Sequence record: PZ445514.1
DNA length: 64,000 nt
Direction: 5' to 3' (one strand)
Source: a phage
Shown here: positions 1-64,000 of the stretch, piece after piece
How the letters are laid out: every line of letters begins with the position of its first letter
How positions within the stretch are numbered: the first letter of the stretch is position 1
Translations under genes and position numbers: made by a program
The notes under the pieces: model-generated
Database searches by the model: none
What the model saw: the letters and a program-made list of their open reading frames with translations, nothing else
Told to the model about the DNA's origin: nothing

Positions 1-258
1 CCAAAAGTCTACGATTTTTGCGCCTCCAGCCTTTAGGCGGTATAGTGTTTCTTGCATCTTGTAAGCCGGGATCGGTCGCGGTGTTACCTGGTCGCCCTTC
101 TCATTCTTGTACTTGATAATATAGTCTTCATTGTCGTTGAATACCCAAAACGGGTATTCTGTAAGGGCGTTGCTATCTTTTTCGTTTTTAGATTGGATCT
201 TGTTTACAATTAAAGCCGTAGCAATAGCGCCAATAATAAAACTTGCCCCGCTGATCAT
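1..258 (-). CDS. hypothetical membrane protein, C-terminus cut by window edge
   Basis: ATG at 258-256 with AAGGAG 7 nt upstream; frame stays open to position 1; hydrophobic N-terminal helix ISGASFIIGAIATALIV. Confidence 0.5.
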   Translation of the reverse strand, partial: MISGASFIIGAIATALIVNKIQSKNEKDSNALTEYPFWVFNDNEDYIIKYKNEKGDQVTPRPIPAYKMQETLYRLKAGGAKIVDFW

Positions 259-333
259 GTACTTTCTCCTTTCATTGTATTGATAAACTATCTTTATAGA
301 TGGCCCTGCTACCAGGACCACCGAAAAAACAGC

Positions 334-579
334 TTATTTGACGATACCGACAAAACAGATCCCGCCTTCCCCTATATAGGCAATATCGGTAATTTTATAA
401 TTTGTCAAGATCCGCGTGTTCAGATCATTAATAAAATCGGTCATCGCGTTGGTGTAGTTGTCTTCCGTGTCTAAGGCATAATCCCAGGTGTACACCTTTT
501 TACGTCCGAAGCCTTTTACCATGATACGGGCGCTTTTGGTGTTGGTAGGGGCATAATATTTGGTGATTAGTGCTGCCAT
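334..579 (-). CDS. hypothetical protein
   Basis: 81-aa ORF with AGGAG 7 nt upstream of ATG. Confidence 0.55.
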   Translation of the reverse strand: MAALITKYYAPTNTKSARIMVKGFGRKKVYTWDYALDTEDNYTNAMTDFINDLNTRILTNYKITDIAYIGEGGICFVGIVK

Positions 580-622
580 GGTTTTAACTCCTATGCATTA
601 GTTCAGTGTTAACAGTATAAAG

Positions 623-666
623 TTTACTTTATTGATGGCCCTGGAGTCAAGGCCATCTAAAAATAA
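623..666. repeat. 44-bp repeat element with internal stem-loop, copy 1
   Basis: Exact copy of 1244-1287; contains GATGGCC-CTGGAGTCAA-GGCCATC; lies 2 nt past the stop of gene 669-1010. Confidence 0.7.
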
Positions 667-668
667 TC

Positions 669-1010
669 TTACTCGTTTTCTTCCAGTTCTGCAAGCTCTT
701 CTTTTGCTTCTTCTAACTCTGTCTGTAATTCCTGGTATTCTTCATCGTCCTCAATATCCAGGCTGTCGATGTAGTCGCTAAATCCGCAGCGGTAAGCGAT
801 AGGATCTAGCTCCTTGAGGATACGCGACGGAAGAAAAGAAATGTTTCCGATCATAATTTCGCCGTAGATCTCGTCTAACCATTCATCATAGTTTTCGTCG
901 TACTTGTCCTCGTCGATTTCAAAGTTATCGATCTTGTTCTCAAGGTCTGCGATCTGTTTTTTCAGTGCGGCGATCTGAATAGCTTTTTCTGCGGCGGTCA
1001 TAGTAGTCAT
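669..1010 (-). CDS. hypothetical acidic coiled-coil protein
   Basis: 113-aa ORF, AAGGAG upstream; very acidic, heptad-like sequence. Confidence 0.6.
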   Translation of the reverse strand: MTTMTAAEKAIQIAALKKQIADLENKIDNFEIDEDKYDENYDEWLDEIYGEIMIGNISFLPSRILKELDPIAYRCGFSDYIDSLDIEDDEEYQELQTELEEAKEELAELEENE

Positions 1011-1089
1011 GGTGTTTTCTCCTTTTGTGTGCTCTGGGAAGTTTTCCCGTTTACGTGTTTAAGTATATCAATCTAAGTTAGCTTGTCAA

Positions 1090-1209
1090 TTAAAAATTTA
1101 AGAAAAATTTTGCAAAACTGTTAGCGCTACTCATTAACATTTGCGCCAGGATGTAACCGACAACGCAGGCGATAATAGTTACCTTTGTGTATTGGCGTGT
1201 AGTGCTCAT
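1090..1209 (-). CDS. putative small membrane peptide (39 aa)
   Basis: Short ORF below ORF-track cutoff; AAAGGGGG upstream of ATG; one hydrophobic helix; sits between two copies of the 44-bp repeat. Confidence 0.3.
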   Translation of the reverse strand: MSTTRQYTKVTIIACVVGYILAQMLMSSANSFAKFFLNF

Positions 1210-1243
1210 CTTAAAGCCCCCTTTTTCGCTTAGCTGAGATTAA

Positions 1244-1287
1244 TTTACTTTATTGATGGCCCTGGAGTCAAGGCCATCTAAAAATAA
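1244..1287. repeat. 44-bp repeat element with internal stem-loop, copy 2
   Basis: Exact copy of 623-666; lies 2 nt past the stop of gene 1290-1694. Confidence 0.7.
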
Positions 1288-1289
1288 AT

Positions 1290-1694
1290 TTAGTAAGTTT
1301 TAAGTACTTTACCGTCTAACCTGTCAAGCTGGATCTCAATAGCTGCAGAGAATCTATTGTACACCACATCGCCCATAGAATCCAACCAGTCTATGACATT
1401 ATACACTTGCTCTTTGTTCTTGCAGGTCCGGATCCGTTTCATGATGTAAGCCGGATCAATATTGGTACTCTCGTTGGTGCTCCCCTGTACCTGGTTTGCC
1501 GTATTAGTTACATCTTTAATGGCCTTTACCACCACCTGGAATGGCTTTAAGGTGCCTTTTGCGTTCATCTCACGCGCTTTTGCGGCGCGGTTGTTATATG
1601 TTACACAACGGCGGCAAATGTTGATCAAATGCATGTCAATAATTTTTTCATCGTTTGCCAGTTCATTCATGATGCGGCGTACGTTCTTATTCAT
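1290..1694 (-). CDS. hypothetical protein
   Basis: 134-aa ORF with AAGGA upstream. Confidence 0.6.
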   Translation of the reverse strand: MNKNVRRIMNELANDEKIIDMHLINICRRCVTYNNRAAKAREMNAKGTLKPFQVVVKAIKDVTNTANQVQGSTNESTNIDPAYIMKRIRTCKNKEQVYNVIDWLDSMGDVVYNRFSAAIEIQLDRLDGKVLKTY

Positions 1695-1742
1695 GATCTT
1701 TTTCCTTTGTGTTGGCGGGAAACATTCCCGCCTTTTGTGACT

Positions 1743-1770
1743 AGTTTACTTGAATTTTGCAGCGTGTCAA
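1743..1770 (-). promoter_or_regulatory. candidate sigma70 promoter (TTGACA -35, 16 nt, TAAACT)
   Basis: Consensus -35 upstream of gene starting at 1694, followed by 5'UTR hairpin GGCGGGAA-TGTT-TCCCGCC. Confidence 0.3.
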
Positions 1771-1776
1771 CAATTT

Positions 1777-2175
1777 TTATTCGTGGGCGCATGTTACAAT
1801 GTGCTTTTTATAGCCAAGGTGGTTAGCAAGTGCCGACAAAAACTCTTCTTCATAGATCCAGCCGTTGGCAGTGATCCCCATAGCATTTAATGCGCTCTCA
1901 AGTGCTGCATTAGCTTTATCGTAACCGTGACCGCTCGCCTTCCCGCCAGTATAACCGTACTTATTGTTCTTGTTGTCGTGAATCCAAAAAACGCAGTATT
2001 GAGTGTTCCCGCTGGCGGCGGCATAATACCGGATCTCAGCTACTTCGTGCAAATTATTGTCATCGTCCAGGCCAACCAGATTATAAGCCTTGTAGAATCC
2101 ACGATCACGGCGGCAGTTCTTGACATCAGAAAAAGAAAAGTCCGCATTATCAAAGTTAAAGGTAGTGGTTTTCAT
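1777..2175 (-). CDS. hypothetical protein
   Basis: 132-aa ORF with GAGGATAAAAT upstream of ATG. Confidence 0.6.
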   Translation of the reverse strand: MKTTTFNFDNADFSFSDVKNCRRDRGFYKAYNLVGLDDDNNLHEVAEIRYYAAASGNTQYCVFWIHDNKNNKYGYTGGKASGHGYDKANAALESALNAMGITANGWIYEEEFLSALANHLGYKKHIVTCAHE

Positions 2176-2207
2176 GATTTTATCCTCTTAGTGTCTTTTG
2201 TGCTTTT

Positions 2208-2236
2208 AGTGTATTTGGTGTCGGACTATATGTCAA
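2208..2236 (-). promoter_or_regulatory. candidate sigma70 promoter (TTGACA -35, 17 nt, TACACT)
   Basis: Consensus -35 with weak -10 upstream of gene starting at 2175. Confidence 0.3.
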
Positions 2237-2239
2237 TAC

Positions 2240-2437
2240 CTATTTTTTATTAAACCAGTGGTTGATCTGGCCTTTTGTCAGGGCGCAACGATTAAGCTGT
2301 TGCCGGGTATAGCTCTGACCGCGACGGAATTTATAAAGGCCTTGCCCGTTGTTGATGGTTACGTCCGCCTGGCAAACCATTTGATCGGTGACGGCCTGGC
2401 GAGTGTTGCGACGTACTTTAATTCCGTAGGCGTTCAT
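2240..2437 (-). CDS. hypothetical small basic protein
   Basis: 65-aa ORF with the same GAGGATAAAAT-ATG context as the neighbouring gene. Confidence 0.5.
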   Translation of the reverse strand: MNAYGIKVRRNTRQAVTDQMVCQADVTINNGQGLYKFRRGQSYTRQQLNRCALTKGQINHWFNKK

Positions 2438-2524
2438 GATTTTTATCCTCTCTGTTAATTAGTGTGGTGTTGTTCACCTTGCGAGGATAAGAATAACAGA
2501 ACTATCCGAGCTGTCAACCATTGG

Positions 2525-2695
2525 TTAGAATTTTTTTGGTAAGAATTCTCCAGCCGCCGCCCCTGCCAGGTTAACCATCATTTTTTCGTACTCTTCTTTA
2601 TGTTCCAACGCTCCCGCCATAGCCTTTTCAACCAGGGCGATAGCCTCAGCGTCATTAATAGCTACATTTTCCAGGGGGATCATATTACCTTTCAT
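2525..2695 (-). CDS. hypothetical small protein (56 aa)
   Basis: Short ORF not in ORF track; strong GAGGAGG 7 nt upstream of ATG at 2695. Confidence 0.4.
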   Translation of the reverse strand: MKGNMIPLENVAINDAEAIALVEKAMAGALEHKEEYEKMMVNLAGAAAGEFLPKKF

Positions 2696-2699
2696 TTTT

Positions 2700-3650
2700 G
2701 TACCTCCTCTTCAATTGTTACCTATCCTATAGCATAGGCCCACCAGGTTTGCAAGCCTTCATTCTCTCCTACCTGGTCAGTTAGGTCCTGCCAGGCTGGC
2801 CCCGCCAGGTTGCAGCGGTCAGCGCATCAGGTTAGAAAAATTTTTTTGAAAAGTGTTGACAGCGGCCCCGCCAGGTGGCACAATATACCTATCGAAAGGA
2901 CGGCAGGCACCGGTGACGGGGAGACAACCACCGGGGATGGGCGCTGCATAAAATGAGAACGGTTATCATTATCGTCTAAAAATTTATGCAAAAACTTCTT
3001 GCTTTCTTTGTCCTGTGTGTTACTATAATAACAAGCCGGGGCAGTAGGGGCCGGGAGACAATCACCGGGGGTGCCCGTTATTCTGCAAACGAGAATGATT
3101 ATCATTCAAAATTCTAAATGAGAACTTTTCTCATTTCATAAATTTAGTTAGCATGCTAATTACCTACCGTGACAATTCTATATAAAATAATACCTCCTAA
3201 AATATTTCCATATACAAATTTTAAAAATCCATTTCCGAAAACGAAAAATCGCTTTCGTTCCCAAAAATTTTAGACCTGGTGCTGGACCAATTTCAAGAAA
3301 ATCCGATTCAGAAAACGAAAAACAGATCGAGTACTGAGAAGTTTATCGAGAAAAATTTTCAGAAAATTCAATCTTTGAAACGAAAAACAGATCGAGTACC
3401 TAGAAAGCTGCACCGCAATTTCAAGATGGTGGTTAGATTATTACCATAAAAGGTCAAGGGTGAGTGGGAAAGTTCTGGTAGAGGGGTGTGAGCATACGCG
3501 GAAAATCTAGAATGGTAGTCCGGAATATGGTGCAAACGATAGGATGAGTGGTTCAGCTCGTCGTGCCTACTCTGAAAAAATCCATTTTAGTTTTCGATCC
3601 ATTTTCTGATTTTCTAACAATTTTAAAATATCTGGCCGGGTGAAATATCA
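2700..3650. repeat. ~1 kb non-coding region with several families of short direct repeats and hairpins
   Basis: No RBS-supported ORF; repeats GAAAACGAAAAACAGATCGAGTAC (x2-3), AAATCCATTTT (x4), GGCCCCGCCAGGT (x2) and two related hairpin-containing ~60-bp units near 2900 and 3040. Confidence 0.55.
2856..2884 (+). promoter_or_regulatory. candidate plus-strand promoter (TTGACA, 17 nt, TG-n-CACAAT) reading into the non-coding repeat region
   Basis: Consensus -35 with extended-minus-10-like TG; no protein gene downstream on the plus strand. Confidence 0.3.
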
Positions 3651-3651
3651 A

Positions 3652-3682
3652 AAGGAGGAAATCCATTTTAGAAATCCTCCTT
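3652..3682 (-). terminator. candidate stem-loop terminator
   Basis: 8-bp inverted repeat AAGGAGGA/TCCTCCTT with T-rich tract after it on the minus strand; downstream of gene ending at 3712. Confidence 0.35.
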
Positions 3683-3711
3683 ATACTTGATATGTCAGAA
3701 ATTTTCAAGTA

Positions 3712-4041
3712 TCAGCTATCTTTGTTTTTAGGTTTATACATGCGGAGAGGTATAGTCTTTGTAACATTCCATTTACTCAACCCTTCCCAGCTCCAGTTGT
3801 GGGCATGGTATCCGGTTATGCATGCACTGCTGGAGTGATCGTAAGCATAAGAGAACGCTAAGCGCACCAGGTGAGGCCAGTCTTTCCACGGTTGTGGTCC
3901 GTAAGCTTTTCTCCAACACCGACACAAACTAAATGTCTCAAGAATAGGCAGGATAACAAATCCATACACCGCCACCAGAATAGCCAGCGCAATGATTGTC
4001 AGGAATACATACCCTGCAGTTGAAACGATGATCTCTGTCAT
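3712..4041 (-). CDS. hypothetical membrane protein
   Basis: 109-aa ORF with N-terminal transmembrane helices; stop/start overlap with next gene. Confidence 0.55.
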   Translation of the reverse strand: MTEIIVSTAGYVFLTIIALAILVAVYGFVILPILETFSLCRCWRKAYGPQPWKDWPHLVRLAFSYAYDHSSSACITGYHAHNWSWEGLSKWNVTKTIPLRMYKPKNKDS

Positions 4042-4235
4042 TTGTCGTCCCCTTTCTTACGGATATAGATGTGAGAGCCTGCCTGTATATAAATTTCTCG
4101 ACCATCTTCTGCAAAGATATGAAATACACGATCACCTTCATACTCGATACGTGATATCTTCATAATGGTCTTTCCACCTGGGATGCGGATCTCGTCCCCC
4201 ACAGCGATGTTCCATGCAGATTTAAGCTTAAACAT
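4038..4235 (-). CDS. hypothetical protein
   Basis: ORF-track start at 4241 is GTG; ATG at 4235 follows AGGAGG by 6 nt. Confidence 0.55.
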   Translation of the reverse strand: MFKLKSAWNIAVGDEIRIPGGKTIMKISRIEYEGDRVFHIFAEDGREIYIQAGSHIYIRKKGDDK

Positions 4236-4473
4236 CTGCACCCTCCTTTGGGAACTTAAACTCTGGCATAGCCATATACGCTACAACAGGGTTGTGATCA
4301 AAGTAGAACTGACCGTTAATTATCCCGGTTTTGTCCACATAGTTACCAGATCCTGCAAGAACAACCTCGCAAGCTCCGAAATCCACATTGCCATCCTCAT
4401 CAGCCATGGCTACGATATACTTTCCAAGAGGCATGTTTTTAACGCCGTCTACAAATGTCCACCCTTTGTTCAT
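4228..4473 (-). CDS. hypothetical protein
   Basis: 81-aa ORF with AGGAG 7 nt upstream. Confidence 0.55.
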   Translation of the reverse strand: MNKGWTFVDGVKNMPLGKYIVAMADEDGNVDFGACEVVLAGSGNYVDKTGIINGQFYFDHNPVVAYMAMPEFKFPKEGADV

Positions 4474-4493
4474 ACTTTATCTCCTGCATTCTC

Positions 4494-4826
4494 TTAAGGT
4501 AACCAGTAAACAATCTCGCCTTTCAGCTTCATGTCGTTTCCAACATAAATTTGCCAGCCATCCATCTTAGCAGCTGCAGGCCCAAAGTCATCCGCACCCC
4601 TTACCTCTTTCCAGGTCCCGTAGTCAGGTTGCCAGATGTAAAATCCACCTTCTTTGTCCCATGCTCCATACACTACGTTTAACAAGTTTCCCATTGCAAC
4701 AATAGTGGGCCGTGGGAACAATGCATCTACAGATGCGCCACAATATCTGGTATCTTTTAAATTGCACTCCCAAAAGATGTCTGCCAGTGTGGCGGCGATA
4801 GCTTTACGTCTTTCTAATGTTACCAT
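4494..4826 (-). CDS. hypothetical protein
   Basis: 110-aa ORF, weak RBS, tightly packed in operon. Confidence 0.5.
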   Translation of the reverse strand: MVTLERRKAIAATLADIFWECNLKDTRYCGASVDALFPRPTIVAMGNLLNVVYGAWDKEGGFYIWQPDYGTWKEVRGADDFGPAAAKMDGWQIYVGNDMKLKGEIVYWLP

Positions 4827-4833
4827 ATCATAC

Positions 4834-5025
4834 TCACTTGTTGTTAATAAGTTCTAAAACTTTCTGTCTTACCTTATCAATATCTGTTGATTCAAAAACT
4901 GTACGATATCCCCAACTTTGCCCATAAGAATGGCTGCAATCACCATAACACCATTGCTCAATTTGATAGTATTCAAGGAACGGGTGCTGTCTAACTATGA
5001 TACCGTCCCGGTTAAAAATTACCAT
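4834..5025 (-). CDS. hypothetical protein
   Basis: 63-aa ORF immediately downstream of a consensus TTGACA/TATAAT promoter. Confidence 0.5.
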   Translation of the reverse strand: MVIFNRDGIIVRQHPFLEYYQIEQWCYGDCSHSYGQSWGYRTVFESTDIDKVRQKVLELINNK

Positions 5026-5056
5026 AATACATCACTCTCTGTTAGTTTATGCGTAT

Positions 5057-5084
5057 ATTATACACTGCAGTTTTCAGATGTCAA
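5057..5084 (-). promoter_or_regulatory. sigma70-type promoter (consensus TTGACA -35 and TATAAT -10, 16-nt spacer)
   Basis: Minus strand reads TTGACA-16 nt-TATAAT about 30 nt upstream of the gene starting at 5025. Confidence 0.5.
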
Positions 5085-5088
5085 CCTC

Positions 5089-5283
5089 TTACAGATTGCT
5101 CCAGTACAATCGGCATTTACATTTTGGGCAATGAGGTTCTTTTATGTAATAACCGTCAGTCTTTGGAACACTTTTTGGTGCAGTTTTAATATTGTACCTG
5201 GTAAAACATCGGAAGCAGGTTACCTCTCCAATCTGTTGATCGTTGATCCACTCGCCAGAGTAAAGTTCTTTCTTGTTCCTCAT
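5089..5283 (-). CDS. putative zinc-ribbon protein
   Basis: 64 aa with CxxC...CxxC pairs (CFRC, CPKC); GAGGAGG upstream. Confidence 0.5.
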   Translation of the reverse strand: MRNKKELYSGEWINDQQIGEVTCFRCFTRYNIKTAPKSVPKTDGYYIKEPHCPKCKCRLYWSNL

Positions 5284-5492
5284 AAGCCCTCCTCAGTCCT
5301 CCAGAACAAATACCAACTCTCCGGTAAATGTTTTTGCAAAGTAATAGCCTGAACATTCATCACTTTTGTACAGCCACCACGTGTCCCAGTCAGGAAGTCG
5401 TACAAGGATATGCTAGGCCCATCTATTACTGGGTATTCTTCAAACGGCCCTTGATTATCCGATTGCGTGGACACACATATGCAGGTTTTCAT
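5280..5492 (-). CDS. hypothetical protein
   Basis: Start moved to internal ATG preceded by GGAGA 7 nt; ATGA overlap with upstream gene. Confidence 0.45.
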   Translation of the reverse strand: MKTCICVSTQSDNQGPFEEYPVIDGPSISLYDFLTGTRGGCTKVMNVQAITLQKHLPESWYLFWRTEEGL

Positions 5493-5659
5493 GCCAGAAT
5501 CTCCAGCCAGAAAGCGCACGGGAACACTTTGATGATTGAATCTTTACCCGGTTCGGCAGTTCTTTTTCCGTAGGGTAGGTAGAAATACCCTCCTGCAGAT
5601 TCGAACACAGCCCCTTCGGTTGTATCTATCACAGCTAGAATTAAGATTTTAGTCTCCAC
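5489..5659 (-). CDS. hypothetical small protein (56 aa, GTG start)
   Basis: GTG preceded by GAGAGGAGAG; stop overlaps start of next gene; not in ORF track. Confidence 0.35.
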   Translation of the reverse strand: METKILILAVIDTTEGAVFESAGGYFYLPYGKRTAEPGKDSIIKVFPCAFWLEILA

Positions 5660-5713
5660 AGTGCTCTCCTCTCTTAGTTGTTGTGGAAACTATATCACCT
5701 CAGAAGATGGTCG

Positions 5714-6172
5714 TCAACACTTTTTGTACTCTACTACAACCACATCAATATCTGTGGTTGCAAGATTAATTACATCTTCTACATGTTCCCACTTTAGACC
5801 GCCAATACCGCATCCGATTTTAGGAATGTAGAACGGCAATGACACACCTTTGAATACCTCGTTGACTCGCTCAAAACCTTTCATGATTGAGAAGTATTCA
5901 GCATTGGGCCCTGGGTAGAACTGGGTATACAGGTTGATTCCATATACGACCCTGTTCTTGGCAAAATGCTCCCAACAAGAAAACATACCCAGCTTGTCTA
6001 GATTCCCATAAGCAGTCTCTTTGTCGGCTGCCAGTGCTTGAGGGAACTCACGGGCAATATCTTTCGCTATGCCTGCACCCATTGTGTGAAAGCAGTTACA
6101 ACCGTGGATCATGTGGCCTGACCCTTTCTTGAAAATGGAGATTAGATCTCCCTTTACAGTATCAATAATCAC
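5714..6172 (-). CDS. macrodomain protein, OARD1/TARG1-like putative ADP-ribose hydrolase
   Basis: By-eye match to OARD1/TARG1 signature from memory: VKGDL, H-x-C-N, MGAGIA, PKIGCGIGGLKWEHV; start uncertain (GTG at 6172 with GAGGAG upstream, or ATG at 6211). Confidence 0.7.
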   Translation of the reverse strand: MIIDTVKGDLISIFKKGSGHMIHGCNCFHTMGAGIAKDIAREFPQALAADKETAYGNLDKLGMFSCWEHFAKNRVVYGINLYTQFYPGPNAEYFSIMKGFERVNEVFKGVSLPFYIPKIGCGIGGLKWEHVEDVINLATTDIDVVVVEYKKC

Positions 6173-6587
6173 GGTATTCCAGCTCCTCTTCTGCAATTTC
6201 CAAAAACTCATCCCAACCCTGTGGCATATTTGAGTTGCCGAAGTGGCTTTCGTAGTAGAGATTTTTACCACTTGGAAGGTAGAAATCTGTTACCTCATAG
6301 AATCCACAATCGTCGCACTCACCTTCTTCAAACTTGGCCTCAACCTTAATACCGAGGAAGGTGAAAAGTTTATGGATATCTTCAGTTTCGAACTCCCAGT
6401 GAATGTTGTTTTCCGCATCGGTGTAGAACTGGATCAGCAGACCATTGTCCAGTTTACCAAAATACTCTGTGAAGTAACTTCCTTCCCAGAAATCTTTATG
6501 ACAAATAATATCCATGCGTTTGCCCATAATAATGGTGTGAGCGTTTTGGGCATCGTCACGAATCAGTTTTGGCATTTCATAGATCAT
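6162..6587 (-). CDS. hypothetical protein, translationally coupled to macrodomain gene
   Basis: 141-aa ORF with GGAGAA upstream; 3' end overlaps the macrodomain gene start. Confidence 0.6.
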   Translation of the reverse strand: MIYEMPKLIRDDAQNAHTIIMGKRMDIICHKDFWEGSYFTEYFGKLDNGLLIQFYTDAENNIHWEFETEDIHKLFTFLGIKVEAKFEEGECDDCGFYEVTDFYLPSGKNLYYESHFGNSNMPQGWDEFLEIAEEELEYRDY

Positions 6588-6655
6588 CTTAGTTCTCCGG
6601 GTTCAACAGGTGGTGGTGCTACAGGAAGATCATAAAACATGGCTATCACAGTCTC

Positions 6656-6853
6656 TTACACAGGAATTGCTTCAAATAGACCGTTATCTATACCGTCCTT
6701 CAGATAGAGATTATATTCTATGTCGGTATCTGTATAAAGGGCAGCATCCAGCATTCTATCTGTGAGTCCATCCATCGGGTGGAGAAACCACCACCCACGC
6801 CAGTCAAAGTAACAGCCTGGTGCATCTTCTCTTACACGGATTCGATAAATCAT
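6656..6853 (-). CDS. hypothetical protein
   Basis: 65-aa ORF with AGGAGG upstream. Confidence 0.5.
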   Translation of the reverse strand: MIYRIRVREDAPGCYFDWRGWWFLHPMDGLTDRMLDAALYTDTDIEYNLYLKDGIDNGLFEAIPV

Positions 6854-6949
6854 GGGCAGTGGCCTCCTGTTAGTTATACATCCCAGTTTTCTTCGTTCAT
6901 CACGTCCTCCCGTTCTATGAAGTTATAATTGCACACCTTTCAACTTGTG

Positions 6950-7366
6950 TCAACAGAAAACTTCAACAAATTCTTCCACAGTTTTAATGTCGTGGGAAAA
7001 AGGTTTACGGCTATAACGGGCAATAGCACTATCAACCACCGCCCGGTACTCCAAATCTTCAGAATATTTCATGAAGCATTGCAGCGTCTCTGGGCAGATA
7101 GCTAAATAGCTCCACCACCCCTCTTCAGATTGGTAGTCGAATCCCATACTCTCCAACCATGAAGCATATACGCCTGCACCTTCAAGCCAGTGAGTATTTT
7201 CATCCAGAAACTTGTTAATAGACATGTGAGCTTCTAAGCATTTATCCAGCTCTTTTCCGTTAACCAGCCATGCACTGACTGTGGCGCATCCGAGGTCTAC
7301 AGATTGAGTTGACAGGTTGTATTGGTCATAGTTCTCAGGTTTAACAATGATATCTTCTAATGTCAT
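6950..7366 (-). CDS. hypothetical protein
   Basis: 138-aa ORF with AAGGAG upstream; first gene after terminator at 7384-7413. Confidence 0.6.
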   Translation of the reverse strand: MTLEDIIVKPENYDQYNLSTQSVDLGCATVSAWLVNGKELDKCLEAHMSINKFLDENTHWLEGAGVYASWLESMGFDYQSEEGWWSYLAICPETLQCFMKYSEDLEYRAVVDSAIARYSRKPFSHDIKTVEEFVEVFC

Positions 7367-7383
7367 TTTTCAGATCTCCTTAT

Positions 7384-7413
7384 ACAAAAATGCCCCACCC
7401 TTTCGGGCAGGGC
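7384..7413 (-). terminator. rho-independent terminator
   Basis: Minus strand GCCCTGCCC-GAAA-GGGTGGGGC followed by TTTTT; downstream of gene ending at 7429. Confidence 0.6.
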
Positions 7414-7428
7414 TATGTTAACTAGATG

Positions 7429-8655
7429 TTAGAATGGGATGTCATCATCAAAGGCGTACTGTGCTGGATTCTGATCCATCGGGTCATCTTCCTCGTCATT
7501 TACAGGAGGAGCGTCTACAGTGTTTTGCTGTGGAGCTGCTTCCTGTTTGGCAGCTTGAGGTTCTTGATGGTCAGTGGACTCAGCACCGTTCTTGATCCAA
7601 TCGTACAACGGCTCAGCCAGATTAGTCAAGACATCTTTTGCTTCTGCAGTAATTGCCGCTGCAAAATCATCAACTTTCGTTTTCTTGTCAATACGGCGAC
7701 AAGCGTTCAACACCGCATTACCGACACTGGCACCTACTTCATCTTCAGTTCGGTTGGTGGCTTGAGCATACTCTTTCTTAAGCTCAATGGTGACTACGTG
7801 CAGTGTTTTAGCCACGCTTAGTGGGTCATCCACTTTAAACCCGCGATCCAGGATGATCTGCAAAGCATTGATGCTATGCCCCGTCTCTACACCAATAGGG
7901 TCGTAAGAGGATTTACGCTTGCCACCAGAGCCTTGAGTGCCGTTCTCTGCCTTAGGTGGATAGGCTTTGAAACCACTGATAATGTTTCCGGTGTCTTTGT
8001 CAACAATGGCTGCAACACGACCACCTACTACCAGGTCTTTAAGCTGCTCATCAGTGACAACCATAGCACCTTCGCCAATCTTGTGGTCATTAACAGTAAC
8101 CACGTTGCCAACAATCTGAGTCACATCACCATAGATGCGTAAAACGTCCTGATTGGCATTCTGCTGAGGTTTCTGCTTCTGGCCTTGTGATTGTGCACCT
8201 TGTTGCTGTTTTTGCTGTTGAGTCGCTGCTGGGGCCTCTCCTGCACCCAGCTTAACCATTTTAGCCAGTGATCCTTTATAATAGGTCTTACCGTTATGCT
8301 CGTTTGCCTTCAAAGGGATATTTACGATCCATCCCGGCGTTACGGTTTCCCACTTGTCATCAATTTTAACAGAGACAGAGTCTTGATGACCAGGTTTAAG
8401 CAGCTTATCACCCATACTGATCCAAACTTCTTCACCACCTTGAAGCAGGTTATCAGAGGAATCCAGTTCAGAAATCAGTAAAGAGATGGTGTGGCTGGAT
8501 TCAATTTTCTTACCTTGCCACACAGTGGTTTTAATACCTGTTGTAGGATCAGCACCTTTGATAGGTTTGATGCTGACACGTTTAATCATGCCGTGAGCCA
8601 GTAAAACAGTTTCACGCGGATTCATCGGGTTAGCAAATTGTTGAATAACGCTCAT
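7429..8655 (-). CDS. putative ssDNA-binding / replication accessory protein with SSB-like acidic C-terminal tail
   Basis: 408 aa; Q-rich low-complexity linker; ends ...AFDDDIPF, the same tip as E. coli SSB; AAGGAG upstream. Confidence 0.55.
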   Translation of the reverse strand: MSVIQQFANPMNPRETVLLAHGMIKRVSIKPIKGADPTTGIKTTVWQGKKIESSHTISLLISELDSSDNLLQGGEEVWISMGDKLLKPGHQDSVSVKIDDKWETVTPGWIVNIPLKANEHNGKTYYKGSLAKMVKLGAGEAPAATQQQKQQQGAQSQGQKQKPQQNANQDVLRIYGDVTQIVGNVVTVNDHKIGEGAMVVTDEQLKDLVVGGRVAAIVDKDTGNIISGFKAYPPKAENGTQGSGGKRKSSYDPIGVETGHSINALQIILDRGFKVDDPLSVAKTLHVVTIELKKEYAQATNRTEDEVGASVGNAVLNACRRIDKKTKVDDFAAAITAEAKDVLTNLAEPLYDWIKNGAESTDHQEPQAAKQEAAPQQNTVDAPPVNDEEDDPMDQNPAQYAFDDDIPF

Positions 8656-9020
8656 TATTTGTCTCCTTGTTCTTCGTTAGTGTTTGCCGTGTGTGCAAAC
8701 CCTGCTTGAATTAATTTGTCCTGAACTTGAGCCAGCAGGCCCATTGCAAAACTTGTGGTCCCAGAGAGGGCCATCAGCATATCTCGTTGTTGAGCTACCC
8801 AACCTAAGGCATAGTCCAAACGACGATATTTTTCTTCTTCACGCAAAGCTTGGAATAATTGTTCAGCCTCTGGCTGTTGTGTGAGCTCCTGAAGTCTTCC
8901 CATGAAAGAAGAAAGCACTAGCAGAAGAGACACTTGATCTTTACTTAACCCTAAGAAAAATTCTTGAGGTTGTTCTTGCTCGTTCATCGCAACCGACGCT
9001 TGATCGTTCATTTGTTCCAT
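8655..9020 (-). CDS. hypothetical protein
   Basis: 121-aa ORF with GGAGA upstream; TAATG overlap with next gene. Confidence 0.55.
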   Translation of the reverse strand: MEQMNDQASVAMNEQEQPQEFFLGLSKDQVSLLLVLSSFMGRLQELTQQPEAEQLFQALREEEKYRRLDYALGWVAQQRDMLMALSGTTSFAMGLLAQVQDKLIQAGFAHTANTNEEQGDK

Positions 9021-9103
9021 TATGGAATCTCCGATTTTATTTGAACAACATAGAAGGAGACACTATTTTAGCATCCCCTTCTGTAAATTACAATAGGTAT
9101 TTG

Positions 9104-9349
9104 TTAGCCAATCACTTCGAAAGTTCCCCAATTCCCGTCCAGCAGGCAGGTGATCGGATCTCCATCGTCGTCAAAGATTTCAAAGTTTTCAGCATCCAGG
9201 ATGTGGCCCTCGAACACAATACTCTCGTCGCCACCACCAGAAATAACAGCGTATTCCTTACCTTGAGTCAAGTTTTGACACCCTTTGCCACCAAAACCTA
9301 CTTCCACACAACGTACTTTCTGTCCTGCGCGAGCAACTACTTCAGCCAT
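9104..9349 (-). CDS. hypothetical small acidic protein
   Basis: 81-aa ORF with AGGAGA upstream. Confidence 0.55.
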   Translation of the reverse strand: MAEVVARAGQKVRCVEVGFGGKGCQNLTQGKEYAVISGGGDESIVFEGHILDAENFEIFDDDGDPITCLLDGNWGTFEVIG

Positions 9350-9366
9350 CTTAAGGTCTCCTGATA

Positions 9367-9669
9367 TTAATCGTCAAGTTCAAAATAGATTTTAACAGCT
9401 TCATCAAAGATTGGAATCCCGATGTTGTTGATAAGCTGCCAAACTACCATATCTTTACCTGGATCTGGGAGAATGTCAACCTTTCTCCATGCGCTGTATA
9501 TCCAGTTCGGACCACCTTCTGCACTAACTGGCAGATTTTCACCAGCTTCCTGTAGATACTTATACAGCAAAAGATATTCTGGATACTCTAGAACACTGTC
9601 CTCTGTAGTATATAGCAGTTCACGGTATACTTTTAAAAACCCTGCGGGGGTGATGTTTTCAGTCTTCAT
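9367..9669 (-). CDS. hypothetical protein
   Basis: Start set to ATG at 9669 preceded by CAGGAGAAG; overlaps upstream stop. Confidence 0.5.
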   Translation of the reverse strand: MKTENITPAGFLKVYRELLYTTEDSVLEYPEYLLLYKYLQEAGENLPVSAEGGPNWIYSAWRKVDILPDPGKDMVVWQLINNIGIPIFDEAVKIYFELDD

Positions 9670-10048
9670 TTGCTGCTTCTCCTGCATTCATCAGATCTGC
9701 CATAGCGTCACCAACGAAGAGGACAACCACATCGTTGACAGCGTCAGCATCATCTTTGTTGACGTTGCTGAATTTAGGACACACAGCAATGATCATATAG
9801 ACACCGTTGCCCACCTGAACTGTCCGTGTGGTGCACATCATGGCGGTATTTGTGCCTTCTTTGAAGGCGAAGCCTTGAAGACGCTCCTCTAGAGTGTTAC
9901 CGGTAGATTTCAGAAGCGCCAGCTCGTCCAAGGCATAGATGATATCTCCGGAAGTTAGTGTTGCCTTTCCATCAGACACCATAATCACTCCATCAGCACC
10001 GTCAAGCTTAGAGGCTTCAAAGATATCAATATCCCAAATATTTTTCAT
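9659..10048 (-). CDS. hypothetical protein
   Basis: ATG at 10048 with GAGGA upstream; ATGA overlap with upstream gene. Confidence 0.55.
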   Translation of the reverse strand: MKNIWDIDIFEASKLDGADGVIMVSDGKATLTSGDIIYALDELALLKSTGNTLEERLQGFAFKEGTNTAMMCTTRTVQVGNGVYMIIAVCPKFSNVNKDDADAVNDVVVLFVGDAMADLMNAGEAANED

Positions 10049-10320
10049 CACGCTTCCTCGTCGTCTAAGTAATCATCAAGAGAGGTGAAGATTTCACCGA
10101 AGTATTCTAAGATTTCTAGCTCACGTGTGGTGCAGCAAACATAATCTCCTTGGTCGTCCTTAATAGTGGCCTCTTTACCCAGAATATCTACTTCAAGTTC
10201 ATCGTTCAACAGGACGGCCCCTGTGTAAACTTTGTCAGCTGTGCAGTCCCGAAAAGCAGAGTCCTTCTCCAGATAGTCTGGCTTAACCTTGGCTTTAATT
10301 CGTTGATATTGTTTGGTCAT
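10048..10320 (-). CDS. hypothetical small acidic protein, paralog of 10384-10638
   Basis: Shares AFRDCT..Y and KDDQGDYVCCT motifs with neighbour; start set to ATG after AAGGGG because ORF-track start is TTG inside a hairpin. Confidence 0.5.
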   Translation of the reverse strand: MTKQYQRIKAKVKPDYLEKDSAFRDCTADKVYTGAVLLNDELEVDILGKEATIKDDQGDYVCCTTRELEILEYFGEIFTSLDDYLDDEEA

Positions 10321-10383
10321 TGCTGTGGTCCCCTTTCGTTTTGATAGGGCCATTATAGTAGGCCCTATCACTGTTGTCAAGTA

Positions 10384-10638
10384 TTAATGTTCAGGTTTTA
10401 CAAAAACTACTTCATTAACAGTGCACCAGACAGAGTCTCCTTCATCATCTTTAAAGGTAAGGCACTGTGCTGAGTTTTCCAGCTCATCGATCTCTTCTTG
10501 TGATAAAGGGGCCCCTTCTTCCAGGAGGGCTTTTACCAGAGGGTTCTCACAAAACTCTGCTTCATAAATTGCACCGACTGTGCAATCTTTAAAAGCTCGG
10601 TCATTTGCAACGCATTCTGACTTCAAAGTAATTTTCAT
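10384..10638 (-). CDS. hypothetical small acidic protein, paralog of 10048-10320
   Basis: 84-aa ORF with AAGGAG upstream; AFKDCT and KDDEGDSVWCT motifs. Confidence 0.55.
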   Translation of the reverse strand: MKITLKSECVANDRAFKDCTVGAIYEAEFCENPLVKALLEEGAPLSQEEIDELENSAQCLTFKDDEGDSVWCTVNEVVFVKPEH

Positions 10639-10689
10639 CTTAGCAGTCTCCTTAGTTATTTAAAAATCAACGCTCTGTTTGTGTAAAGC

Positions 10690-10718
10690 ATCTTATATCT
10701 AATCTTACTTCTTGTCAA
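10690..10718 (-). promoter_or_regulatory. candidate sigma70 promoter (TTGACA -35, 17 nt, TAAGAT)
   Basis: Consensus -35 with weak -10 upstream of gene starting at 10638. Confidence 0.3.
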
Positions 10719-11086
10719 TGACTATTTTCAATCAGCCACACAGGGTCGAGGTAAATTTGTTGGCGTGTTGCCCAATGACAAACTTCATTGTACATCTGAA
10801 CCTCTTTGTCCGTCAGTTCACGAATAGGCTCATCTATACCCCCATTTTTGTGGTAATCCCAGTCGGCATCGATTTCCCACAGCCATGACTTGTTGTCACC
10901 ACGCTTACGCACACAGAAGTCACCAGGACGGCCTGCCAGTGCATTTAAGAACTCGTTCTCCGCTCGCTCCTGAAGAATACTAAGGAGCAAAACGTTGGAG
11001 CATGACCGTAAAATATGCTTCAGCTCACAATCATCAATCTCAACTTCAATACGTTGTTTGACTGTGTGGGTACCTTTTACTAACAT
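10715..11086 (-). CDS. hypothetical protein
   Basis: Start set to ATG at 11086 preceded by AGGAGG. Confidence 0.5.
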   Translation of the reverse strand: MLVKGTHTVKQRIEVEIDDCELKHILRSCSNVLLLSILQERAENEFLNALAGRPGDFCVRKRGDNKSWLWEIDADWDYHKNGGIDEPIRELTDKEVQMYNEVCHWATRQQIYLDPVWLIENSH

Positions 11087-11096
11087 ACTACCTCCT

Positions 11097-11291
11097 CTAA
11101 ACGAACTCTGCAAGAGTTGTGTTGTTCACTGCACCGCAGTAAATGGAGTATCCCAGCCCATTAGAGTGCAGAAACCACGGCGTGCCGAAATTATCTTTCA
11201 CGTAGACATCACCGTTGTTTGTAAAGGGCCAATATTCTTCCCCAAGGGTAAAATACCTATTCATACCTTCAGCAAGATACTTTACTTTCAT
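11097..11291 (-). CDS. hypothetical small protein, paralog of 11288-11515
   Basis: 64-aa ORF; similar to neighbour over the W-F-(I/L)-(S/H)-x-x-G and Y-x-I-Y(/C)-G motifs. Confidence 0.5.
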   Translation of the reverse strand: MKVKYLAEGMNRYFTLGEEYWPFTNNGDVYVKDNFGTPWFLHSNGLGYSIYCGAVNNTTLAEFV

Positions 11292-11515
11292 AGGTCCTCT
11301 TCAACAACTACAAACTTGGCAAGCAAAGTGGTTCCGTAGATATGATACTCGCCGTTTGCCAGATGGGAGATAAACCAGGCAACCCCTTCCTCGTCTTTAA
11401 TCATTTTATTTGCACGAGCTTTATCGTAATAAACCTCGTAGGTCTTTCCTTCTTTAAAGAATGACAGGTCTGTCATCTTTTCTTCTACAAAAGTAGCTTT
11501 AACCAAAGTTGTCAT
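11288..11515 (-). CDS. hypothetical small protein
   Basis: 75-aa ORF with AAGGAG upstream. Confidence 0.5.
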   Translation of the reverse strand: MTTLVKATFVEEKMTDLSFFKEGKTYEVYYDKARANKMIKDEEGVAWFISHLANGEYHIYGTTLLAKFVVVEEDL

Positions 11516-11829
11516 TGATCGGTCTCCTTCTTGTTAAGTCTGAATACTGCAATAATAGCATTCCCAAGGTGCAGTGTCAAATCATTTCCAAGATACCACA
11601 GCATCCCACGGTCATCTTTAATGAAAGGGTAGCAATTTGGTGCCTTCTCTTTAATGAAAGGGTGACAATCTGGTGCCTTCCAGACATTGTACACTTTCCC
11701 AACCTGAAAGAAATCAGGCCCTGTCGGGATTTTGGTGCCTGGCCACACTTGAGATACCTGAACACACTCCACCTGCATAATAACAGGGATAGTCATGGAT
11801 GTAAATGTTTTTGTTGGCTCTACTACCAT
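11512..11829 (-). CDS. hypothetical protein with internal 11-aa tandem repeat
   Basis: Start set to ATG at 11829 after AAAGAGGAGA; encodes HPFIKEKAPNC / YPFIKDDRGML from a 33-bp tandem duplication. Confidence 0.5.
   Translation of the reverse strand: MVVEPTKTFTSMTIPVIMQVECVQVSQVWPGTKIPTGPDFFQVGKVYNVWKAPDCHPFIKEKAPNCYPFIKDDRGMLWYLGNDLTLHLGNAIIAVFRLNKKETDQ
11615..11680. repeat. 33-bp tandem duplication (2 units) inside a CDS
   Basis: Units starting 11618 and 11651 differ at a few positions; in frame, giving an 11-aa protein repeat. Confidence 0.6.
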
Positions 11830-11878
11830 AAAAGTCTCCTCTTTGCTCAACAACACTTCCATGTGTTGATAGTTTACA

Positions 11879-14656
11879 TTAGTGACAATCACCCCAATTA
11901 CGACCACACAAGTATTCACCTGTGATCTGGAACGGGACTCCCATCATTTTAGAAGCTTGCCAGAAGCAATGCACCACCATTTCACCCACAGGGCTCCAGA
12001 TAAGTTCAAGCTTCCCGTCATCGTTCAGGATAGGATCGTACACCGTGTTTCCGTCTCTGTCAACCACTTCGTTTCCGTTCTCATCCTTGCGTGCCTTTTT
12101 GTACTTATGACCGTCAAACACATGAAGTTTGGCTTCCTGCTCTGCCTTAAATGCTTCCAATTCTTCAATTGTGTCGAAGGTGTACACAGTCTTATACTTA
12201 GGCGTGTCAGGGACTTGAAGTTGGTACTCATCATGGTAATAAATAATACGACGAACACCTTCATCGTACCACCCACGCTTCACCATTTGGTGGTGCATGA
12301 GTATCCCAACTAAGTCACACAACGATGCACCGCCATTTTGTTGGTATGCATTGAGTAAAGAGTGTTTAGATCGAGTCCAGATAGCATGACCATCAAAAGA
12401 GTAGATAAACTTCTTACCCGTTGCTTCCCAGAATTTCTCCAGATCTTCTTTACGCCCCTTAAGACCCGGGTTGGCATCCCAGAGTGCATCGATTACCCTT
12501 TGTCCCAACTCTGGAGAGATATCCAGCATATCTGCAACTTTATCTTTTTGTGCCCCGTACATAACCCCATACGTGATAGGTTTACCGTCGTTACGAGATA
12601 CCTCTCTGCCTGCTACTTTTGTATATGCCTCGGCGTTGTTTTGGTGTGCGTCTCCGTTACTTACAACATCATAATACAAGCCGTTGTCGAACTCAAAGGC
12701 ACCCCAAGCCCCGATAAGCTGCTCTAAGTTGGACCCGTCAATACCGATCTCAAAGTATCCCGGAGGAACACCCCACAGACTACGCATCTCTTTACCCATA
12801 ACCACTTTAGGAGATGGTTTAGGCATGTTCGCACAAATACTGTGTTTCTGTCGGGAAGTGTTTGTTAACCCAGAACTTTTAGCAGGAAGCTTATGGTCAA
12901 TCTTCAAACGTGGGTGATTAAGAAGACCAGTATCAACCTTATCCTCCTTGATTGGATCAAGTACCGATCTGCGGTTTCGCAATGATAACCACAAGACGAT
13001 ATCTTTAGCCATCTCTCCGTTCAATTTTTCAAGATTAGGGCATAGGTGTCCAAACGTATCTTTCAGTTGCGGAGAAGTAATAAGTGCCCTAGCTTTTCTA
13101 CGTATTTTCCCGAATACTTCCTTTTTAATCCTTTCGGAGTTAGGAAAGCTTCGGAACTTGTGCACGGTTGTCTGGAACTTAGCATCAGTTTTGTTCCAGA
13201 AGTTGATAATCAGGTCACAATACTCTGACTCTAAAAGCTCGTCCATATATGCATATACTCGTGCATCAACATCTGCATCAGGTAGAGCTTTCTTCTTGCT
13301 GTCTTTAGTTACATCCTTAGTTCTCCACATTGTCGGAAGCCAACCAGCACTGATCAGGTATCGCTTAATGTCGTCCTGGTTGCTGATTTTCATAGGTATC
13401 TTGCAGTCCGGCATTCGCTTCTGCTGTAGATCACTTATTGCCTGATCCATTAGCTCTTTAGGTAAAGGTTGTGGTGTGGAGGTGCCCTTAATATAGCCTC
13501 TCAAGAAATCAGCCATCTTATCGGGGTCTTTGCAGCCCATCTCTTCACACCATTTTATCCCCATCTTACTGACATCTCCTGTAGAGGTAAATGCTCGCTT
13601 AGGCGGGGCTTTGAACTCTAAAGCGCTCATATCTACAGGATAGCCAAGCTTATCTTTTAACCATTTCCAACCATTATTGGAGATTGTCCCATCTTGGTTA
13701 AACGGCTTTTCAGGGAACTTGGGCCGCTGAGACATTGACAGCTCTTTTAAAGGTAGTTGCGGTTCAACACGATCAGCGATTTCTTTCATCCACGCATCGC
13801 AACGGTCACGTAAAGCAATAGCCCCATCTATGTCAAAATACACACCCTGACGGGCCTGCAGCTCCATCAGGAAGTGCTGCAGCATGCCTCGGCGTAATGC
13901 GTTCTTCCAGGTGATCTTCTTGAACCCTTTCGGCTTCTCTTTGGCAGGATCGTACATAAAGTTCTGCATGTCAGATTTGCCGTAGAATACACCTTTTGAT
14001 TCCGCTACCAGCTCTTTCCAGAGCAGCTCCTGGATGATAACGTCCTCGAATACACGATCCACATACTTCCACAACGGAAGATCGCGCCAGTCATCAATTT
14101 GAACTTTCTGGTTACCAAGGGCGTAGCCCCATGCCATAAGGCCGTGAGGACCGACAGGCTGCATTTTCTTAGTAACCGGGTTGAATACAGAGTCCGGACA
14201 ACCTTTTGGTAAAGGGCGATCAGGCCATAAGATTCGGCTCATCGCCAACGTATCAAACAGGTTGACCTGGTGGTCGTTGATAGTCCCCATGCATTTAGGA
14301 TCACGGAACATATCAAAATGAATACCGGATAATCTTTCCATCAGCATAAAGTCATAACTGTAGCAGTTATGGCAGTTCAAAGCTGTTGGTGACCAGTCGG
14401 AATTGCCTGTAAGCCAACCTTCTAACTCCGAAAAATCTGCTATGCGAACTTCAAAATCTTTATAAAGAGTTTTCTTTGCCAGAATAAAGTTCTTAGCCTT
14501 CTCTATATCCTCCTCGGAGTAGTGTGTGCGGTCATTTAGAGGAAGGAACAGCATAAAACGGTTCTTATTCAGCTCTTTAAACAGGCCGCAGTGATAATAA
14601 AGATCTGGGTCTTCCAGCAAACCGGATGACTCAAAATCGAAAGACCACATGCTCAT
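11879..14656 (-). CDS. DNA polymerase, family A, with 3'-5' exonuclease domain
   Basis: 925 aa; Exo I FDFESSG near N-terminus; Pol motif B K..YGVMYG and motif C YYHDEY; AAGGAGA upstream. Confidence 0.9.
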   Translation of the reverse strand: MSMWSFDFESSGLLEDPDLYYHCGLFKELNKNRFMLFLPLNDRTHYSEEDIEKAKNFILAKKTLYKDFEVRIADFSELEGWLTGNSDWSPTALNCHNCYSYDFMLMERLSGIHFDMFRDPKCMGTINDHQVNLFDTLAMSRILWPDRPLPKGCPDSVFNPVTKKMQPVGPHGLMAWGYALGNQKVQIDDWRDLPLWKYVDRVFEDVIIQELLWKELVAESKGVFYGKSDMQNFMYDPAKEKPKGFKKITWKNALRRGMLQHFLMELQARQGVYFDIDGAIALRDRCDAWMKEIADRVEPQLPLKELSMSQRPKFPEKPFNQDGTISNNGWKWLKDKLGYPVDMSALEFKAPPKRAFTSTGDVSKMGIKWCEEMGCKDPDKMADFLRGYIKGTSTPQPLPKELMDQAISDLQQKRMPDCKIPMKISNQDDIKRYLISAGWLPTMWRTKDVTKDSKKKALPDADVDARVYAYMDELLESEYCDLIINFWNKTDAKFQTTVHKFRSFPNSERIKKEVFGKIRRKARALITSPQLKDTFGHLCPNLEKLNGEMAKDIVLWLSLRNRRSVLDPIKEDKVDTGLLNHPRLKIDHKLPAKSSGLTNTSRQKHSICANMPKPSPKVVMGKEMRSLWGVPPGYFEIGIDGSNLEQLIGAWGAFEFDNGLYYDVVSNGDAHQNNAEAYTKVAGREVSRNDGKPITYGVMYGAQKDKVADMLDISPELGQRVIDALWDANPGLKGRKEDLEKFWEATGKKFIYSFDGHAIWTRSKHSLLNAYQQNGGASLCDLVGILMHHQMVKRGWYDEGVRRIIYYHDEYQLQVPDTPKYKTVYTFDTIEELEAFKAEQEAKLHVFDGHKYKKARKDENGNEVVDRDGNTVYDPILNDDGKLELIWSPVGEMVVHCFWQASKMMGVPFQITGEYLCGRNWGDCH

Positions 14657-14714
14657 ATACAGTTCTCCTTAAAGGGGAGGCGGTTGTACTACCCCTCCCA
14701 CTCTTTGTTAAACA

Positions 14715-16793
14715 TTAAAAAGGTGTTTCATCATCCTCAAAACCAGGAACATGGTCAGAGGACGGATCATCGTACTGGAGTTCTTCCTGCGTGTCAACAG
14801 GCTTAACAGTAGGAGTTACAACCTTATCAGCCACAACCTTGCCCATAGGTGTTTCTACAACTGCATGCTCCTGATCCTCAAACATAGCCTGAGGTCTCCA
14901 AACAACCTCCCCACCTTCTCCATCTGTAAACATTTGCATTTCTTTGTCCCAGTACCAATTACTGGCATCATGGAACTTACCTGTGTGCGGGTCCATAACC
15001 AAAGTGTCAGCAATACCTAGAGTTTTTGCTGGACGGTTTTTAAGACCTACCAGACGGACACGTCCACGAGAACGATCCACCATTTCTTCGGCCTCGACAC
15101 CTATGACTACCCAACTCAACTGTTCAAGCCCCGCCGATCCTCGCAAATTCTCTTTTCGCACAGGATACCAGAAAGGTAACGGGTTACCATCCTTGTCCTT
15201 AGGAGGCACAATCTCTGTACGTTTGAGGTGAGCGATCACCAAGATAAACACGTTAAACTGCTTACAAAACGCAGCCAGCTGAGTCATAGCCATGTCCAGT
15301 TCTTTTCGCTCATCCTTAACATTAAGCCCTGAAATTACCATGGACAGGTGATCCAGCACAATATAACGGCAATGGTACAGGCAAACCATTTGCTTAAGCT
15401 TGGTAATCAACTCATCCACCGGAATAGACCCGAAATGTTTGAACACCTTGATTTTTCCAGCTTTTGCCCATGATTGGTGAATCTCTGCGTGTTCTTGATC
15501 AGTTAAAAACTGGCTAGGATCTTCAACAAACTCTTTAACATCAAACCCTAACTGGTTTGCATACAAGGAGTTAATTGCTTCCTCTGGGTCCTCCTCAAGA
15601 TGGATCATACATAGACGATCATCCTCTTCATAGTCATCAGCCTTCGGGCATGTCGGGTCCATTAGGTATCTTGCAATACAGTGTTCCAGTTTTTTAGCTA
15701 CGGTTGTTTTACCGCCACCTGATGGACCTGTAAGCATTACGAGTGTCCCTTTGTGCAAGCCTTTTAGCATTTTTTGCAGTTTTGGGAACTCTGCGCTGAT
15801 ATCTACCCCGTTGGAAGTCTTTTTCCGCAAAGACTCGATAGAGAAGTCTTCTAAATCCGACACCGCATCAGGCACATATTTAACAGGATGCCGGAACATG
15901 TTGACAATATCTTCCAGCTTTTTAGCCTTCAGCATGTCTCGGATATCTTTTACACCGTCAGGGTCGTTTACTTCACCAGGGTATTCTACGTGGTAAACGT
16001 TATCAGCCATCAAAAATGCTGCGATATTGTGCGTGGCCTCAACACCTTTAATGACGTGTTTTTGCTTCTCTACCTCGTTAGCTGCATCGTTATCCATTGC
16101 CAGCACAACTGTTCCATAGCTACGGATAAACTTCTCATTGTTTGCAAAAGTATCTACTGCGTTTGCACATCCACAGTTAATTCCAACAAAAGGCAGGCAG
16201 GGTTTTCCTGCCAGATCACCACCGTTGATAACTGCATCGATCCCGTCCTGGACCTCTTTAGCCCACTGCTTCACCTTTGCCGGGGCTTTAGCGTTGGTGA
16301 GAATCCCTTTTACTTGTATCTGATATGCAGCCTGCCATGCTGCAATAACATCACCTTCCCCCTCACAAACGTTAATTTGCTTACGGTTGTTGGAAGATGC
16401 ACACAGCTTTTGCCCAAACATCTGAGAGTTAGCCTTTACTATGCCAACAACTGAGAAATGGCCCCTTTGCTCTTTAGGAATCGTCCAGTCACGCTTTTTG
16501 AAACCGGACAGATTTCCGTAGCGGTCGTAATATGGGAAATATGTTGCAGTGACTGTCACACCGTCTTCTTGTGACAATGCTGATCGCACACCAAAATATT
16601 GTGCAGCCATCAGACCGATATTTTGTTGTGGGACAGGGACAATTTTAGTATTTTCTAAAACAGTCTCTACAGTTTCAACTTCTTTTTCATCACGATAGTC
16701 TCGTTTCACACTTCCCCCACTTTTATACTTAGTTGCTTTCGGGTTTGGCTCACCGAAACGGTTGTATGCAGATGCCATAAATTTACTTCCCAT
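14715..16793 (-). CDS. bifunctional DNA primase/helicase (Toprim primase plus DnaB-family helicase)
   Basis: 692 aa; Toprim acidic motifs EGEGD and MDNDAAN; Walker A GPSGGGKTT and Walker B IVLDHLS. Confidence 0.9.
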   Translation of the reverse strand: MGSKFMASAYNRFGEPNPKATKYKSGGSVKRDYRDEKEVETVETVLENTKIVPVPQQNIGLMAAQYFGVRSALSQEDGVTVTATYFPYYDRYGNLSGFKKRDWTIPKEQRGHFSVVGIVKANSQMFGQKLCASSNNRKQINVCEGEGDVIAAWQAAYQIQVKGILTNAKAPAKVKQWAKEVQDGIDAVINGGDLAGKPCLPFVGINCGCANAVDTFANNEKFIRSYGTVVLAMDNDAANEVEKQKHVIKGVEATHNIAAFLMADNVYHVEYPGEVNDPDGVKDIRDMLKAKKLEDIVNMFRHPVKYVPDAVSDLEDFSIESLRKKTSNGVDISAEFPKLQKMLKGLHKGTLVMLTGPSGGGKTTVAKKLEHCIARYLMDPTCPKADDYEEDDRLCMIHLEEDPEEAINSLYANQLGFDVKEFVEDPSQFLTDQEHAEIHQSWAKAGKIKVFKHFGSIPVDELITKLKQMVCLYHCRYIVLDHLSMVISGLNVKDERKELDMAMTQLAAFCKQFNVFILVIAHLKRTEIVPPKDKDGNPLPFWYPVRKENLRGSAGLEQLSWVVIGVEAEEMVDRSRGRVRLVGLKNRPAKTLGIADTLVMDPHTGKFHDASNWYWDKEMQMFTDGEGGEVVWRPQAMFEDQEHAVVETPMGKVVADKVVTPTVKPVDTQEELQYDDPSSDHVPGFEDDETPF

Positions 16794-17547
16794 TAATTCT
16801 GCTCCTTACTACAGGCTCGTTTGCCAGGAATACGGCTTTTGCCCAGCCACGTGGTGTGAGGCTTCGAATCATCTTCGTTCTTGCACTCTTTCCACCCAGC
16901 TTGGCGTGTTGCATGGAATACCCGCTAACCACGTCAACTATTTGCGGGACAGGTTTTGTGGCTGGGATTATAAATCCATTACCTATCCAGCCGCAAGTTA
17001 TTTTTGGATAGGCATCACGTGGAGCTATAAATTCAGGAAACCATGGGTTTACATCATCTTCCGGTAAATACCCGCCATAATCCGAAGGGTGAAAACGGTA
17101 ATCAGGTTTGCGCCACAGTGTGGACATAACACCCACAGGATTCTCTACATGCCACGGGCAATCGTAAATCTCTCCCAGCTCTTCCGCAACCCGAGCATCC
17201 TTTACAGCATTAATTTGGATCATGGGGTCCTTAGCCAGCTTTTTCTTAAAATGTGCAGCACCTGATACCGCTAAATGCGTGCACGGAGGAAATGCAAGAA
17301 TAAAATCTGGAGCCGGATACATGCAAAAAGTTTCCTGAGGGAACCACGGGTCAATCCAATAGTCCACATAGTGAATGTTGGGATGATCGGTGATCACCTC
17401 TGCATAACTGCCGTGATCAGCGCCTTCTGCATTAAAGCACAGGCACAGGTACCCAGCTTTTGCCCAGTCAATGACTGCACCACCAGACCCGTCAAATAGA
17501 CTCCACACAACACCTTTGTGGTAGTGTTCTTTGTAGATAAATTTCAA
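16783..17547 (-). CDS. putative DNA C5-cytosine methyltransferase-like protein
   Basis: Motif I FDGSGG, motif IV FPPC, motif VI-like VENP; short, no obvious target-recognition domain; start set to TTG after AGGAGA. Confidence 0.55.
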   Translation of the reverse strand: MKFIYKEHYHKGVVWSLFDGSGGAVIDWAKAGYLCLCFNAEGADHGSYAEVITDHPNIHYVDYWIDPWFPQETFCMYPAPDFILAFPPCTHLAVSGAAHFKKKLAKDPMIQINAVKDARVAEELGEIYDCPWHVENPVGVMSTLWRKPDYRFHPSDYGGYLPEDDVNPWFPEFIAPRDAYPKITCGWIGNGFIIPATKPVPQIVDVVSGYSMQHAKLGGKSARTKMIRSLTPRGWAKAVFLANEPVVRSRINGK

Positions 17548-17563
17548 TTTGCTGTCTCCTAAT

Positions 17564-17592
17564 GCAAAAAGCCCCACCCTTTCGGGCAGGGC
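17564..17592 (-). terminator. rho-independent terminator
   Basis: Near-identical copy of the 7384-7413 hairpin followed by TTTTT on the minus strand; downstream of gene ending at 17599. Confidence 0.6.
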
Positions 17593-17598
17593 CTAGTG

Positions 17599-18081
17599 TT
17601 AAACCCGGATACCTATTGTATACTCGGTGGATACCAATGTCAAATCTAAATTTAAAATTTCTTGCATCTCATAATATGCGTCCAGGGTTAGATACATTTC
17701 CCCATCCTTTTCTGCATACTTGTCCAAGTGCTTAAGGCATTTCGGATAACTATCGAGTGCAGCTTTCAGACACTCAAATTCTGTGCTGTTAATGAATCCT
17801 TCCATCTTAGCTACCCGTTCTGGAGTAACGATAGCACTGTAGTGAGATTTAGCTTCCTGAATGCAATGGGTCCAAGCATCAACTTTCTCTTCGAAAAGCC
17901 CGAAGAACTTCTTTTTGGTGAGCTTCAGATTCTTTAAGTGCTTAAGCACTCGGTTGCCGATCACAGCCACATCACGAAACTTAAGGATCACTTTGTCGAT
18001 ATCCTCGCGGCCTATTTTCACAAAGCAAGCCTCGCACATTTCAGGAGTGGCATAGCCTACTTTCCACATAAAATCTGACAT
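17599..18081 (-). CDS. hypothetical protein
   Basis: 160-aa ORF with AAGGAGAG upstream. Confidence 0.6.
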   Translation of the reverse strand: MSDFMWKVGYATPEMCEACFVKIGREDIDKVILKFRDVAVIGNRVLKHLKNLKLTKKKFFGLFEEKVDAWTHCIQEAKSHYSAIVTPERVAKMEGFINSTEFECLKAALDSYPKCLKHLDKYAEKDGEMYLTLDAYYEMQEILNLDLTLVSTEYTIGIRV

Positions 18082-18093
18082 AACACCCTCTCC

Positions 18094-18489
18094 TTATTCC
18101 TGAAAAGCAACGATATCATATGAACTTGCAGATGATCCTGGTGAAGAATGACTCCAGTCTAGGTCATCAGAGTAGTCAGCGTACTGTGCACCACTACGTA
18201 GTTTGTATTTTACCCACTTACCTGGTGCAGGGTTTTCACCACCTTCCCATACTTCCCAGCCTTCTGGCAGGCCGTCCTGGGGGTAGTCATCCACCTCACT
18301 AATAATCTTAGGGTTTGGCACCAAGATCCCTGCAGGCTCTTCCTTCCTGATAAGTGTCCACACAGTGTAGGTGTCTGAGCAGGCGCATGATAGCAAAGTA
18401 TATCCACTATTCAGAACTTCTGCAAGCTCTTTCTCAGCATCTTCCAACTTGGTTAAGTGGTATTGGACAATCTTCACATCTGTAATCAT
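18094..18489 (-). CDS. hypothetical protein
   Basis: 131-aa ORF with GGAGG upstream; ATGA overlap with upstream gene. Confidence 0.55.
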   Translation of the reverse strand: MITDVKIVQYHLTKLEDAEKELAEVLNSGYTLLSCACSDTYTVWTLIRKEEPAGILVPNPKIISEVDDYPQDGLPEGWEVWEGGENPAPGKWVKYKLRSGAQYADYSDDLDWSHSSPGSSASSYDIVAFQE

Positions 18490-18794
18490 CAGAAACCTCC
18501 CACTTCTTCGGCAAATGCAGCTGCTGTCGTCGCTGCATCAAGATAGGACTCTAGTTCACGGGCTGCACGTTTGTAAATTGAGTGGCGCATATCGTTTGGC
18601 AGTTTGTGGAAGTCCACCTCTTCACCGTTGTGGTAAACATGCACATCAGTGATCTGTCTAAATCCATAATAGTCAACATCAGAATCACGACACTCTGGGT
18701 CTGGCAACTGGACAACTGCCTGAGCTTCCACAGTGAACATATCGTCAAGTTCAAAATCGATTTCAAAAGTGTATGGTTTATAACGTTTCATCAT
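18489..18794 (-). CDS. hypothetical protein
   Basis: Start set to ATG at 18794 just past the methyltransferase stop. Confidence 0.5.
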   Translation of the reverse strand: MMKRYKPYTFEIDFELDDMFTVEAQAVVQLPDPECRDSDVDYYGFRQITDVHVYHNGEEVDFHKLPNDMRHSIYKRAARELESYLDAATTAAAFAEEVGGF

Positions 18795-18807
18795 TTGATT
18801 GTACTCT

Positions 18808-20133
18808 TTATTGATCAGACTTATCTTTCGCAACTAAGGCCGGGGCAAGTTTGTAATAACGGAAGCCACCACCACCTTGCCAGTTTACAGACTTAGAAAT
18901 ACCCCCTTGATCTTCGCCATCGATCACTTTTTCCAAGCGCGGAATAATATGGGTATGACAATGATCACCTAGCTCGATTGAGATCCAGCGTCTTTTCATC
19001 TTATGAGCTACAGCAGCAGTAGTTCCCGAACCACCGAATGAATCCAATACCAAATCGCCTTCTCGCGTGCACATTTCGAAAATCCGCTTCAAAAGCGCTT
19101 CTGGTTTTTTCCCATTTTTGAAACTAACGCCGCCTTCATTTGCTATTCCATTCCAACTAATGTCTGTCCAAACATCAGTTATTAGTTCCGCAGGTTGCAT
19201 CTCACCGTCAATTTCCAAAAGCCTATTGGAGTAAAAGACCATTTGCCTACCATTTGCGATATAAAATCCTTCAACATCCTCATTTGGATGTACATAAACC
19301 TTATCCCTATCTTTCTTTGACTTCTCGATAGTTTCTTTTCTCTTTATTTTAGCACCACCACCAATTGCAACAGATTGAAATACACGTTCTGCATTATCAA
19401 TTGCGAATTGTGCTAATTCATCATCGAATGTATCAGGCAGTTTTTTCTTGGCTTCTTTTGCATCTTTATAGCCATTGGCCTTTGCAAACGCATCGGCAAT
19501 ACCGCACCACGTCCAATTTTTATAATGGTCATCCGGGTTTAATAGGTATTTGTTATATCCTGTATCATACCCTTTAGGTATATAGATTTTGTTAAGCGGT
19601 TTCTGGGTGCGATCTTTTGCATATACAAGCAAAAAGTTTGCTGTGGAGAAAACTGTGGCTCCTGTTGCCTTAAATCCCGAAGGGGAATTTGTGGTCATCG
19701 ATATAGTATTTAACTGATTTGCACGACCAAAAATCTCGTCCATCAAAACTTTTAAATACGCCATTTCGCAATCATCTAAGTGAACGAATATTACCCCATC
19801 ATCACTTAGAAGATTACGAATTATTTCTAACCTATCCCTCATTAAGCCCAGCCAAATGGAATGCTCCAGGCTATCATCGTAATGCTCAAAAGCCCTCCCG
19901 GTATTGAATGGTGGGTCTATGTAAACACACTTCACTTTGCCTGCATACTCTTGCTCTAGCGCCTTCAATGCTAATAAGTTATCTCCAAAAATCAGTTTAT
20001 TATCAAAAATATCGTTTTCGGTCACTTTCTGGCTGTGGTAAGATTTGCTAGAATCTTCTAACAAAATGTGTGGCTCTAACTTTTTGCGCTCGTTTTTACC
20101 TATCCAGGTAAGTTCTAATTTGGTTTTGCTCAT
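18808..20133 (-). CDS. DNA methyltransferase, beta-class amino-methyltransferase (N6-adenine or N4-cytosine)
   Basis: 441 aa; DPPF motif near N-terminus and FGGSGTT AdoMet motif near C-terminus; AAGGAGAG upstream. Confidence 0.8.
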   Translation of the reverse strand: MSKTKLELTWIGKNERKKLEPHILLEDSSKSYHSQKVTENDIFDNKLIFGDNLLALKALEQEYAGKVKCVYIDPPFNTGRAFEHYDDSLEHSIWLGLMRDRLEIIRNLLSDDGVIFVHLDDCEMAYLKVLMDEIFGRANQLNTISMTTNSPSGFKATGATVFSTANFLLVYAKDRTQKPLNKIYIPKGYDTGYNKYLLNPDDHYKNWTWCGIADAFAKANGYKDAKEAKKKLPDTFDDELAQFAIDNAERVFQSVAIGGGAKIKRKETIEKSKKDRDKVYVHPNEDVEGFYIANGRQMVFYSNRLLEIDGEMQPAELITDVWTDISWNGIANEGGVSFKNGKKPEALLKRIFEMCTREGDLVLDSFGGSGTTAAVAHKMKRRWISIELGDHCHTHIIPRLEKVIDGEDQGGISKSVNWQGGGGFRYYKLAPALVAKDKSDQ

Positions 20134-20194
20134 CGTTTGGTGCTCTCCTTAGTTTTTTGTGGGGAGGAGGCCTCCCCTTTATACTCACATCTTA

Positions 20195-20536
20195 CTACTC
20201 AAGGTCTTCAGAGTCAAGCTCAAAAAGAATCAAACTGTGCATGCCTGCAGATAGATTAACACACCCTGCAACAATAAGGGTCTGATAGTAAGGTTCAGCA
20301 CCCTCAATGTCTTCGTTAAAATCCACAACAAGGTAGTCACCTTTGTTAAAGGTGTATTTGTCCGATGTAAACGCAAAACCTGCCCAGTCCCCTACTGCAG
20401 GGTCTTTATCAGTCACCTTTGTTAACAGTAGATCTTTTTCACGGGATCTTTTAGTAAAATCGTGAATCACAACATCCTTCTCTTCAGGAGTTGGATTGCC
20501 ACACACGTAGTTAACTATATTTCTCCACAAACTCAT
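20195..20536 (-). CDS. hypothetical protein
   Basis: 113-aa ORF; ATGA overlap with helicase gene. Confidence 0.55.
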   Translation of the reverse strand: MSLWRNIVNYVCGNPTPEEKDVVIHDFTKRSREKDLLLTKVTDKDPAVGDWAGFAFTSDKYTFNKGDYLVVDFNEDIEGAEPYYQTLIVAGCVNLSAGMHSLILFELDSEDLE

Positions 20537-21903
20537 ACGTCCCCCTCTTCGGCTCTGGTTTCAAAATCTTTCCTGACAATTTTGTCTAAGTCAGGGAATG
20601 TTGTATTGTAAAACTCTACGACTCGCGGGTCAACAATAATGTCAACTTCTCTTAGTGGACGCAACAAGTTTATTCCTTGTATTGTCTTAACCCGACTCAA
20701 AGCAACATACGTCATCCCAGGAGAGAAAGCTCCGTTCTTTCCAAGGTCCAGGTTGTAACAATCTAGCGTAAGTCCTTGACTTTTATGAGATGTTACGGCA
20801 TACCCAGATTTCAGAGGAAGTTGCCTGTATGACCCAATCACTACCCTCTCTATAAACTTCTCCATCTTCCTTTCTGCAATGTTGTATCTCTGAGATGGCT
20901 TATACTCGTTATTTTCCCACAACCTCTGCTCTATGTCAACCTGTGTTCCATCTTCAAGCTCTACCACCACCGCCTTGTTCTTAAATTTAACAATTGTGGC
21001 ACGTGTTCCGTTAACATAATAAGGTACTTTGTGCGTCGGGTCAACATCGTTGGCGGTTATCATAACTTTCATGCCAATTTTCAACTTCATCTCCTGCTCA
21101 ACTGGCAGGGTGGAGGGAAACTTACCCTTCATTTCACCAGTGTATACCTTCTCTGGGGCGTTGATGGCATCATAGAACCTTCTGTTCACTTCCTCTGCTT
21201 GTTTGTTGGTGGCGCAAATTGTGAGAGCGTCTGTTGGTACACCGCCTTTGTAACAGCGAGCATTAAGTTCTGCTACAACCTCTTTTATGCGACGACCCTC
21301 ACGAACACAGTTGAGCATTGTGGCAAATCGAATAGACTCCTGTCGGAACTGGTCTATTAGGGCTATGTTGTGAAGGTCCAGCTCTTTCCAAGATTCGGTA
21401 TAGCAACATAGGTCTGTGTGGTAGAAGTTGAAGTAGGCCTCCTTCTCCATAGAAGAGACAACAGGAGGTGCCTGGTAAAAATCGCCAAACAATATGACCT
21501 GTATGCCTCCGAAAGGTTTGTCATTTTTTCGAAGGAAGCGGAGTTTCCTATCCATCTCTATAAACTTATCAGCACGGATCATAGAGATTTCATCGATAAT
21601 TAGGATGGTAAATGCCTTGCTTTTCAAAGGCTTTGCTGTTTTTGCCCTTATTGCAGTCCAGTCAGACTCCATGCTCACACCTGCTGCAAGATCGAAGGTT
21701 CGGTGTGCTGTTGCTCCATTAACGTTTAAAGCGGCTACCCCTGTCGGGGCAACCGTTATGCAAGAGTCTCCATACATTGACTGGATCATGTTGATGAGGT
21801 ACGTCTTCCCACAACCTGCGGGTCCTGAAACGAAGACATTCTCCCCACTCATGATTGCAACAAGGGCAGCATCTGTGCCTACATCATACTGCCCTTTTTC
21901 CAT
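20533..21903 (-). CDS. SF1 DNA helicase, Dda/RecD-like
   Basis: 456 aa; Walker A GPAGCGKT; C-terminal TSHKSQG and ALSRVK motifs typical of RecD/Dda helicases. Confidence 0.85.
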   Translation of the reverse strand: MEKGQYDVGTDAALVAIMSGENVFVSGPAGCGKTYLINMIQSMYGDSCITVAPTGVAALNVNGATAHRTFDLAAGVSMESDWTAIRAKTAKPLKSKAFTILIIDEISMIRADKFIEMDRKLRFLRKNDKPFGGIQVILFGDFYQAPPVVSSMEKEAYFNFYHTDLCCYTESWKELDLHNIALIDQFRQESIRFATMLNCVREGRRIKEVVAELNARCYKGGVPTDALTICATNKQAEEVNRRFYDAINAPEKVYTGEMKGKFPSTLPVEQEMKLKIGMKVMITANDVDPTHKVPYYVNGTRATIVKFKNKAVVVELEDGTQVDIEQRLWENNEYKPSQRYNIAERKMEKFIERVVIGSYRQLPLKSGYAVTSHKSQGLTLDCYNLDLGKNGAFSPGMTYVALSRVKTIQGINLLRPLREVDIIVDPRVVEFYNTTFPDLDKIVRKDFETRAEEGDV

Positions 21904-23108
21904 TACGCCTCCTCGTAAAGAATGTCGATAGTGTTACCGTCTCGGTCAACCACGTATTCAATCGGGTCTCCGTCCTTGCGTGCTTCCGGAGCTACCACAA
22001 TCTCATAGCGGCATGCACGGCACTTAGCGCTATTGTGTTGGTATGGCACACTAACCACATCTGCAGGGTCAACCATGACAGTCATTACAGTGCCGTAGCT
22101 CTTTGCATACTCCTTGCTGGCGCAGTGTAAGCCATAGGAGCACGCAGCTTCAGGATCATCCTCTACAAAGTTACGAGGCATGGATACAAAAGCACCCTGG
22201 TATTGTGGAACTTTACCACTGTGCCAATCCACCCACTTGCTGCCGTTAAACTGAACCCCTTTGTAGCAAATGATTCGACCATCTTCTGCAATCTGGATAT
22301 CGTTGGCCTGCATAAAATCGTAGAGCATGTTTACAGATTTTGCAGAAGGATTGCGTAGCAGGCGAACGAGGAATTTCACATAGCGGTCATCCAGTGTTCC
22401 GTCTGCATAGTCTTTCTCAATTTTCTTTGCAATGGTGGATCGCATCTCTACACCGTAGTAGTAGAGCTTACCATCTTTCATGATCAGGTTGTCTGCAAGT
22501 GTGGTGAACTCATTCTTGCGTTCCAGCCAGACAAGGATTTCACCAATTGCCTCATCATATTCCTGAACAGAGATATGGTCGAAGACTTTCTGGTAAACTT
22601 CCTCACTTTCGCTGCGGCGAATTTCAAAAATGCCTTCGTTGCAGGTGATCTGGAGGAGTTCCCCACAAATAACTACTAAAGGCTCGATGCTTCGAGTCTG
22701 TTGCTGAGACACACTGCTCACCACCTCCAGCACCGGGTCTTTGACTTCTACTAAAGGTTCTTCTGACTTGATTGCCACCCCAGTGAACCCCACACCGTGA
22801 ACAACACACAGTGGGTATACCACGCCCCAACGTTTAACGGAACCTTCGCCTAAGTCTAAGATCATGGCGTACTTACCATTATCTTCCAGCCCATATCGAA
22901 ATAGACGGGCCTCTTCACGGGTTTCAAAATCCTCACGGGTGTAGCAGACGCTGTCACGGTCAGGATCGAACAACTCTGGGGCACCAACTGCCAGTGTCCA
23001 GGTTGTGTCGCCTTTCTCAATGGCACATGTGAAACCCTTCTTCTCAAGTTCTGCACGGCGGTCGCGTGCTTCTTTACGAGTTTTGAAGTGTTCGTAGATG
23101 AAAATCAT
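21903..23108 (-). CDS. hypothetical protein, possible rIIB-like partner of GHKL ATPase
   Basis: Start set to ATG at 23108 after AAGGAGA; rIIB assignment is positional inference only. Confidence 0.55.
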   Translation of the reverse strand: MIFIYEHFKTRKEARDRRAELEKKGFTCAIEKGDTTWTLAVGAPELFDPDRDSVCYTREDFETREEARLFRYGLEDNGKYAMILDLGEGSVKRWGVVYPLCVVHGVGFTGVAIKSEEPLVEVKDPVLEVVSSVSQQQTRSIEPLVVICGELLQITCNEGIFEIRRSESEEVYQKVFDHISVQEYDEAIGEILVWLERKNEFTTLADNLIMKDGKLYYYGVEMRSTIAKKIEKDYADGTLDDRYVKFLVRLLRNPSAKSVNMLYDFMQANDIQIAEDGRIICYKGVQFNGSKWVDWHSGKVPQYQGAFVSMPRNFVEDDPEAACSYGLHCASKEYAKSYGTVMTVMVDPADVVSVPYQHNSAKCRACRYEIVVAPEARKDGDPIEYVVDRDGNTIDILYEEA

Positions 23109-23118
23109 AACTGTCTCC

Positions 23119-25101
23119 TTATTTGGTGTTATTCTTTGTATCAATCAGCTCACGGTATTCAATCATAGCAGGGGTGTCCCAATATTTCAAGCCTACATGC
23201 TTCAAAAGTGGGTATTTCTTTTCCAATCTCGCAATATAGGCCTTCCCGCATTTAACTCGGTTGGCGATTAAGATTTTGGCACGATGATTTAGCTCACTGT
23301 GCTTCCACGTGGTGTTACCTTCCCACTTGTGGAAATGTGGCCGATAATTTCCAAAATCTTGCATGGGAATAATTTTCCCTAATTGTCTATACAGGCTGTC
23401 ATAAGAAGTCTCATTTGCTGCACGGGTCAGTAAGAATTTCCAAGCATCCTCTTTCAACAGGTGCTCCACATTCTTCTCTGTAACATACTGGCAATCAGGA
23501 TCAGTCCAAAGCAGACGAGATTCAGATACCAGATACAGATCTTCACCTTCAGGAATCTGAAGTGCCGCACGTACACGGTCATAATCTTGCTGGTAGATGT
23601 TACTCATCTGCCCCAGCCAACAACTTCCACGTTGGATATCACCCTCATAAGGGATGCAGTGTTTAATCTTCCGGAACTCTGCCTTAGTAATACGCTCACG
23701 GCGGAAGTAACCATCCTTCTCAAGTTTTTTAACCCAATAGCCTGGCTCATAACGAGTTTTTGTTTCACCTTTCTTGACAGGTCGGCGAGGGAGCTCTGAT
23801 AACAATTTGACCGTATCTGCAAAGAACGGGTGGTGTGCCGCCTCTTTAAACTCTTTCACCAGATCAGTGTTCCGGCAATAGAAAACGTTGCGTCCGGTGA
23901 TCTCGCTTAAGTAGTTACACTTATTTCGGTTATATTTGCCGTCTCCGTCGTTAAATACTAAATAAACTCCCCGTAAGAATTCTACCTTTCCGTAACAAGC
24001 GTAACCTATGCGGCCTTTATTTAAGCCGCCAGCGAAGATCTCACAGTCCCCCAAATTTCCTAGGCCTGTCTCTTCCCATCGTTCCCACATAAAATTCTTA
24101 CCGAAGATGTGCCCGAACACTCCACTGTTCTTCATCATCTCGCGTGCTTCTGAGGATGTTTTTGCTGTCTCCAATTCCGCAACAACTTCTGCCCCACGTA
24201 GACGGATACCCTCTTTGACAAAAGCCTCCAGACGCTCTTGGAATCCACCATCGTCGTGACCCTCTATAGTCCATTCACGCCCTGGGTTAATATTGCAATC
24301 CCCGATAGGGATCTCTACACAGATTGCAGGGTAGTCTGTTAATGTCTCCAAGAACTTAGAACGGTAAGGTTGGTGACCCATTACCACGCGACTCTCGTCA
24401 GAGCTGGTATAGCCCTTTAGGATGGTCATTTTCCAACCATCTTTCTCGTAGTGATACTGCGCCTCAACCTTGTCACCTTCCAGCATCTTACTGGTCATAG
24501 GGTCGGTAACGGTAAACGGAAACTTTGCATAGCGTAGGCATGATGCAATAGCAGTGCGATATTTCAGAACATGCTCTTTCTTAACATGGAACTGAACTTT
24601 TACCCCATTGTGCTCTTCGGTCTTCCGCTCGCGGATCTTGGTAACGTTTGGGATACCTTGATCCAAGAACAATAGATATGTGCTTTCAACACCATTGTGC
24701 ACACTGATCACATCGAAAGTGTCCACCATGCTGAACGGAGCCTTCGAACCAACACCTTTATTACCTACCAGAGCGTTGCTGTTGCGCTTGGTTGACTCCC
24801 CGAGGTTCATGAAAGTGTTGCGGACCATCTCTTCTGACATGCCTAACCCAACGTCCTGCACAAAGAAGTACGGTTCAAGATCTGTAGGAGAGTGAATGAT
24901 GATCGGCACATCACCCCGTCCAGACTCAACATGGGAGTCCACAGCATTAAAGATTGGTTCACGGCAGCTTGCCAACACCTTATCTTCGTAAATCCCTTTA
25001 ATGATTAGCCCAAAAGTCTCTTTGTTCAGAGAAATTGAGCCCCTGGTGACCTCCATATTTCCAGTTAGCACCGCTTTAGTTTCATTACTGTTTACAATCA
25101 T
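23119..25101 (-). CDS. GHKL/Bergerat-fold ATPase domain protein, rIIA-like
   Basis: 660 aa; N-terminal DVGLGM and GNKGVGSKA match G1/G2 boxes of HATPase_c; AAGGAG upstream. Confidence 0.55.
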   Translation of the reverse strand: MIVNSNETKAVLTGNMEVTRGSISLNKETFGLIIKGIYEDKVLASCREPIFNAVDSHVESGRGDVPIIIHSPTDLEPYFFVQDVGLGMSEEMVRNTFMNLGESTKRNSNALVGNKGVGSKAPFSMVDTFDVISVHNGVESTYLLFLDQGIPNVTKIRERKTEEHNGVKVQFHVKKEHVLKYRTAIASCLRYAKFPFTVTDPMTSKMLEGDKVEAQYHYEKDGWKMTILKGYTSSDESRVVMGHQPYRSKFLETLTDYPAICVEIPIGDCNINPGREWTIEGHDDGGFQERLEAFVKEGIRLRGAEVVAELETAKTSSEAREMMKNSGVFGHIFGKNFMWERWEETGLGNLGDCEIFAGGLNKGRIGYACYGKVEFLRGVYLVFNDGDGKYNRNKCNYLSEITGRNVFYCRNTDLVKEFKEAAHHPFFADTVKLLSELPRRPVKKGETKTRYEPGYWVKKLEKDGYFRRERITKAEFRKIKHCIPYEGDIQRGSCWLGQMSNIYQQDYDRVRAALQIPEGEDLYLVSESRLLWTDPDCQYVTEKNVEHLLKEDAWKFLLTRAANETSYDSLYRQLGKIIPMQDFGNYRPHFHKWEGNTTWKHSELNHRAKILIANRVKCGKAYIARLEKKYPLLKHVGLKYWDTPAMIEYRELIDTKNNTK

Positions 25102-25598
25102 TTATTGCGCTCCTTGTAGTAGATATGACTCCCGAATTGAGCTGTCCTCTGCATCTTTTTTGCCCATTTCGGTCGTACTTTGGTTGTATGGTAGTGTGTT
25201 GCTCCACCTGTTATATCCATAGCCATGTATGCAACATGGTTGTTATTATAGACCTTTAGAAGCATCTTTGCAAGACTTTTAGCGTGATCCCATGAATCTT
25301 TTTCTGTCACCTTAAAAGTTTTGCCGTGGTTTGTCCACGAAAACTGGTTAGGTTGGTAGACAATCTTTCTTATAGTGTCTGGGTATTTGGGGTGAGATTT
25401 CCTGTTTAGTGTGGCAAACCCAGATGCCAGCATACCCATCGTGCCATCTCCTCTGGCCTCCCTGTAGATATTGCATGCCAGAATGTTTTCCTTAGTATCC
25501 GAGGGCTTGCAAGTATGATATACTTTTTGTTTTGGTGCTGCAACAACAGGCAGCGATAAAAATGCGCTCAAAATAATAGCAAAGATCTTAATTTTCAC
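25098..25598 (-). CDS. secreted cell-wall hydrolase, SleB-like
   Basis: 166 aa; GTG start after GGAG; signal peptide ending VVAAP; NIYREARG motif of SleB/Hydrolase_2 family. Confidence 0.65.
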   Translation of the reverse strand: MKIKIFAIILSAFLSLPVVAAPKQKVYHTCKPSDTKENILACNIYREARGDGTMGMLASGFATLNRKSHPKYPDTIRKIVYQPNQFSWTNHGKTFKVTEKDSWDHAKSLAKMLLKVYNNNHVAYMAMDITGGATHYHTTKVRPKWAKKMQRTAQFGSHIYYKERNK

Positions 25599-25611
25599 AA
25601 TAACTCCAAAT

Positions 25612-25635
25612 AGAAAATCCCCGCCGAAGCGGGGG
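25612..25635 (-). terminator. rho-independent terminator
   Basis: Minus strand CCCCCGC-TTCG-GCGGGG followed by ATTTTCTATTT; downstream of gene ending at 25647. Confidence 0.55.
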
Positions 25636-25646
25636 TGTCTTAGAAA

Positions 25647-26027
25647 TTAATCGTAGTGTGCCAAAATCTCTCCATCGTTGCAAGTTCCCTCTACAAAGTT
25701 ATGAAGATTCATGCACTCATCTTGATAGAAGAATTTACCGCTTTTCAGCCGTAGGCCAAACAACTCCGCATCTCCACGATGGCAAGCCTCTACAAGTTCA
25801 TAGATTTCATACGGCAACTCTCCGTCGTCATGGAAGAACCCAGCCTTATCGTTGACATAGATGAAGAAATAATCACTGCTGTCGCAAGCGTCTAGTATTT
25901 CAAACCAGATTTCATCTACATCTTTTTCTCGGATATCGATCACGCAAGTGGAGCTGCATTCGTACTCCTTCTCCGGCTCTTCGGTCAATACTACCAGGTA
26001 GTTTCCCCGCTTACCTACTTTAGCCAT
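25647..26027 (-). CDS. hypothetical acidic protein
   Basis: 126-aa ORF with GAGGAGG upstream. Confidence 0.55.
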   Translation of the reverse strand: MAKVGKRGNYLVVLTEEPEKEYECSSTCVIDIREKDVDEIWFEILDACDSSDYFFIYVNDKAGFFHDDGELPYEIYELVEACHRGDAELFGLRLKSGKFFYQDECMNLHNFVEGTCNDGEILAHYD

Positions 26028-26036
26028 ACAACCTCC

Positions 26037-27221
26037 TCAAGCTTTAGCCAAAATGGCGCTAAACTCTTCACCAAACTCTTTTACAATCTTCATCAGGTTT
26101 GGGTATGCTTTAATCAGCTGAGCAACAATCTTGTCACGCCCTTTACCGATAAGCAAGGCATTTCCTAAGGCATTAGGTTTCATCATCGCCATAAAGACTG
26201 AGAATACAAAATCTCGGTTCTCGTCCTTGAAGTTTTCCCAAAGGAAATCGAGGAAGTTTGCCACGCAGCTGACAAGATCTTCGTCTGAGATACTTGCATT
26301 TTCCATCATATTACGAATAGCGATACAACCTTCAGATCCAAGAATCCACAAAATGTCTGGCTGCTTAGGACCTACGTATTCTTTGCAACCACCTGCCATA
26401 ATCCGACCGATTTCAGGTAAATTGCGTTTCTTGGTGTGGTATGTCCAGATCTCTACCGCTGCAGTGTGACCAATAGCACCTTGCAGAAGAACACGGGCCA
26501 TAGCGTCAGAAATAATACCGCTGTCAAAATCGTGCAAGATGTCAGATGCAGCAACCCAAGATCGCGGTGTGGCAAAAGATGGACAATTAATCTCAGCCAT
26601 AGCCTCATAATTATCGATAGCTGATGGAACTCTTTTCAGATACCCAATTACAGAGGAGTGCACCCCATTGAGGAATGCGTAGTCCTCAATAAACACCTCT
26701 GCATTGCTTGTAACCTCTACAATGATAAAGCGGTTAGCCAGAGGAGCTTCGAGCGCCGAAAGAACAGCACCATCTGTAGAACGGTTACCCGCAGCCACAA
26801 AAACAGAGCCTTTAGGGAATGCATAGGTGCCGCACTTGTGGTCGAGCATAATCTGCATTGCAACCTTTTGCAGATAGTTATCTGCATGAGTAAGCTCATC
26901 CAGAAAGATAATTCCACTCCAGTTCGGATCTGCAGGCCAAAATTCTGGAATTGCAAACACTGTACGTGTAGTTCCATCAGCTTCTACAGGGATAGGTAGC
27001 CCAGATAAGTCGGCAGGATCTTTATCTGACAGCCGCACGTCAACCAGGTTGTCATCTCGCTCACCGAACATATTATCGGCGATCTGCTTCATCACCTGGC
27101 TCTTTCCCACGCCCATTGGTCCTAAAATCAGGACAGATCGGTTATGACGCTGGGCAAACTGAATGATAGCTGGCAACTCACGGACAGTGATTTGACCACT
27201 TTCAAATACGTTTCTTGACAT
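26037..27221 (-). CDS. AAA+ ATPase, MoxR/CobS-like
   Basis: 394 aa; Walker A LGPMGVGKS, Walker B IIFLDELTHA, sensor-1-like FVAAGN. Confidence 0.8.
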   Translation of the reverse strand: MSRNVFESGQITVRELPAIIQFAQRHNRSVLILGPMGVGKSQVMKQIADNMFGERDDNLVDVRLSDKDPADLSGLPIPVEADGTTRTVFAIPEFWPADPNWSGIIFLDELTHADNYLQKVAMQIMLDHKCGTYAFPKGSVFVAAGNRSTDGAVLSALEAPLANRFIIVEVTSNAEVFIEDYAFLNGVHSSVIGYLKRVPSAIDNYEAMAEINCPSFATPRSWVAASDILHDFDSGIISDAMARVLLQGAIGHTAAVEIWTYHTKKRNLPEIGRIMAGGCKEYVGPKQPDILWILGSEGCIAIRNMMENASISDEDLVSCVANFLDFLWENFKDENRDFVFSVFMAMMKPNALGNALLIGKGRDKIVAQLIKAYPNLMKIVKEFGEEFSAILAKA

Positions 27222-27514
27222 TAGTAAAAGTCCTCTACTTGTGTGTAAGTGTTTTCGAAGTTTTCCAAAACAGATGTCACATCGGATCTGTCAATATCGT
27301 ACACAACTTCCCAGTTGTATGCAACCCTTTCTGCTGTTGCTTCTTCAGGGCTTAGTCGCCTGCTGGGGTGAAAGAATGCTGGAGTGCACCTTTTTAGGTA
27401 TCTTCCGGGTTTCCCGTAACAATATTTGTGGATAACTTTGTCAAAATTTAACTCTTTTTCTGCACAAAGTTCGTGTTTCTGGTATAACATGTTTATTACT
27501 CTTCTAAGCGGCAT
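27221..27514 (-). CDS. hypothetical protein
   Basis: Start ambiguous between 27526 (GTG), 27514 and 27490. Confidence 0.4.
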   Translation of the reverse strand: MPLRRVINMLYQKHELCAEKELNFDKVIHKYCYGKPGRYLKRCTPAFFHPSRRLSPEEATAERVAYNWEVVYDIDRSDVTSVLENFENTYTQVEDFY

Positions 27515-27529
27515 CCCTGCCACCACCTA

Positions 27530-27910
27530 CTAGAATGCAGTTCGAATCCAGACAAGGTTCTTATCTGCCCAATCATAGAGGCAAGTCATTGCGCTATTGA
27601 ATTGCTCACACGGAGGATAATCTTCTTCCATCTGGCGCATAGCGGAGCCTTGTGGGTAAAGCTCCCGTGCTGCAAGCCACGCATCGTAGTCATCCACGGT
27701 ATCGAAGTAGTATACAACATCCTCCAACTCAGGATCGAACTTTGAATTATCAGGATCCAGTTGTTCAGGGAACTTGGAGCGTAACTTGCCAGCCACAATG
27801 CTTGCCAACTCGCTAACATGCTTATTGTCCCACTCTACTAGTTTCCCGTCTTCAGCGATGCGTCCTAACCACTGATCATGAAGGTCAACTGTTGTCTTCC
27901 ATCGGGCCAT
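27530..27910 (-). CDS. hypothetical protein
   Basis: ATG at 27910 after GAGGTGGA; ORF-track start is TTG. Confidence 0.55.
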   Translation of the reverse strand: MARWKTTVDLHDQWLGRIAEDGKLVEWDNKHVSELASIVAGKLRSKFPEQLDPDNSKFDPELEDVVYYFDTVDDYDAWLAARELYPQGSAMRQMEEDYPPCEQFNSAMTCLYDWADKNLVWIRTAF

Positions 27911-27912
27911 TA

Positions 27913-28170
27913 TCAATCCACCTCTTCTTCTCGTTGTAGTTCAAGATACCCGTAGGTCTGGATATCTTCAAGAGTGTGGAACTCCCCATCTGCCGCTAAA
28001 GCACGAACAACTTGGCACAAAACCTTATGAGGAACTTCATCCAGACCCAGATTCAGTGCAGGGAACACCTTATCTAAGTCAACAAAATAAACGAACTGTA
28101 GCTCACCAGCTTCAAAAGGCGTATCTTCAATAAACATCTTCTCGGCATTAGTCAAAATCTGCACTTTCAT
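27913..28170 (-). CDS. hypothetical protein
   Basis: 85-aa ORF with GAGGAGG upstream. Confidence 0.55.
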   Translation of the reverse strand: MKVQILTNAEKMFIEDTPFEAGELQFVYFVDLDKVFPALNLGLDEVPHKVLCQVVRALAADGEFHTLEDIQTYGYLELQREEEVD

Positions 28171-28526
28171 TATTCTACCTCCTCTTCTTTTTCTTCGGCG
28201 TTAGTTTCAGTGCTACCCCACTCTGGAGTTTCCACCTCGATAGTAAACTCACGCACTACACGGTAATTGCCCATGAAGCGCTCCACTTCGTCGAGGTTTA
28301 TGGAGAGGCCATTGGCAACCAGGTCTGCAGCACCATCTTCTACCAGGTAGTCCAGGTTGGCTTCCAAAGCTTCAGGCTCAAACCCTGTCAATGCAATCAG
28401 ATAACCTTTCCCTTCATCAGGGAGGACAATACAGCCCAACTGATTTTCTTTAAAAAGCCAGTGACCATCATTATTGATTGGGTGTTCATTGCAGTAAATA
28501 GCTGCACGATAAGTAACTTTAGACAT
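28170..28526 (-). CDS. hypothetical acidic protein
   Basis: ATG at 28526 after AAGGAGG. Confidence 0.55.
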   Translation of the reverse strand: MSKVTYRAAIYCNEHPINNDGHWLFKENQLGCIVLPDEGKGYLIALTGFEPEALEANLDYLVEDGAADLVANGLSINLDEVERFMGNYRVVREFTIEVETPEWGSTETNAEEKEEEVE

Positions 28527-28539
28527 AGGTAAGGCCTCC

Positions 28540-28812
28540 TTAGGCAATTGTCATTTTACATTCTTGAAATTTTAACACAAGACGGTGATTGTGTCTAGTG
28601 TCTAAAAAGATTTTTTCAACCATCAGGCACACGGTATAACCGTCCATCTTGTTAACAACAAAATCTCCAGGGTGAGGGAGGATGTCTCCCGGGTTGGGGA
28701 AACATAGTCCGCTCAAGAAGGCATCGTCGGTGGTAGACTTAATAGATTTCCACACGCTATCTGCCTGAACATTCTCACCCACATAGTATACGCTACCACA
28801 TGTCTTCATCAT
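28540..28812 (-). CDS. hypothetical protein
   Basis: ATG at 28812 after GGAGA; ORF-track start is TTG. Confidence 0.5.
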   Translation of the reverse strand: MMKTCGSVYYVGENVQADSVWKSIKSTTDDAFLSGLCFPNPGDILPHPGDFVVNKMDGYTVCLMVEKIFLDTRHNHRLVLKFQECKMTIA

Positions 28813-28814
28813 AG

Positions 28815-29714
28815 TCAAATCTCCGCGTAAATTAAACTGGAATCAGTATACTTCTTTAATGGGTAAATATCCTGTCCATAGATGCAGTCATTAAACACCT
28901 CATCTACCCAAAGGCTACACTTATATCCCATCATTTCTAAAACACCCATCTCTTCTTCGGTAAACTTATCACCGCTCTTGCAAGATGTCAATACCTCATT
29001 CTGTACTCTTGCTACCTCGAAGCGGTTATTGGCAATATCGCTATTGGCGATCAAATACTCACCTAAAGGGTGTGCGGCATTAAAGATGCACAGTGGGCGG
29101 TTGACGTAATAGTCTCCAGGTGTATAAAAATTATTGAGGTCTTTCACTAGAACATTCTTATCAGTCACTTCATTTATAACATCATGCATATCGCACATCT
29201 TTATATGTTTGAGGATTCCATCTCCCATCACAAAATAAAAACTTGCTGAGGCACTTTCGGCATAGATCTTACTAGATCCGTTGTAGTTGTATTTTACTCG
29301 GATGCTAACGGGGGTTTTTCCTGTCGCGTTAGCCATCATCCAAAGAAATGGCAGCTCATACTTCTCCTCTGAGGAAACAAAAGGTGAAGTAGCCAGAGAT
29401 CGAAAACCTCCAGAGAAGTTGAAAGTTACAGAACCGCTCCGGCGGTATGATACCGCGTATTCTACTTTTATATCGACATACCCGTTGGAATAGGTGTGTC
29501 CTTCATTATCTAAATATGTCCACTTATCAGACCCAGATACCAATCTACGCTCAATCACCTTCATCACTATAGGAATTAGTGGGTTGGTACAAACCGCTTT
29601 TGAAGTAGCTTTATCATCCAGAGCTTCGTAAATTGCAGAAAGGATATCTCCAGCTGAGAGATTGGTTGTTATATCCTGTTGCCACCTGGTGCTAAAACTG
29701 TTAAGATTTGCCAT
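28815..29714 (-). CDS. hypothetical protein, first gene of leftward operon
   Basis: 299-aa ORF with AGGAG upstream; divergent from plus-strand block. Confidence 0.6.
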   Translation of the reverse strand: MANLNSFSTRWQQDITTNLSAGDILSAIYEALDDKATSKAVCTNPLIPIVMKVIERRLVSGSDKWTYLDNEGHTYSNGYVDIKVEYAVSYRRSGSVTFNFSGGFRSLATSPFVSSEEKYELPFLWMMANATGKTPVSIRVKYNYNGSSKIYAESASASFYFVMGDGILKHIKMCDMHDVINEVTDKNVLVKDLNNFYTPGDYYVNRPLCIFNAAHPLGEYLIANSDIANNRFEVARVQNEVLTSCKSGDKFTEEEMGVLEMMGYKCSLWVDEVFNDCIYGQDIYPLKKYTDSSLIYAEI

Positions 29715-29793
29715 GAGTAAGTGCTCCTATGTTAGTTTTCTTTCGAATGGGTGCACTATATCGGAGATTTAGCGTAAAGTCAACACGTTTTTG

Positions 29794-30834
29794 ATGTTGA
29801 CATCTGTTGGGACAGTTGATACGATTTCTTCACTTACAGAGCACGAGAAACAACTCATGAATCTTGAAAAATATTATACACCAGAAGAGTTAGAGCGCCT
29901 GCTCAAAAAATATAGACGCAAACAGAATAATGCACGGAAACGAGATATAGAGTTCGACCTGTCGTGGGAAGAATACCTCCTATTTGGTAAAAAACTTTTA
30001 GGAGAAGGGGTATGCGACTACACTCTTATACCTTTCGACATGCACACAGATGAAAACGGGCTGGGAAATCCTTTCTATCCATCTCTGGAGCGGATAGATG
30101 ATGAAGGTCCTTACGCAATTGATAATTGTTGTGTGGTAGGATTGAGGTGCAACTCTCTGAAGGACTGTCTGGTAGATAAAAAGACTGCAATCCTGATTAA
30201 AGACAAAACTGATCGAAAAATTGTCCAGCAGATGATGCTCCACCTGAGCGAAGAGCGTATGGAGAAGTTGAAAGGTGATTATACTTTTGAAGATTTCATC
30301 TTGCAATACGGGACAGAAGAAGATAAACTAGCACTTTTTGACGAAGAGGAAGAAGATATGTCACCAATGCAGGACTTTAAAAATTTCATGGCTGATCGTG
30401 CAGCCAACAAACACATTTCAGACATCGTAAACGAAACTGTGACAGAAGAAATTGAAGAACAGAACTCTGAAAAGGAAAAAGAGCCTCAGAAGGTCGAAGA
30501 GGAGATTGCAGAAGAGGTTCCTGCACTGCCTGATGATGTTGAGGTTGCTAAGGCTTACACTTTCTATTGTCAAACGTTCTACGATGCAGGTATGAAAGTT
30601 GATCTGTCGTTCAGCCAGTTTAAGAGTTCGTATATTCGCAAATGCTGTGCTTTAACTGGTGAACGTCTCGGAGCTGGACTTAAACCACTACTGGTGACCG
30701 ACTGGAATAAAGGTTTCACTAAAGGAAACTTTATGGTAGTATCTCCAATTATGGAGAAAGCTATGACAGATCTTATGAAGACCACCCGCATGACAATGAC
30801 CGAGTTGGCAGGTATTTTCAAACACGTTAAATAA
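29794..30834 (+). CDS. hypothetical protein with possible degenerate HNH-like segment and acidic linker
   Basis: 347 aa; segment ERIDDEGPYAIDNCCVVGLRCNSLK resembles HNH spacing but lacks the catalytic His; poor RBS, start uncertain. Confidence 0.5.
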   Translation: MLTSVGTVDTISSLTEHEKQLMNLEKYYTPEELERLLKKYRRKQNNARKRDIEFDLSWEEYLLFGKKLLGEGVCDYTLIPFDMHTDENGLGNPFYPSLERIDDEGPYAIDNCCVVGLRCNSLKDCLVDKKTAILIKDKTDRKIVQQMMLHLSEERMEKLKGDYTFEDFILQYGTEEDKLALFDEEEEDMSPMQDFKNFMADRAANKHISDIVNETVTEEIEEQNSEKEKEPQKVEEEIAEEVPALPDDVEVAKAYTFYCQTFYDAGMKVDLSFSQFKSSYIRKCCALTGERLGAGLKPLLVTDWNKGFTKGNFMVVSPIMEKAMTDLMKTTRMTMTELAGIFKHVK

Positions 30835-30867
30835 TGACAGGGGCCAATGGCCCCTTCTGGAGTTTTA

Positions 30868-32328
30868 ATGGATAGCAGAAGTTCAGAAATCATTGCCTCA
30901 CAAAAAGATGATGCCCTGAGAATGTTGCAGGCTGCACGTATGTATCTCCTTGAAAAGCTGCCGTTTTATGGCACACTGCTGTCAGGGTTGCAGTTCGTAG
31001 AAAACCACACATGGTGCTCCACCATGGCAACCGACCATAAACGCATCTATTACAGTCCTGAGTTCATTATGGGGTTGGCTGATGAACGCAAGGCTATTCT
31101 TAAGGCTTCTCTAACTGACGAGCAGTTTGAGATGGCTGAAGTTTTCTATTCCCCCAAATCTGTGAAAGAGGTAGCCTTTCTTCTGTCACATGAGGTGGGT
31201 CATATTATCTGTGATCACCTGGTCCGTGGTAAAAGCTTTGAGCCGGAACTGTTCAATATTGCTTGTGATCACGTTATCAACACAGGTCTTGTGGTTGACT
31301 TTAGCAAGCCACCTTGTGTTTTCTTCCCGAAAGGGAAAAGCACTACGTTCGTAAAAGGTAAGCCTTTTGGCTTCTTAGCCAGCTGCTACTGTGACATGAA
31401 GTTTCATGGATGGATTGCTGAGAACGTCTATGCAGTTCTTGATAAGCAAAGAGATCAGAATAACGGTAAAAGTAAGAGCGGTAAAGGTGAGAACTCTCAA
31501 GGAGATAAGCGACAAACCGATGATCACATGAGTGGGAACGGTGGCACCAGCGATGATCTTGGAAAGGCTATGGGGTATGATCAGCCACAACCTGTAATCA
31601 GCCAATCTGATAAAGATCAGGCCATGCAGGACTCTGGTGACATGCTGGAGGCAGCAATGCAAGCTTCCGGAGGCCGTTGCCCTGAGGCGGTGCGTGAGTT
31701 TGTCAAGAACAGGGGTAAGCCTGTAATCAACTATATAGACATTATTAAGCAACGCATGTTGTCTAAACGAAAGGCTGAACTGACCTACAGAAAACCTGGT
31801 CGCCGATCTGGTTCTTTGACCAGCACAATGCGAAAAGTTGGGGCTATAAACAAGAACCAGCACGTTATTGTTCCCGGTCGTAATCCTGAAAACACTATAG
31901 ATATTGTGGTGGCTTTAGACGTTTCTGGCTCGATCTCTCAAAGAACTTTAAAGAAAATGTTCAATGAAATCACCGGATTGTGCAATCTGTATAAAGAGTT
32001 TAAGGTTACAATGTTCTGTTGGTCAACCGAGGTTGGAGAGGTCAAAGTATACACTCGCGGCAACATAGACGAGATGATCAACTATGAGGTCCACTCAACA
32101 TGGGGCACAACAGCTGCTTGCGTGTTCGAGTATCTGGATGCCAATATACCGAATGCAAAAGATGTCATCGTCCTGACCGACCTATACTTTGAGCATAACT
32201 TTGAACAAAAGGCTGTTGACAACAAGTGGAAAAAGTACGATACTTTATGGGTTCTCACCGAGGGGTATAATAAAAATTATATCCCGAGCTTTGGGAAAAC
32301 TGTGGAATTAATCGAGTACGCTAAATAA
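30868..32328 (+). CDS. VWA-domain protein with N-terminal putative zinc metallopeptidase domain
   Basis: HEVGH (HExxH) in N-terminal half; MIDAS motif DVSGS in C-terminal half; start moved to 30868 (GGAG 5 nt upstream) because ATG at 30847 lies in a hairpin. Confidence 0.75.
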   Translation: MDSRSSEIIASQKDDALRMLQAARMYLLEKLPFYGTLLSGLQFVENHTWCSTMATDHKRIYYSPEFIMGLADERKAILKASLTDEQFEMAEVFYSPKSVKEVAFLLSHEVGHIICDHLVRGKSFEPELFNIACDHVINTGLVVDFSKPPCVFFPKGKSTTFVKGKPFGFLASCYCDMKFHGWIAENVYAVLDKQRDQNNGKSKSGKGENSQGDKRQTDDHMSGNGGTSDDLGKAMGYDQPQPVISQSDKDQAMQDSGDMLEAAMQASGGRCPEAVREFVKNRGKPVINYIDIIKQRMLSKRKAELTYRKPGRRSGSLTSTMRKVGAINKNQHVIVPGRNPENTIDIVVALDVSGSISQRTLKKMFNEITGLCNLYKEFKVTMFCWSTEVGEVKVYTRGNIDEMINYEVHSTWGTTAACVFEYLDANIPNAKDVIVLTDLYFEHNFEQKAVDNKWKKYDTLWVLTEGYNKNYIPSFGKTVELIEYAK

Positions 32329-32343
32329 AGGAGGAGATTATTT

Positions 32344-32607
32344 ATGGCAACAGAGTTAAAATTTGCATCAAACCGTAAAACTAAGAAGTATCTGTCTTCC
32401 GTAGCTCCAGGCACTGTGGTGATGTTTGTTGATGAGCTTGGGGATGTGAATACAGCACTTGTTGTAAAATCACATCCTGCAAACATATATGTTGGGGTAT
32501 TTGACTTGTTCAGAAAGGTGTTTGTAGAACTACCTCACAGTTTGGTTGTTACAGAAATGGATGCCTGCATAGAAATTCTTGGCGAAGTTATGGTGGAGGA
32601 ACAATAA
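32344..32607 (+). CDS. small protein, tandem paralog 1 of 4
   Basis: 87 aa; AAGGAGGAG upstream; shares K-F-x-C/S-G-x-V-V core with next three genes. Confidence 0.6.
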   Translation: MATELKFASNRKTKKYLSSVAPGTVVMFVDELGDVNTALVVKSHPANIYVGVFDLFRKVFVELPHSLVVTEMDACIEILGEVMVEEQ

Positions 32608-32870
32608 TGGCTACTAGCATTGTATTCAATTCTAAGGTGAAGAACAAAAAGCGTGCAGACAGCTTCCCGTGTGGGACCGTGGTAAGTTGTGACGGAGACG
32701 GCATTCAAAACATAGTTATGATTGTCAAAACAGGAGAACATTGTGTGTGGGGGTTTGATTTAGAAAATAATGAGTTGTACGATCTGCCACCAAACATGAA
32801 AGTTACAGAGCTTGACACCAAAATTACCATCCTTGGAGAGACAAGCTATTCAAAAGAAGGAGGAGAATAA
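32607..32870 (+). CDS. small protein, tandem paralog 2 of 4
   Basis: 87 aa; TAATG stop/start overlap; GGAGG upstream. Confidence 0.6.
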   Translation: MATSIVFNSKVKNKKRADSFPCGTVVSCDGDGIQNIVMIVKTGEHCVWGFDLENNELYDLPPNMKVTELDTKITILGETSYSKEGGE

Positions 32871-33133
32871 TGACCACAAAAATCACTATCGCAGAACCGA
32901 AAGCTAACACTCAACCTATCGAAAAGTTTAAATGCGGTGAGGTGGTAACATTCACACCAGATAATGAAGATGCTAAGATTTTCGCCATGGTCACAGCAGA
33001 GTGGATGTGTGACAACACCACACAGGTTCTGCGTTTTGACACCTATCTTACCGATGAAATCAGGAACGACAAGATCGTGACTGGTGTGGATACTGAGATT
33101 GTTTTCTACAAGAGCTTTTTAGAGGGTTTCTGA
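32870..33133 (+). CDS. small protein, tandem paralog 3 of 4
   Basis: 87 aa; TAATG overlap; GAAGGAGGAG upstream. Confidence 0.6.
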   Translation: MTTKITIAEPKANTQPIEKFKCGEVVTFTPDNEDAKIFAMVTAEWMCDNTTQVLRFDTYLTDEIRNDKIVTGVDTEIVFYKSFLEGF

Positions 33134-33134
33134 T

Positions 33135-33368
33135 ATGGCAAAAATTCGTAAATTATCCAACAATCAGGTTGTGAAAGACTTTGAATCTGGAGAGATTCTT
33201 TATGTTCGTGATGCAGATGACGAAGGTGAAGATCTTGTTATGTTGGTAGGGCACGCTGAGGACGGATGCATCCAAGCTGTTTTTCTTGAAACAGCTATGG
33301 TGCACTGGATAGAGCTGGACCTGAAAGCACGAAAACCTAAAGCAGAAATCTTGATTTACGAAGATTAA
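33135..33368 (+). CDS. small protein, tandem paralog 4 of 4
   Basis: 77 aa; related FESGEILYV...LVMLVG core. Confidence 0.55.
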   Translation: MAKIRKLSNNQVVKDFESGEILYVRDADDEGEDLVMLVGHAEDGCIQAVFLETAMVHWIELDLKARKPKAEILIYED

Positions 33369-33384
33369 CAAAAAGGAGAGAGCC

Positions 33385-33834
33385 GTGTTGAGCAAACGTG
33401 AATGCGACAGCATTAGCCTAAATTCTTATAAGAAACAATGGTTTGGGGTGGAAGTTTGCCGACTGCGGCTAGGCTCCTACCTGAACTTCGTTTATTATGA
33501 GAGCGACAGTCGTATCGTTTCTTATGAAGTGTTCTACACTAAGAACACATTCGAACTGCGCCGTAAAGCAGAGGGAGGGAGAACTACCACCCAGAATAAT
33601 TGGGAAACTATTCTGCCTCCAGATGTCATAGGAAGTCCCCTGAATGTATCTGAAGATGAAAATCTTATGGTTCATGCTATGATGGGACTTGACAGCTTAG
33701 AGCTGGCGATCTATGATATGTCCATCGAAGCAGTTAAGCTGGACTACATCGAAAACACTTTAGAGGAAGGTATCAAGAAGTTTCTCAGTGAGAAATTAAA
33801 AGATCACTTTCATAAGGAGCTATACCTGTTATGA
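33385..33834 (+). CDS. hypothetical protein
   Basis: 149-aa ORF, GTG start after AAAGGAGAGAG. Confidence 0.55.
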   Translation: MLSKRECDSISLNSYKKQWFGVEVCRLRLGSYLNFVYYESDSRIVSYEVFYTKNTFELRRKAEGGRTTTQNNWETILPPDVIGSPLNVSEDENLMVHAMMGLDSLELAIYDMSIEAVKLDYIENTLEEGIKKFLSEKLKDHFHKELYLL

Positions 33835-34076
33835 AGACCCGTAAAGAACGTAACAAAATTTTACCTGGGGCTCTCGAACACCTGATGAAGTGCAGATCTA
33901 TTTGGCACTCTGCCAAGGAAGGGCAGAAGGTGGTTGTGGTTAGTGACAATACCAACCCGTTTGGAGATTATACCACCATGATGGCCCCATATGTCCGTGA
34001 TGGCGTTGTGGAAGTGGTCCCTTACAACGGTCTGCATGAACGTCACTTTGAAAGCACTTTGCTAGTGGAGCTATAG
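33831..34076 (+). CDS. hypothetical protein
   Basis: 81-aa ORF; ATGA overlap; AAGGAG upstream. Confidence 0.55.
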   Translation: MKTRKERNKILPGALEHLMKCRSIWHSAKEGQKVVVVSDNTNPFGDYTTMMAPYVRDGVVEVVPYNGLHERHFESTLLVEL

Positions 34077-34078
34077 TC

Positions 34079-34645
34079 ATGGCGGTCAATGTGGCTTACA
34101 ACACAGGAAAGCTTGACAGAGACATTGGGTGTCTTGTCCTTTCAGATACAGAAGAGTATTGGGGCTATGGGTTGCTGTCAGACCCACACCCGAGCAACCT
34201 CGTATCAACAGTGCTATACCGCTACGACCCTGTGCCAACGGTACACGACAAAGACATTCACGACCTTCGGATTAAGTGTTTGGAAGATCTGCTGAACAAT
34301 GGTTGCAACGATCTGCGGGTAGCCAAAGAGAAGCTTACAAACATTCACAAAGAGGAAGTGATGAGCACCCTCAGTAAGAGATCAGTGCACAAAAAGATGA
34401 TGCTGAACTTTGCAATGGGTATCTACATGGACGGGTATAAGGGAGGTGATCCGATTCTCAAGCTTCGCTGCCCAACACTGTGGGAAAGAGTGGTTGACAG
34501 TAAGGACGGCACTGCCCTGCTCGAACTCCACACCGCAGGTTGGATTTGGCGGTATGTAGACGGATACCCTCTGTGGGCATGTGGACCTGGGGAATTTGTT
34601 GACAGACCTAGCGCGGTAGTGGACTTGCTGTTACAGTTTGAATAA
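34079..34645 (+). CDS. hypothetical protein
   Basis: 188-aa ORF with GGAG upstream. Confidence 0.55.
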   Translation: MAVNVAYNTGKLDRDIGCLVLSDTEEYWGYGLLSDPHPSNLVSTVLYRYDPVPTVHDKDIHDLRIKCLEDLLNNGCNDLRVAKEKLTNIHKEEVMSTLSKRSVHKKMMLNFAMGIYMDGYKGGDPILKLRCPTLWERVVDSKDGTALLELHTAGWIWRYVDGYPLWACGPGEFVDRPSAVVDLLLQFE

Positions 34646-34704
34646 AAGGTGAGTTATAAGGTATTCATGCACCTACCAACAACAATACAACAGGAGAGAC
34701 TGAG

Positions 34705-34980
34705 ATGACGAAAGAAGAGGCCGACGTATTAGATTTTGCACTAGAGGCTACGCAGGAGGCTTTGGTGTTAGCTTGGAAAATGAACCAGCGTGCTGCAGAA
34801 TGCAACCGCCGCATCAATGAGATTCTGGGCATGTCTATGTATGATTTTACCATGCATGCCGGAGAGATTCCTGAATTAACTGCAGAGATGAATGATCTTG
34901 ACAATAAAATTAATATCATTCTGAAGACAGCAGAAACAACTCACCAAACCGCCCGTAAATTTATCAACGAGAAGGTGTGA
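34705..34980 (+). CDS. hypothetical helical protein
   Basis: 91-aa ORF with AGGAGAG upstream. Confidence 0.55.
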   Translation: MTKEEADVLDFALEATQEALVLAWKMNQRAAECNRRINEILGMSMYDFTMHAGEIPELTAEMNDLDNKINIILKTAETTHQTARKFINEKV

Positions 34981-34982
34981 AT

Positions 34983-35456
34983 ATGGACTACAGCTACTGC
35001 GGGGAAGAAGTTCCTTTTAACTACAGCAATCTTACCACGAGCAATCCATATGAGACTCGCCACGGCACGCACATCATCGCCATTGACTTTGATGGAACGT
35101 TTAATGCGAGCCCTTTCATCTTCTCCCGCCTGATCAGGGATCTGAAGAAAGAGGGGTGGACAGTCTACCTTGTGACTTTCCGATTCATTACTCAAGACAA
35201 TGTAGACATCGAGTATTGGCGCAAGGAGCTCAATGTTGGTGTGTTTTATACTGGTGGTGTTCAGAAGGCAGCCTATCTGGCGCAGTTTGATATCTACCCA
35301 GATATCTGGATTGATGATTCTCCGGCATGTATTCCGGCTAAGAATCAGTTAGAGTTTGCAATGAAGGAGATCGAGTATAAGTCTGAGGCTAAGCGGAACG
35401 GATGGCCCTTTATTATTGAAGATTACCCAGATCCTGAACCGGAGCAAGAGCCATGA
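34983..35456 (+). CDS. HAD-superfamily phosphatase, possibly nucleotidase-like
   Basis: HAD motif I IAIDFDGTF; acidic C-terminus; ATG at 34983 just after upstream stop. Confidence 0.6.
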   Translation: MDYSYCGEEVPFNYSNLTTSNPYETRHGTHIIAIDFDGTFNASPFIFSRLIRDLKKEGWTVYLVTFRFITQDNVDIEYWRKELNVGVFYTGGVQKAAYLAQFDIYPDIWIDDSPACIPAKNQLEFAMKEIEYKSEAKRNGWPFIIEDYPDPEPEQEP

Positions 35457-35623
35457 GGCGAAGATATCATTACCTGATGTGGAAGTTATATCAAAATGCT
35501 GCCAAAGCCTATCATACCATGTTTGGCAATGACGATCACTACATCATGCTACATCTCACCGCTATTGAGCATCACAATGAGTGGATTCATGCAATCGTGG
35601 CAGGTGATAAAGACTTTAAGTAA
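35453..35623 (+). CDS. hypothetical small protein (56 aa)
   Basis: Not in ORF track; ATGA overlap with HAD gene; GGAG 8 nt upstream; His/Tyr-rich. Confidence 0.45.
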   Translation: MRRRYHYLMWKLYQNAAKAYHTMFGNDDHYIMLHLTAIEHHNEWIHAIVAGDKDFK

Positions 35624-35750
35624 GATATGACTTAAAACGCAACAGGAGCCCCTGCAGCGCACTTAACTCACCGCAGGTATAAGATTGCATTGCTAGGTAG
35701 TTTTGTGCGTCATTTTTAGTTACATAGCTTTCTAGACGGAGACTGATTAA

Positions 35751-36131
35751 ATGTGCAAGTGTAAATCCTATAATTGGAAAGTGAAAGGTGCCAAGCATCC
35801 AAATGTTATCGTTGATGTGCCTAAAAAGCTCCGTGACGGCAAAAAACGTGTGTGCCTTGATAAGTGCATGGTTAAGCCTATTATGAGTCTATGGGCAGCA
35901 GGATTGAAAACTCTAAACTGCTGCTGTGGTCACAACAAAGATGTTCCAAGCATCATTATCCCAGAAGATGCAGACCCTAAAGCTTATGCCAAAATACTGA
36001 CCCGCTACCCAAGCACCTTTCTGATCGGAAAATGGTGTCACGATGAACTTCAATGGTGGATAGCGTACGGTAGTGTAGGTGCTGCTTTTGGCTTCCCAGC
36101 TTTGTCAGAGCGCTACGTCAAAGCGTCATAA
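35751..36131 (+). CDS. hypothetical Cys-rich protein
   Basis: 126 aa; GGAGA upstream; clusters CKCK, CLDKC, NCCCGH suggest metal binding. Confidence 0.55.
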   Translation: MCKCKSYNWKVKGAKHPNVIVDVPKKLRDGKKRVCLDKCMVKPIMSLWAAGLKTLNCCCGHNKDVPSIIIPEDADPKAYAKILTRYPSTFLIGKWCHDELQWWIAYGSVGAAFGFPALSERYVKAS

Positions 36132-36236
36132 TCTGTTTTAAGGCCTCAAACGAGGCCTGTGCCTTCATAAATTGCCCTACCTTATGTGATTACCCTCCTG
36201 AACAAAATACCTCCCCAAAATCGTTTAAAATTAAGC

Positions 36237-36265
36237 TTGACCCCAACATCAGATCTATGTATGAT
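36237..36265 (+). promoter_or_regulatory. sigma70-type promoter (TTGACC -35, 17-nt spacer, TATGAT -10)
   Basis: Sits about 30 nt upstream of the RBS and ATG at 36296. Confidence 0.5.
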
Positions 36266-36295
36266 TATCTCACCAACCAAACAGGGGAGATCGTC

Positions 36296-36703
36296 ATGGA
36301 TAATCTTGCAAATGTGAACGTCGAAATTGTTAAACTAAAGTTTTTGGGATTTCGAGACCCTAATTCTTTAACAGCCATACTAATGGATACCCACTTCACG
36401 CCAGGGAAAGAGTACACCGCCTTCCGTTATATTTGTGGAGATCACGAATCAGCTTATAGTGTGAATACAAACCTCGGCGAGGGATATTTCATCAGAGATA
36501 TCACAGATCACTTATGGGGAATGTGGGAGTTGGTGGAAGAAGAGAATAAATCCCTTCCTAAAGAGATTTGGGTGCACACCTTCCACACAGGTAAGTTTGG
36601 AGGTACGGAACATAAGTCTATCCACTATGATGAAGAAAGTGCCATCAAACAACAAGCTGTGCTTGGTGGATCTGTAGAAAAATTTGTTAAATGCGAGGAC
36701 TGA
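36296..36703 (+). CDS. hypothetical protein
   Basis: Start set to ATG at 36296 after GGGGAGA; the ORF-track ATG at 36257 lies inside the predicted promoter. Confidence 0.55.
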   Translation: MDNLANVNVEIVKLKFLGFRDPNSLTAILMDTHFTPGKEYTAFRYICGDHESAYSVNTNLGEGYFIRDITDHLWGMWELVEEENKSLPKEIWVHTFHTGKFGGTEHKSIHYDEESAIKQQAVLGGSVEKFVKCED

Positions 36704-36706
36704 GAA

Positions 36707-36907
36707 ATGGCTGATTTTTGTAAAGATTGCTCTGAAGAGTTGTTTGGCTTTGACTGCAAAGATTTGGAAGGTCTGATCACTGAGGATCAGTGGAAGGAAG
36801 GCTATGCAGCACCTGTTATTTGTGAAGGTTGTGGCTATACCTATGTTGACCATAAAGGTAAGCGCGTCAAGCCGTCTGAAGATGGGGCATGTTGGGAGTA
36901 TTACTAA
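36707..36907 (+). CDS. putative zinc-ribbon protein
   Basis: 66 aa; CxxC pairs (CKDC, CEGC); GAGGA upstream; followed by strong terminator. Confidence 0.55.
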   Translation: MADFCKDCSEELFGFDCKDLEGLITEDQWKEGYAAPVICEGCGYTYVDHKGKRVKPSEDGACWEYY

Positions 36908-36912
36908 CTATA

Positions 36913-36946
36913 AAAAGAAAGGGGCCAAACGGCCCCTTTTTTATTT
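36913..36946. terminator. bidirectional rho-independent terminator between convergent operons
   Basis: GGGGCC-AAAC-GGCCCC flanked by AAAAAGAAA and TTTTTTATTT, between plus gene ending 36907 and minus gene ending 36956. Confidence 0.65.
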
Positions 36947-36955
36947 ACCCCCTTG

Positions 36956-39900
36956 TTAACGAGAAAAGGTTGCGTAGGCTTCTAGACGATACTGCTGGTC
37001 ACCAGGGAACATAACACCTATAGAGGCTGTCCCTAGAATCCTGCCTTCCTTTCCAGACTCCATTCTGAACCCTACCCATCCTGAACTCCTTGCAGCCTCG
37101 ATGTTGTCGCTATACCCGAAAGTGGCAAGATCGTCAACACCAGCCCCAAACAGCAACTGAAGCTGACTTCTAGGAAGCCCTATAATTTCAGGAATATACG
37201 CACCAAAGTACACCATCTGCCCTACCTTAGGACCGCTGCCGTACTCCATCGGTTTGCTTGTAGAGAAAGTCTTCATACCAGAAGTACCTGCCGGATTAGG
37301 GTATGCCCCGTTTGTTGCTGTACCTATCCACATTCTCCACTGTGGTGCCATCTGTTTGACAGTAAAAGATGTTGAAGACGTTTTGCGCCCTGCATCATCA
37401 GTAACTACAAACTTTATGGTGACATTCCCAGTAGCTTTAAATGTTACCAGCCCTGTGGCAGCATCCACTGTTGCAATGTTGGTATTACTACTTTCCCAAG
37501 TCTTTCTAATACCGGATACGTTGGAAGGGGTAATAGAAGGTTCCTGCATCTGCAGTTTACCACCCACAATCCCTATGCCGTTACCTGGGTTATACAACAC
37601 ACCAACTTCATCTATAATGTTACCTGCTTTGAGACTATACTTCCTTGAAAAGTTGTAGGTTCCGTTATAAGAGTGTGTCCCTGAGAAGGTGACATCTGCC
37701 TTCCCGTAAGATATGCAAACCAAAGCATACTTCCTGTCAGGCAACGTTTCCCCAGTCTCTGGGTGAGTTTTACCCACCTGGAACACACTCGGGTCAGTAG
37801 AGTCGTAACTATCGCTAATGGAGCTTGGACCGCCCATCAACTGTGACAAACAATTCCTTACCCATGTCCAGTTATTATCACTGGAGAAGTCCACAGTCAA
37901 ATCAAACACAACCCACTCATTCGGCTTCCACACAGGTGTTGCAATGGACTTGCCTACACCGCCTCCTTGGAGTGTTGCCGACTGTTCGGTGATCAGTGCC
38001 GCATAGGCCAGAGTTCCTAAACTCAGAGTCTGGCTTGCTGTCCTCACTACCTTAGAATCAGCATCTGTGAAGTTGTTGATGATTTGGAATGTACCATAAG
38101 TGTTTTTACAGGTAATTCTGGCGTTCAGTGTGTCAATCTTCCTCACATCTGCCATAGCAGTGTTAGACACAGAGAAGTCAGAAGCTTTAGCTGAGTTTGC
38201 CGCAACAGCAGGATCAACGTTAAGAGTTGCGTTGAACTGGCAAGCAGGGGTAACCAGCAGCTTGTTATCACCTATTTGCTTCCATGAAACACTTTGAACA
38301 GGAAGATTCCATTTAATACCTGAGAAAACTTTAGCAACCCTCGGCCCCAGAGCTCCAGTCCTGTTGTCTTTACAACACATAGACATGGTGATCGTTGACG
38401 GAGTGGCCTGACCAAATAATTGCTGTGCTTTTGCAGAGGACATGGTGTAGAAATTGTCCTTAACAAACTCATCAGCGGCTAAAGATCCATCAGCCCTCCA
38501 CCACTGGACCTGATACCCTGTTTTATCCCAACCACCGACCTGCTTCAAGTCCTCCCAGGAGATTTCTAGATCCCCGGTGGTAGGGTTGATTGCAGCAGTT
38601 CCTGGTGTTCCAGGTGACCACAATGGAATATCGAACCACGCTGGTTTAACAGACTGCACTGCGCTAGGGCCTATTGCGGCAGCAAGTTGCTGGCCCATCA
38701 ATACACGAGCATCTTTCACCAGACCCCACTCGATCATGGACCCAGAGTAACCTTCTTTCTTGTAGGCTGAGGATCCGTTCAAGTGGATAAGTCGGCTTGT
38801 GCCAAAGTTATATGCCCCGCCACCGTTATCATCTGCAAAATTGTATATGATTCTATCCCTAATATCCTTCCATGCCCTGCCGCCGATCTCGTAGTCATGG
38901 TCATAGCATCTTTGCAGCGTTGTCCAGCAAATGATCGCCATCCTTCTGCCGTCACTAAAGCCAAAGGCCTGATCGTTAAGCTCTCTCCACAAGTAGCAGT
39001 TAGTGGTCCACATAGCTCTGTGAATGTTGAACCAATTTATAGACCTGGCTGCATTGTTGTAGGCGGTGCCTTCTAGCGTAGGCCACACTGCATTAACCAG
39101 CATGTCCTCTGTCCCTGCGTCTATCAGGAATCCTCTCACTTTCTTACCCATTCCTACTCTATCCTTGGCAATCCATGAGCCGAACAATTTCAGTTTAGGA
39201 CCGATTACGGCATCCTCTGGATGCTCAAGAGAGACATACTTCAAGTATACTGTAGGATCACCGTAGGTGCCATCACAAACAGCTTTGTGCATGTTTTCAC
39301 CAAGGTCCAGACGGATACCTGTGAGAGTTTTGGTATCATCTGTGAACTTATCTGTCAAATCAAACTCGTACCACCACCACCCGGCTCCAAGTAAAACTTT
39401 CTTACAGCGTTTAGCGTCTGTGTCGGAGATTCTTTTATCCCCTGCATATGGCGAGTCTGCAAACTGGTAGTGCAGAGCAACTTCAAAAGGATGTGTGGAT
39501 GTCCCGTTTTCTGCAAGAACTTGCTTCCCGATCAGATCGCATTTAATAATCATCACGACACGTTTGTATCCATTGGCAACTGGAACGTCGAACGGATACC
39601 TCGCACCATCCATATTCGCATGCAAAGCTGCGAAATTTATGTATGGGTCAACAGCGTTACCTAAAGTTTCAGGCCCTGGGATCATCTTGTACTTCTTGAC
39701 CTGTCCCATGATATAGTCGCTGCCGTAGGTTGCAGCCTCGAAGCAAGAACCGCTGTCAGGCAGTTCAGCAGGACCCCAAAAGTATGCTCCGTAACAATTA
39801 TAGAACCATTTGTTAGGGTCATAGTTATTCTTGAAGGTCTGAACCTCGTTTGCCTGTTTCAACAAGAAAACCTGCGTATCTGTGAAGATTGCAGGGTTTA

Positions 39901-42592
39901 CTCTCGCCTGACGTGGAGGGTATCCTGTTGATTGGTTAAACCACTGATTACAAGAGTAATCCCTCATATAGTCATAATCAGAGTATTTGTTTGCATCCTC
40001 GTTCCAACACATGTTCAGGTTGGTACCGCCCATGCATACAATATATTCTGCGACATACTTATCACTTCTGGTAGGAATACCTATGAACCATCTGTTAACA
40101 GGCTCATCCCAAGCTGTGCGCTCATCTTTAACGCAGATAGCAATCCAGTCATGTGTTCCTGTTTTCTTGCACACATCTCGCTTCATGCCGTAGTAGAACT
40201 CTTTAGTATTCGGCTCAGGTGCATTTATCAGGTAACTCCATGCCTGGTCTGCATAGGTTCCATTGGTGCGAGGGTCATGATCAAAGGCATACATGATGAT
40301 CCTTTCCCCACCAAGATGTTCGCCAAGAGTAACTTTGACATTCACATCGCCGTAACCGTTGCGAACAACATCCATATTGTCAATAGAGATGCCTCTAGGG
40401 GTGTAGGCAATTTTCAGTGAGTTATCCTCACTAGTGCCTCCAAGGGTGATCCCTATGTTGTTTGTTGTCCCGTCGGCATATCTTACTGTAGCTTCCCAGC
40501 GTATTCCGAAATATCCTGCATCATGGCTAACAATTTTCAGTGTACGAGCACCAGAGTTAGGTTTTCCAGGATCAGGCCAAGGGTTTGGGTGTTCGTGAAC
40601 AGTCAACGATGTCCCGTTTTGTTCATTGACCTGCAACATTTTACCACCCCTTCCGTTTGGGTTGAACTCCCATAGGGCCTGTGTCTGCACCAAGTTATCA
40701 TAGGTATTTCGTCGCTGATTATAAATCTCTTGGGTAACATCATAAGTTACTGATCCAGCATCCATTCTATGGAGTCTGACCATATACGATGTATCCCCTT
40801 CTACTGCAGGCTGGGCCGCATTTAGTCCAAAGTATACAGTGTCATTAACATGGAACTGTTTGTTTCTACCGACAGTATGCCATTTACCATCAGACGGGTA
40901 AGCCGGGACAATAGTGTTCCAGTTCAAAGTCCTTGTTGTGTGGGTCCTGCCTGTGCCATGTTTGTCATGATAAGTTATTTTTACAGAGTACAGGCCACGT
41001 CTGTTAACATTCCTGTTATACTGGGTAACAATAACTTCGTTGGCTCCACCGTGGTTCCAGTTGGTAGAGAATTGGTAATTTGCATCTGTAACAACCGTGC
41101 CTGCAGCATTTACCAGTTCAATCTTGTCAATAATGAACGTGGCCCCTTCTGGCTGAGGCTTCAATTTCATCTTGACCGTATCACCAATGTAAATATTGCT
41201 AACGCTGCTAACACCGTTAACGTCGAAAATATCATCAACACCCCAACTGTCTACTGGGACATTTTTATACCAATTCTCAGGTACCTCCGTGAACCCTTGG
41301 CTATTAAGCCTGCCGCCAAACAGGTTATTAGAGCCTGCAAAACTTCCCCTTGGGATACCTGACCACCAAAGTTTACCATTAACAACAGTAAAGGTTCCTA
41401 AAAAACCTTCTCTGTGAATGCCTTGGAAATAAACACTCTCTGTCCAGCTAACTGGCAAACGTTGCTCAACATATTTAGCCGTAGCAAGGGCCTGGTAATG
41501 AATAAAATCGGCACGGGGGTTATTGTTTGCAGATTGTGCGCCAATATCGTTGCACAGGTTTCGAGAGAAGCCACGATACTGCTTGGTGCCGTTGTTGAAG
41601 AAAATACCACTGGTGCCATAGCCACGAGCCATTATTACTTCATGGGTGTAGGTAATATTTAATGGACGCCAGGTATCATCTCCCCAAACGTTTTGCCCGT
41701 AGAATACGTTAACAAGTTGTTGGTCATCAGGTCTGTGCATTCTTTGTGTTACAACCACTGCCCCGTTCGGACCGCACATGAACCCTTTCCACTCCTCATC
41801 TGCAGGAATACCTCTCAAATCGTCACGGGTAATCTGAGCAGGAGGCCAAACAAGGTCGTTTCTACTGTTGTTTCTCAGAAAATCGTACCCAGCAATCCAG
41901 AAACCTCTAGGACCACCGAAAATAACAGAGTTATCATGCACCTCACAGTTGATGCTTGGGTTTTTCCAAGGACCTGTTTCAGGATTTTCCGATGTTTCAC
42001 CAATCTTTACAGGAGTTGCATGCTGGTTTTTATCCACATGCAAAGATCCATAGGTGTTGTTACCAGATCCGTACAGGTGTAAAATGCCAGCGCCTTCTGC
42101 CTCTGCAATAACCCAGACCGTGTTGTTAATACCTCCCATCACCTCAATAAGGCGCTCTGGGTGGGTGTCAAGGTGCAACCCTTTAACGATCTGTTCAGGA
42201 AGAGGTGTCCACTCTCTTACACAAACATCATTACCGCCTGCAGCATCAGACCCAATAAGCCCTGCCGTGCAGCCGATGTAGAAAAACTGGTTATCAAAAG
42301 TTCGGATCACAAACGCACGGTCTGCTCTCCACACATGATCAACGTTCCAGGCAGCCTCGTTGGGATAGTTTATCGTGTCAAGATCCCCAGTGCGGCACTC
42401 TCCGAACCTGTTATAGCCCGTGATATTAAGTTGACCATCATCAAAAAGTATAGCTAAGCTATTTACATAGGATACTGTAGTGCTTGTGCCATCACTGTTG
42501 TCTATTGGGTATGACAGAACAGCAAGTTCCTTAATTCCACCCCTCTTATCGAGGAAATGACGACCAAGTTTTAGCAAAGGGATTGGAAGCAT
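36956..42592 (-). CDS. giant tail/host-recognition protein with Big_2-like Ig domain
   Basis: 1878 aa; Gly/Asn/Thr-rich beta-type sequence; Big_2-like segment NIATVDAATGLVTFKATGNVTIKFVVTDDAGRK; last gene of tail operon. Confidence 0.65.
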   Translation of the reverse strand: MLPIPLLKLGRHFLDKRGGIKELAVLSYPIDNSDGTSTTVSYVNSLAILFDDGQLNITGYNRFGECRTGDLDTINYPNEAAWNVDHVWRADRAFVIRTFDNQFFYIGCTAGLIGSDAAGGNDVCVREWTPLPEQIVKGLHLDTHPERLIEVMGGINNTVWVIAEAEGAGILHLYGSGNNTYGSLHVDKNQHATPVKIGETSENPETGPWKNPSINCEVHDNSVIFGGPRGFWIAGYDFLRNNSRNDLVWPPAQITRDDLRGIPADEEWKGFMCGPNGAVVVTQRMHRPDDQQLVNVFYGQNVWGDDTWRPLNITYTHEVIMARGYGTSGIFFNNGTKQYRGFSRNLCNDIGAQSANNNPRADFIHYQALATAKYVEQRLPVSWTESVYFQGIHREGFLGTFTVVNGKLWWSGIPRGSFAGSNNLFGGRLNSQGFTEVPENWYKNVPVDSWGVDDIFDVNGVSSVSNIYIGDTVKMKLKPQPEGATFIIDKIELVNAAGTVVTDANYQFSTNWNHGGANEVIVTQYNRNVNRRGLYSVKITYHDKHGTGRTHTTRTLNWNTIVPAYPSDGKWHTVGRNKQFHVNDTVYFGLNAAQPAVEGDTSYMVRLHRMDAGSVTYDVTQEIYNQRRNTYDNLVQTQALWEFNPNGRGGKMLQVNEQNGTSLTVHEHPNPWPDPGKPNSGARTLKIVSHDAGYFGIRWEATVRYADGTTNNIGITLGGTSEDNSLKIAYTPRGISIDNMDVVRNGYGDVNVKVTLGEHLGGERIIMYAFDHDPRTNGTYADQAWSYLINAPEPNTKEFYYGMKRDVCKKTGTHDWIAICVKDERTAWDEPVNRWFIGIPTRSDKYVAEYIVCMGGTNLNMCWNEDANKYSDYDYMRDYSCNQWFNQSTGYPPRQARVNPAIFTDTQVFLLKQANEVQTFKNNYDPNKWFYNCYGAYFWGPAELPDSGSCFEAATYGSDYIMGQVKKYKMIPGPETLGNAVDPYINFAALHANMDGARYPFDVPVANGYKRVVMIIKCDLIGKQVLAENGTSTHPFEVALHYQFADSPYAGDKRISDTDAKRCKKVLLGAGWWWYEFDLTDKFTDDTKTLTGIRLDLGENMHKAVCDGTYGDPTVYLKYVSLEHPEDAVIGPKLKLFGSWIAKDRVGMGKKVRGFLIDAGTEDMLVNAVWPTLEGTAYNNAARSINWFNIHRAMWTTNCYLWRELNDQAFGFSDGRRMAIICWTTLQRCYDHDYEIGGRAWKDIRDRIIYNFADDNGGGAYNFGTSRLIHLNGSSAYKKEGYSGSMIEWGLVKDARVLMGQQLAAAIGPSAVQSVKPAWFDIPLWSPGTPGTAAINPTTGDLEISWEDLKQVGGWDKTGYQVQWWRADGSLAADEFVKDNFYTMSSAKAQQLFGQATPSTITMSMCCKDNRTGALGPRVAKVFSGIKWNLPVQSVSWKQIGDNKLLVTPACQFNATLNVDPAVAANSAKASDFSVSNTAMADVRKIDTLNARITCKNTYGTFQIINNFTDADSKVVRTASQTLSLGTLAYAALITEQSATLQGGGVGKSIATPVWKPNEWVVFDLTVDFSSDNNWTWVRNCLSQLMGGPSSISDSYDSTDPSVFQVGKTHPETGETLPDRKYALVCISYGKADVTFSGTHSYNGTYNFSRKYSLKAGNIIDEVGVLYNPGNGIGIVGGKLQMQEPSITPSNVSGIRKTWESSNTNIATVDAATGLVTFKATGNVTIKFVVTDDAGRKTSSTSFTVKQMAPQWRMWIGTATNGAYPNPAGTSGMKTFSTSKPMEYGSGPKVGQMVYFGAYIPEIIGLPRSQLQLLFGAGVDDLATFGYSDNIEAARSSGWVGFRMESGKEGRILGTASIGVMFPGDQQYRLEAYATFSR

Positions 42593-42604
42593 TGTGTTCT
42601 CCAG

Positions 42605-42633
42605 ATAAGAAAACCGCCCCGTCAGGAGCGGTT
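42605..42633 (-). terminator. rho-independent terminator
   Basis: Minus strand AACCGCTCCTGACGGGGCGGTT followed by TTTCTT; downstream of gene ending at 42643. Confidence 0.5.
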
Positions 42634-42642
42634 AGATATATA

Positions 42643-44388
42643 TTAACGTTGTGCAATTACTACGTCTACGATATCACCAACACCACAATATGTTAATTGC
42701 AGCAAGGTAACACTATTAGCCTTGTTATTAATAACAGGTGTTGCCGACAGGATAGCATACTTATCGTGCAAAGTCACGTTGTGACCTACAGCATCCTGAA
42801 TGACATAGATAACTGCAGTGAATGGATAAGGTTTATCTTCCGCTGATGTCCCAGGCCACTGCCCTATTGTAAAATCCCCTTTCGCGTGGACAACATACAT
42901 GCTGGCCTGCCCGTTAGGTGTCCATGTCCCACTGGACGCGTCAACCTCCTCTAAGTCAAAATCTACCTTTCCTGCGTGGAAAGTAGGGGCAGTAATGGTT
43001 TTACCAGCCTCAATTTCTTGAGAGGTGGTTATCTTACCGCTGGAGTTAATGCCATTACAAACAAAGTTGACATTAGAGAAGTCTGGCAGCCACCCAGTCA
43101 CTGTGCCGGATATTTCAAGGTTGTGAAGGTAGGTGGTGCCCGTCCCTGCTGCGTTTAAACTAACATCTCCATTTACCTGCAAGTTTCGGGTAACGTTGCA
43201 GTTTTCAGAGTTTGCAGTTGTTGCAGTTAAAGTGGTGGTTGTCAGCTCGGTAATTGTACCTTTATTAGCTGTAAGCCCTTCTCCTTCAAAAGTTGCACGC
43301 TCATTAACTCTTAAGGTATTCAGAGCTATGTTTTGGATAGAGGCTGTACCTCGAATAACTACAGATCCACCAACCTCCAAATCGCCATTTATCAATGCGT
43401 CACCCGTGCTTTCAATATAGCTAGGGTAGATCATGGTGCCATCGACAGAGTAGGTTATCCCTGTAACAGTACCTGTCACCTCAAGGTTCTTAACCCTGGT
43501 GGTCCCATCGACCTGCAATGTCGGTTCGGTTGCTGCCTTCATGGCATTACCACGAATGTACACGTAGTCAAAAAAGTTATTACCCAGACCATCAAAATGT
43601 ACATCGTTATTATTAGCCACTGGTTTCCCAGAAGTTATAGTGTCAGCTATAATCCTGTGGGTAGACACTTCATGAGGTTGCAGCTCTGTGCTTCTCCAGT
43701 CTGCATGCTTAGGATCACTCCACGCAAAAGTAAGTGTAGAAGTATTTGCCGTGAGGATTAGGTTCCTGAAGCGTGCAGTAGAATCTGCTCCATTAACAGG
43801 CCCATGTAAGGTGAGTGTGCCCCCAACTATGGTGTTAGCAAGTTCTGTAAGACCTTTTACCACCAAAGACCCTACAGTAACTTTCATCCCCTCCATGGCT
43901 TCAAATATGCTATCCACATAGTCAACAACAAACTCTGTGTTTGCTATAGACTCAGACTTATCGTCCATTGGAGGCGTAGGTACTCGCGGGTCACCTTCGA
44001 ACCTCGGACTGTTAAGTTTTGCGTAGTATTTTGCCATTACTGCAGAGTCGGTATATAATCTCCAGTTTGGAGATTGTGAAGGATCTGCTGGCATTCTAAC
44101 CGGGTTAGATTTTGATGCTGCGGGAGCGTACCACCACTGAGGGCCTGTGTCCCCCTTAAACTCGTACAGCTGGTTAAAAACTGTTGTGGATGCACCATAC
44201 GCCCAAGGGATCGGTGGCGTTTTAAAATAAAGGGTGTCAAGCATGGCTTTTCGTACCGTAGGGATGGTGGTCCCATCCTCTACGACAACTTCATCCACAG
44301 CGTTACCGTTGACAATCAGGTGCAAACGTTCAGAATCAACAATTACTTGATCTACCGCCTGCTCAAAGCTTGTCATGTCTTGCGCCAT
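42643..44388 (-). CDS. putative tail fibre / receptor-binding protein
   Basis: 581 aa; repetitive G/T/N-rich beta segments; AAGGAGA upstream; terminator downstream. Confidence 0.6.
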   Translation of the reverse strand: MAQDMTSFEQAVDQVIVDSERLHLIVNGNAVDEVVVEDGTTIPTVRKAMLDTLYFKTPPIPWAYGASTTVFNQLYEFKGDTGPQWWYAPAASKSNPVRMPADPSQSPNWRLYTDSAVMAKYYAKLNSPRFEGDPRVPTPPMDDKSESIANTEFVVDYVDSIFEAMEGMKVTVGSLVVKGLTELANTIVGGTLTLHGPVNGADSTARFRNLILTANTSTLTFAWSDPKHADWRSTELQPHEVSTHRIIADTITSGKPVANNNDVHFDGLGNNFFDYVYIRGNAMKAATEPTLQVDGTTRVKNLEVTGTVTGITYSVDGTMIYPSYIESTGDALINGDLEVGGSVVIRGTASIQNIALNTLRVNERATFEGEGLTANKGTITELTTTTLTATTANSENCNVTRNLQVNGDVSLNAAGTGTTYLHNLEISGTVTGWLPDFSNVNFVCNGINSSGKITTSQEIEAGKTITAPTFHAGKVDFDLEEVDASSGTWTPNGQASMYVVHAKGDFTIGQWPGTSAEDKPYPFTAVIYVIQDAVGHNVTLHDKYAILSATPVINNKANSVTLLQLTYCGVGDIVDVVIAQR

Positions 44389-44397
44389 GATTTCTCC

Positions 44398-44664
44398 TTA
44401 AGCTTTTTGCTCTTCGTTTTTAACGTGGTCAGGGTGCTGGCAACCCCACCGGAGCGAGATGAATTTGCTAATAAGCTGGGGGCAAGCTACTGAAGGCGCG
44501 TATATCCACGCATACCATTCAGGAAGCGTATCATTATACCCCATATGAATAAACACCCCAGTCATCACCGCCATGCCTATGTTCGACCATAGCTTAGATT
44601 GGGACACTTTCGTAGGGTCATCGGATGCCGCAACCAGTCCCCATAAAAACTGAGTTAGTTTCAT
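44398..44664 (-). CDS. hypothetical small membrane protein downstream of tail fibre A
   Basis: 88 aa with hydrophobic segments; weak RBS. Confidence 0.45.
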   Translation of the reverse strand: MKLTQFLWGLVAASDDPTKVSQSKLWSNIGMAVMTGVFIHMGYNDTLPEWYAWIYAPSVACPQLISKFISLRWGCQHPDHVKNEEQKA

Positions 44665-44675
44665 TTACCCTCTTT

Positions 44676-45719
44676 TTAAGCATAAGATATAGTGATCCAT
44701 TGACCATTTACAAGTTTTTGGATAGCACCTGTCCAGTAGTCACCTTGATAAGGGTGTTTATAAGCGTAGTTACCAGAGCACATCACATGTCCAGGGTAGA
44801 CTCTTGACTCTCTGTAGGTGGTTTTGAAACGGTTTGCTATCCTTACATCATCAACCCCTCTGCTAGGCATAGGAATAGTAAGGTTACCACTGCTGTCTGC
44901 GCCGTTACCATTTACCCTGCGGACCACGTTTCTTCCACCAACTGTTGCATATTGGCCCCTGACGGTTTCATCGTTACAATCAACTCTTCCACCTATTTGA
45001 GCGCTTCCGCAGGATTGTTGTCCATTAACAGTGGCTCTTGGTATAGTAACTGCATTGGCATTTGCAGAGGAACTTTTTGCATCGTTGCATTCAAGATTTC
45101 CTTGGATAGCCAGTCTTGCACGGTTGGCAGTTATAGCATTGAGCTTCATAGCCGAAAACACAGGCTGCCCACCAGAAGGCTGAAATCTCCAACGGAACCC
45201 GTCTATTTGGTGAGAAGGATCATCAAGGTCTGTGCCGTCAGCACCACCGATGTTGTCCATAATCCAGAAATCCATAGTCGTCTTGTCTGGCGTTATGGTG
45301 GTATATATTGCCGCACTGTCTGTTGACGCAGATGCAAACTCGATTCTTTGGAGACCTAAAGTTTGAGTCTGAGTCATTATGTCTCCAGACTTGTCAACAT
45401 ATAGATCGTCCATTTCTTCAGGTGAGTATACATTGAGAACTTGACGTGCAGCAGCTTTGTCTGGAACGTCTGCTAGATTATTAGTGACCCTTAAGAATCT
45501 ATTATCCCATCCTGGGACAACATCTTCTGTTAAATGCTTTAACCACGCAGAAAGCATGTGAAGTTCAAAGTTAACAACTTCACATGCCATTCTTTGTGTC
45601 ATATCCCAACCTTTCAATCTCTCTTCTTTTTTTGGTTGAGACTTATTCAACTCTCCTGTATTTTCAAGCACAACATCCTGATTGGCCCAAATATCAAGAG
45701 GGATAACTGGTTTAGTCAT
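44676..45719 (-). CDS. tail fibre protein, paralog A
   Basis: Paralog of 46734-47774: shared N-terminus and C-terminal LVNGQWITISYA; ATG at 45719 after AGGAGAA. Confidence 0.65.
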   Translation of the reverse strand: MTKPVIPLDIWANQDVVLENTGELNKSQPKKEERLKGWDMTQRMACEVVNFELHMLSAWLKHLTEDVVPGWDNRFLRVTNNLADVPDKAAARQVLNVYSPEEMDDLYVDKSGDIMTQTQTLGLQRIEFASASTDSAAIYTTITPDKTTMDFWIMDNIGGADGTDLDDPSHQIDGFRWRFQPSGGQPVFSAMKLNAITANRARLAIQGNLECNDAKSSSANANAVTIPRATVNGQQSCGSAQIGGRVDCNDETVRGQYATVGGRNVVRRVNGNGADSSGNLTIPMPSRGVDDVRIANRFKTTYRESRVYPGHVMCSGNYAYKHPYQGDYWTGAIQKLVNGQWITISYA

Positions 45720-45808
45720 CACGTTCTCCTGAGAAAATTCCTTAGGACTATTTTAACACTTTAGAGAACAAAATGCAAGAACGGAGTCCTTTCCGTTCTG
45801 ACCTTTGT

Positions 45809-46123
45809 TTACCTTTTACTATGCTCTACGAGCATGTGCAAAATCTTTTGTACATCAGCTCGGATGCCGGAGACATCTGTCCTGACATCCTGCTTAAGGT
45901 CGTTAATATCGGCCTCTAGCTTGCTTAACCGGGTCTCGATAACGGAATCAAGTCTATCTTTTGTAACCATACTGTTTTTCACTAAGATGAGGTCTTTCTC
46001 CAGCTCATCTAACCTCTTGGAAATGCCTTTCCATTTGGTGTGCCACTGGTTGAAAGCCCATACACAGATCGGGACAACGGTACCCATGCAGATACCGTAC
46101 AATGCCGCCAAATCCAACTCCAC
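45809..46123 (-). CDS. hypothetical membrane protein with coiled-coil segment
   Basis: 104 aa; GTG start after AAGAGGAGG; N-terminal TM helix then heptad-like region. Confidence 0.5.
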   Translation of the reverse strand: MELDLAALYGICMGTVVPICVWAFNQWHTKWKGISKRLDELEKDLILVKNSMVTKDRLDSVIETRLSKLEADINDLKQDVRTDVSGIRADVQKILHMLVEHSKR

Positions 46124-46134
46124 AACACCTCCTC

Positions 46135-46719
46135 TTAGAGGGTAGGTCGCTCCGGGAAGAAAATGTCAGGGGCTTTAGATGTATCTATTTCAAGAAGTTT
46201 TACCCTGTACATTTTCAAATCTCTGATGTTACGTTTCTGGTCATCAGTAAGATCATATTCAAGGTCAATCATGTCTTGATAGGCACCAATTCTAGCAGTA
46301 GCCCAAGCAAGTTCTGTCTCTATGACACCCTCTGCCTGTTGAACAAAGAATTCATTGTCTGTGACAAATTCATCACCAACTAAACGCAAAGCGTCGTGGT
46401 GAAGCATAATGTTTTCTGGTACCTCTTCTTTTTTGGCGATAACCACACGAAGACCTGGAGCAGGCCATAAGGCATCAGGTTCTTCTGTAGATGTCTTAAG
46501 AATTCCCTTTTCGTCAACAAGTAGGAAGATACAACCCGGATTTTCTTGTCGTAATGTTCGTGACTGCACATACCAATCGCCATCATCATTACGTAAAAAA
46601 TACCCAGTGTATGCGGTGTAATCCTCAACCTCTTGAGGGGTCAGCTCTTTGGTTTCCTTGTTGGCGTGGTATTCGCCAGATCCCGGCTGGTAAAGTTTAA
46701 ACTCTTGAAGTATTTTCAT
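46135..46719 (-). CDS. tail fibre assembly protein, lambda Tfa-like
   Basis: 194 aa; C-terminal KMYRVKLLEIDTSKAPDIFFP resembles lambda Tfa [21 protein letters not shown] from memory; directly downstream of tail fibre B. Confidence 0.65.
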   Translation of the reverse strand: MKILQEFKLYQPGSGEYHANKETKELTPQEVEDYTAYTGYFLRNDDGDWYVQSRTLRQENPGCIFLLVDEKGILKTSTEEPDALWPAPGLRVVIAKKEEVPENIMLHHDALRLVGDEFVTDNEFFVQQAEGVIETELAWATARIGAYQDMIDLEYDLTDDQKRNIRDLKMYRVKLLEIDTSKAPDIFFPERPTL

Positions 46720-46733
46720 GCTAGTCCTCCGAT

Positions 46734-47774
46734 CTATGCATAATTAACAGTGATCCATTGACCGTTTACAAGTTTTTGTAAAGGTCCTGCCCAGTAAGTT
46801 GAACCACGCATCTCTTTTTTGTCACCGAAATGCCAGCCTGTGACAACGTAGCCGTTGCGGATTGGAGATTCAGAAACGCCGTCCACAAGTCTTGCACCGA
46901 TTCTGATGTCTTGCACACCTGTCTGCGGGATAGTGATCGTTACATCACCGTTACCGTTAGCCGTCACTCCGTTCACAGAGCGAACCACATTTCTGTTACC
47001 GACAACACAGTGCTGGCTTCTTACAACCATACTGTCACAACTTGCACCACCATTAACATATACTGACCCAGCAGTCAATTGACTAGCCACATTACAGTTG
47101 GTGAATGTTGCGGTATTGCTGATAGTAAGGTTATTACACCTCATGTTATCGACAACTTCAACATTGCCTACCACTTTCAACAGCGCACGGTTAGCTGTGA
47201 TCGCGTTAAGGTACATCAAAGTGAACTCTGGATTAATATCCGGCTGAGTTGGCTGGAATCTCCAACGAAACGCATCTATTGTAGATGTGCCACCATCATC
47301 AAACGACCCAAAATTATCACTTAACCCAAAGTCGAGAGTTGTCTTATCTGGGCCAATAGTTGTCTCTATCCAAGCCTTATCTGTCTCGGCAGCTTTAAAG
47401 TTGATACGTTGCAAACCCAATGGGCCTGTCATTGTATCACCTGTAACTTTTACATACCTGGCGTCTGCCTCTTCCTTGGTAATAATCCCAAGGTTTCTAC
47501 GGGCAACAGGAATGTTCAAAAGATCACTCAAGTTATTATCACGTACCAGATAACGGCCTTCTTGAGCGGGGATCTGCTCGTCAGCAATGTATTTTGCCCA
47601 AGTTCCGAGCATATTGAAAATATAGTTAAGTTCTTCACATGAGGGCTTTTGACCAAGATCCCAACCTTTTCTCCACAAATCATCAATCGGGCGTAGCCTG
47701 TTCTGTCTGTGGGTGTTAGGCAGAACCTGATCCTCCTCTGCCCAAATCTCTAATGGAAAACTAGGTTTTGACAT
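46734..47774 (-). CDS. tail fibre protein, paralog B
   Basis: 346 aa; AGGAGA upstream; paralog of 44676-45719. Confidence 0.65.
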   Translation of the reverse strand: MSKPSFPLEIWAEEDQVLPNTHRQNRLRPIDDLWRKGWDLGQKPSCEELNYIFNMLGTWAKYIADEQIPAQEGRYLVRDNNLSDLLNIPVARRNLGIITKEEADARYVKVTGDTMTGPLGLQRINFKAAETDKAWIETTIGPDKTTLDFGLSDNFGSFDDGGTSTIDAFRWRFQPTQPDINPEFTLMYLNAITANRALLKVVGNVEVVDNMRCNNLTISNTATFTNCNVASQLTAGSVYVNGGASCDSMVVRSQHCVVGNRNVVRSVNGVTANGNGDVTITIPQTGVQDIRIGARLVDGVSESPIRNGYVVTGWHFGDKKEMRGSTYWAGPLQKLVNGQWITVNYA

Positions 47775-47786
47775 TTTATCTCCTGA

Positions 47787-49859
47787 TTATGAGAAGTCTG
47801 GCGGGACAACATCTTCTACATACCCTTTCAGAGCAACCTGCCCCATATGAAGCACGGTAGAATCTCTAGCGGTAACAGTGATGCTGTCAGACATTACTTG
47901 CGGGTATGCCCACACATACTGTTTTACCTCAGGGTATCTATACTCTATAGTTGCCATGTTTCCGCAAATACATCTCCATAAAAATTCTTGGTAATTCCTA
48001 GTTGGGTCGTAGCCATATACCGGAGCAAGCTCTTTACTAGGAACGAACCCTGCAAGGTATTGTATTTCAGACGGTTGCCAACCTAACTTAACGATAGGTA
48101 TGTTTACAGACTCTTTTGCCTTTTCAATACCTCCCTGCATCACCCAATCGTAGCACTCGGTGCAGAAGAAATCAAGAGCACCTGCTTCCTTTTTATATTG
48201 GTCAGCAAGGTTCAGCTTTTGTGTAAGCTCAGTTTCCATAATGGTTGGGAAAAACAACAAAGCTGTCATCTGAGCTGATGCAGCGTGTGCCTTTATTGCC
48301 TTTGAAATAGCCGCAATACGAGCGCCAAGCTTACCACGACAAAATGCTACATACTTGTCGTAAACACCGCCAGTTTTAGGATCGTCAATAGTCCCAATAT
48401 CTAATGCATACTCACCTGTCTCATCATAAAACGCCTGTTTTGTAGGGTAATCATAAATACAAGGTCTACGAGTATCGGTATTGTACCACCACCACGGTTC
48501 ACCAACCTGCATAATCACTGGCAGGTTGTTTCTCATAGCGGCTGATGCAAAATTCTTAAATACTGCAGTAAGGAAATTCATACCCTCTTCAATGGTTGGA
48601 GACAGGAGGTAGCTACAAGGTGTATACCCTGTTTTAGCGTAGTTATCGTTCCAGTCTCTTTGGGTCCATTCCAACGGGCAGGCATCGCTGAAAAGCTCAA
48701 AACTTACAGATTGCATAACGTCGAAGTTATGTCGTTTGGCATTGTACATAAAATCATCATGCCATTTATAAGCTGCAGCGTTTAGCGCTCCTGTTCTGTT
48801 TATAGACCATTGGGTTCCTGACCATGTGTAGTCATAATAATGACTCATACCAACATAATGGTTTATGGTTCCGGTATAGCCCAGACGCTTGATATTGTTC
48901 AACACCCTTAAAGGAGATACGTTCCACATATCGTCATATGCGGTGCAGATCCCAACGTCGTGCTCTCTCACCTGAATATTGTTAAGTTGCATCATTTTCC
49001 AGCCTGTGTCTGGCTGAAGCAGATCTAGGCGCAACTCACACTCTACGTTTTCCGTTCTCGGGTCTGTGCTGTTACTTACCCAGTCTTTAGGCATAAGCGG
49101 TATTAAAATCCTTCTCACCTGCCGAGGATCAACACCCATCATGCTGTTGTTCTGGTCCATCCCGACGCAGTCCTCAAAATCAATATGAATTTCTGCAACA
49201 TTCTTATCCTCTGAGATGCTGACAGCATATTGAGCTAAAGGAACATAGATGATTGTGCCATCAACAAGGTCTACAGTCATAATCATCTTTTCAGGAGTGG
49301 AGAAGTTGCTGGCGTTGGTTATTGACATTCTGAACCAAAGCTTGGTATTTCTCATCTCATAATGATCATCAAACCCAATACCGAAATGATCATACTTGTC
49401 AACTGTTTCCCAAATGCACCCGGCCATACCTCCATATGTTCTTGACACTAAACGGTTAATACAACAGTTATTATCTGCAACAATACAGGTACTTTCAGTC
49501 TGCTGAGTAGTTGTAACCCAATATCTTGGGTGGAACATTCTCTCCTCAACAGTATCCCAAGATATCCTGTCAAGATTCTCATCTGAAACTATTGTACATT
49601 TCGCCCTTTGTGTTCCAATCATCACCCCTTGGGATTTTGATGAAAACTCCATAAAGAAGCTTCTTGGCAACCTATTGGGTAATTTGTCAACAATTTCCAC
49701 CGGGATCTCAATACTGGTTGCCCCAATTGGGATAGTTACATCGCCCTCAACATGATTATAATCCCTACCAGGAACGGCAGTATCCTGAACTGTTCGGTAA
49801 TGAAACTGTGCAGCCATTGTAGAGTAATCACGGTAAGGTTTAAAAACAGCTGTTGCCAT
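47787..49859 (-). CDS. putative tail/baseplate-associated protein
   Basis: 690 aa; N-terminal Calx-beta-like segment GDVTIPIGATSIEIPVEIVD; W/Y-rich; function unknown. Confidence 0.55.
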   Translation of the reverse strand: MATAVFKPYRDYSTMAAQFHYRTVQDTAVPGRDYNHVEGDVTIPIGATSIEIPVEIVDKLPNRLPRSFFMEFSSKSQGVMIGTQRAKCTIVSDENLDRISWDTVEERMFHPRYWVTTTQQTESTCIVADNNCCINRLVSRTYGGMAGCIWETVDKYDHFGIGFDDHYEMRNTKLWFRMSITNASNFSTPEKMIMTVDLVDGTIIYVPLAQYAVSISEDKNVAEIHIDFEDCVGMDQNNSMMGVDPRQVRRILIPLMPKDWVSNSTDPRTENVECELRLDLLQPDTGWKMMQLNNIQVREHDVGICTAYDDMWNVSPLRVLNNIKRLGYTGTINHYVGMSHYYDYTWSGTQWSINRTGALNAAAYKWHDDFMYNAKRHNFDVMQSVSFELFSDACPLEWTQRDWNDNYAKTGYTPCSYLLSPTIEEGMNFLTAVFKNFASAAMRNNLPVIMQVGEPWWWYNTDTRRPCIYDYPTKQAFYDETGEYALDIGTIDDPKTGGVYDKYVAFCRGKLGARIAAISKAIKAHAASAQMTALLFFPTIMETELTQKLNLADQYKKEAGALDFFCTECYDWVMQGGIEKAKESVNIPIVKLGWQPSEIQYLAGFVPSKELAPVYGYDPTRNYQEFLWRCICGNMATIEYRYPEVKQYVWAYPQVMSDSITVTARDSTVLHMGQVALKGYVEDVVPPDFS

Positions 49860-50545
49860 TAACCCTCCTGTCTAGTTGCGTTTACTGTAATACTTTCACA
49901 ATAAATGGTTGTGGTGTCCCAATCAGGTCTTACGTCAGGAACATACAGCAAAGTAGCCAGCCCACCAACTCCGAATTGGTTTTCTTCCCACACTGATCCG
50001 AAGCCAAGAGCTGTAGAGTCCCCTTCAAAACCAAAAGCTTGCCCTTGCGATTCTGTAAGACGCAAATGACAAGGCAATGGTAGCATATCTAAGATCTGAT
50101 CGATAGACTGCAATATGTCAAAGCAAGTTTTTCTAATATTTATGTCAAACCGGAAGTTGTCTCCTTTCCACGTATCGAAATTGTCTCTTCCGAACAATTG
50201 TCGCAAGGTGGAGATGACATCTTCGCGAGTCCCGCCCCTTGATGCTGCGGCCTGCTGAATAATTAGTGTGGCACGAAAATCAGCATCTGAAAGTCCATTC
50301 CTAAGAATACCAAGTTGATTACCAACTTCGTCAAGGTATCTTCCGCTGGCATTGTTAAGCAACCTTCCTTCAGCCAAACCTACCAGCATCTTATCAACAT
50401 CCTCCAACCTTTTAAGGTATACGGTTAAGAATGTGACTAAATTAACCTTCTCAGCCAGAAAATCTCCAGGCAGGTAGTCAAGACCTCCCTGAACAAAATC
50501 TGGCAGAGTGTGGATGTGGTTAACATCCGACTTAATCTCTGCCAT
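49859..50545 (-). CDS. putative tail/baseplate protein
   Basis: 228-aa ORF in tail operon; assignment by position only. Confidence 0.5.
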   Translation of the reverse strand: MAEIKSDVNHIHTLPDFVQGGLDYLPGDFLAEKVNLVTFLTVYLKRLEDVDKMLVGLAEGRLLNNASGRYLDEVGNQLGILRNGLSDADFRATLIIQQAAASRGGTREDVISTLRQLFGRDNFDTWKGDNFRFDINIRKTCFDILQSIDQILDMLPLPCHLRLTESQGQAFGFEGDSTALGFGSVWEENQFGVGGLATLLYVPDVRPDWDTTTIYCESITVNATRQEG

Positions 50546-50556
50546 ATCTCGCCGCC

Positions 50557-52047
50557 TTAAATAGTTTGTTGGAAAGTTATATTACTTTCGTCGAGGTCAA
50601 ACACCTCGGTCATGTTCGCAACAATATCGTTTGTAGTGTAAGCTTCATCAGAAGCCCCTACTGGTTTAACTTGAATTACCAGCCTATTAAATCTGCCTAT
50701 TGACACAGCAGCAGATGCAGCACCGACCAATTGTATATTATACAACGTATCTGCAACATCCAGTCCGTTAACAACCTGCAAAAGAGCCTCTATAATGGCA
50801 TCTTTTTCGGTTGTGGAAAGCGCAGCACCGGAGTAGGTAATTCTTACATCTAGGCGGTAGGTATTTGCCTTGGAGTAATAAATTCTTTCAGTTTGACCGT
50901 CAGATGTAGTGACATCGTAGAAAATATTACCATAAGTCCTGTTCGTACAGGCTATAGTTTGGTAAAGTGCTTGGCAAATGTCCTCCGTTGCACCACCAAA
51001 CACAACCACTTGGAACTTGTAAGGAGGTATACCTTTAGCATCAGTTTTATCAGTGTTGTTGGAAAACACTCTCACTTTCTCAACACCTTTCACCTCGCTT
51101 ACAGCGCTAAGGATTGCAGGACGGGTAGCCTTCGATGTTAACTGTTTTGTGCTGGAAGCTCTTAAGCGATACTCTGAGTCTTTCTCAACATCCCTGCCCT
51201 CATTGAATCTTTCTCGGTTGGTAAGCTTGATAAATCCGCTGGGAGTAGGTGACATTGTTGTCACGGTTTCTGCCTCTCTTGACAGCTCACCAGCCTCGTT
51301 AGCGATAACATCCAGTGTGATAGTTCTTTCCCCTACAATCGGGGATACTCTGAAATCTACCCTGCTGTTAAGTCCAACTTGATCAAGATTCGAATTGTAC
51401 CCTATCCACAACGTTCCTGTCAACATATCGATCTGAATCAAATCGTCGTTCAACAGGGTTGTATTATCGACAATGAATTGCTTAATCTCTCCGTAAAAGC
51501 TTGGCAAATCAGAAGAGTCCAGAGACTTATCTGTTAAAACCAGGCTTTTTGTTTTGATACTTCCATCTGTCTGGTTGGTAATTTGAAAGTTGTATTTACC
51601 AATCCTTAGGTCTGGAGCATTTATTCTGTGAGCAATAAGATTCCCTGCTACTTGCACATCGTTGCTAAGAACAAAGTTGCCACTGTCCAGCGTATAAGTT
51701 TTGGAATCATAAATCATATTGTACGGCACAGTTGTGTTGATTGTCAACTGGCAGGTACCTGATGATTTAGAACGGCCTCTTCGGTAAATACCCTGTCTTC
51801 CAAGAAGCTCATCCAGGTAAATACCTTCTGCCCCATACAGCGTCTGTGATGCGTATACAGATGCTGCCATAAGAATAAGTTGATACTCTCGCTCGTTGAA
51901 GATAGTGGTAAGCTTATCTGCAACGGAGTTACTCTGTACGTTGAAGTTTTCGCCAAAAGCACGGATCAGGCTTTGCTTAGTTTCAACGATTAGGTCATTT
52001 AGGGTTGGTATAACGAAACCAGCCTCTGTCAATCCATACTTAGCCAC
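50557..52047 (-). CDS. putative tail protein, possibly baseplate-J-like
   Basis: 496 aa; GTG start after GGAGGAG; N-terminal region loosely resembles Baseplate_J proteins. Confidence 0.5.
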   Translation of the reverse strand: MAKYGLTEAGFVIPTLNDLIVETKQSLIRAFGENFNVQSNSVADKLTTIFNEREYQLILMAASVYASQTLYGAEGIYLDELLGRQGIYRRGRSKSSGTCQLTINTTVPYNMIYDSKTYTLDSGNFVLSNDVQVAGNLIAHRINAPDLRIGKYNFQITNQTDGSIKTKSLVLTDKSLDSSDLPSFYGEIKQFIVDNTTLLNDDLIQIDMLTGTLWIGYNSNLDQVGLNSRVDFRVSPIVGERTITLDVIANEAGELSREAETVTTMSPTPSGFIKLTNRERFNEGRDVEKDSEYRLRASSTKQLTSKATRPAILSAVSEVKGVEKVRVFSNNTDKTDAKGIPPYKFQVVVFGGATEDICQALYQTIACTNRTYGNIFYDVTTSDGQTERIYYSKANTYRLDVRITYSGAALSTTEKDAIIEALLQVVNGLDVADTLYNIQLVGAASAAVSIGRFNRLVIQVKPVGASDEAYTTNDIVANMTEVFDLDESNITFQQTI

Positions 52048-52117
52048 GTCACTCCTCCGGTATGAAAATCTCTACAAGGTATTTTACCAAATTTTGTAAC
52101 AATAGTCAATCTGAGCA

Positions 52118-52144
52118 TAAAAATAAACCCCGCCGAAGCGGGGC
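52118..52144 (-). terminator. rho-independent terminator
   Basis: Minus strand GCCCCGC-TTCG-GCGGGG followed by TTTATTTTTAT; downstream of J-like gene. Confidence 0.6.
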
Positions 52145-52152
52145 TTTAAAGG

Positions 52153-55100
52153 TTAGTCGTGAGACTCGTTCCAAGGTCCTTGGAAACTAGAGTTAGAACG
52201 GCTTACCACAACAGTAGGACAGGATATTGCAACCCCTGTTACAGAAGACGTTGACCATGGTGTGTAGATTTCAACAACAATATCTATGGTTTGTTCACCA
52301 AGACCTGTTATCCCTACCGCACACATGCCGTTGTTGTCGTTTCCGTACTTCTTACCTGCAAGGATTTGATGTCCGGCTATCCAAACGTTAAGCTGGGAGC
52401 CAGACAAGGTTCCGTTTAGTTTAAAGAAGAATGTTACGTTCTTACCTTGTCCTGAAACGTTGTCCACATATCTCCACCTCCAACGGCAAACCCTCTGCTG
52501 CGAGTTATATACTGGAGGACAGTCACCGTAGGTTCTGTGTGCAACTATTGCACCTTCGAACTGGTTAGCACGGATAACAGAAGCTTCTACACGACCACGG
52601 AAGGTACCTCCGGTTGCATCTATGGTGCCTCTAAAGCTACCATTATTGGCATAAACATCCCCACGGAAGGTACCACTAGTGGCGTTAACTGCCCCTGTGA
52701 AGTTACCAGAACTGGCGTTGATGTTGCCTTTCACCCACACATCCATAAATTGGGCGTGCCCGTTCTTGTTAATATACCAACCGTATTTATGGTACCCGTT
52801 GCCATCGTAGTTGTTTGACGAAATTTCTTGTGCAATCTTGGCAGAGGAGATCGTGCCATTCTCTATAAAAGCGTCTTTCAAGAACGCTTGGTTGTTCTTG
52901 ATTGCGAAAGCAAGGGTTGCTGTTCCATTTCCAGGGTTGTATACCGCAAAATTATTTGCACTAACCATGAAGTAGGATTGAACTTGGCCCCCAGACCCTT
53001 CCATCCCCAGCTGGATACCTGCAACATATTTATTCCCTGCGGAGTCTACCTGTATTTTTGTGCCCCACTGAGCGTTTACTTTACCCTCTAAGTCGGTTAC
53101 AGCCTTAGATGTTGTAGCTACTGCAGCCCTGATCTCAGACACATCCCCAACATCGTCAATGATCTCCTGCTTAGCAACAGCAAGTTCTTGACGAATAGCT
53201 GACGCTGTGCCGTTGATAAGGTCCACAGTGGCTTTGTTGGTATCGGAAATTGTAGCATCCAGCGCTGTTTTTGTGGAGGTCAGTTTTCCATCCAAAGCAT
53301 CAATCGCTTGCTTGTTGGTAGAAATCTCCCCACGTGCAGAAGTTATCTGCTCTGACAGTGCAGATGTTTTCTGATTCAGCAAGTCAGTTGTGGCCTTGTT
53401 GGTATTGGCAATCAAGGTGTTGAGGTCAGTTTTTGCGGTAGTTATCTTGCCGTCAAGGGTGGTATAGTTTTTAGATACCGTCGCGTTTGTCTGACTAATC
53501 TTTTGATCCAGAGTTTCAGATGTCCTGTTCAAAAGATCTACAGTGGCTTGGTTAGTGCTCAAGATGCTTGCGTCAAGTTCTGTTCTCTGAGTATTGATCT
53601 TACCATCCAGAGTTTTATCTCCGGCTAAATACCCGCTCTCAACTCCCTCTATCTGCTCTACCAGCTCACCTTTGGCGGCAACCAATTTCTCATCTAAAGC
53701 CTCTGTCTTTTTGTTCAGAAGATCAGTAGTTGCTTTATTGGTTGTCTCAATCAGGGATGCCAATCTTCCACTTTCAGTGTTCAGATCGTTGGTGAACTTG
53801 TTCTGTGCAGCAACAAGTTTCCTATCCAGCGCTGTGATATTGCCATTGACATCCTCAAACTTCTGAGTTGTCTCTGTAACTACCGCACCTATTCTGTCTC
53901 CAAGTTGCTGGAATGCCTCATCTACCCTACCATCCATGTACCTGTTAAGTTCTGTGACCCTATTTTCAACCTCTTCAATAGATGAATCTAAAGTGCTCAT
54001 CAACTCTTTATAAGTTTCTGTCTTTTTAAATTCAGCATCTATCTGAGGCATCAAATCCTCAATAGAGGTGTAGCAGCGTGCAGCGCATTCTACAAACTGA
54101 GAACTACCAAAAGCGTTTGTGGTTCGAATATACCAATAATAAACCTTATCGTTCTGCAGACCTTCAGATGTCCAAGTTGAACCAACACCCATACGGGTGG
54201 CGTTTGAAGTAACGGTTGCATCACTGGTGTCGGGCAACCTTGTCATACCGGATGTCCAAAAGTCATACTGGGTGCTAACACTTGCTAAATCCCTACTATG
54301 CGGAATCAAGGTGATAGCAAAGTATCCTTGCTTAACCTCTACAGAAACCGGAGCTTCAGGTGCCTGAATGTTAAACTCACAATACGCTTCTGGAGATACA
54401 CCACCTTTATAAGATGTTGCAACCACGGTTGCTGTGTATGACCCTTTTGTCAAACCTTCTACTCTGACAAACTGCTCAACTGTCTGTGCTGTCCAAACAA
54501 TCTCTCCGTTCTTTCTTACCTGCACAATATTTTGAGCGTAAGTCCCAACGTTGTCCCAGGCCAAAACACCGTGAGTTACTTCCCCAGCTTGGAGAACGGA
54601 GTATCTGAAGTTTTGCGGCTGAGCCACACCGGACGGGGATATCGGAATATCTACATCGCCGGAATCCGGAAGTTGCCCTGTGGCATCATTCCACTCTTTA
54701 GCATCTTGACGAAGTTTTACCTTGACACCGCCCTTTTTGGTGAACTCCCATTCAAGAACCCTCATTTCTTGGCCCACTATACCAATACTTGGGAGGTCCA
54801 TTGTAACATAACGGCCAGGCTTAAATTTAAAACCTCGCATATTGCAGGTGACTTCAATAATCCTGCCAGCTCTAGCACGTCTTAAGAAGATTGCAGAAAC
54901 ACGTTGAGCTTGATAAGGGCTGGTAACAAAGCGATAGTCTATATCGATTATCTTTCTTTCTCCATCCTTCTCTATCCACTCTGGGACAAACACTGATGGA
55001 AAATCTGTTTCAGAATACCCTTTGGTCGGGCTAGTGAATCTGCCAGTTATTGTGTTGGATCTTTTGTCAAATGAGGCTTCCGGATAGATCTTAACCTCAC

Positions 55101-55992
55101 CGCAGACACAGTCCTCACTCAGTGTCATCGTTGCCGGACCATAGTATGCACCAACCAGCAAACCATACTTACCAGCAACATAACTAAGATCTGCACCGCA
55201 AGCTTTCAGCATTTCTGCCATAATACTTGCTGGGGCCTCATCCATGTCAAACTCACCGTTAATGGTGTAACGTCGCTCACTGGTCCCGTCAGCGTTTTTT
55301 ACCGCCTCGTCGCATATGTTGGCAGCCTCCTTGAAGGACTCCCAGTTGATGGTTTCGTCAGGACATTTAAGGTACGTTCTTAAATAGTCCAGGATCACCA
55401 AGGCTGCGTTATTGGTGTATACCTCTTTACTGATACGAGGATCATAGCATTTTTTACCAACCTTAACGAGTGTAACGTTTGGCAACCCAAAAGGAAACTT
55501 GTTAGGGTCAAACTTGAAACTGGCACGTAGCCAACTGATCCCTCTACCTATCATGTCGGGTGACCATGATGGGCAGTGTGTACCCATGAAAGGATCAGAT
55601 GTTTTTCTGTCGTTATGTAGCTCCCACGATACCAGATCTCCATACGAGGAAATAGGATTACCGTCGATGAGTATGTCTTCTATACCTTCCAGAGGATGAT
55701 TAGCAAGAACAATAGCACAATGGAGGGTTCTGTCGCTATCCTGCTCCAAAAACGCAAGCAATCCGGATGTGCGTGTCTTCCCATACACTACAGAGCAGGG
55801 TGCAGCAGAAGATCTGAGAAGCTTTTGTCTATCTTGCTGACTTCTGTAAGATTTGTTGCCCTCAAAAATCTTATCCAGAGTTCTGGTGGTAACAGTGTTC
55901 AGGCTGTCAGCCAGAGCTGCCTTGGATGCGTTCCAGTCATAACTTGAAGATCTTGCAGAAGCAACGATGTTATCAATCATTGCAATTGGCAT
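52153..55992 (-). CDS. tail tip / host-specificity protein, lambda gpJ-like
   Basis: 1279 aa; J-like N-terminal domain, FN3-like segment YYWYIRTTNAFGSS, four coiled-coil repeats containing ATTDLLN, C-terminal Gly-rich domain. Confidence 0.75.
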   Translation of the reverse strand: MPIAMIDNIVASARSSSYDWNASKAALADSLNTVTTRTLDKIFEGNKSYRSQQDRQKLLRSSAAPCSVVYGKTRTSGLLAFLEQDSDRTLHCAIVLANHPLEGIEDILIDGNPISSYGDLVSWELHNDRKTSDPFMGTHCPSWSPDMIGRGISWLRASFKFDPNKFPFGLPNVTLVKVGKKCYDPRISKEVYTNNAALVILDYLRTYLKCPDETINWESFKEAANICDEAVKNADGTSERRYTINGEFDMDEAPASIMAEMLKACGADLSYVAGKYGLLVGAYYGPATMTLSEDCVCGEVKIYPEASFDKRSNTITGRFTSPTKGYSETDFPSVFVPEWIEKDGERKIIDIDYRFVTSPYQAQRVSAIFLRRARAGRIIEVTCNMRGFKFKPGRYVTMDLPSIGIVGQEMRVLEWEFTKKGGVKVKLRQDAKEWNDATGQLPDSGDVDIPISPSGVAQPQNFRYSVLQAGEVTHGVLAWDNVGTYAQNIVQVRKNGEIVWTAQTVEQFVRVEGLTKGSYTATVVATSYKGGVSPEAYCEFNIQAPEAPVSVEVKQGYFAITLIPHSRDLASVSTQYDFWTSGMTRLPDTSDATVTSNATRMGVGSTWTSEGLQNDKVYYWYIRTTNAFGSSQFVECAARCYTSIEDLMPQIDAEFKKTETYKELMSTLDSSIEEVENRVTELNRYMDGRVDEAFQQLGDRIGAVVTETTQKFEDVNGNITALDRKLVAAQNKFTNDLNTESGRLASLIETTNKATTDLLNKKTEALDEKLVAAKGELVEQIEGVESGYLAGDKTLDGKINTQRTELDASILSTNQATVDLLNRTSETLDQKISQTNATVSKNYTTLDGKITTAKTDLNTLIANTNKATTDLLNQKTSALSEQITSARGEISTNKQAIDALDGKLTSTKTALDATISDTNKATVDLINGTASAIRQELAVAKQEIIDDVGDVSEIRAAVATTSKAVTDLEGKVNAQWGTKIQVDSAGNKYVAGIQLGMEGSGGQVQSYFMVSANNFAVYNPGNGTATLAFAIKNNQAFLKDAFIENGTISSAKIAQEISSNNYDGNGYHKYGWYINKNGHAQFMDVWVKGNINASSGNFTGAVNATSGTFRGDVYANNGSFRGTIDATGGTFRGRVEASVIRANQFEGAIVAHRTYGDCPPVYNSQQRVCRWRWRYVDNVSGQGKNVTFFFKLNGTLSGSQLNVWIAGHQILAGKKYGNDNNGMCAVGITGLGEQTIDIVVEIYTPWSTSSVTGVAISCPTVVVSRSNSSFQGPWNESHD

Positions 55993-56417
55993 TAATACCT
56001 CCAGACATCAACAACGATAGAATCTTTCATGTCGAACATAAAGACCCCTTTATCACCTTTCGCCCAAATCTGGTTGTTCCAGAACACACCAGCGGTGAGC
56101 CCGTTCAGACCCTCGAAGATAACAATATCGCCACGCTGAACCTGTTTAGGAGTATCTAGTCGAGTCATAAAGAGATCAAAAATAGTAGGCAGGTGTGTGG
56201 TTTTGAAACGGAGCATGCACCATCTTTTGCTTTCCAACTCTGTTTTATACGTTCCTTCGAAGTTAGAAAGAAAATCTGTTCCGTATTGGGCATCAACACA
56301 CTTAGCTGCAAAGGTGCAGCAATCGTGGAATCCCCATTCAAAAGGTATGGTGGCCTCTTCGTCAAACACTTTCCACAATCTTTCTTGCCAATCCACTAAA
56401 CGAGGGTGTGTGCTCAT
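55992..56417 (-). CDS. putative tail-associated NlpC/P60-like protein (gpK-like position)
   Basis: 141 aa; possible catalytic Cys context FHDCCTF; directly upstream of J-like gene. Confidence 0.5.
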   Translation of the reverse strand: MSTHPRLVDWQERLWKVFDEEATIPFEWGFHDCCTFAAKCVDAQYGTDFLSNFEGTYKTELESKRWCMLRFKTTHLPTIFDLFMTRLDTPKQVQRGDIVIFEGLNGLTAGVFWNNQIWAKGDKGVFMFDMKDSIVVDVWRY

Positions 56418-56968
56418 TAAACCTCCCAAATGATCGGGCGGCTCGCCACCTGATCCACATATTTAAAAAATCTGTCATTATCGTTTCTTGAGCTGTGGCT
56501 TTCCTCCGTGTACCGATAAGGAAAACCTCTTAACCAACTGTTGAAGATGGAAGAGATGGATATGGACAAAGCACTATTCTCCCCTGTCTGAATAGCCATA
56601 TCTGTTATAAGGCCGTCAAACAAGCCATTAGTTGTGACAGGCAGACCATTCTCCATAGCGGTAATGTACAACGTGGCACGACAACCAGAATACTCCGTCT
56701 TCAGCAGATCACCCACATACTTAGGATCAAACCCGTTCAATGTTGCTACCACAGATCCGAAGTTGGTGGCATCTTTCTCAGACACAGCAGTTAATGTTGC
56801 TGATCCCCCTATCCCTATAAAATGTTGCCCCTCAATTACCACAACACCAGTGCCTGAGCACACCCTGACAGTTCCTGTCGGTAGCTCCAGCTTTGCAGCA
56901 ATTAAGATCTCAACACCATCAAGCTCCAGCTTTTCAAGAAATAAATTATCTAATGGCGCTCTGATCAT
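56417..56968 (-). CDS. putative minor tail protein
   Basis: ATG at 56968 after GAGGA; ORF-track start is TTG; position in tail-tip cluster. Confidence 0.5.
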   Translation of the reverse strand: MIRAPLDNLFLEKLELDGVEILIAAKLELPTGTVRVCSGTGVVVIEGQHFIGIGGSATLTAVSEKDATNFGSVVATLNGFDPKYVGDLLKTEYSGCRATLYITAMENGLPVTTNGLFDGLITDMAIQTGENSALSISISSIFNSWLRGFPYRYTEESHSSRNDNDRFFKYVDQVASRPIIWEV

Positions 56969-56969
56969 C

Positions 56970-57560
56970 TTAGAAATCCTCAAAGAAGTTGATAACTATA
57001 TTATCACCTTTTTGCATAGCATCGACTTTTTGCTTAATTTTATAAATATCTCTGATATGAAACCTACCCTTCGGGGATTGAGTTATTATCTTCATAGTGT
57101 CCCCTGCGGCAATAGGTTTTCTAAGTCTTGGAGATATGCTTATAACAGCAGACCCAACACCATCGCTACGCACTGGAGCTGTTACCACTTTCAATTCATC
57201 ATTGACAGATATTTTATCCCCAGCTCTGGCTATGTCTCTGTTTGGCTCCCACCCAACCGTCTTCAAAAAATCGTCGTTACCAGTAGGCCCAAGGGCGATT
57301 GGCTCATTAGCTGTAACTGAGTGACCGTAAGTTTTAATAAGAAAGATGTTTCCATCTTTATACACCTGATCAACAAAGCTCTTAAGCTCTAGCAACTGTG
57401 ACTCGCTGATATTGGAAACCGTCAAAGTGCCTTTCCAGTTAGGTGTGGCATAGGTTACTTTTTGCGTTTTACCTGTAAACGGACTTTTAAACGTAACAAT
57501 ATCTGCCAGCAGCTCCAATCTAATATCTGGAAGGTATCTAGGCCTTTCCCATAAAAACAT
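56970..57560 (-). CDS. putative minor tail / distal tail protein
   Basis: 196-aa ORF with GGAGG upstream; first gene after terminator at 57626-57652. Confidence 0.5.
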   Translation of the reverse strand: MFLWERPRYLPDIRLELLADIVTFKSPFTGKTQKVTYATPNWKGTLTVSNISESQLLELKSFVDQVYKDGNIFLIKTYGHSVTANEPIALGPTGNDDFLKTVGWEPNRDIARAGDKISVNDELKVVTAPVRSDGVGSAVISISPRLRKPIAAGDTMKIITQSPKGRFHIRDIYKIKQKVDAMQKGDNIVINFFEDF

Positions 57561-57625
57561 TGTGCCTCCAGGTTAAACAATCATGATAGCTATTTTACCA
57601 GATTTTGAGTTAATACGCAATACAA

Positions 57626-57652
57626 ACAAAAAGCCCCCGCCGAAGCGAGGGC
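57626..57652 (-). terminator. rho-independent terminator
   Basis: Minus strand GCCCTCGC-TTCG-GCGGGGGC followed by TTTTTGTTTGT; downstream of S74 fibre gene. Confidence 0.6.
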
Positions 57653-57659
57653 AGAACAG

Positions 57660-60600
57660 TTACTTCAGTTTCTCTTGCAATCCAGTAACAACCTCTGTCA
57701 ATTTTTTAACCTGCTCCTCAAGGGCGGTTATTTTATCGTCCTGTTCCCTGCAAACCTGGACAAGCAAGCCTGTTACAGCTGCGTAGTCAACGTTATAGAA
57801 CCTTTCCTCGGTCATCAGAGGAATACCGTCTTGAGTAGGACCTTCTATTTCCTTCCTTTTCACGAAAGATCCTACTGCCTCTGGCAATGCTTCCATAACC
57901 TCTTGAGCAATCACGCCTGCATAAGGCATACCATTCTCTTTCAAGGTGTAGGTATAGCCTTTCATCTTTCTAATTGCTTCCAGAGCGTTAGGTATGACCT
58001 CTATATTATCCTTCAGGTCTCTATCGGAACTTTGGCTAACAGTGGTACATTCTACCGTGCCGTTGACAGCAAAATATCTTGATTTAGCCTCATCTGCCTT
58101 AGCTCCGCAGTGGAATACCCAGCTGGCGGCTGTTGAGTTATCACTTATCTGAAACTCAAGCACATTCTTCCTATCAGCGCCATTACCCCAATAGTACAAC
58201 CTGCCTGTATTAGAAGGCATGTTCGAAGTGTTGGTAACATCAGTACCACCACCTGTGTGTATTGTGAACTCAGGTTCAAGATTGGACCCTTGAGTTTTTA
58301 AAGTGATACCCTTACCGCCAAGCTGCTGCCAATGGCCCCATGTGAAAACACCACCTATCGTTGTTCCATAACGCAGGAATTTTTCTCCAAGATATGTTGT
58401 ATATTCCTGTACGCAACTCTCTGGAACGTTGGCATAGTTTCTATAGACAAGGAGAGTACCTGCCTGAGAGCATGGGTAGTTTCTATCAAGTGCGGCTTGA
58501 GCATTGGCCTCCTGATGATAAAAACCCTCTCTATCTCCTTTGTAGTCGTTAAGGTCATTAGTTCCCAACCCTTGTCCACGGTGCTGAATAACTTTGTTCC
58601 ACGCTCTGTGGTTTCCCTGCTCTATGGAACGAGTGTACAGCTGGTCTAAACGACCTGCCATCTGGAAAGCGTAGTTTCCAGAAAAACCAACCGACAACCC
58701 TGCTACAACCATGGAACCTTCAGGTCCGTTGACGTTACCAGCCATTATTTTAGAAGGGTTGTTATTCCCGAACTGGTTGTTCCAGTCTGCACCTGTGTGG
58801 CATACAAAACCACCAGGAGCTGAGAAAGTGCCATCTTTGTTGAAGTTGTAGAATCTGTGAGCAGAACCTACAACATCACGAACAATAACTTGACCAGCCT
58901 CTGGAGTAGATCTGAACTCTGCCTGACCTTTGAGACCAGCACCATTACCGCATTTAGAGGTAAACGTACCGTTAGTCAGATCCTCTGTCCCATCGGATGC
59001 ACACTGGAATCCTGCATTAGAGAATAACGCCCTTCTAGGACTGCCGTAGCACAAATAGTCAAGGCCGTCTGCCCATAGCTCGACTTTTGGCATATTCATT
59101 TTGCTCATCACAGCATAGCGTTCAGCAGTGCCTATATAGTGCCACTGTGTGCCGCCACCAGTGTAGAACCCTGAAGTACCTTTGAAGTCAACAATAGGTC
59201 TGGTATTGGTGTTGTTATCTCCAAGAATAGCAAGATTCAAATCTGCTGACTGAAGAGGTGCAACGAACTTAACCCCATCCTGATTGTCTGTTACAGCCCC
59301 GACCTGGTAATCTTGCTCTCTGGTAAACACTTCGACAACATTTCTACTTGCGTATATGCTGACAGGGAAAGCACGAGCCTCTACATAGAAAGCAACATAC
59401 TCTTGTTTACCCCTTGTTGGAGCAACCATCCCAAGAAGTGCTTTTTCATTCTGGTAGAAATTTACTACCCCGTAGAAAGAGTCTCCCCTGTCCGTCCAGC
59501 CACCAGTTCTATAGTGACACTGCAGGGTGGCACAGTTCATAGGGTCATTTCCAGATGAAGACCTGGTGACTATGGTAATATCTGTACCTGTCGAAGGGGC
59601 GTAATACGGATCTGTTCTAACGATAATTGGGTAGTATTTCCCATCTTCCATCCCTGCGGTTCTTGGCAGTGTCAAGAAGTCTTTTACACCTGCTGCTATA
59701 GGAACTTTGAACAGATTCTGAGCATCTGCTAAAGTTGTAGCCCCAGTGCCGCCTGCGGCTTGAGGTAAAGGTTCCCACTTGGCCTTCCGGTTGTTATAAA
59801 CACCCCATTCCAGAGTGCCGTTACCGGATTCGTCCATCCCACCATCCCAGACAACCATCTTGGCGGCTTTCTTAGACCCCCAGAAGCCTCTTTCTGCCCC
59901 TGAACTACGGATCCACTCTCCAAGTCCCCAGTTTGTCAGCTGACCAGTAAGATCCCCAACCTGCATGTATTTAGGGCAGTCTAATACACCGTCTTCGCGG
60001 AAACCCAAATATCTATGAGTTTCAGATCCTTTTGCACCTTTGTGCAGGTGGATTGTCAACCAAGCCTTATTGTCGTTTCTTACTTCAGAGTAGATCCTAT
60101 ACCCGTGCTCAAGGACACCGTCAGCGCTGTATTTGTCCCCGTTAACAATACCTGATGCCGACTTAACATCAGCAGAACTTTGAGACAGGTAAAGGTGCCC
60201 GAAGGTAGGGGTATTTCTAGGCCCAAGACCGATGTGCGATCTAAAGGTATCATCGTTACGAGGTCTGACCATCGGCTGCCATGCAGTCCACTGGTTTGTG
60301 TTGGCCTGATAGGTTCTCAAATACCAAACATCTACGTTAGAGAATGGATAGTATTCCTGACGACAACCTGTACCGCCGTTAGCATTGTTCTGCCAAACAA
60401 TCAAGTGACCAGCACCAGAACCTGCAGGGTAACCATTTGCCTCGGTTGCATAAGCAGTCATCGGTTGGTAGTATACACCATCCTGATTACCAGTCAAGTT
60501 ATTGATATTGAAATTTGGCTCAAGGGCTGCACGTTGCTTATAGAAAGCCCCCAAGTTAATGCGTGCACCTGCGGCATCCCTGGCACCTGTACCGCCTTGC

Positions 60601-61460
60601 TCTATAGCAAGAGGTTGCCACGAGGCTGTTTGTTGGTTCCACATGCCCCAACGGCCTGTTGCGTCAAGCTGCAAGTACCCTGCCGTGTTTAAGTCATCTC
60701 CAGCACGGATAACTGTTCTTGTTGGGTTATTTGCCTCTAGGCGTTTAAATTCATCACGAAGTGCTATTCTTTTTGTTGTTGCCACACCGTTGGTTACTGC
60801 AATGGTATACATGGCTCCTGAAGTAGCGCCACGGAAAATACCATCAACAGTTGTAGTATCACGACGAGATACCACACCATTCAGAAATTTTTCACCAGCT
60901 GCTACAGAAGGGTAGTTGGTAGTTCTTCCCTCTTCAATAACTGCAGGGCCAACAAAGTTATCAAGGTGAATAACATCGCCTACAGTGTGCACTGTACCAA
61001 AATCTACACGCTGTGCAAGGGCTTTAGCATCGTTAGCTGTCTGAACAGTAACATCCATTACATCCTGGACAGACTGCCCTTCGGCTGTCATAATCATAGA
61101 TGCGCCAATGGTAGATTCCAGCTCCTCCCTTAAGGACGGATCTGTATATACCATCCATGCAGCGTCAGTAATCCCACCATCGGAGTACGGTGAAGATAGT
61201 GCAGGGACAGTGTGTGGAAATTCGCCTTTCCAACGCAGGTAGAGGTCTTCCTCTTCGAAGTAGGCAAAATCCATTGGGCCGTTTAACTTACCACCTTCCT
61301 TAAAGGAGATTACATGAGAAACAGTCCCATCCACATGGACAACATCGCCAATTTTTACACGACGAGTCAGGTCTGGTTGTTGAACAACCAGGTAATCATC
61401 CTCTGTCACTGCGGTAGTGGCAGGAAGAGATTCAATTCTGACAACTTTAATATCAGCCAT
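57660..61460 (-). CDS. tail fibre/tailspike with C-terminal intramolecular chaperone (peptidase S74-like)
   Basis: 1266 aa; C-terminal SDRDLKDNIEV...GYTYTLKENG...GVIAQEV followed by coiled coil matches the auto-cleaving chaperone of L-shaped fibres and endosialidases. Confidence 0.75.
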   Translation of the reverse strand: MADIKVVRIESLPATTAVTEDDYLVVQQPDLTRRVKIGDVVHVDGTVSHVISFKEGGKLNGPMDFAYFEEEDLYLRWKGEFPHTVPALSSPYSDGGITDAAWMVYTDPSLREELESTIGASMIMTAEGQSVQDVMDVTVQTANDAKALAQRVDFGTVHTVGDVIHLDNFVGPAVIEEGRTTNYPSVAAGEKFLNGVVSRRDTTTVDGIFRGATSGAMYTIAVTNGVATTKRIALRDEFKRLEANNPTRTVIRAGDDLNTAGYLQLDATGRWGMWNQQTASWQPLAIEQGGTGARDAAGARINLGAFYKQRAALEPNFNINNLTGNQDGVYYQPMTAYATEANGYPAGSGAGHLIVWQNNANGGTGCRQEYYPFSNVDVWYLRTYQANTNQWTAWQPMVRPRNDDTFRSHIGLGPRNTPTFGHLYLSQSSADVKSASGIVNGDKYSADGVLEHGYRIYSEVRNDNKAWLTIHLHKGAKGSETHRYLGFREDGVLDCPKYMQVGDLTGQLTNWGLGEWIRSSGAERGFWGSKKAAKMVVWDGGMDESGNGTLEWGVYNNRKAKWEPLPQAAGGTGATTLADAQNLFKVPIAAGVKDFLTLPRTAGMEDGKYYPIIVRTDPYYAPSTGTDITIVTRSSSGNDPMNCATLQCHYRTGGWTDRGDSFYGVVNFYQNEKALLGMVAPTRGKQEYVAFYVEARAFPVSIYASRNVVEVFTREQDYQVGAVTDNQDGVKFVAPLQSADLNLAILGDNNTNTRPIVDFKGTSGFYTGGGTQWHYIGTAERYAVMSKMNMPKVELWADGLDYLCYGSPRRALFSNAGFQCASDGTEDLTNGTFTSKCGNGAGLKGQAEFRSTPEAGQVIVRDVVGSAHRFYNFNKDGTFSAPGGFVCHTGADWNNQFGNNNPSKIMAGNVNGPEGSMVVAGLSVGFSGNYAFQMAGRLDQLYTRSIEQGNHRAWNKVIQHRGQGLGTNDLNDYKGDREGFYHQEANAQAALDRNYPCSQAGTLLVYRNYANVPESCVQEYTTYLGEKFLRYGTTIGGVFTWGHWQQLGGKGITLKTQGSNLEPEFTIHTGGGTDVTNTSNMPSNTGRLYYWGNGADRKNVLEFQISDNSTAASWVFHCGAKADEAKSRYFAVNGTVECTTVSQSSDRDLKDNIEVIPNALEAIRKMKGYTYTLKENGMPYAGVIAQEVMEALPEAVGSFVKRKEIEGPTQDGIPLMTEERFYNVDYAAVTGLLVQVCREQDDKITALEEQVKKLTEVVTGLQEKLK

Positions 61461-61495
61461 TCTTTCTCCTGAAAGGGGGCAAACAGCCCCCTATG

Positions 61496-64000
61496 TTAAA
61501 GGTACAATCCACGGTATTGAGCATAAAGGCCCAGACCGCGAAGGATTTCGCCAGAGTGATAGCCAACCGGATCAGAAACTGCCCAGCAGCCGTTTAAAAT
61601 ATTATCCCCATTAATGAAGTGGTGCTTTTGCAGTAGCTTCACACAGGCTTCTACAACAATATCTATTTGAGGTATTGTCTCTGAATACCCGCACAGACCT
61701 AGCCAGCAGCAACCTGCAAGCCATTCACCTACCACCCACATCCTGTCCCCTCTGTCTTGATAAGAGTATCCCCCAGAGGTGTTAAAGTCTGTAGGCAGAT
61801 TTCCTGAATGAGATGACTGGAATCTGTTGAGGAACCATGCCCATTTCTGGCAGAACAGGAATAGTCTTTCATCAACAGGTTCTTTATGTTTCTTGAGCTC
61901 ATATATTGTGCGGCACGCAGCAACAAAAGATCTTGACTGTAGTTTAGAGTTATCTACCATCTCCCACCAACCAGTCAGCCCTTCATTGCCTCTCTGCCAT
62001 ACATAACGCGAGGCAACTGGACCTTCTGTCTTAAATGTATTGTTATACCAGACTTGAGCGTCATACAGAAAGCCTATTGTATTTGACAATCTATGGCGAT
62101 CTATGTTTTCTGCACCCATGCAGTAGACTGCTGGGTATTGCATGCCAGGGTAGGGCCAATTTGGCCTTTCCTCCAAGAGATAGTTTTCCTTATCTATCAC
62201 CTTTCCGGCAGGGAACACACCGGGTGTGTGCCTGTATGCACCTTGCTTGTAGTTTCTGACATAGCAATCGCCAACCTTAGCGGTTGATTCTGTCTTGCTT
62301 GCCATCCATACGCTAAACCAGATTAGATAAGCATCCCTATCTGCAATATAAAATTGCGGCAGTGTGTTGACGCAATACAGATCAAACAAGCCATTACCTA
62401 TCTGCCTGTCGCTTAGGCTGAAATCTACAGAGGTGAGCCCCTTAGGATTAGCAAAGAAAGGTTTAATCTCTTCTTCGGTGTGATGAGGCTGTGTCGGATC
62501 TAGTTTGAAATCTCCTAGAGTAAGAGTTTCTGTTATCCATTGTCCATTAGTGGCATATAGATCAGCATACCATAACCACCTGTCTTTGTCAAGAAATTTG
62601 ACCCTTACCATCTCATCATCTGATCGATAAGTTACTGAGTTTAAAGAAATCTCTCTTCCAAAATTGAAAGTTACTTTACCTCTTGCTATATTACAACGGG
62701 TGAAGTTGTCAGAGTGGTTGTAAATGTCGGTATCATACTGCAGACTAACACTAGCACCACCGCTTACGGCAATGTTTTCCTCTTTAGGTAAGAGATACGG
62801 ATTACCGTCTTTACCAACTACCTCTACGAAATCAGTGACCTTGGCAACTATTTCTGTTACCTCTGCCCCTCCAAAAGGAACCCCTATCCTGTACTGTTTT
62901 TTGTTATTGTTGCCATCATTAAGGATGAAATGTGGCTGGAACAGAACCCCTTCTCCTCCGAAATTCATAACAATTTCAGCATCTCTGCCTATTTTGTATG
63001 TAGTCCCTTTTTGAATTATTTCGCAAGGCTGGCGTGCGTTCATTCTAAAATTGATATACCCGTCACTGTCCCTGCTCATGACAGGAACTGTTCCTGCAAC
63101 AAGACAAGTACCATCTGTGAACGGTGCCTTAATCAACGTGGTCTTCCTAAACAGTTTGTCGTAGGCGTTTATATCACTGAAATTAAGCAACTTGTTGTAA
63201 GACTGTTTAAACGCGGTGTAATACTTTTCCTCACCTGTCAAGGTGTAGAGTTGATAACAAGCGTCACACCACATTTCTTCCCCGTCCAACTCCGGGGCCT
63301 GATTATCTGCAACCACGTTTATAGGATTTACAATTACAGGGGATCCTGCAGGTATCACCGATCCACCCTGCTCTTGAGGTAATCTTACACAATAGGTCAC
63401 CTTGTGGCTGCCTGTAACACCCTTATCTTGTAGTTGGATTGTGCCGAACTCTACAGACGTATGACCACTGTCGGCTATGCTACCGTTAGCCCAATAGCGG
63501 TTACCATCCCATGCTATATACCACTCAACCCACCAACTTAATCCGGATGTTGTCCAATCTGGGTTAGCATCTGTACCACCGTAAACATCAGAGTCTACAG
63601 TGTTTCTTCCTAACACACCGTTATATGCTTGGAATGCCTTGTCCAGGTATTCTCCCCATGTCGGAGATCCAGCTGGGATTTTTCCTCTACCATTAGTAAA
63701 AGACACCACCACATCTTTAAACCCACCATGTGATGGAACCCCATCTGTGGATAGAGGGTAGTGGGACAATCTTTGCATTTTACTTTCTACTGCATATGCA
63801 CCCAGAAGATGACTATTGTAAGCTTCCCAAGCATCTTTTGCCCTATCCAAGTAGAAATCGCTTTTCGATGCCCTGTATGCCTCAATGTATCCCAGAATCA
63901 ACACAGCTTGGGACTCATGCATTGCCCAATCATTATTTATCTTATTACCTGCCCACCCTGCAGCTATAAGACCATCAGGGTTTACTAGCTTATTTTGTGT
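61496..64000 (-). CDS. hypothetical W/Y-rich structural protein, N-terminus beyond window
   Basis: Frame stays open upstream of the ATG at 63922 to the window edge and that ATG has no RBS, so the true start is probably outside the window. Confidence 0.55.
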   Translation of the reverse strand, partial: TQNKLVNPDGLIAAGWAGNKINNDWAMHESQAVLILGYIEAYRASKSDFYLDRAKDAWEAYNSHLLGAYAVESKMQRLSHYPLSTDGVPSHGGFKDVVVSFTNGRGKIPAGSPTWGEYLDKAFQAYNGVLGRNTVDSDVYGGTDANPDWTTSGLSWWVEWYIAWDGNRYWANGSIADSGHTSVEFGTIQLQDKGVTGSHKVTYCVRLPQEQGGSVIPAGSPVIVNPINVVADNQAPELDGEEMWCDACYQLYTLTGEEKYYTAFKQSYNKLLNFSDINAYDKLFRKTTLIKAPFTDGTCLVAGTVPVMSRDSDGYINFRMNARQPCEIIQKGTTYKIGRDAEIVMNFGGEGVLFQPHFILNDGNNNKKQYRIGVPFGGAEVTEIVAKVTDFVEVVGKDGNPYLLPKEENIAVSGGASVSLQYDTDIYNHSDNFTRCNIARGKVTFNFGREISLNSVTYRSDDEMVRVKFLDKDRWLWYADLYATNGQWITETLTLGDFKLDPTQPHHTEEEIKPFFANPKGLTSVDFSLSDRQIGNGLFDLYCVNTLPQFYIADRDAYLIWFSVWMASKTESTAKVGDCYVRNYKQGAYRHTPGVFPAGKVIDKENYLLEERPNWPYPGMQYPAVYCMGAENIDRHRLSNTIGFLYDAQVWYNNTFKTEGPVASRYVWQRGNEGLTGWWEMVDNSKLQSRSFVAACRTIYELKKHKEPVDERLFLFCQKWAWFLNRFQSSHSGNLPTDFNTSGGYSYQDRGDRMWVVGEWLAGCCWLGLCGYSETIPQIDIVVEACVKLLQKHHFINGDNILNGCWAVSDPVGYHSGEILRGLGLYAQYRGLYL

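Follow-up and report, generated by a model that had tools for sequence, protein, structure and literature searches.

Two Paralogous Short Tail Fibres and One Tfa-Family Chaperone at a Locus of Escherichia Phage rV5

Gene Content of the Locus

The window, that is, the whole stretch of 64,000 nucleotides analysed here, comes from Escherichia phage rV5 and shows 100% identity to rV5_ev147. The five open reading frames of the module, gp33, gp32 (Tfa), gp31, gp30 and gp29, all lie on the minus strand (Table 1), and the complete module is carried by 112 records, with its layout fixed in all of them. The gp32 gene starts 14 nt past the gp33 stop codon; in every relative examined, the Tfa gene is likewise found directly 3' of a fibre gene. 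For gp30, the annotated ATG at 45719, with AGGAG 6 nt 5' of it, gives a protein of 347 aa, while a GTG start would give 348 aa (44676-45722).

The locus, with its fibre pair and one chaperone, has already been published for rV5, and the object itself is not new. Kropinski et al. 2013 (PMC3606486) reported 42.3% identity between gp30 and gp33 as well as the promoter P030, and Maffei et al. 2021 (BASEL, PMC8594841) described a pair of paralogous short tail fibres and a chaperone as homologues of GpS and GpU of Mu. The feature is an ordinary and known one, and what we add is modest evolutionary detail: the placement of gp30 where single-fibre relatives carry a 157-aa membrane gene, the conserved fibre centre, the apparently faster evolution of the gp30-type fibre (S2) relative to the gp33-type fibre (S1), and the co-variation of fibre tip and Tfa.

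Table 1. Genes and signals at the short-tail-fibre locus of rV5, in window coordinates
Feature	Position	Strand	Basis
gp33, short tail fibre paralogue S1 (fibre B)	46734..47774	-	346-aa ORF; phrog_4465, 2e-171
gp33 predicted baseplate-docking joint, residues 1-~108	~47451-47774	-	homology to 9cuy
gp33 Mu GpS-type tip, residues 286-346	46737-46919	-	homology to GpS
gp32, tail fibre assembly chaperone	46135..46719	-	194-aa ORF; Caudo_TAP, phrog_136
gp31, TM segment plus coiled-coil-like helix	45809..46123	-	104-aa ORF; phrog_5345 (unknown function), 1.5e-48
Terminator-like hairpin, AGAACGGAAAGGACTCCGTTCT	45778..45799	-	pattern scan and RNA fold
P030, late-type promoter of gp30	45749..45778	-	TTGCAT, 17-nt spacer, TAAAAT; Kropinski 2013 Table S4
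gp30, short tail fibre paralogue S2 (fibre A)	44676..45719	-	347-aa ORF; phrog_4465, 2e-166
gp30 tip, residues ~287-347	44679-44861	-	collinearity with gp33
gp30 3' terminal stretch, codons ~328-343, YWTGAIQKLVNGQWIT	44691..44738	-	blastn against gp33
gp29, small weakly hydrophobic protein	44398..44664	-	88-aa ORF; phrog_1322 'membrane protein', 2.7e-32
gp28, lateral fibre protein	42643..44388	-	581 aa; phrog_4549, 5e-251
Terminator t028, 3' of gp28	42612-42633	-	pattern scan; also Kropinski 2013 Table S4

Fibres and Chaperone

The two fibres align from end to end at 43-44% identity (E 6e-95), match the same PHROG family over its full length and both end in LVNGQWIT(V/I)(N/S)YA. To judge from their sequences they are true paralogues, as the initial annotation had proposed, and they are not near-identical. 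That annotation had also described them as having common termini and a different centre, and in this respect the alignment reads the other way round: identity is 37% for residues 1-100, 59-60% for residues 101-195, 36-37% for residues 196-285 and 45% for residues 286-346. The best-conserved block is the fibre centre, and strong terminal conservation is limited to the first ~12 and the last ~17 residues. The collinearity of gp30 and gp33 runs through to the final residue; the tip has one 1-residue indel, and gp30 keeps the terminal motif. On the nucleotide level, the sole substantial similarity between both genes is a blastn match of 48 nt with 87.5% identity close to their 3' ends (46749-46796 in gp33), which forms part of a longer, 62-nt direct repeat (D1, 82%); third-position identity among conserved codons is 0.77 in this 3' stretch versus ~0.3-0.4 elsewhere.

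In PDB searches, the short tail fibre (STF) of Pectobacterium phage phiTE (9cuy) was matched by residues 1-108 of gp33 (E 1.4e-19) and residues 1-83 of gp30 (E 1.1e-9), and residues 286-343 of gp33 matched positions 440-501 of Mu GpS (5yvq_A, E 8e-7). No direct Mu GpS match was returned for gp30 alone, whose tip is related to GpS via its collinearity with the gp33 tip alone (45% identity). With the profile of the fibre family, the same two structures were reached at 9.5e-33 (phiTE STF) and 1.2e-11 (Mu GpS). Homology thus shows the predicted build of each fibre, namely an N-terminal phiTE-type joint, a shaft and a C-terminal tip. T4 gp12 uses the chaperone gp57A, not a Tfa-family protein. When the fibres were searched against the PDB with phmmer and profiles, no T4 gp12 chain appeared at E up to 1; the label "short tail fibre" is a functional analogy to T4 gp12, drawn in the literature from its mounting on the baseplate and its use of the LPS core as terminal receptor. 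A remote resemblance to 1PDI had been found with HHpred in 2013 (Kropinski et al., PMC3606486). According to the phiTE structure paper, residues 3-92 of the STF form a trimeric joint on baseplate wedge 1, and the long and short fibres touch each other.

The 194-aa gp32 had been expected to resemble lambda Tfa at its C-terminus, and it does: residues 121-192 match Pfam PF02413 (Caudo_TAP) with 45.8 bits (E 8.4e-12) at a curated gathering cut-off of 22.1 bits, and the protein matches phrog_136 at 2e-36. The likeness to lambda Tfa is, however, confined to this C-terminal domain, and the closest full-length solved relative is Mu GpU, to which the gp32 family profile aligns over positions 1-174/175 (5yvq_B, E 1e-24). 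One Tfa place per genome was found in all 19 Vequintavirus rows listed, from a count that comprised 247 places in 245 records overall, which bears out the earlier proposal of a duplicated fibre pair with a single chaperone of this family. By these matches, gp32 is a putative assembly chaperone of the Mu GpU / lambda Tfa family and the sole Tfa homologue found in these genomes. Tfa proteins reportedly have a two-domain layout, with a variable N-terminal fibre-binding domain and a conserved C-terminal domain. Here the invariant columns of alignment A2 fall in both halves of Tfa, and greater variability of the N-domain does not hold throughout the lineage pairs compared (N versus C, 42 vs 53 for rV5-L014 and 26 vs 16 for NINP-GAP31).

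Between the fibres lies gp31, for which the predicted combination of a transmembrane segment and a coiled coil holds: one clear TM segment (residues 5-23, KD 1.91) is followed by a charged, heptad-compatible helix. Pfam and NCBIfam searches gave no assignment for this protein. The 88-aa reading frame after fibre A, gp29, is present and carries the PHROG label of a membrane protein; its description as membrane-like is nevertheless tentative because it is weakly hydrophobic, with a maximum KD19 of 1.05 against the TM threshold of 1.6. No similarity of gp29 to any chaperone family was detected in Pfam, PHROG or NCBIfam.

Promoter P030 and Predicted Transcription Units

P030 is composed of TTGCAT at 45773-45778 and TAAAAT inside TGTTAAAATA (45749-45758), and its 3' end lies ~30 nt upstream of the gp30 ATG. 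It is listed as a putative late promoter, together with the t028 terminator, in Table S4 of Kropinski 2013 (PMC3606486), and the record of phage Gotham has a promoter annotation at the corresponding position. The pattern TGNTAAAATA has 5 matches, all on the minus strand, versus 0.89 expected, and four of the five stand 30-45 nt 5' of gene starts. Across four diverged lineages TTGCATTTT and TG(C/T)TAAAATA are invariant and the spacer varies. Directly after the gp31 stop codon comes the hairpin, terminator-like and without a clean T-run, of which a 3-bp core only is conserved in the sister lineages; the gp31-gp30 gap in which it lies (90 nt), the only sizeable intergenic gap in the module, folds at -23.1 kcal/mol (z = -3.06). 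The predicted unit read from P030 ends with gp28, which is annotated as a lateral tail fiber with a glycosidase domain and is followed by t028.

The Locus in Single-Fibre Relatives

In eight single-fibre loci the gene order is STF-Tfa-104-(133-157)-(55-91)-fibre. Av-05, GAP31, Mydo, EC152, Hena1, NINP13076 and TH18 have a gp31 homologue (104 aa, ~32% identity) at the equivalent place, and single-fibre relatives likewise have homologues of gp29 (87-91 aa, 48-51% identity) at the place corresponding to gp29. gp30 fills the slot in which the eight relatives have a polytopic membrane gene of 133-157 aa. This 157-aa gene was found in 107 records, 16 of them Escherichia phages, versus 97 rV5-like Escherichia records; no rV5-like phage was among the 40 of the 107 records listed, and no trace of the gene was detected within the window. 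In the relatives gp28 adjoins the trio as well, and its homologues are present in single-fibre phages without S2.

Two proposals of the initial annotation do not withstand this comparison. A tandem duplication of cassettes is not supported: fibre A stands by itself downstream of a putative late promoter of its own, where the eight relatives have the membrane gene. Nor can the 104-aa and 88-aa proteins be non-equivalent fibre accessories, since their homologues flank the 157-aa gene in single-fibre phages and they are therefore not fibre-A-specific helpers. Rather, comparison shows gp31 and gp29 to be apparent remnants of an older conserved trio (104/157/88 aa) of small, mostly membrane-type proteins. 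Most likely, the middle member of this trio gave way to S2 and the promoter that belongs to it; we assigned this polarity, loss or replacement of the 157-aa gene as against its gain, by parsimony.

Conservation and Divergence

Within the genus, both fibres are strongly conserved. For gp33, 93 records reach 99% identity or more and a further 23 lie at 95-99% (116 records at 95% or more); for gp30 the figures are 56 records at 99% or more, 60 at 95-99% and 1 at 90-95%. Allelic variation of these short tail fibres was not seen by Maffei et al. 2021 (PMC8594841) either. With both fibres at least 95% conserved in about 116 Vequintavirus genomes, there is therefore no cassette swapping within the genus, contrary to what had been expected of a comparison with related phages. 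The picture of a hypervariable host-range cassette, i.e., high allelic diversity among otherwise similar genomes, was not found; diversity was seen only between deep lineages.

Among uncultured sister lineages, fibre B is 72-87% identical to rV5 gp33 and fibre A is 46-78% identical to rV5 gp30, the latter range being that of the gp30 orthologues in L012-L016, where the layout is always the same. Lineage by lineage, the S1/S2 identities to the rV5 orthologues are 87/78 (L012), 72/50 (L014) and 74/46 (L015). This comparison shows gp30-type fibres to be, as far as sequences tell, the faster-evolving ones in the deeper lineages. It likewise shows S1 as the apparent ancestral-position copy, orthologous by position to the one short fibre that related genera have, and S2 as the putative derived, faster-evolving copy.

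The divergence of the fibre tip follows that of Tfa (rho 0.74-0.75, Mantel p ~0.0005) more closely than do the other fibre regions (0.21-0.38), and between Av-05 and TH18 the fibre bodies are 93-100% identical, the tips 46% and Tfa 32-35%. The tips thus seem to have been exchanged together with Tfa at greater depth, where the idea of diversification can be upheld in a weaker form. The S1 tip-Tfa correlation may, however, be owed to physical linkage only, given that the S1 tip is encoded by the 3' end of its gene, next to the Tfa gene. In L014/L015 the tips of the two paralogues are 84-87% identical to each other, and Tfa is 44% identical to gp32. One uncultured lineage has both paralogues bearing the same tip.

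Discussion

Taking these data together, we consider it quite probable that the rV5 short-tail-fibre locus encodes two paralogous trimeric fibres, gp33 and gp30, and one chaperone, gp32, and that its history as a whole is that of the trio slot described above. By analogy with Mu S/U, gp32 would bind the C-terminal tip and nucleate trimerisation from the C-terminus, and it probably serves both fibres via their common terminal YW.G..QKLVNGQWIT motif. The tip-Tfa co-variation (rho 0.74-0.75) speaks indirectly for such binding. Against a shared chaperone stand the 45% identity of the rV5 tips and the lack of a Mu GpS match for gp30 alone. Expression would be late for both, with gp33-gp32-gp31 belonging to a late unit that begins upstream and gp30-gp29-gp28 being read separately from P030. 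Both fibres would sit on the baseplate and use the outer core of LPS as their terminal receptor; with N-terminal joints so strongly diverged (37% identity), the two trimers would stay separate and may dock at different sites. The terminal receptor was placed at the first outer-core glucose by Maffei et al. 2021 (PMC8594841), and the LPS-core dependence of rV5 relatives is known from that work and from LL12 genetics.

Two solved systems come close to this arrangement. In Mu (GpS/GpU, PDB 5YVQ), the chaperone gene also follows directly 3' of the fibre gene, the gp32 family spans the full GpU, and the gp33 tip aligns to GpS 438-502 with a similar Q-K-x-(V/I)-N-G-x-W ending. Unlike Mu, which has invertible S/U and S'/U' pairs with one chaperone per fibre, rV5 combines two fibres of the same orientation with a single chaperone and lacks an inversion system, and its fibres are shorter (346 vs 504 aa) and carry a different N-terminal attachment domain. 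With the STF of phiTE (PDB 9CUY/9MJN; Vequintavirinae, Certrevirus), the rV5 fibres share homologous N-terminal ~100 residues and the terminal PIQKKVNGVWVTI motif; phiTE, however, is flagellotropic and has one fibre of 554 aa with coiled-coil and Ig-like domains, whereas rV5 has two of ~347 aa and its relatives are LPS-core-dependent.

Could gp30, rather than stem from an in-place duplication of gp33, be a horizontal acquisition, a moron-like unit that brought its promoter along from some unsampled Vequintavirinae-like lineage and displaced the 157-aa gene? We regard this as unlikely, though as a reading that deserves some weight. The N-terminal 100 residues of gp30 are 46-52% identical to Seunavirus/Avunavirus fibres, 43% to that of Mydo and 37% to gp33; in this region outgroup fibres (up to 52-57%) are nearer to each paralogue than its partner is, and the gp30/gp33 pairing has a bootstrap of 1/300, compared with 114/300 for the full length. 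The own promoter and the upstream hairpin in the module's only sizeable gap point in the same direction. Yet over residues 101-195 the rV5 fibres are each other's closest relatives (59-60% vs 43-54% to outgroups), no S2-type fibre on its own turned up among the 5.8 billion proteins searched, and all four S2-type matches whose context was examined (P0002-P0005) have the two-fibre layout; moreover, the faster rate of S2 alone can account for its distant look. It is also very improbable, in our opinion, that gp30 became a sub-functionalised structural adaptor which, for example, anchors or contacts the gp28 lateral fibre and no longer binds a receptor. Such a role would fit its co-transcription with gp28 from P030, its distinct type of N-terminal joint, its tip without direct GpS match and the contact of long and short fibres in phiTE, but it sits poorly with a gp30 that is collinear with gp33 to the end and keeps the terminal motif, as well as with gp28 homologues in relatives that lack S2. 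Between rV5 and L012, furthermore, conservation of the gp30 tip reaches 93% against 78% identity for the S2 proteins as a whole, which is what one would expect of a functional binding domain.

The host-range module of the initial annotation, in which two fibre cassettes, each with a non-equivalent accessory (Tfa for fibre B and the 88-aa protein for fibre A), are swapped between phages, seems to us very improbable. The conservation of both fibres in about 116 genomes, the agreeing report of Maffei 2021 (PMC8594841), the position of gp29/gp31 homologues in single-fibre phages and the failure of gp29 to resemble any chaperone family all weigh against it, even though the rV5 tips differ, tip and Tfa were swapped elsewhere in the subfamily (Av-05 vs TH18, for instance) and S2 differs strongly between deep lineages. 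Host-range diversification by cassette swapping, then, was not seen within the genus, and a weaker form, with S2 at 46-78% and exchange of tip plus Tfa, holds between deep lineages. Mu GpS and GpU, to which the rV5 tip and chaperone are homologous, are encoded by Mu's invertible G segment. A Mu/P1-style switch of alternative S/U-type fibre genes has practically no chance of being correct here: both fibre genes are co-oriented on the same strand, the inverted repeats reach only 14-19 nt with 78-86% complementarity, which is the chance level, the 22 kb around the locus contain no annotated invertase, and the layout is fixed in 112 records. An invertible fibre switch of the Mu G / P1 C segment kind is effectively refuted by gene orientation and repeat analysis.

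The presence of both fibres on the virion, a part of our preferred reading of two paralogous fibres with one chaperone, can be compared with the mass spectrometry (MS) of Kropinski 2013 (PMC3606486). Eighteen of the 19 loci in its MS table (61, 60, 53, 52, 133, 79, 152, 82, 34, 237, 41, 62, 235, 106, 37, 1, 27 and 228) do not include 30, 32 or 33, which we counted against this reading; the 19th locus we infer to be the portal gp64. In the portion of the MS data covered here, the test peptides sought were absent as well. The text of the same paper names gp30, gp32 and gp33 among the virion proteins detected.

Results

The feature picked out by the initial annotation is real and was rightly linked to a Tfa-type chaperone. 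All genes of the module are carried on the minus strand and are named here by the gene numbers that Kropinski et al. 2013 (PMC3606486) gave for rV5. In a comparison of phage records, Escherichia phage rV5_ev147/ev156 was 100% identical to the 4-kb region around gp33-gp29, more than 100 other Vequintavirus genomes matched it at 95-99.8% identity, and 112 records held at least 80% of the region in one piece.

The short-fibre pair is an already known and annotated feature of a well-studied genus and adds little as a discovery. Kropinski et al. (2013) described gp30 and gp33 as similar in size and 42.3% identical, with HHpred similarity to T4 gp12, and proposed that two LPS chemotypes may be recognised by gp30/gp33. 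Maffei et al. 2021 (PMC8594841) reported, for Vequintavirinae sensu stricto, a pair of paralogous short tail fibres with a chaperone, and traced their homology to the one short fibre locus that phi92-like phages have and, in the end, to Mu GpS/GpU, a description that the gene annotations of the BASEL records match. Among the later literature searchable, the 2025 BASEL update and a 2026 receptor-prediction preprint hold nothing on the two paralogues. The text of the 2013 paper also names gp30, gp32 and gp33 as detected by proteomics; the three are absent from 18 of the 19 loci in its mass spectrometry table, and a search of the supplement (Additional file 5) for their peptides found none.

Features of the two-fibre module and related sites (window positions unless a locus is named)
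Feature	Position	Strand	Description
gp34	47787-49859	-	690-aa fibre, N4-gp65-like TIM barrel
gp33 (S1)	46734-47774	-	346 aa; the annotation's fibre B
gp33 tip	46737-46919	-	residues 287-344
gp32 (Tfa)	46135-46719	-	194 aa
gp31	45809-46123	-	104 aa
gp31/gp30 gap			86 nt
Hairpin	45778-45799		in gp31/gp30 gap; 90-nt fold z = -3.06
P030	45749-45758	-	after hairpin: TTGCAT, 17-nt spacer, TAAAAT; -10 embedded in TGTTAAAATA (position given)
gp30 (S2)	44676-45719	-	347 aa from ATG with well-spaced AGGAG; the annotation's fibre A
gp29	44398-44664	-	88 aa
gp28	42643-44388	-	581-aa fibre, then terminator
Terminator	42612-42633		
TGNTAAAATA copy	9064-9073	-	upstream of start at 9020
TGNTAAAATA copy	19345-19354	-	inside 441-aa ORF
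TGNTAAAATA copy	45749-45758	-	upstream of start at 45719
TGNTAAAATA copy	52080-52089	-	before gp36; upstream of start at 52047
TGNTAAAATA copy	57591-57600	-	upstream of start at 57560
30-nt repeat	45178-45207 / 47251-47280		87% identity between fibre genes
Small-gene trio	L003:6638-7701		Av-05; same block in L004, L006-L010, L017; rV5 parts are gp31 and gp29
Longer gp29 homologues	L014:7076-7432, L015:6024-6404, L016:6067-6447		118-126 aa

The two fibres are indeed paralogues: gp33 (S1) and gp30 (S2) can be aligned from one end to the other (43% identity, E 6e-95), both match phrog_4465 throughout, and both finish in LVNGQWIT(V/I)(N/S)YA. The proposed picture of shared termini around a different centre has to be turned around, since the centre is the best conserved part (59-60% identity over residues 101-195) and identity falls to 37% over residues 1-100, 36-37% over 196-285 and 45% over 286-346, with strong conservation at the ends limited to the first ~12 and last ~17 residues. 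At the N-terminus, residues 1-108 of gp33 (E 1.4e-19) and 1-83 of gp30 (E 1.1e-9) have their match in the Pectobacterium phage phiTE short tail fibre (9CUY), in which residues 3-92 form the trimeric joint on baseplate wedge 1. At the other end, gp33 286-343 matches Mu GpS 440-501 (E 8e-7; family profile 1.2e-11), the tip region of that protein, whose structure was solved with GpU; gp30 alone gave no match to Mu GpS, and is nonetheless collinear with gp33 through the tip (the C-terminal ~60 residues). As the annotation had it, gp32 is Tfa-like at its C-terminus, residues 121-192 scoring 45.8 bits with Pfam Caudo_TAP, whose cut-off is 22.1, and a profile of the gp32 family aligns end to end with GpU of phage Mu (5yvq_B; E 1e-24). 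Each Vequintavirus genome among those listed has one Tfa homologue.

Because a phiTE-type N-terminus is joined to a GpS-type tip and gp30 is collinear with this arrangement, the module is best read as a Mu S/U-type tip and chaperone grafted on a Vequintavirinae-type baseplate joint. A Mu-style inversion was ruled out by the co-oriented genes, the chance-level inverted repeats and the lack of any invertase annotated nearby. Separately, the gp33 tip shows 57-59% identity to fibre C-termini of unrelated ~52-kb Salmonella/E. coli phages (JEP7, birk, UPF_BP2, brorfarstad and SPLA9), which suggests that this ~58-aa tip is a mobile module exchanged among phage groups; the gp30 search of the phage collection gave no comparable tip matches outside the group.

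Eight single-fibre relatives from at least five lineages (Av-05, GAP31, EC152, NINP13076, Mydo, Hena1, TH18 and the metagenomic locus L017) share the order short tail fibre, Tfa, 104 aa, 157 aa, 87-91 aa and ~585-aa fibre, the exceptions being a middle gene of 133 aa in Mydo and a third gene of 55 aa, as annotated, in Hena1. Their 104-aa proteins are homologous to gp31 (~32% identity) and their 88-aa proteins to gp29 (48-51%), and the 157-aa slot is the exact position of gp30 in rV5. Since these homologues flank the 157-aa gene in the relatives and gp30 stands in its slot, gp31 and gp29 are predicted remnants of a conserved small membrane-type trio (phrog_5345, phrog_7451 and phrog_1322). The reading in terms of a 'cassette' and 'non-equivalent accessory genes' finds no support; homologues of both small genes keep the same positions in the eight single-fibre phages. 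The description of the 104-aa gene between the fibres was accurate, gp31 having one clear transmembrane segment followed by a charged heptad-like helix; 'membrane-like' fits gp29 only loosely, this protein being weakly hydrophobic.

Of the 107 phage records with the polytopic 157-aa gene, only 16 are Escherichia phages, and no Vequintavirus is found among the 40 that were listed. A tblastn search of the whole window with seven homologues, looking for a remnant in rV5, returned chance matches alone (best E 0.057, elsewhere in the window). Searches of Pfam, PHROGs and NCBIfam with gp31, gp29 and the 157-aa protein yielded nothing beyond families without an assigned function and coiled-coil noise below threshold. 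In most Vequintavirinae genera the trio separates Tfa from the following fibre gene, its middle member being absent from rV5-like phages; in the phi92-like PaulScherrer, short tail fibre and Tfa are followed by a 113-aa gene alone before the next large fibre. This 113-aa counterpart has a weak Rz-like spanin match (E 5e-4), and a spanin role was dropped because the real spanins of the rV5 relative LL12 have been mapped elsewhere (gp65/66). In a divergent two-fibre lineage (L014-L016) the gp29 homologue is extended at its C-terminus by a stretch with many RYSD/YSD repeats, which the rV5 protein lacks.

A gp30 search of a large protein collection found eight relatives at E <=1e-10. The S2-type matches among them are 78% (P0002) and 46-49% (P0003-P0005) identical to gp30, and all four contigs show the layout S1, Tfa, 104 aa, S2, small gene, ~583 aa; the search and the four contigs revealed no stand-alone S2. 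For the uncultured sister lineages L012, L014 and L015, respectively, identity to rV5 is 87, 72 and 74% in S1, 78, 50 and 46% in S2, and 78, 44 and 44% in Tfa, and S2 is the faster-evolving copy everywhere. Because the N-terminal joints group by paralogue type in every lineage (S1 orthologues 75-88%, S2 orthologues 56-80%, paralogues 36-41%), the S1/S2 duplication is older than these lineages. Where S2 came from is another matter: it may have arisen by duplication in place or been acquired from an unsampled relative, and a neighbour-joining fibre tree answers differently by region, pairing gp30 with gp33 in 1 of 300 bootstraps for the N-terminal part, 152 of 300 for the middle and 114 of 300 for the full length.

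At the DNA level, similarity between gp30 and gp33 of rV5 is real at the last ~16 codons alone (48 nt, 87.5%), where synonymous-site identity reaches 0.77 against ~0.3-0.4 elsewhere. A second, 30-nt repeat between the fibre genes spans the conserved (D/G)(A/G)FRWRFQP motif of the central block, the part that the fibres conserve best.

The tips vary together with the chaperone. Identity between the two paralogue tips is 45% in rV5 and in L012 versus 84-87% in L014 and L015, where both tips differ from those of rV5 (35-61% identity) and so, strongly, does Tfa. In a comparison of 13 lineages, Tfa identity correlates with that of the S1 tip (rho 0.74-0.75, Mantel p ~0.0005) and shows a weak correlation with the other fibre regions (rho 0.21-0.38). 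The comparison of Av-05 with TH18 reads as a clean natural exchange of tip and chaperone as a unit: the fibres are 93-100% identical to residue ~285, the tips 46%, and the Tfa proteins (181 vs 194 aa) 32-35%.

The sole sizeable intergenic space of the module is the gp31/gp30 gap, and this junction is conserved at 95% or more in 117 of 117 Vequintavirus records and was found in no others. The gap holds the putative late promoter P030, its sequence exactly as listed in Table S4 of Kropinski et al. (2013), and the Gotham record has a promoter annotated at the same position. In a pattern scan, TGNTAAAATA had five copies in the window versus 0.89 expected, all on the coding (minus) strand, and four of them are intergenic, 30-45 nt upstream of gene starts. 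Four diverged lineages keep TTGCATTTT and TG(C/T)TAAAATA invariant, with spacer and hairpin variable. The hairpin was rejected as a conserved element, a 3-bp core alone being common to the lineages and compensatory changes occurring in two of eight predicted pairs. Given the promoter in the gap and the conserved motif, gp30-gp29-gp28 form a unit of their own that ends at the terminator; gp33-gp32-gp31 belong to a unit starting upstream, possibly at the TGNTAAAATA motif before gp36.

Discussion

What is modestly new here is that gp30 stands in place of a membrane gene, that S2 evolves faster than S1, that tip and Tfa co-vary, and that the paralogue tips are homogenised in one lineage. By homology, gp33 and gp30 are predicted trimeric baseplate fibres, each built from a docking joint of the phiTE type and a tip at the C-terminus, which in gp33 is directly of the GpS type, and gp32 a predicted GpU-type chaperone. 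By analogy with the Mu S/U work, gp32 would bind the C-terminal tip, trimer folding starting from the C-terminus. A single Tfa copy, the terminal motif common to both fibres and tips that resemble each other within the L014-L016 genomes make it somewhat probable that gp32 serves both fibres. As the joints are 37% identical and each is conserved among its own orthologues, S1 and S2 would form no mixed trimers and may dock at different sites, and LL12 and BASEL genetics suggest that both may act at the LPS outer core as terminal receptor.

A further reading is a chaperone-constrained concerted evolution of the paralogous fibres, which we offer tentatively and regard as rather doubtful. Both short fibres would have to stay recognisable to Tfa because the genome keeps a single one; the S2 tip would then have been homogenised with the S1 tip via gene conversion in L014-L016 and have escaped in rV5 save for the last ~17 residues, which, being unusually similar at the DNA and synonymous-site level, would be the smallest element that Tfa recognises. 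It would follow from the same reading that gp31/gp29 (with the 157-aa gene in relatives) might be a receptor-linked membrane module, e.g., a superinfection exclusion or holin system, whose middle component would have been traded for a second fibre. Since the authors of the LL12 paper were unable to identify a holin for this phage group, a role of the trio in lysis or superinfection exclusion is worth considering.

The suggested host-range diversification finds weak support at deep evolutionary distances, but within Vequintavirus both fibres are near-invariant. The short fibres are of practical weight, since the terminal-receptor step of rV5-like phages depends on them and these common phages, with their broad host ranges, have found use in phage cocktails. 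For fibre engineering in the group, the last ~60 residues and Tfa should be handled as one exchangeable unit; gp30, because it is the faster-evolving copy, is the better candidate for natural specificity shifts; and neither annotation nor engineering should treat gp31 and gp29 as accessories of the fibres.

Two further observations concern the surroundings of the module. Besides a Calx-beta domain, the upstream gp34 contains two domains of the N4 gp65 'non-contractile tail sheath', the N-terminal one and the TIM barrel (Pfam 4e-80); BASEL annotates gp34 as a lateral fibre that has a glycosidase and a deacetylase domain. In a 2026 preprint, NGR glycan binding in this phage group is assigned to a deacetylase-domain tail fibre of the phi92 Gp142 type, and from the BASEL annotation and the N4 gp65-type domains gp34 appears to be that fibre. 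Additionally, in 16-21 records named 'Campylobacter phage' (host Campylobacter jejuni; e.g., MG065655, MG065647 and MG065690) the module is 98-99% identical to that of rV5-like or phi92-like coliphages, and these records probably carry wrong host labels or represent phages present as contaminants.

Follow-up and report, generated by a model that had tools for sequence, protein, structure and literature searches.

An S74 intramolecular chaperone at the C-terminus of an rV5-type lateral tail fibre, with a predicted autocleavage site

The gene at 57660..61460 on the minus strand of the window (the whole stretch of 64,000 nucleotides of phage DNA analysed here, record PZ445514.1) encodes one lateral tail fibre of an rV5-type myovirus and is an allele of rV5 gp41. 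Its open reading frame begins with ATG and specifies 1266 amino acids followed by a stop codon (computed precursor mass 138.7 kDa), and a ribosome-binding site, AGGAG, can be read from the sequence at 61466..61470 (-), 5 nt upstream of the start codon. The window shows 100% DNA identity to Escherichia phage rV5_ev147, a Vequintavirus in which the gene is named 'tail fiber protein', and a profile search matched the protein over its full length (residues 1-1266) to PHROG 6578 with 1753 bits. The gene sits between the orthologues of gp42 and gp40, in synteny with rV5, WalterGehring and MaxBurger, and the amino acid identity of its product to rV5 gp041 (YP_002003543) is 88%. The same gene is found at the same position, with 86-99% identity, as rV5 gp41 and as its orthologues CM1 orf40, MaxBurger bas54_0027 and WalterGehring bas51_0027; the protein is 1266 residues long here as against 1272 in rV5 and MaxBurger, and this allele is essentially of the WalterGehring/CM1 type. 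Several plus-strand ORFs lie within the gene (57675-58082, 58332-58649, 60180-60692 and 60559-60915); they are without a PHROG match and were taken to be chance ORFs.

Starting 8 nt past the stop codon is a Rho-independent terminator (57623..57652, -), in which GCCCTCGC-TTCG-GCGGGGGC forms a stem of 8 bp, seven of them G-C pairs, and is followed by TTTTTGTTTG. In folding calculations the hairpin (57652..57633, -) has a free energy of -16.9 kcal/mol (z = -3.9), a stability equalled by none of 200 shuffles, and the terminator is identical to t041 of rV5, for which -19.8 kcal/mol has been published. Next comes TTAACTCAAAATCTGGTAAAATAGCTATCATGATTGT (57577..57613, -), which differs at 2 of 37 positions from P040, the published putative late promoter of rV5; judged by its letters, it is a putative late-promoter-like element for the gp40-gp37 cluster that it precedes. 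In the Vequintavirus orthologues, too, t041 and P040 come after the fibre gene. The genes that follow, all on the minus strand, occupy 56970-57560, 56417-56983, 55992-56429 and then 52153-55992, the last of which encodes a 1279-aa J-like protein with Phage_Tail_Tip and Ig_J domains. A sequence-only reading of this DNA had placed the fibre gene upstream of a J-like tip cluster and had described it as independently terminated; the gene order through 52153-55992 agrees with the placement, and the strong hairpin with TTTTTGTTTG between the stop codon and the J-like cluster bears out the separate termination. A further hairpin, upstream of the start codon, was not called a terminator, because its stability is not significant against shuffles (z = -1.86) and it is without a U-tract. 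The search for Rfam families in 56900-62000 found none.

Vequintavirus orthologues of the fibre share an N-terminal anchor, a shaft and an S74 C-terminus. The anchoring domain here (residues 46-103; 61152..61325, -) is of the TSP1/Gp66 type and matches Pfam Tail_spike_N (PF18668) with 41 bits against a cut-off of 25 (E 2.1e-10); the homologous stretch reaches about residue 143, and the N-terminal matches are to the N-terminal parts of the solved tail fibre and tailspike chains 9occ_G, 9lna_A, 9d84_A and 4qnl_A. Two knob-like domains, at residues ~318-397 (60270..60512, -) and ~969-1047 (58320..58559, -), are internal repeats of one another: their Smith-Waterman score is 101, as against 28.8 +/- 5.3 in shuffles, none of 500 of which reached 101. 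A BLAST self-comparison of the fibre found no internal repeats, and it was the Smith-Waterman comparison with shuffles that picked up the knobs. A 'pyocin knob' pseudo-domain has been described for this fibre class (PMC12143355).

Conservation along the fibre is uneven. Residues 1-940 are 93-100% identical to rV5 and 82-100% identical to MaxBurger, and the chaperone is 90-91% identical to both, the divergence from these two phages lying mainly in residues ~941-1144 (49-60% identity). Within that interval the second knob-like domain has only 60% identity to the rV5 reference allele, and the distal tip of the mature fibre (residues 1041-1144; 58029..58340, -), the most variable segment of all, has 49% identity to rV5 and to MaxBurger. 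The tip is presumed to be the receptor-binding end of the fibre; from residue ~1086 AlphaFold models it as beta-strands, with pLDDT 75-87.

Directly after these strands come the last 122 of the 1266 residues, a C-terminal intramolecular chaperone of the peptidase S74 family (residues 1145-1266, 13.7 kDa; 57663..58028, -) that opens with SDRDLKDNIEV at residue 1145, 122 residues from the C-terminus. Its first part, residues 1145-1196, matches Pfam Peptidase_S74 (PF13884) over profile positions 1-57 of 58, with 55.5 bits (E 7.1e-15) against a curated gathering cut-off of 22 bits. The sequence-only reading had assigned the C-terminal ~120 residues to an S74-type chaperone and had linked self-cleavage to a catalytic Ser-Lys dyad; the assignment is upheld by a match far above the cut-off and by the length of the domain, and the S-D-x-x-L-K motif is present, with Ser1145 and Lys1150 aligning with Ser1264 and Lys1269 of T5 pb1. 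Ser1145 (58026-58028, -), the first residue of the domain, is the predicted nucleophile and also aligns with the SSDR motif of S16 gp37, and Lys1150 (58011..58013, -), at serine + 5, is the predicted general base; each of the two is kept in 55 of 57 homologues. Alignment with T5 pb1 and S16 gp37 places the predicted scissile bond between Ser1144 and Ser1145 (58026..58031, -). Further upstream, in a WG..R motif of the tip, Arg1097 (58170-58172, -) aligns with the WGSGR of T5 pb1 (Arg1250) and is kept in 38 of the 57 homologues. From this alignment we tentatively suggest that it may be the counterpart of Arg1250, which in T5 comes from a neighbouring subunit, senses correct folding and so makes cleavage depend on a properly folded trimer; Arg1097 stands 48 residues before the serine as against 14 in T5, the gaps between the two residues being 47 and 13, respectively.

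A monomer AlphaFold model of residues 1037-1266 has a mean pLDDT of 77.9, the chaperone reaching ~72-97 per ten-residue block. The only significant PDB neighbours of the model are three solved intramolecular chaperones, 3GW6 (endoNF), 7DC3 (MyRF) and 3GUD (GA-1), which are its top Foldseek matches with a probability of 1.00 each (TM-score relative to target 0.51-0.59 for 7DC3 and 3GUD). The best of them is the K1F endosialidase chaperone 3GW6, with which the domain has Ser-Lys chemistry and a terminal helix in common, although sequence identity is only 14% and the cargo is a sialidase tailspike there and a fibre tip here. The C-terminal chaperone domain of the K1F endosialidase is the founding member of S74 in MEROPS and Pfam. 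The terminal helix of the fibre is predicted to run without interruption for 40 residues (1226-1265, model residues 190-229; 57666..57785, -) with pLDDT 93-97, in keeping with the coiled coil that had been anticipated at the C-terminus, and the model leads us to expect that it forms the trimeric coiled coil of the chaperone. A PCOILS coiled coil has been reported for rV5 gp41 (PMC3606486).

Like the present protein, T5 pb1 is a long lateral fibre that ends in an S74 chaperone, and the xS-D-x-x-L-K junctions of the two align, Thr1263-Ser1264...Lys1269 of T5 with Ser1144-Ser1145...Lys1150 here, with WG..R upstream in both; the present fibre differs in having an N-terminal anchor of the myovirus/tailspike type. 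Direct BLASTP to T5 pb1 returned the junction alignment alone, which is not significant (E 0.2), and the link to T5-like fibres was made via the Tequintavirus lateral fibre JLBYU43_159 (34% identity over 1122 aa, E 7e-154) and multiple alignment. Identity to the Tequintavirus fibre is 70% in the chaperone as against 19-39% in the remaining protein.

We propose, with a probability of about 0.9, that the domain is the S74 chaperone of an rV5-type lateral fibre and is autocleaved once the trimer has formed, unmasking the tip. In this proposal the gene, domains, dyad, fold and terminator are those described above, and the order of events, the cleavage and the unmasking are carried over from T5 pb1 and the K1F endosialidase. 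The TSP1/Gp66-type N-terminal domain would tie the trimer into the fibre network of the baseplate, and a long shaft, in which two W-x-P-L...GGTGA segments accompany the two knob-like domains, would lead to the variable tip at ~1041-1144. The C-terminal helices of the chaperone would trimerise, initiate tip folding and set its register; in a correct trimer Ser1145, activated by Lys1150, would cut Ser1144-Ser1145 in every chain, yielding a freed chaperone of 13.7 kDa and a mature chain of 125 kDa whose tip would be unmasked for receptor binding. T5 pb1 is cut at Thr1263-Ser1264, its S1264A mutant stays uncleaved, and adsorption is inhibited only by the cleaved tip (PMC4690869). For the present fibre, the semi-tryptic C-terminal peptide ending at the predicted cut would be YFAVNGTVECTTVSQS (residues 1129-1144), and DNIEVIPNALEAIR is a peptide from the part predicted to be released (residues 1145-1266).

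Published data on virions of related phages bear on this proposal. Mass spectrometry of rV5 virions recovered 8 peptides of the fibre (8.1% coverage), all of them before residue 1073 of the 1272-aa reference; these data do not decide on processing, because the chance that no chaperone peptide would appear among the 8 by luck is ~0.45. In cryo-EM of MaxBurger, an S74-bearing fibre, 'RBP_11', is without density for the S74 domain (PMC12143355). We infer that this fibre is bas54_0027, the 86%-identical syntenic orthologue; among the other fibres tested at the window's locus, none has an S74 domain. Given that identification, a mature fibre lacking the S74 segment, as the sequence-only reading had expected, agrees with the MaxBurger structure. 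The MaxBurger maps are at 7-9 A, and missing density could also come from flexibility of the distal end.

The absent density also bears on the alternative that virions keep the S74-like domain: it could be a trimerisation module that does not cleave, or a cap that remains non-covalently attached after the cut until host contact. Support for cleavage in this protein comes from sequence and analogy, the candidate sensor Arg1097 is not at the canonical distance, and one study reportedly describes 'transient chaperone caps' on other phage fibres, all of which would suit a retained domain. We nevertheless consider retention extremely unlikely, as the SDxxLK motif retains its Ser, Asp and Lys, which hardly vary across the 57 homologues, S74 density is absent in the presumed MaxBurger orthologue and, as a weaker point, none of the eight rV5 virion peptides comes from beyond the cut.

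A second alternative accepts the cleavage and differs in what the tip does afterwards. Among solved structures, Salmonella phage S16 gp37 (6F45), which shares the SSDR.LK motif, comes nearest in sequence to the C-terminal region and matches the tip-chaperone junction best (phmmer E 8.5e-5, with MyRF 7DC3 at E 0.005), and S16 gp37 needs the adhesin gp38; by analogy, the exposed tip might dock a separate gp38-like adhesin, and the authors of PMC12143355 suggest that such an adhesin is possible in MaxBurger. The same study, however, reports no adhesin density, and the fibre gene in the window adjoins a terminator, with no adhesin gene directly after it. Moreover, the tip varies more than any other part of the fibre (49% identity between alleles), which is a better fit to direct receptor contact than to a docking surface under conservation, and the cleaved tip of T5 competes for the receptor on its own. 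Adhesin docking is therefore very unlikely in our view, and direct receptor binding by the autocleaved, unmasked tip remains the preferred reading.

The S74 chaperone domain had already been reported for rV5 gp41 in 2013 (PMC3606486) and for CM1 orf40 in 2019 (PMC6832132); the domain, its mechanism and its occurrence in this protein family are thus already published, and the main use of the present analysis lies in annotation and engineering. If the predicted cut holds, the mature receptor-binding end is at residue 1144 and not 1266, and host-range differences among alleles map to residues ~941-1144.

The C-terminal region also differs between alleles in kind. One Vequintavirus gp41 allele (locus L007), 1479 aa long and probably of the EmilHeitz RBP_10 type, bears a lectin-like head. 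It is 93.7% identical over residues 1-1046 and has the N-terminal domain in common; its C-terminus, however, consists of ~430 unrelated residues that lack S74 and have a weak match of the concanavalin-A-like kind. Since this allele carries an unrelated C-terminus without S74, the tip and the chaperone can be regarded as an exchangeable cassette. A broader reading, which we consider unlikely, would have the cassette (~1041-1266) move as a unit among virions of unrelated types, namely rV5-like myoviruses, T5-like siphoviruses and E. coli prophage fibres, with the cleaved hypervariable tip docking an adhesin or binding a receptor new for Vequintavirus fibres, and with demands in addition to folding, such as a second role of the freed fragment, behind the strong conservation of the chaperone. 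In fibre-swapping designs, the tip and its chaperone should be kept together.

The fibre gene, an ORF of 1266 aa at 57660-61460 on the minus strand with an AGGAG ribosome-binding site 5 nt ahead of its ATG, is 100% identical at the DNA level to its counterparts in Escherichia phages rV5_ev147 and ev156, and 88-98% identical to those of many Vequintavirus genomes, in which its annotation reads tail fibre or lateral tail fibre. Its product shares 88% identity with rV5 gp041 (1272 aa) and matches PHROG 6578 along the entire length. Residues 46-103 carry the Pfam domain Tail_spike_N (TSP1/Gp66 type), and the N-terminal portions of several tail fibres and tailspikes of known structure match here as well. 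Plus-strand ORFs within the gene matched no PHROG family, and an Rfam search of the region found no family. Eighteen records named 'Campylobacter phage' carry the gene at ~90-94% identity (coverage of gene or protein is 83-100% in MG065646, MG065647, MG065674 and MG065635, the last marked UNVERIFIED and classified Vequintavirus); these have the appearance of rV5-like phages of E. coli under a doubtful host label.

The C-terminal S74 chaperone, which the sequence-only reading proposed to be self-cleaving, is a real feature of this fibre. The SDRDLKDNIEV segment by which it had been recognized begins at residue 1145, 122 residues from the protein end, and Pfam Peptidase_S74 (PF13884) aligns with residues 1145-1196 at 55.5 bits (E 7.1e-15; curated cut-off 22 bits), its first position coinciding with Ser1145. 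In T5 pb1 the chaperone is cleaved between Thr1263 and Ser1264, the serine being activated by Lys1269; the S1264A mutation blocks cleavage, and Arg1250 from the adjacent chain ties cleavage to correct trimer folding (PMC4690869). The predicted catalytic dyad is Ser1145 and Lys1150: they fall on T5 Ser1264 and Lys1269 in pairwise and multiple alignments, and also align with the SSDRxxK motif of S16 gp37. Of 57 homologues (27-80% identity), 55 retain the motif's Ser, 55 its Asp and 55 its Lys. A WG..R motif containing Arg1097 (present in 38 of the 57) aligns with the T5 WGSGR that contains Arg1250; because Arg1097 stands 48 residues upstream of the serine, rather than 14 as in T5, it can be only tentatively proposed as the counterpart of Arg1250.

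An AlphaFold2 monomer model of residues 1037-1266, built from the 57-homologue alignment, has a mean pLDDT of 77.9, with ten-residue block means of ~72-97 inside the chaperone. Foldseek searches of the PDB returned ten matches at E <= 0.001, which together represent just three structures: 3GW6, the K1F endosialidase chaperone; 7DC3, the ICA domain of MyRF; and 3GUD, the appendage chaperone of GA-1. The terminal coiled coil of the earlier reading corresponds to an unbroken predicted helix (residues 1226-1265, pLDDT 93-97). The interpretation is supported, and is of little interest as a discovery, since the chaperone of rV5 gp41-type fibres had been published before: Kropinski et al. 2013 (PMC3606486) reported that the C-terminal domain of gp41 resembles 3GW6 and includes a coiled coil; the phage CM1 paper (2019, PMC6832132) likened the 1266-aa orf40 to T5 pb1, the K1F chaperone and the S16 receptor-binding protein; and the RBPseg paper (2025, PMC12143355) listed the S74 domain among Vequintavirinae fibres.

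Cleavage is predicted to yield products of 125.1 kDa (residues 1-1144) and 13.7 kDa (residues 1145-1266). Proteomics of rV5 virions recovered 8 gp41 peptides (8.1% coverage), which extend no further than residue 1073 of 1272; the probability that 8 peptides miss the chaperone by chance is ~0.45. The syntenic orthologue in MaxBurger is bas54_0027 (86% identity), and the other large fibre proteins of the window locus lack an S74 domain; we therefore infer that RBP_11, the S74-bearing MaxBurger fibre of PMC12143355, is this orthologue. Retention of the S74 domain in the virion is disfavoured, since the dyad is intact and density for the domain is missing from the cryo-EM of RBP_11.

The gene lies upstream of the J-like cluster and is terminated independently, as had been claimed: four same-strand genes follow it, the last encoding a 1279-aa J-like protein, and a strong terminator hairpin (8 bp, 7 G-C, -16.9 kcal/mol, z = -3.9) begins 8 nt past its stop codon. 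The sequence beyond this terminator matches almost perfectly a putative late promoter from the literature; for rV5, terminator t041 and late promoter P040 were listed by Kropinski et al. 2013. At the other end, a G+C-rich hairpin (AGGGGGC-UGUUU-GCCCCCU, 61474-61492, minus strand, -15.1 kcal/mol) sits between the upstream fibre gene's stop (61496) and the ribosome-binding site; it has no U-tract, and its stability is not significant against shuffles (z = -1.86, 14/200). Possible readings are a weak attenuator, an element affecting RNA stability, or no function at all.

The shaft contains internal duplications: two related knob-like domains, at residues ~318-397 (60270-60512, minus strand) and ~969-1047 (58320-58559, minus strand), with an alignment score of 101 against 29 +/- 5 in shuffles, and two related W-x-P-L...GGTGA segments (residues ~265-300 and ~546-581) that likewise score far above shuffled controls. 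Over residues 1-940, identity is 93-100% with rV5 and 82-100% with MaxBurger; with these two it falls to 60% (941-1040) and 49% (1041-1144), and is 90-91% in the chaperone. Variability thus peaks in the segment that the predicted cleavage would expose, as would be expected of a receptor-binding end. Docking of a separate adhesin onto the cleaved tip, as in the S16 model, is disfavoured by this variability, by the terminator immediately 3' of the gene and by the lack of adhesin density.

The Tequintavirus fibre JLBYU43_159 (L003, a locus used for chaperone comparison, 1784-5533) shows homology across 1122 residues (34%, E 7e-154); identity to the chaperone encoded at 57663-58028 (minus strand) is 70%, while the rest reaches only 19-39%. 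Many of the closest database relatives are short E. coli proteins (~250-390 aa) labelled tail fiber domain-containing; some lie on megabase-scale contigs, so these are probably prophage fibres. The pattern suggests that the chaperone has either been exchanged horizontally or is held under unusually strong constraint. An alternative Vequintavirus allele (1479 aa; 1501-5940, plus strand, of locus L007, which spans 67370-73513 of MG065635) is 93.7% identical over residues 1-1046, but continues into an unrelated lectin-like head, ~430 residues long, which has a weak concanavalin-A-like match and lacks the S74 chaperone. Tip and chaperone together are swapped as an exchangeable cassette.

Upstream, the rV5 gp42 orthologue (61496-64000, minus strand) runs off the window edge (808-aa partial ORF, 865 aa in relatives); its BASEL annotation is that of a lateral tail fibre bearing glycosidase domains, yet Pfam gave no match to it at E <= 0.01. 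Downstream of the terminator, 52153-57560 (minus strand) encodes a siphovirus-style tip module within a myovirus: a distal-tail-protein-like protein (PHROG 1302), a tail protein (PHROG 2048), a DUF6950 protein ('cell wall hydrolase' in BASEL) and the J-like protein, which combines Ig_J and Phage_Tail_Tip domains with a long coiled-coil insert. The 690-aa protein at 47787-49859 (minus strand), the deacetylase-type fibre tied in the literature to ECA or NGR glycan recognition, strongly matches N4-type non-contractile tail sheath domains (TIM-barrel_NCTSP, E 4e-80, and NCTSP_N) and additionally has a Calx-beta domain.
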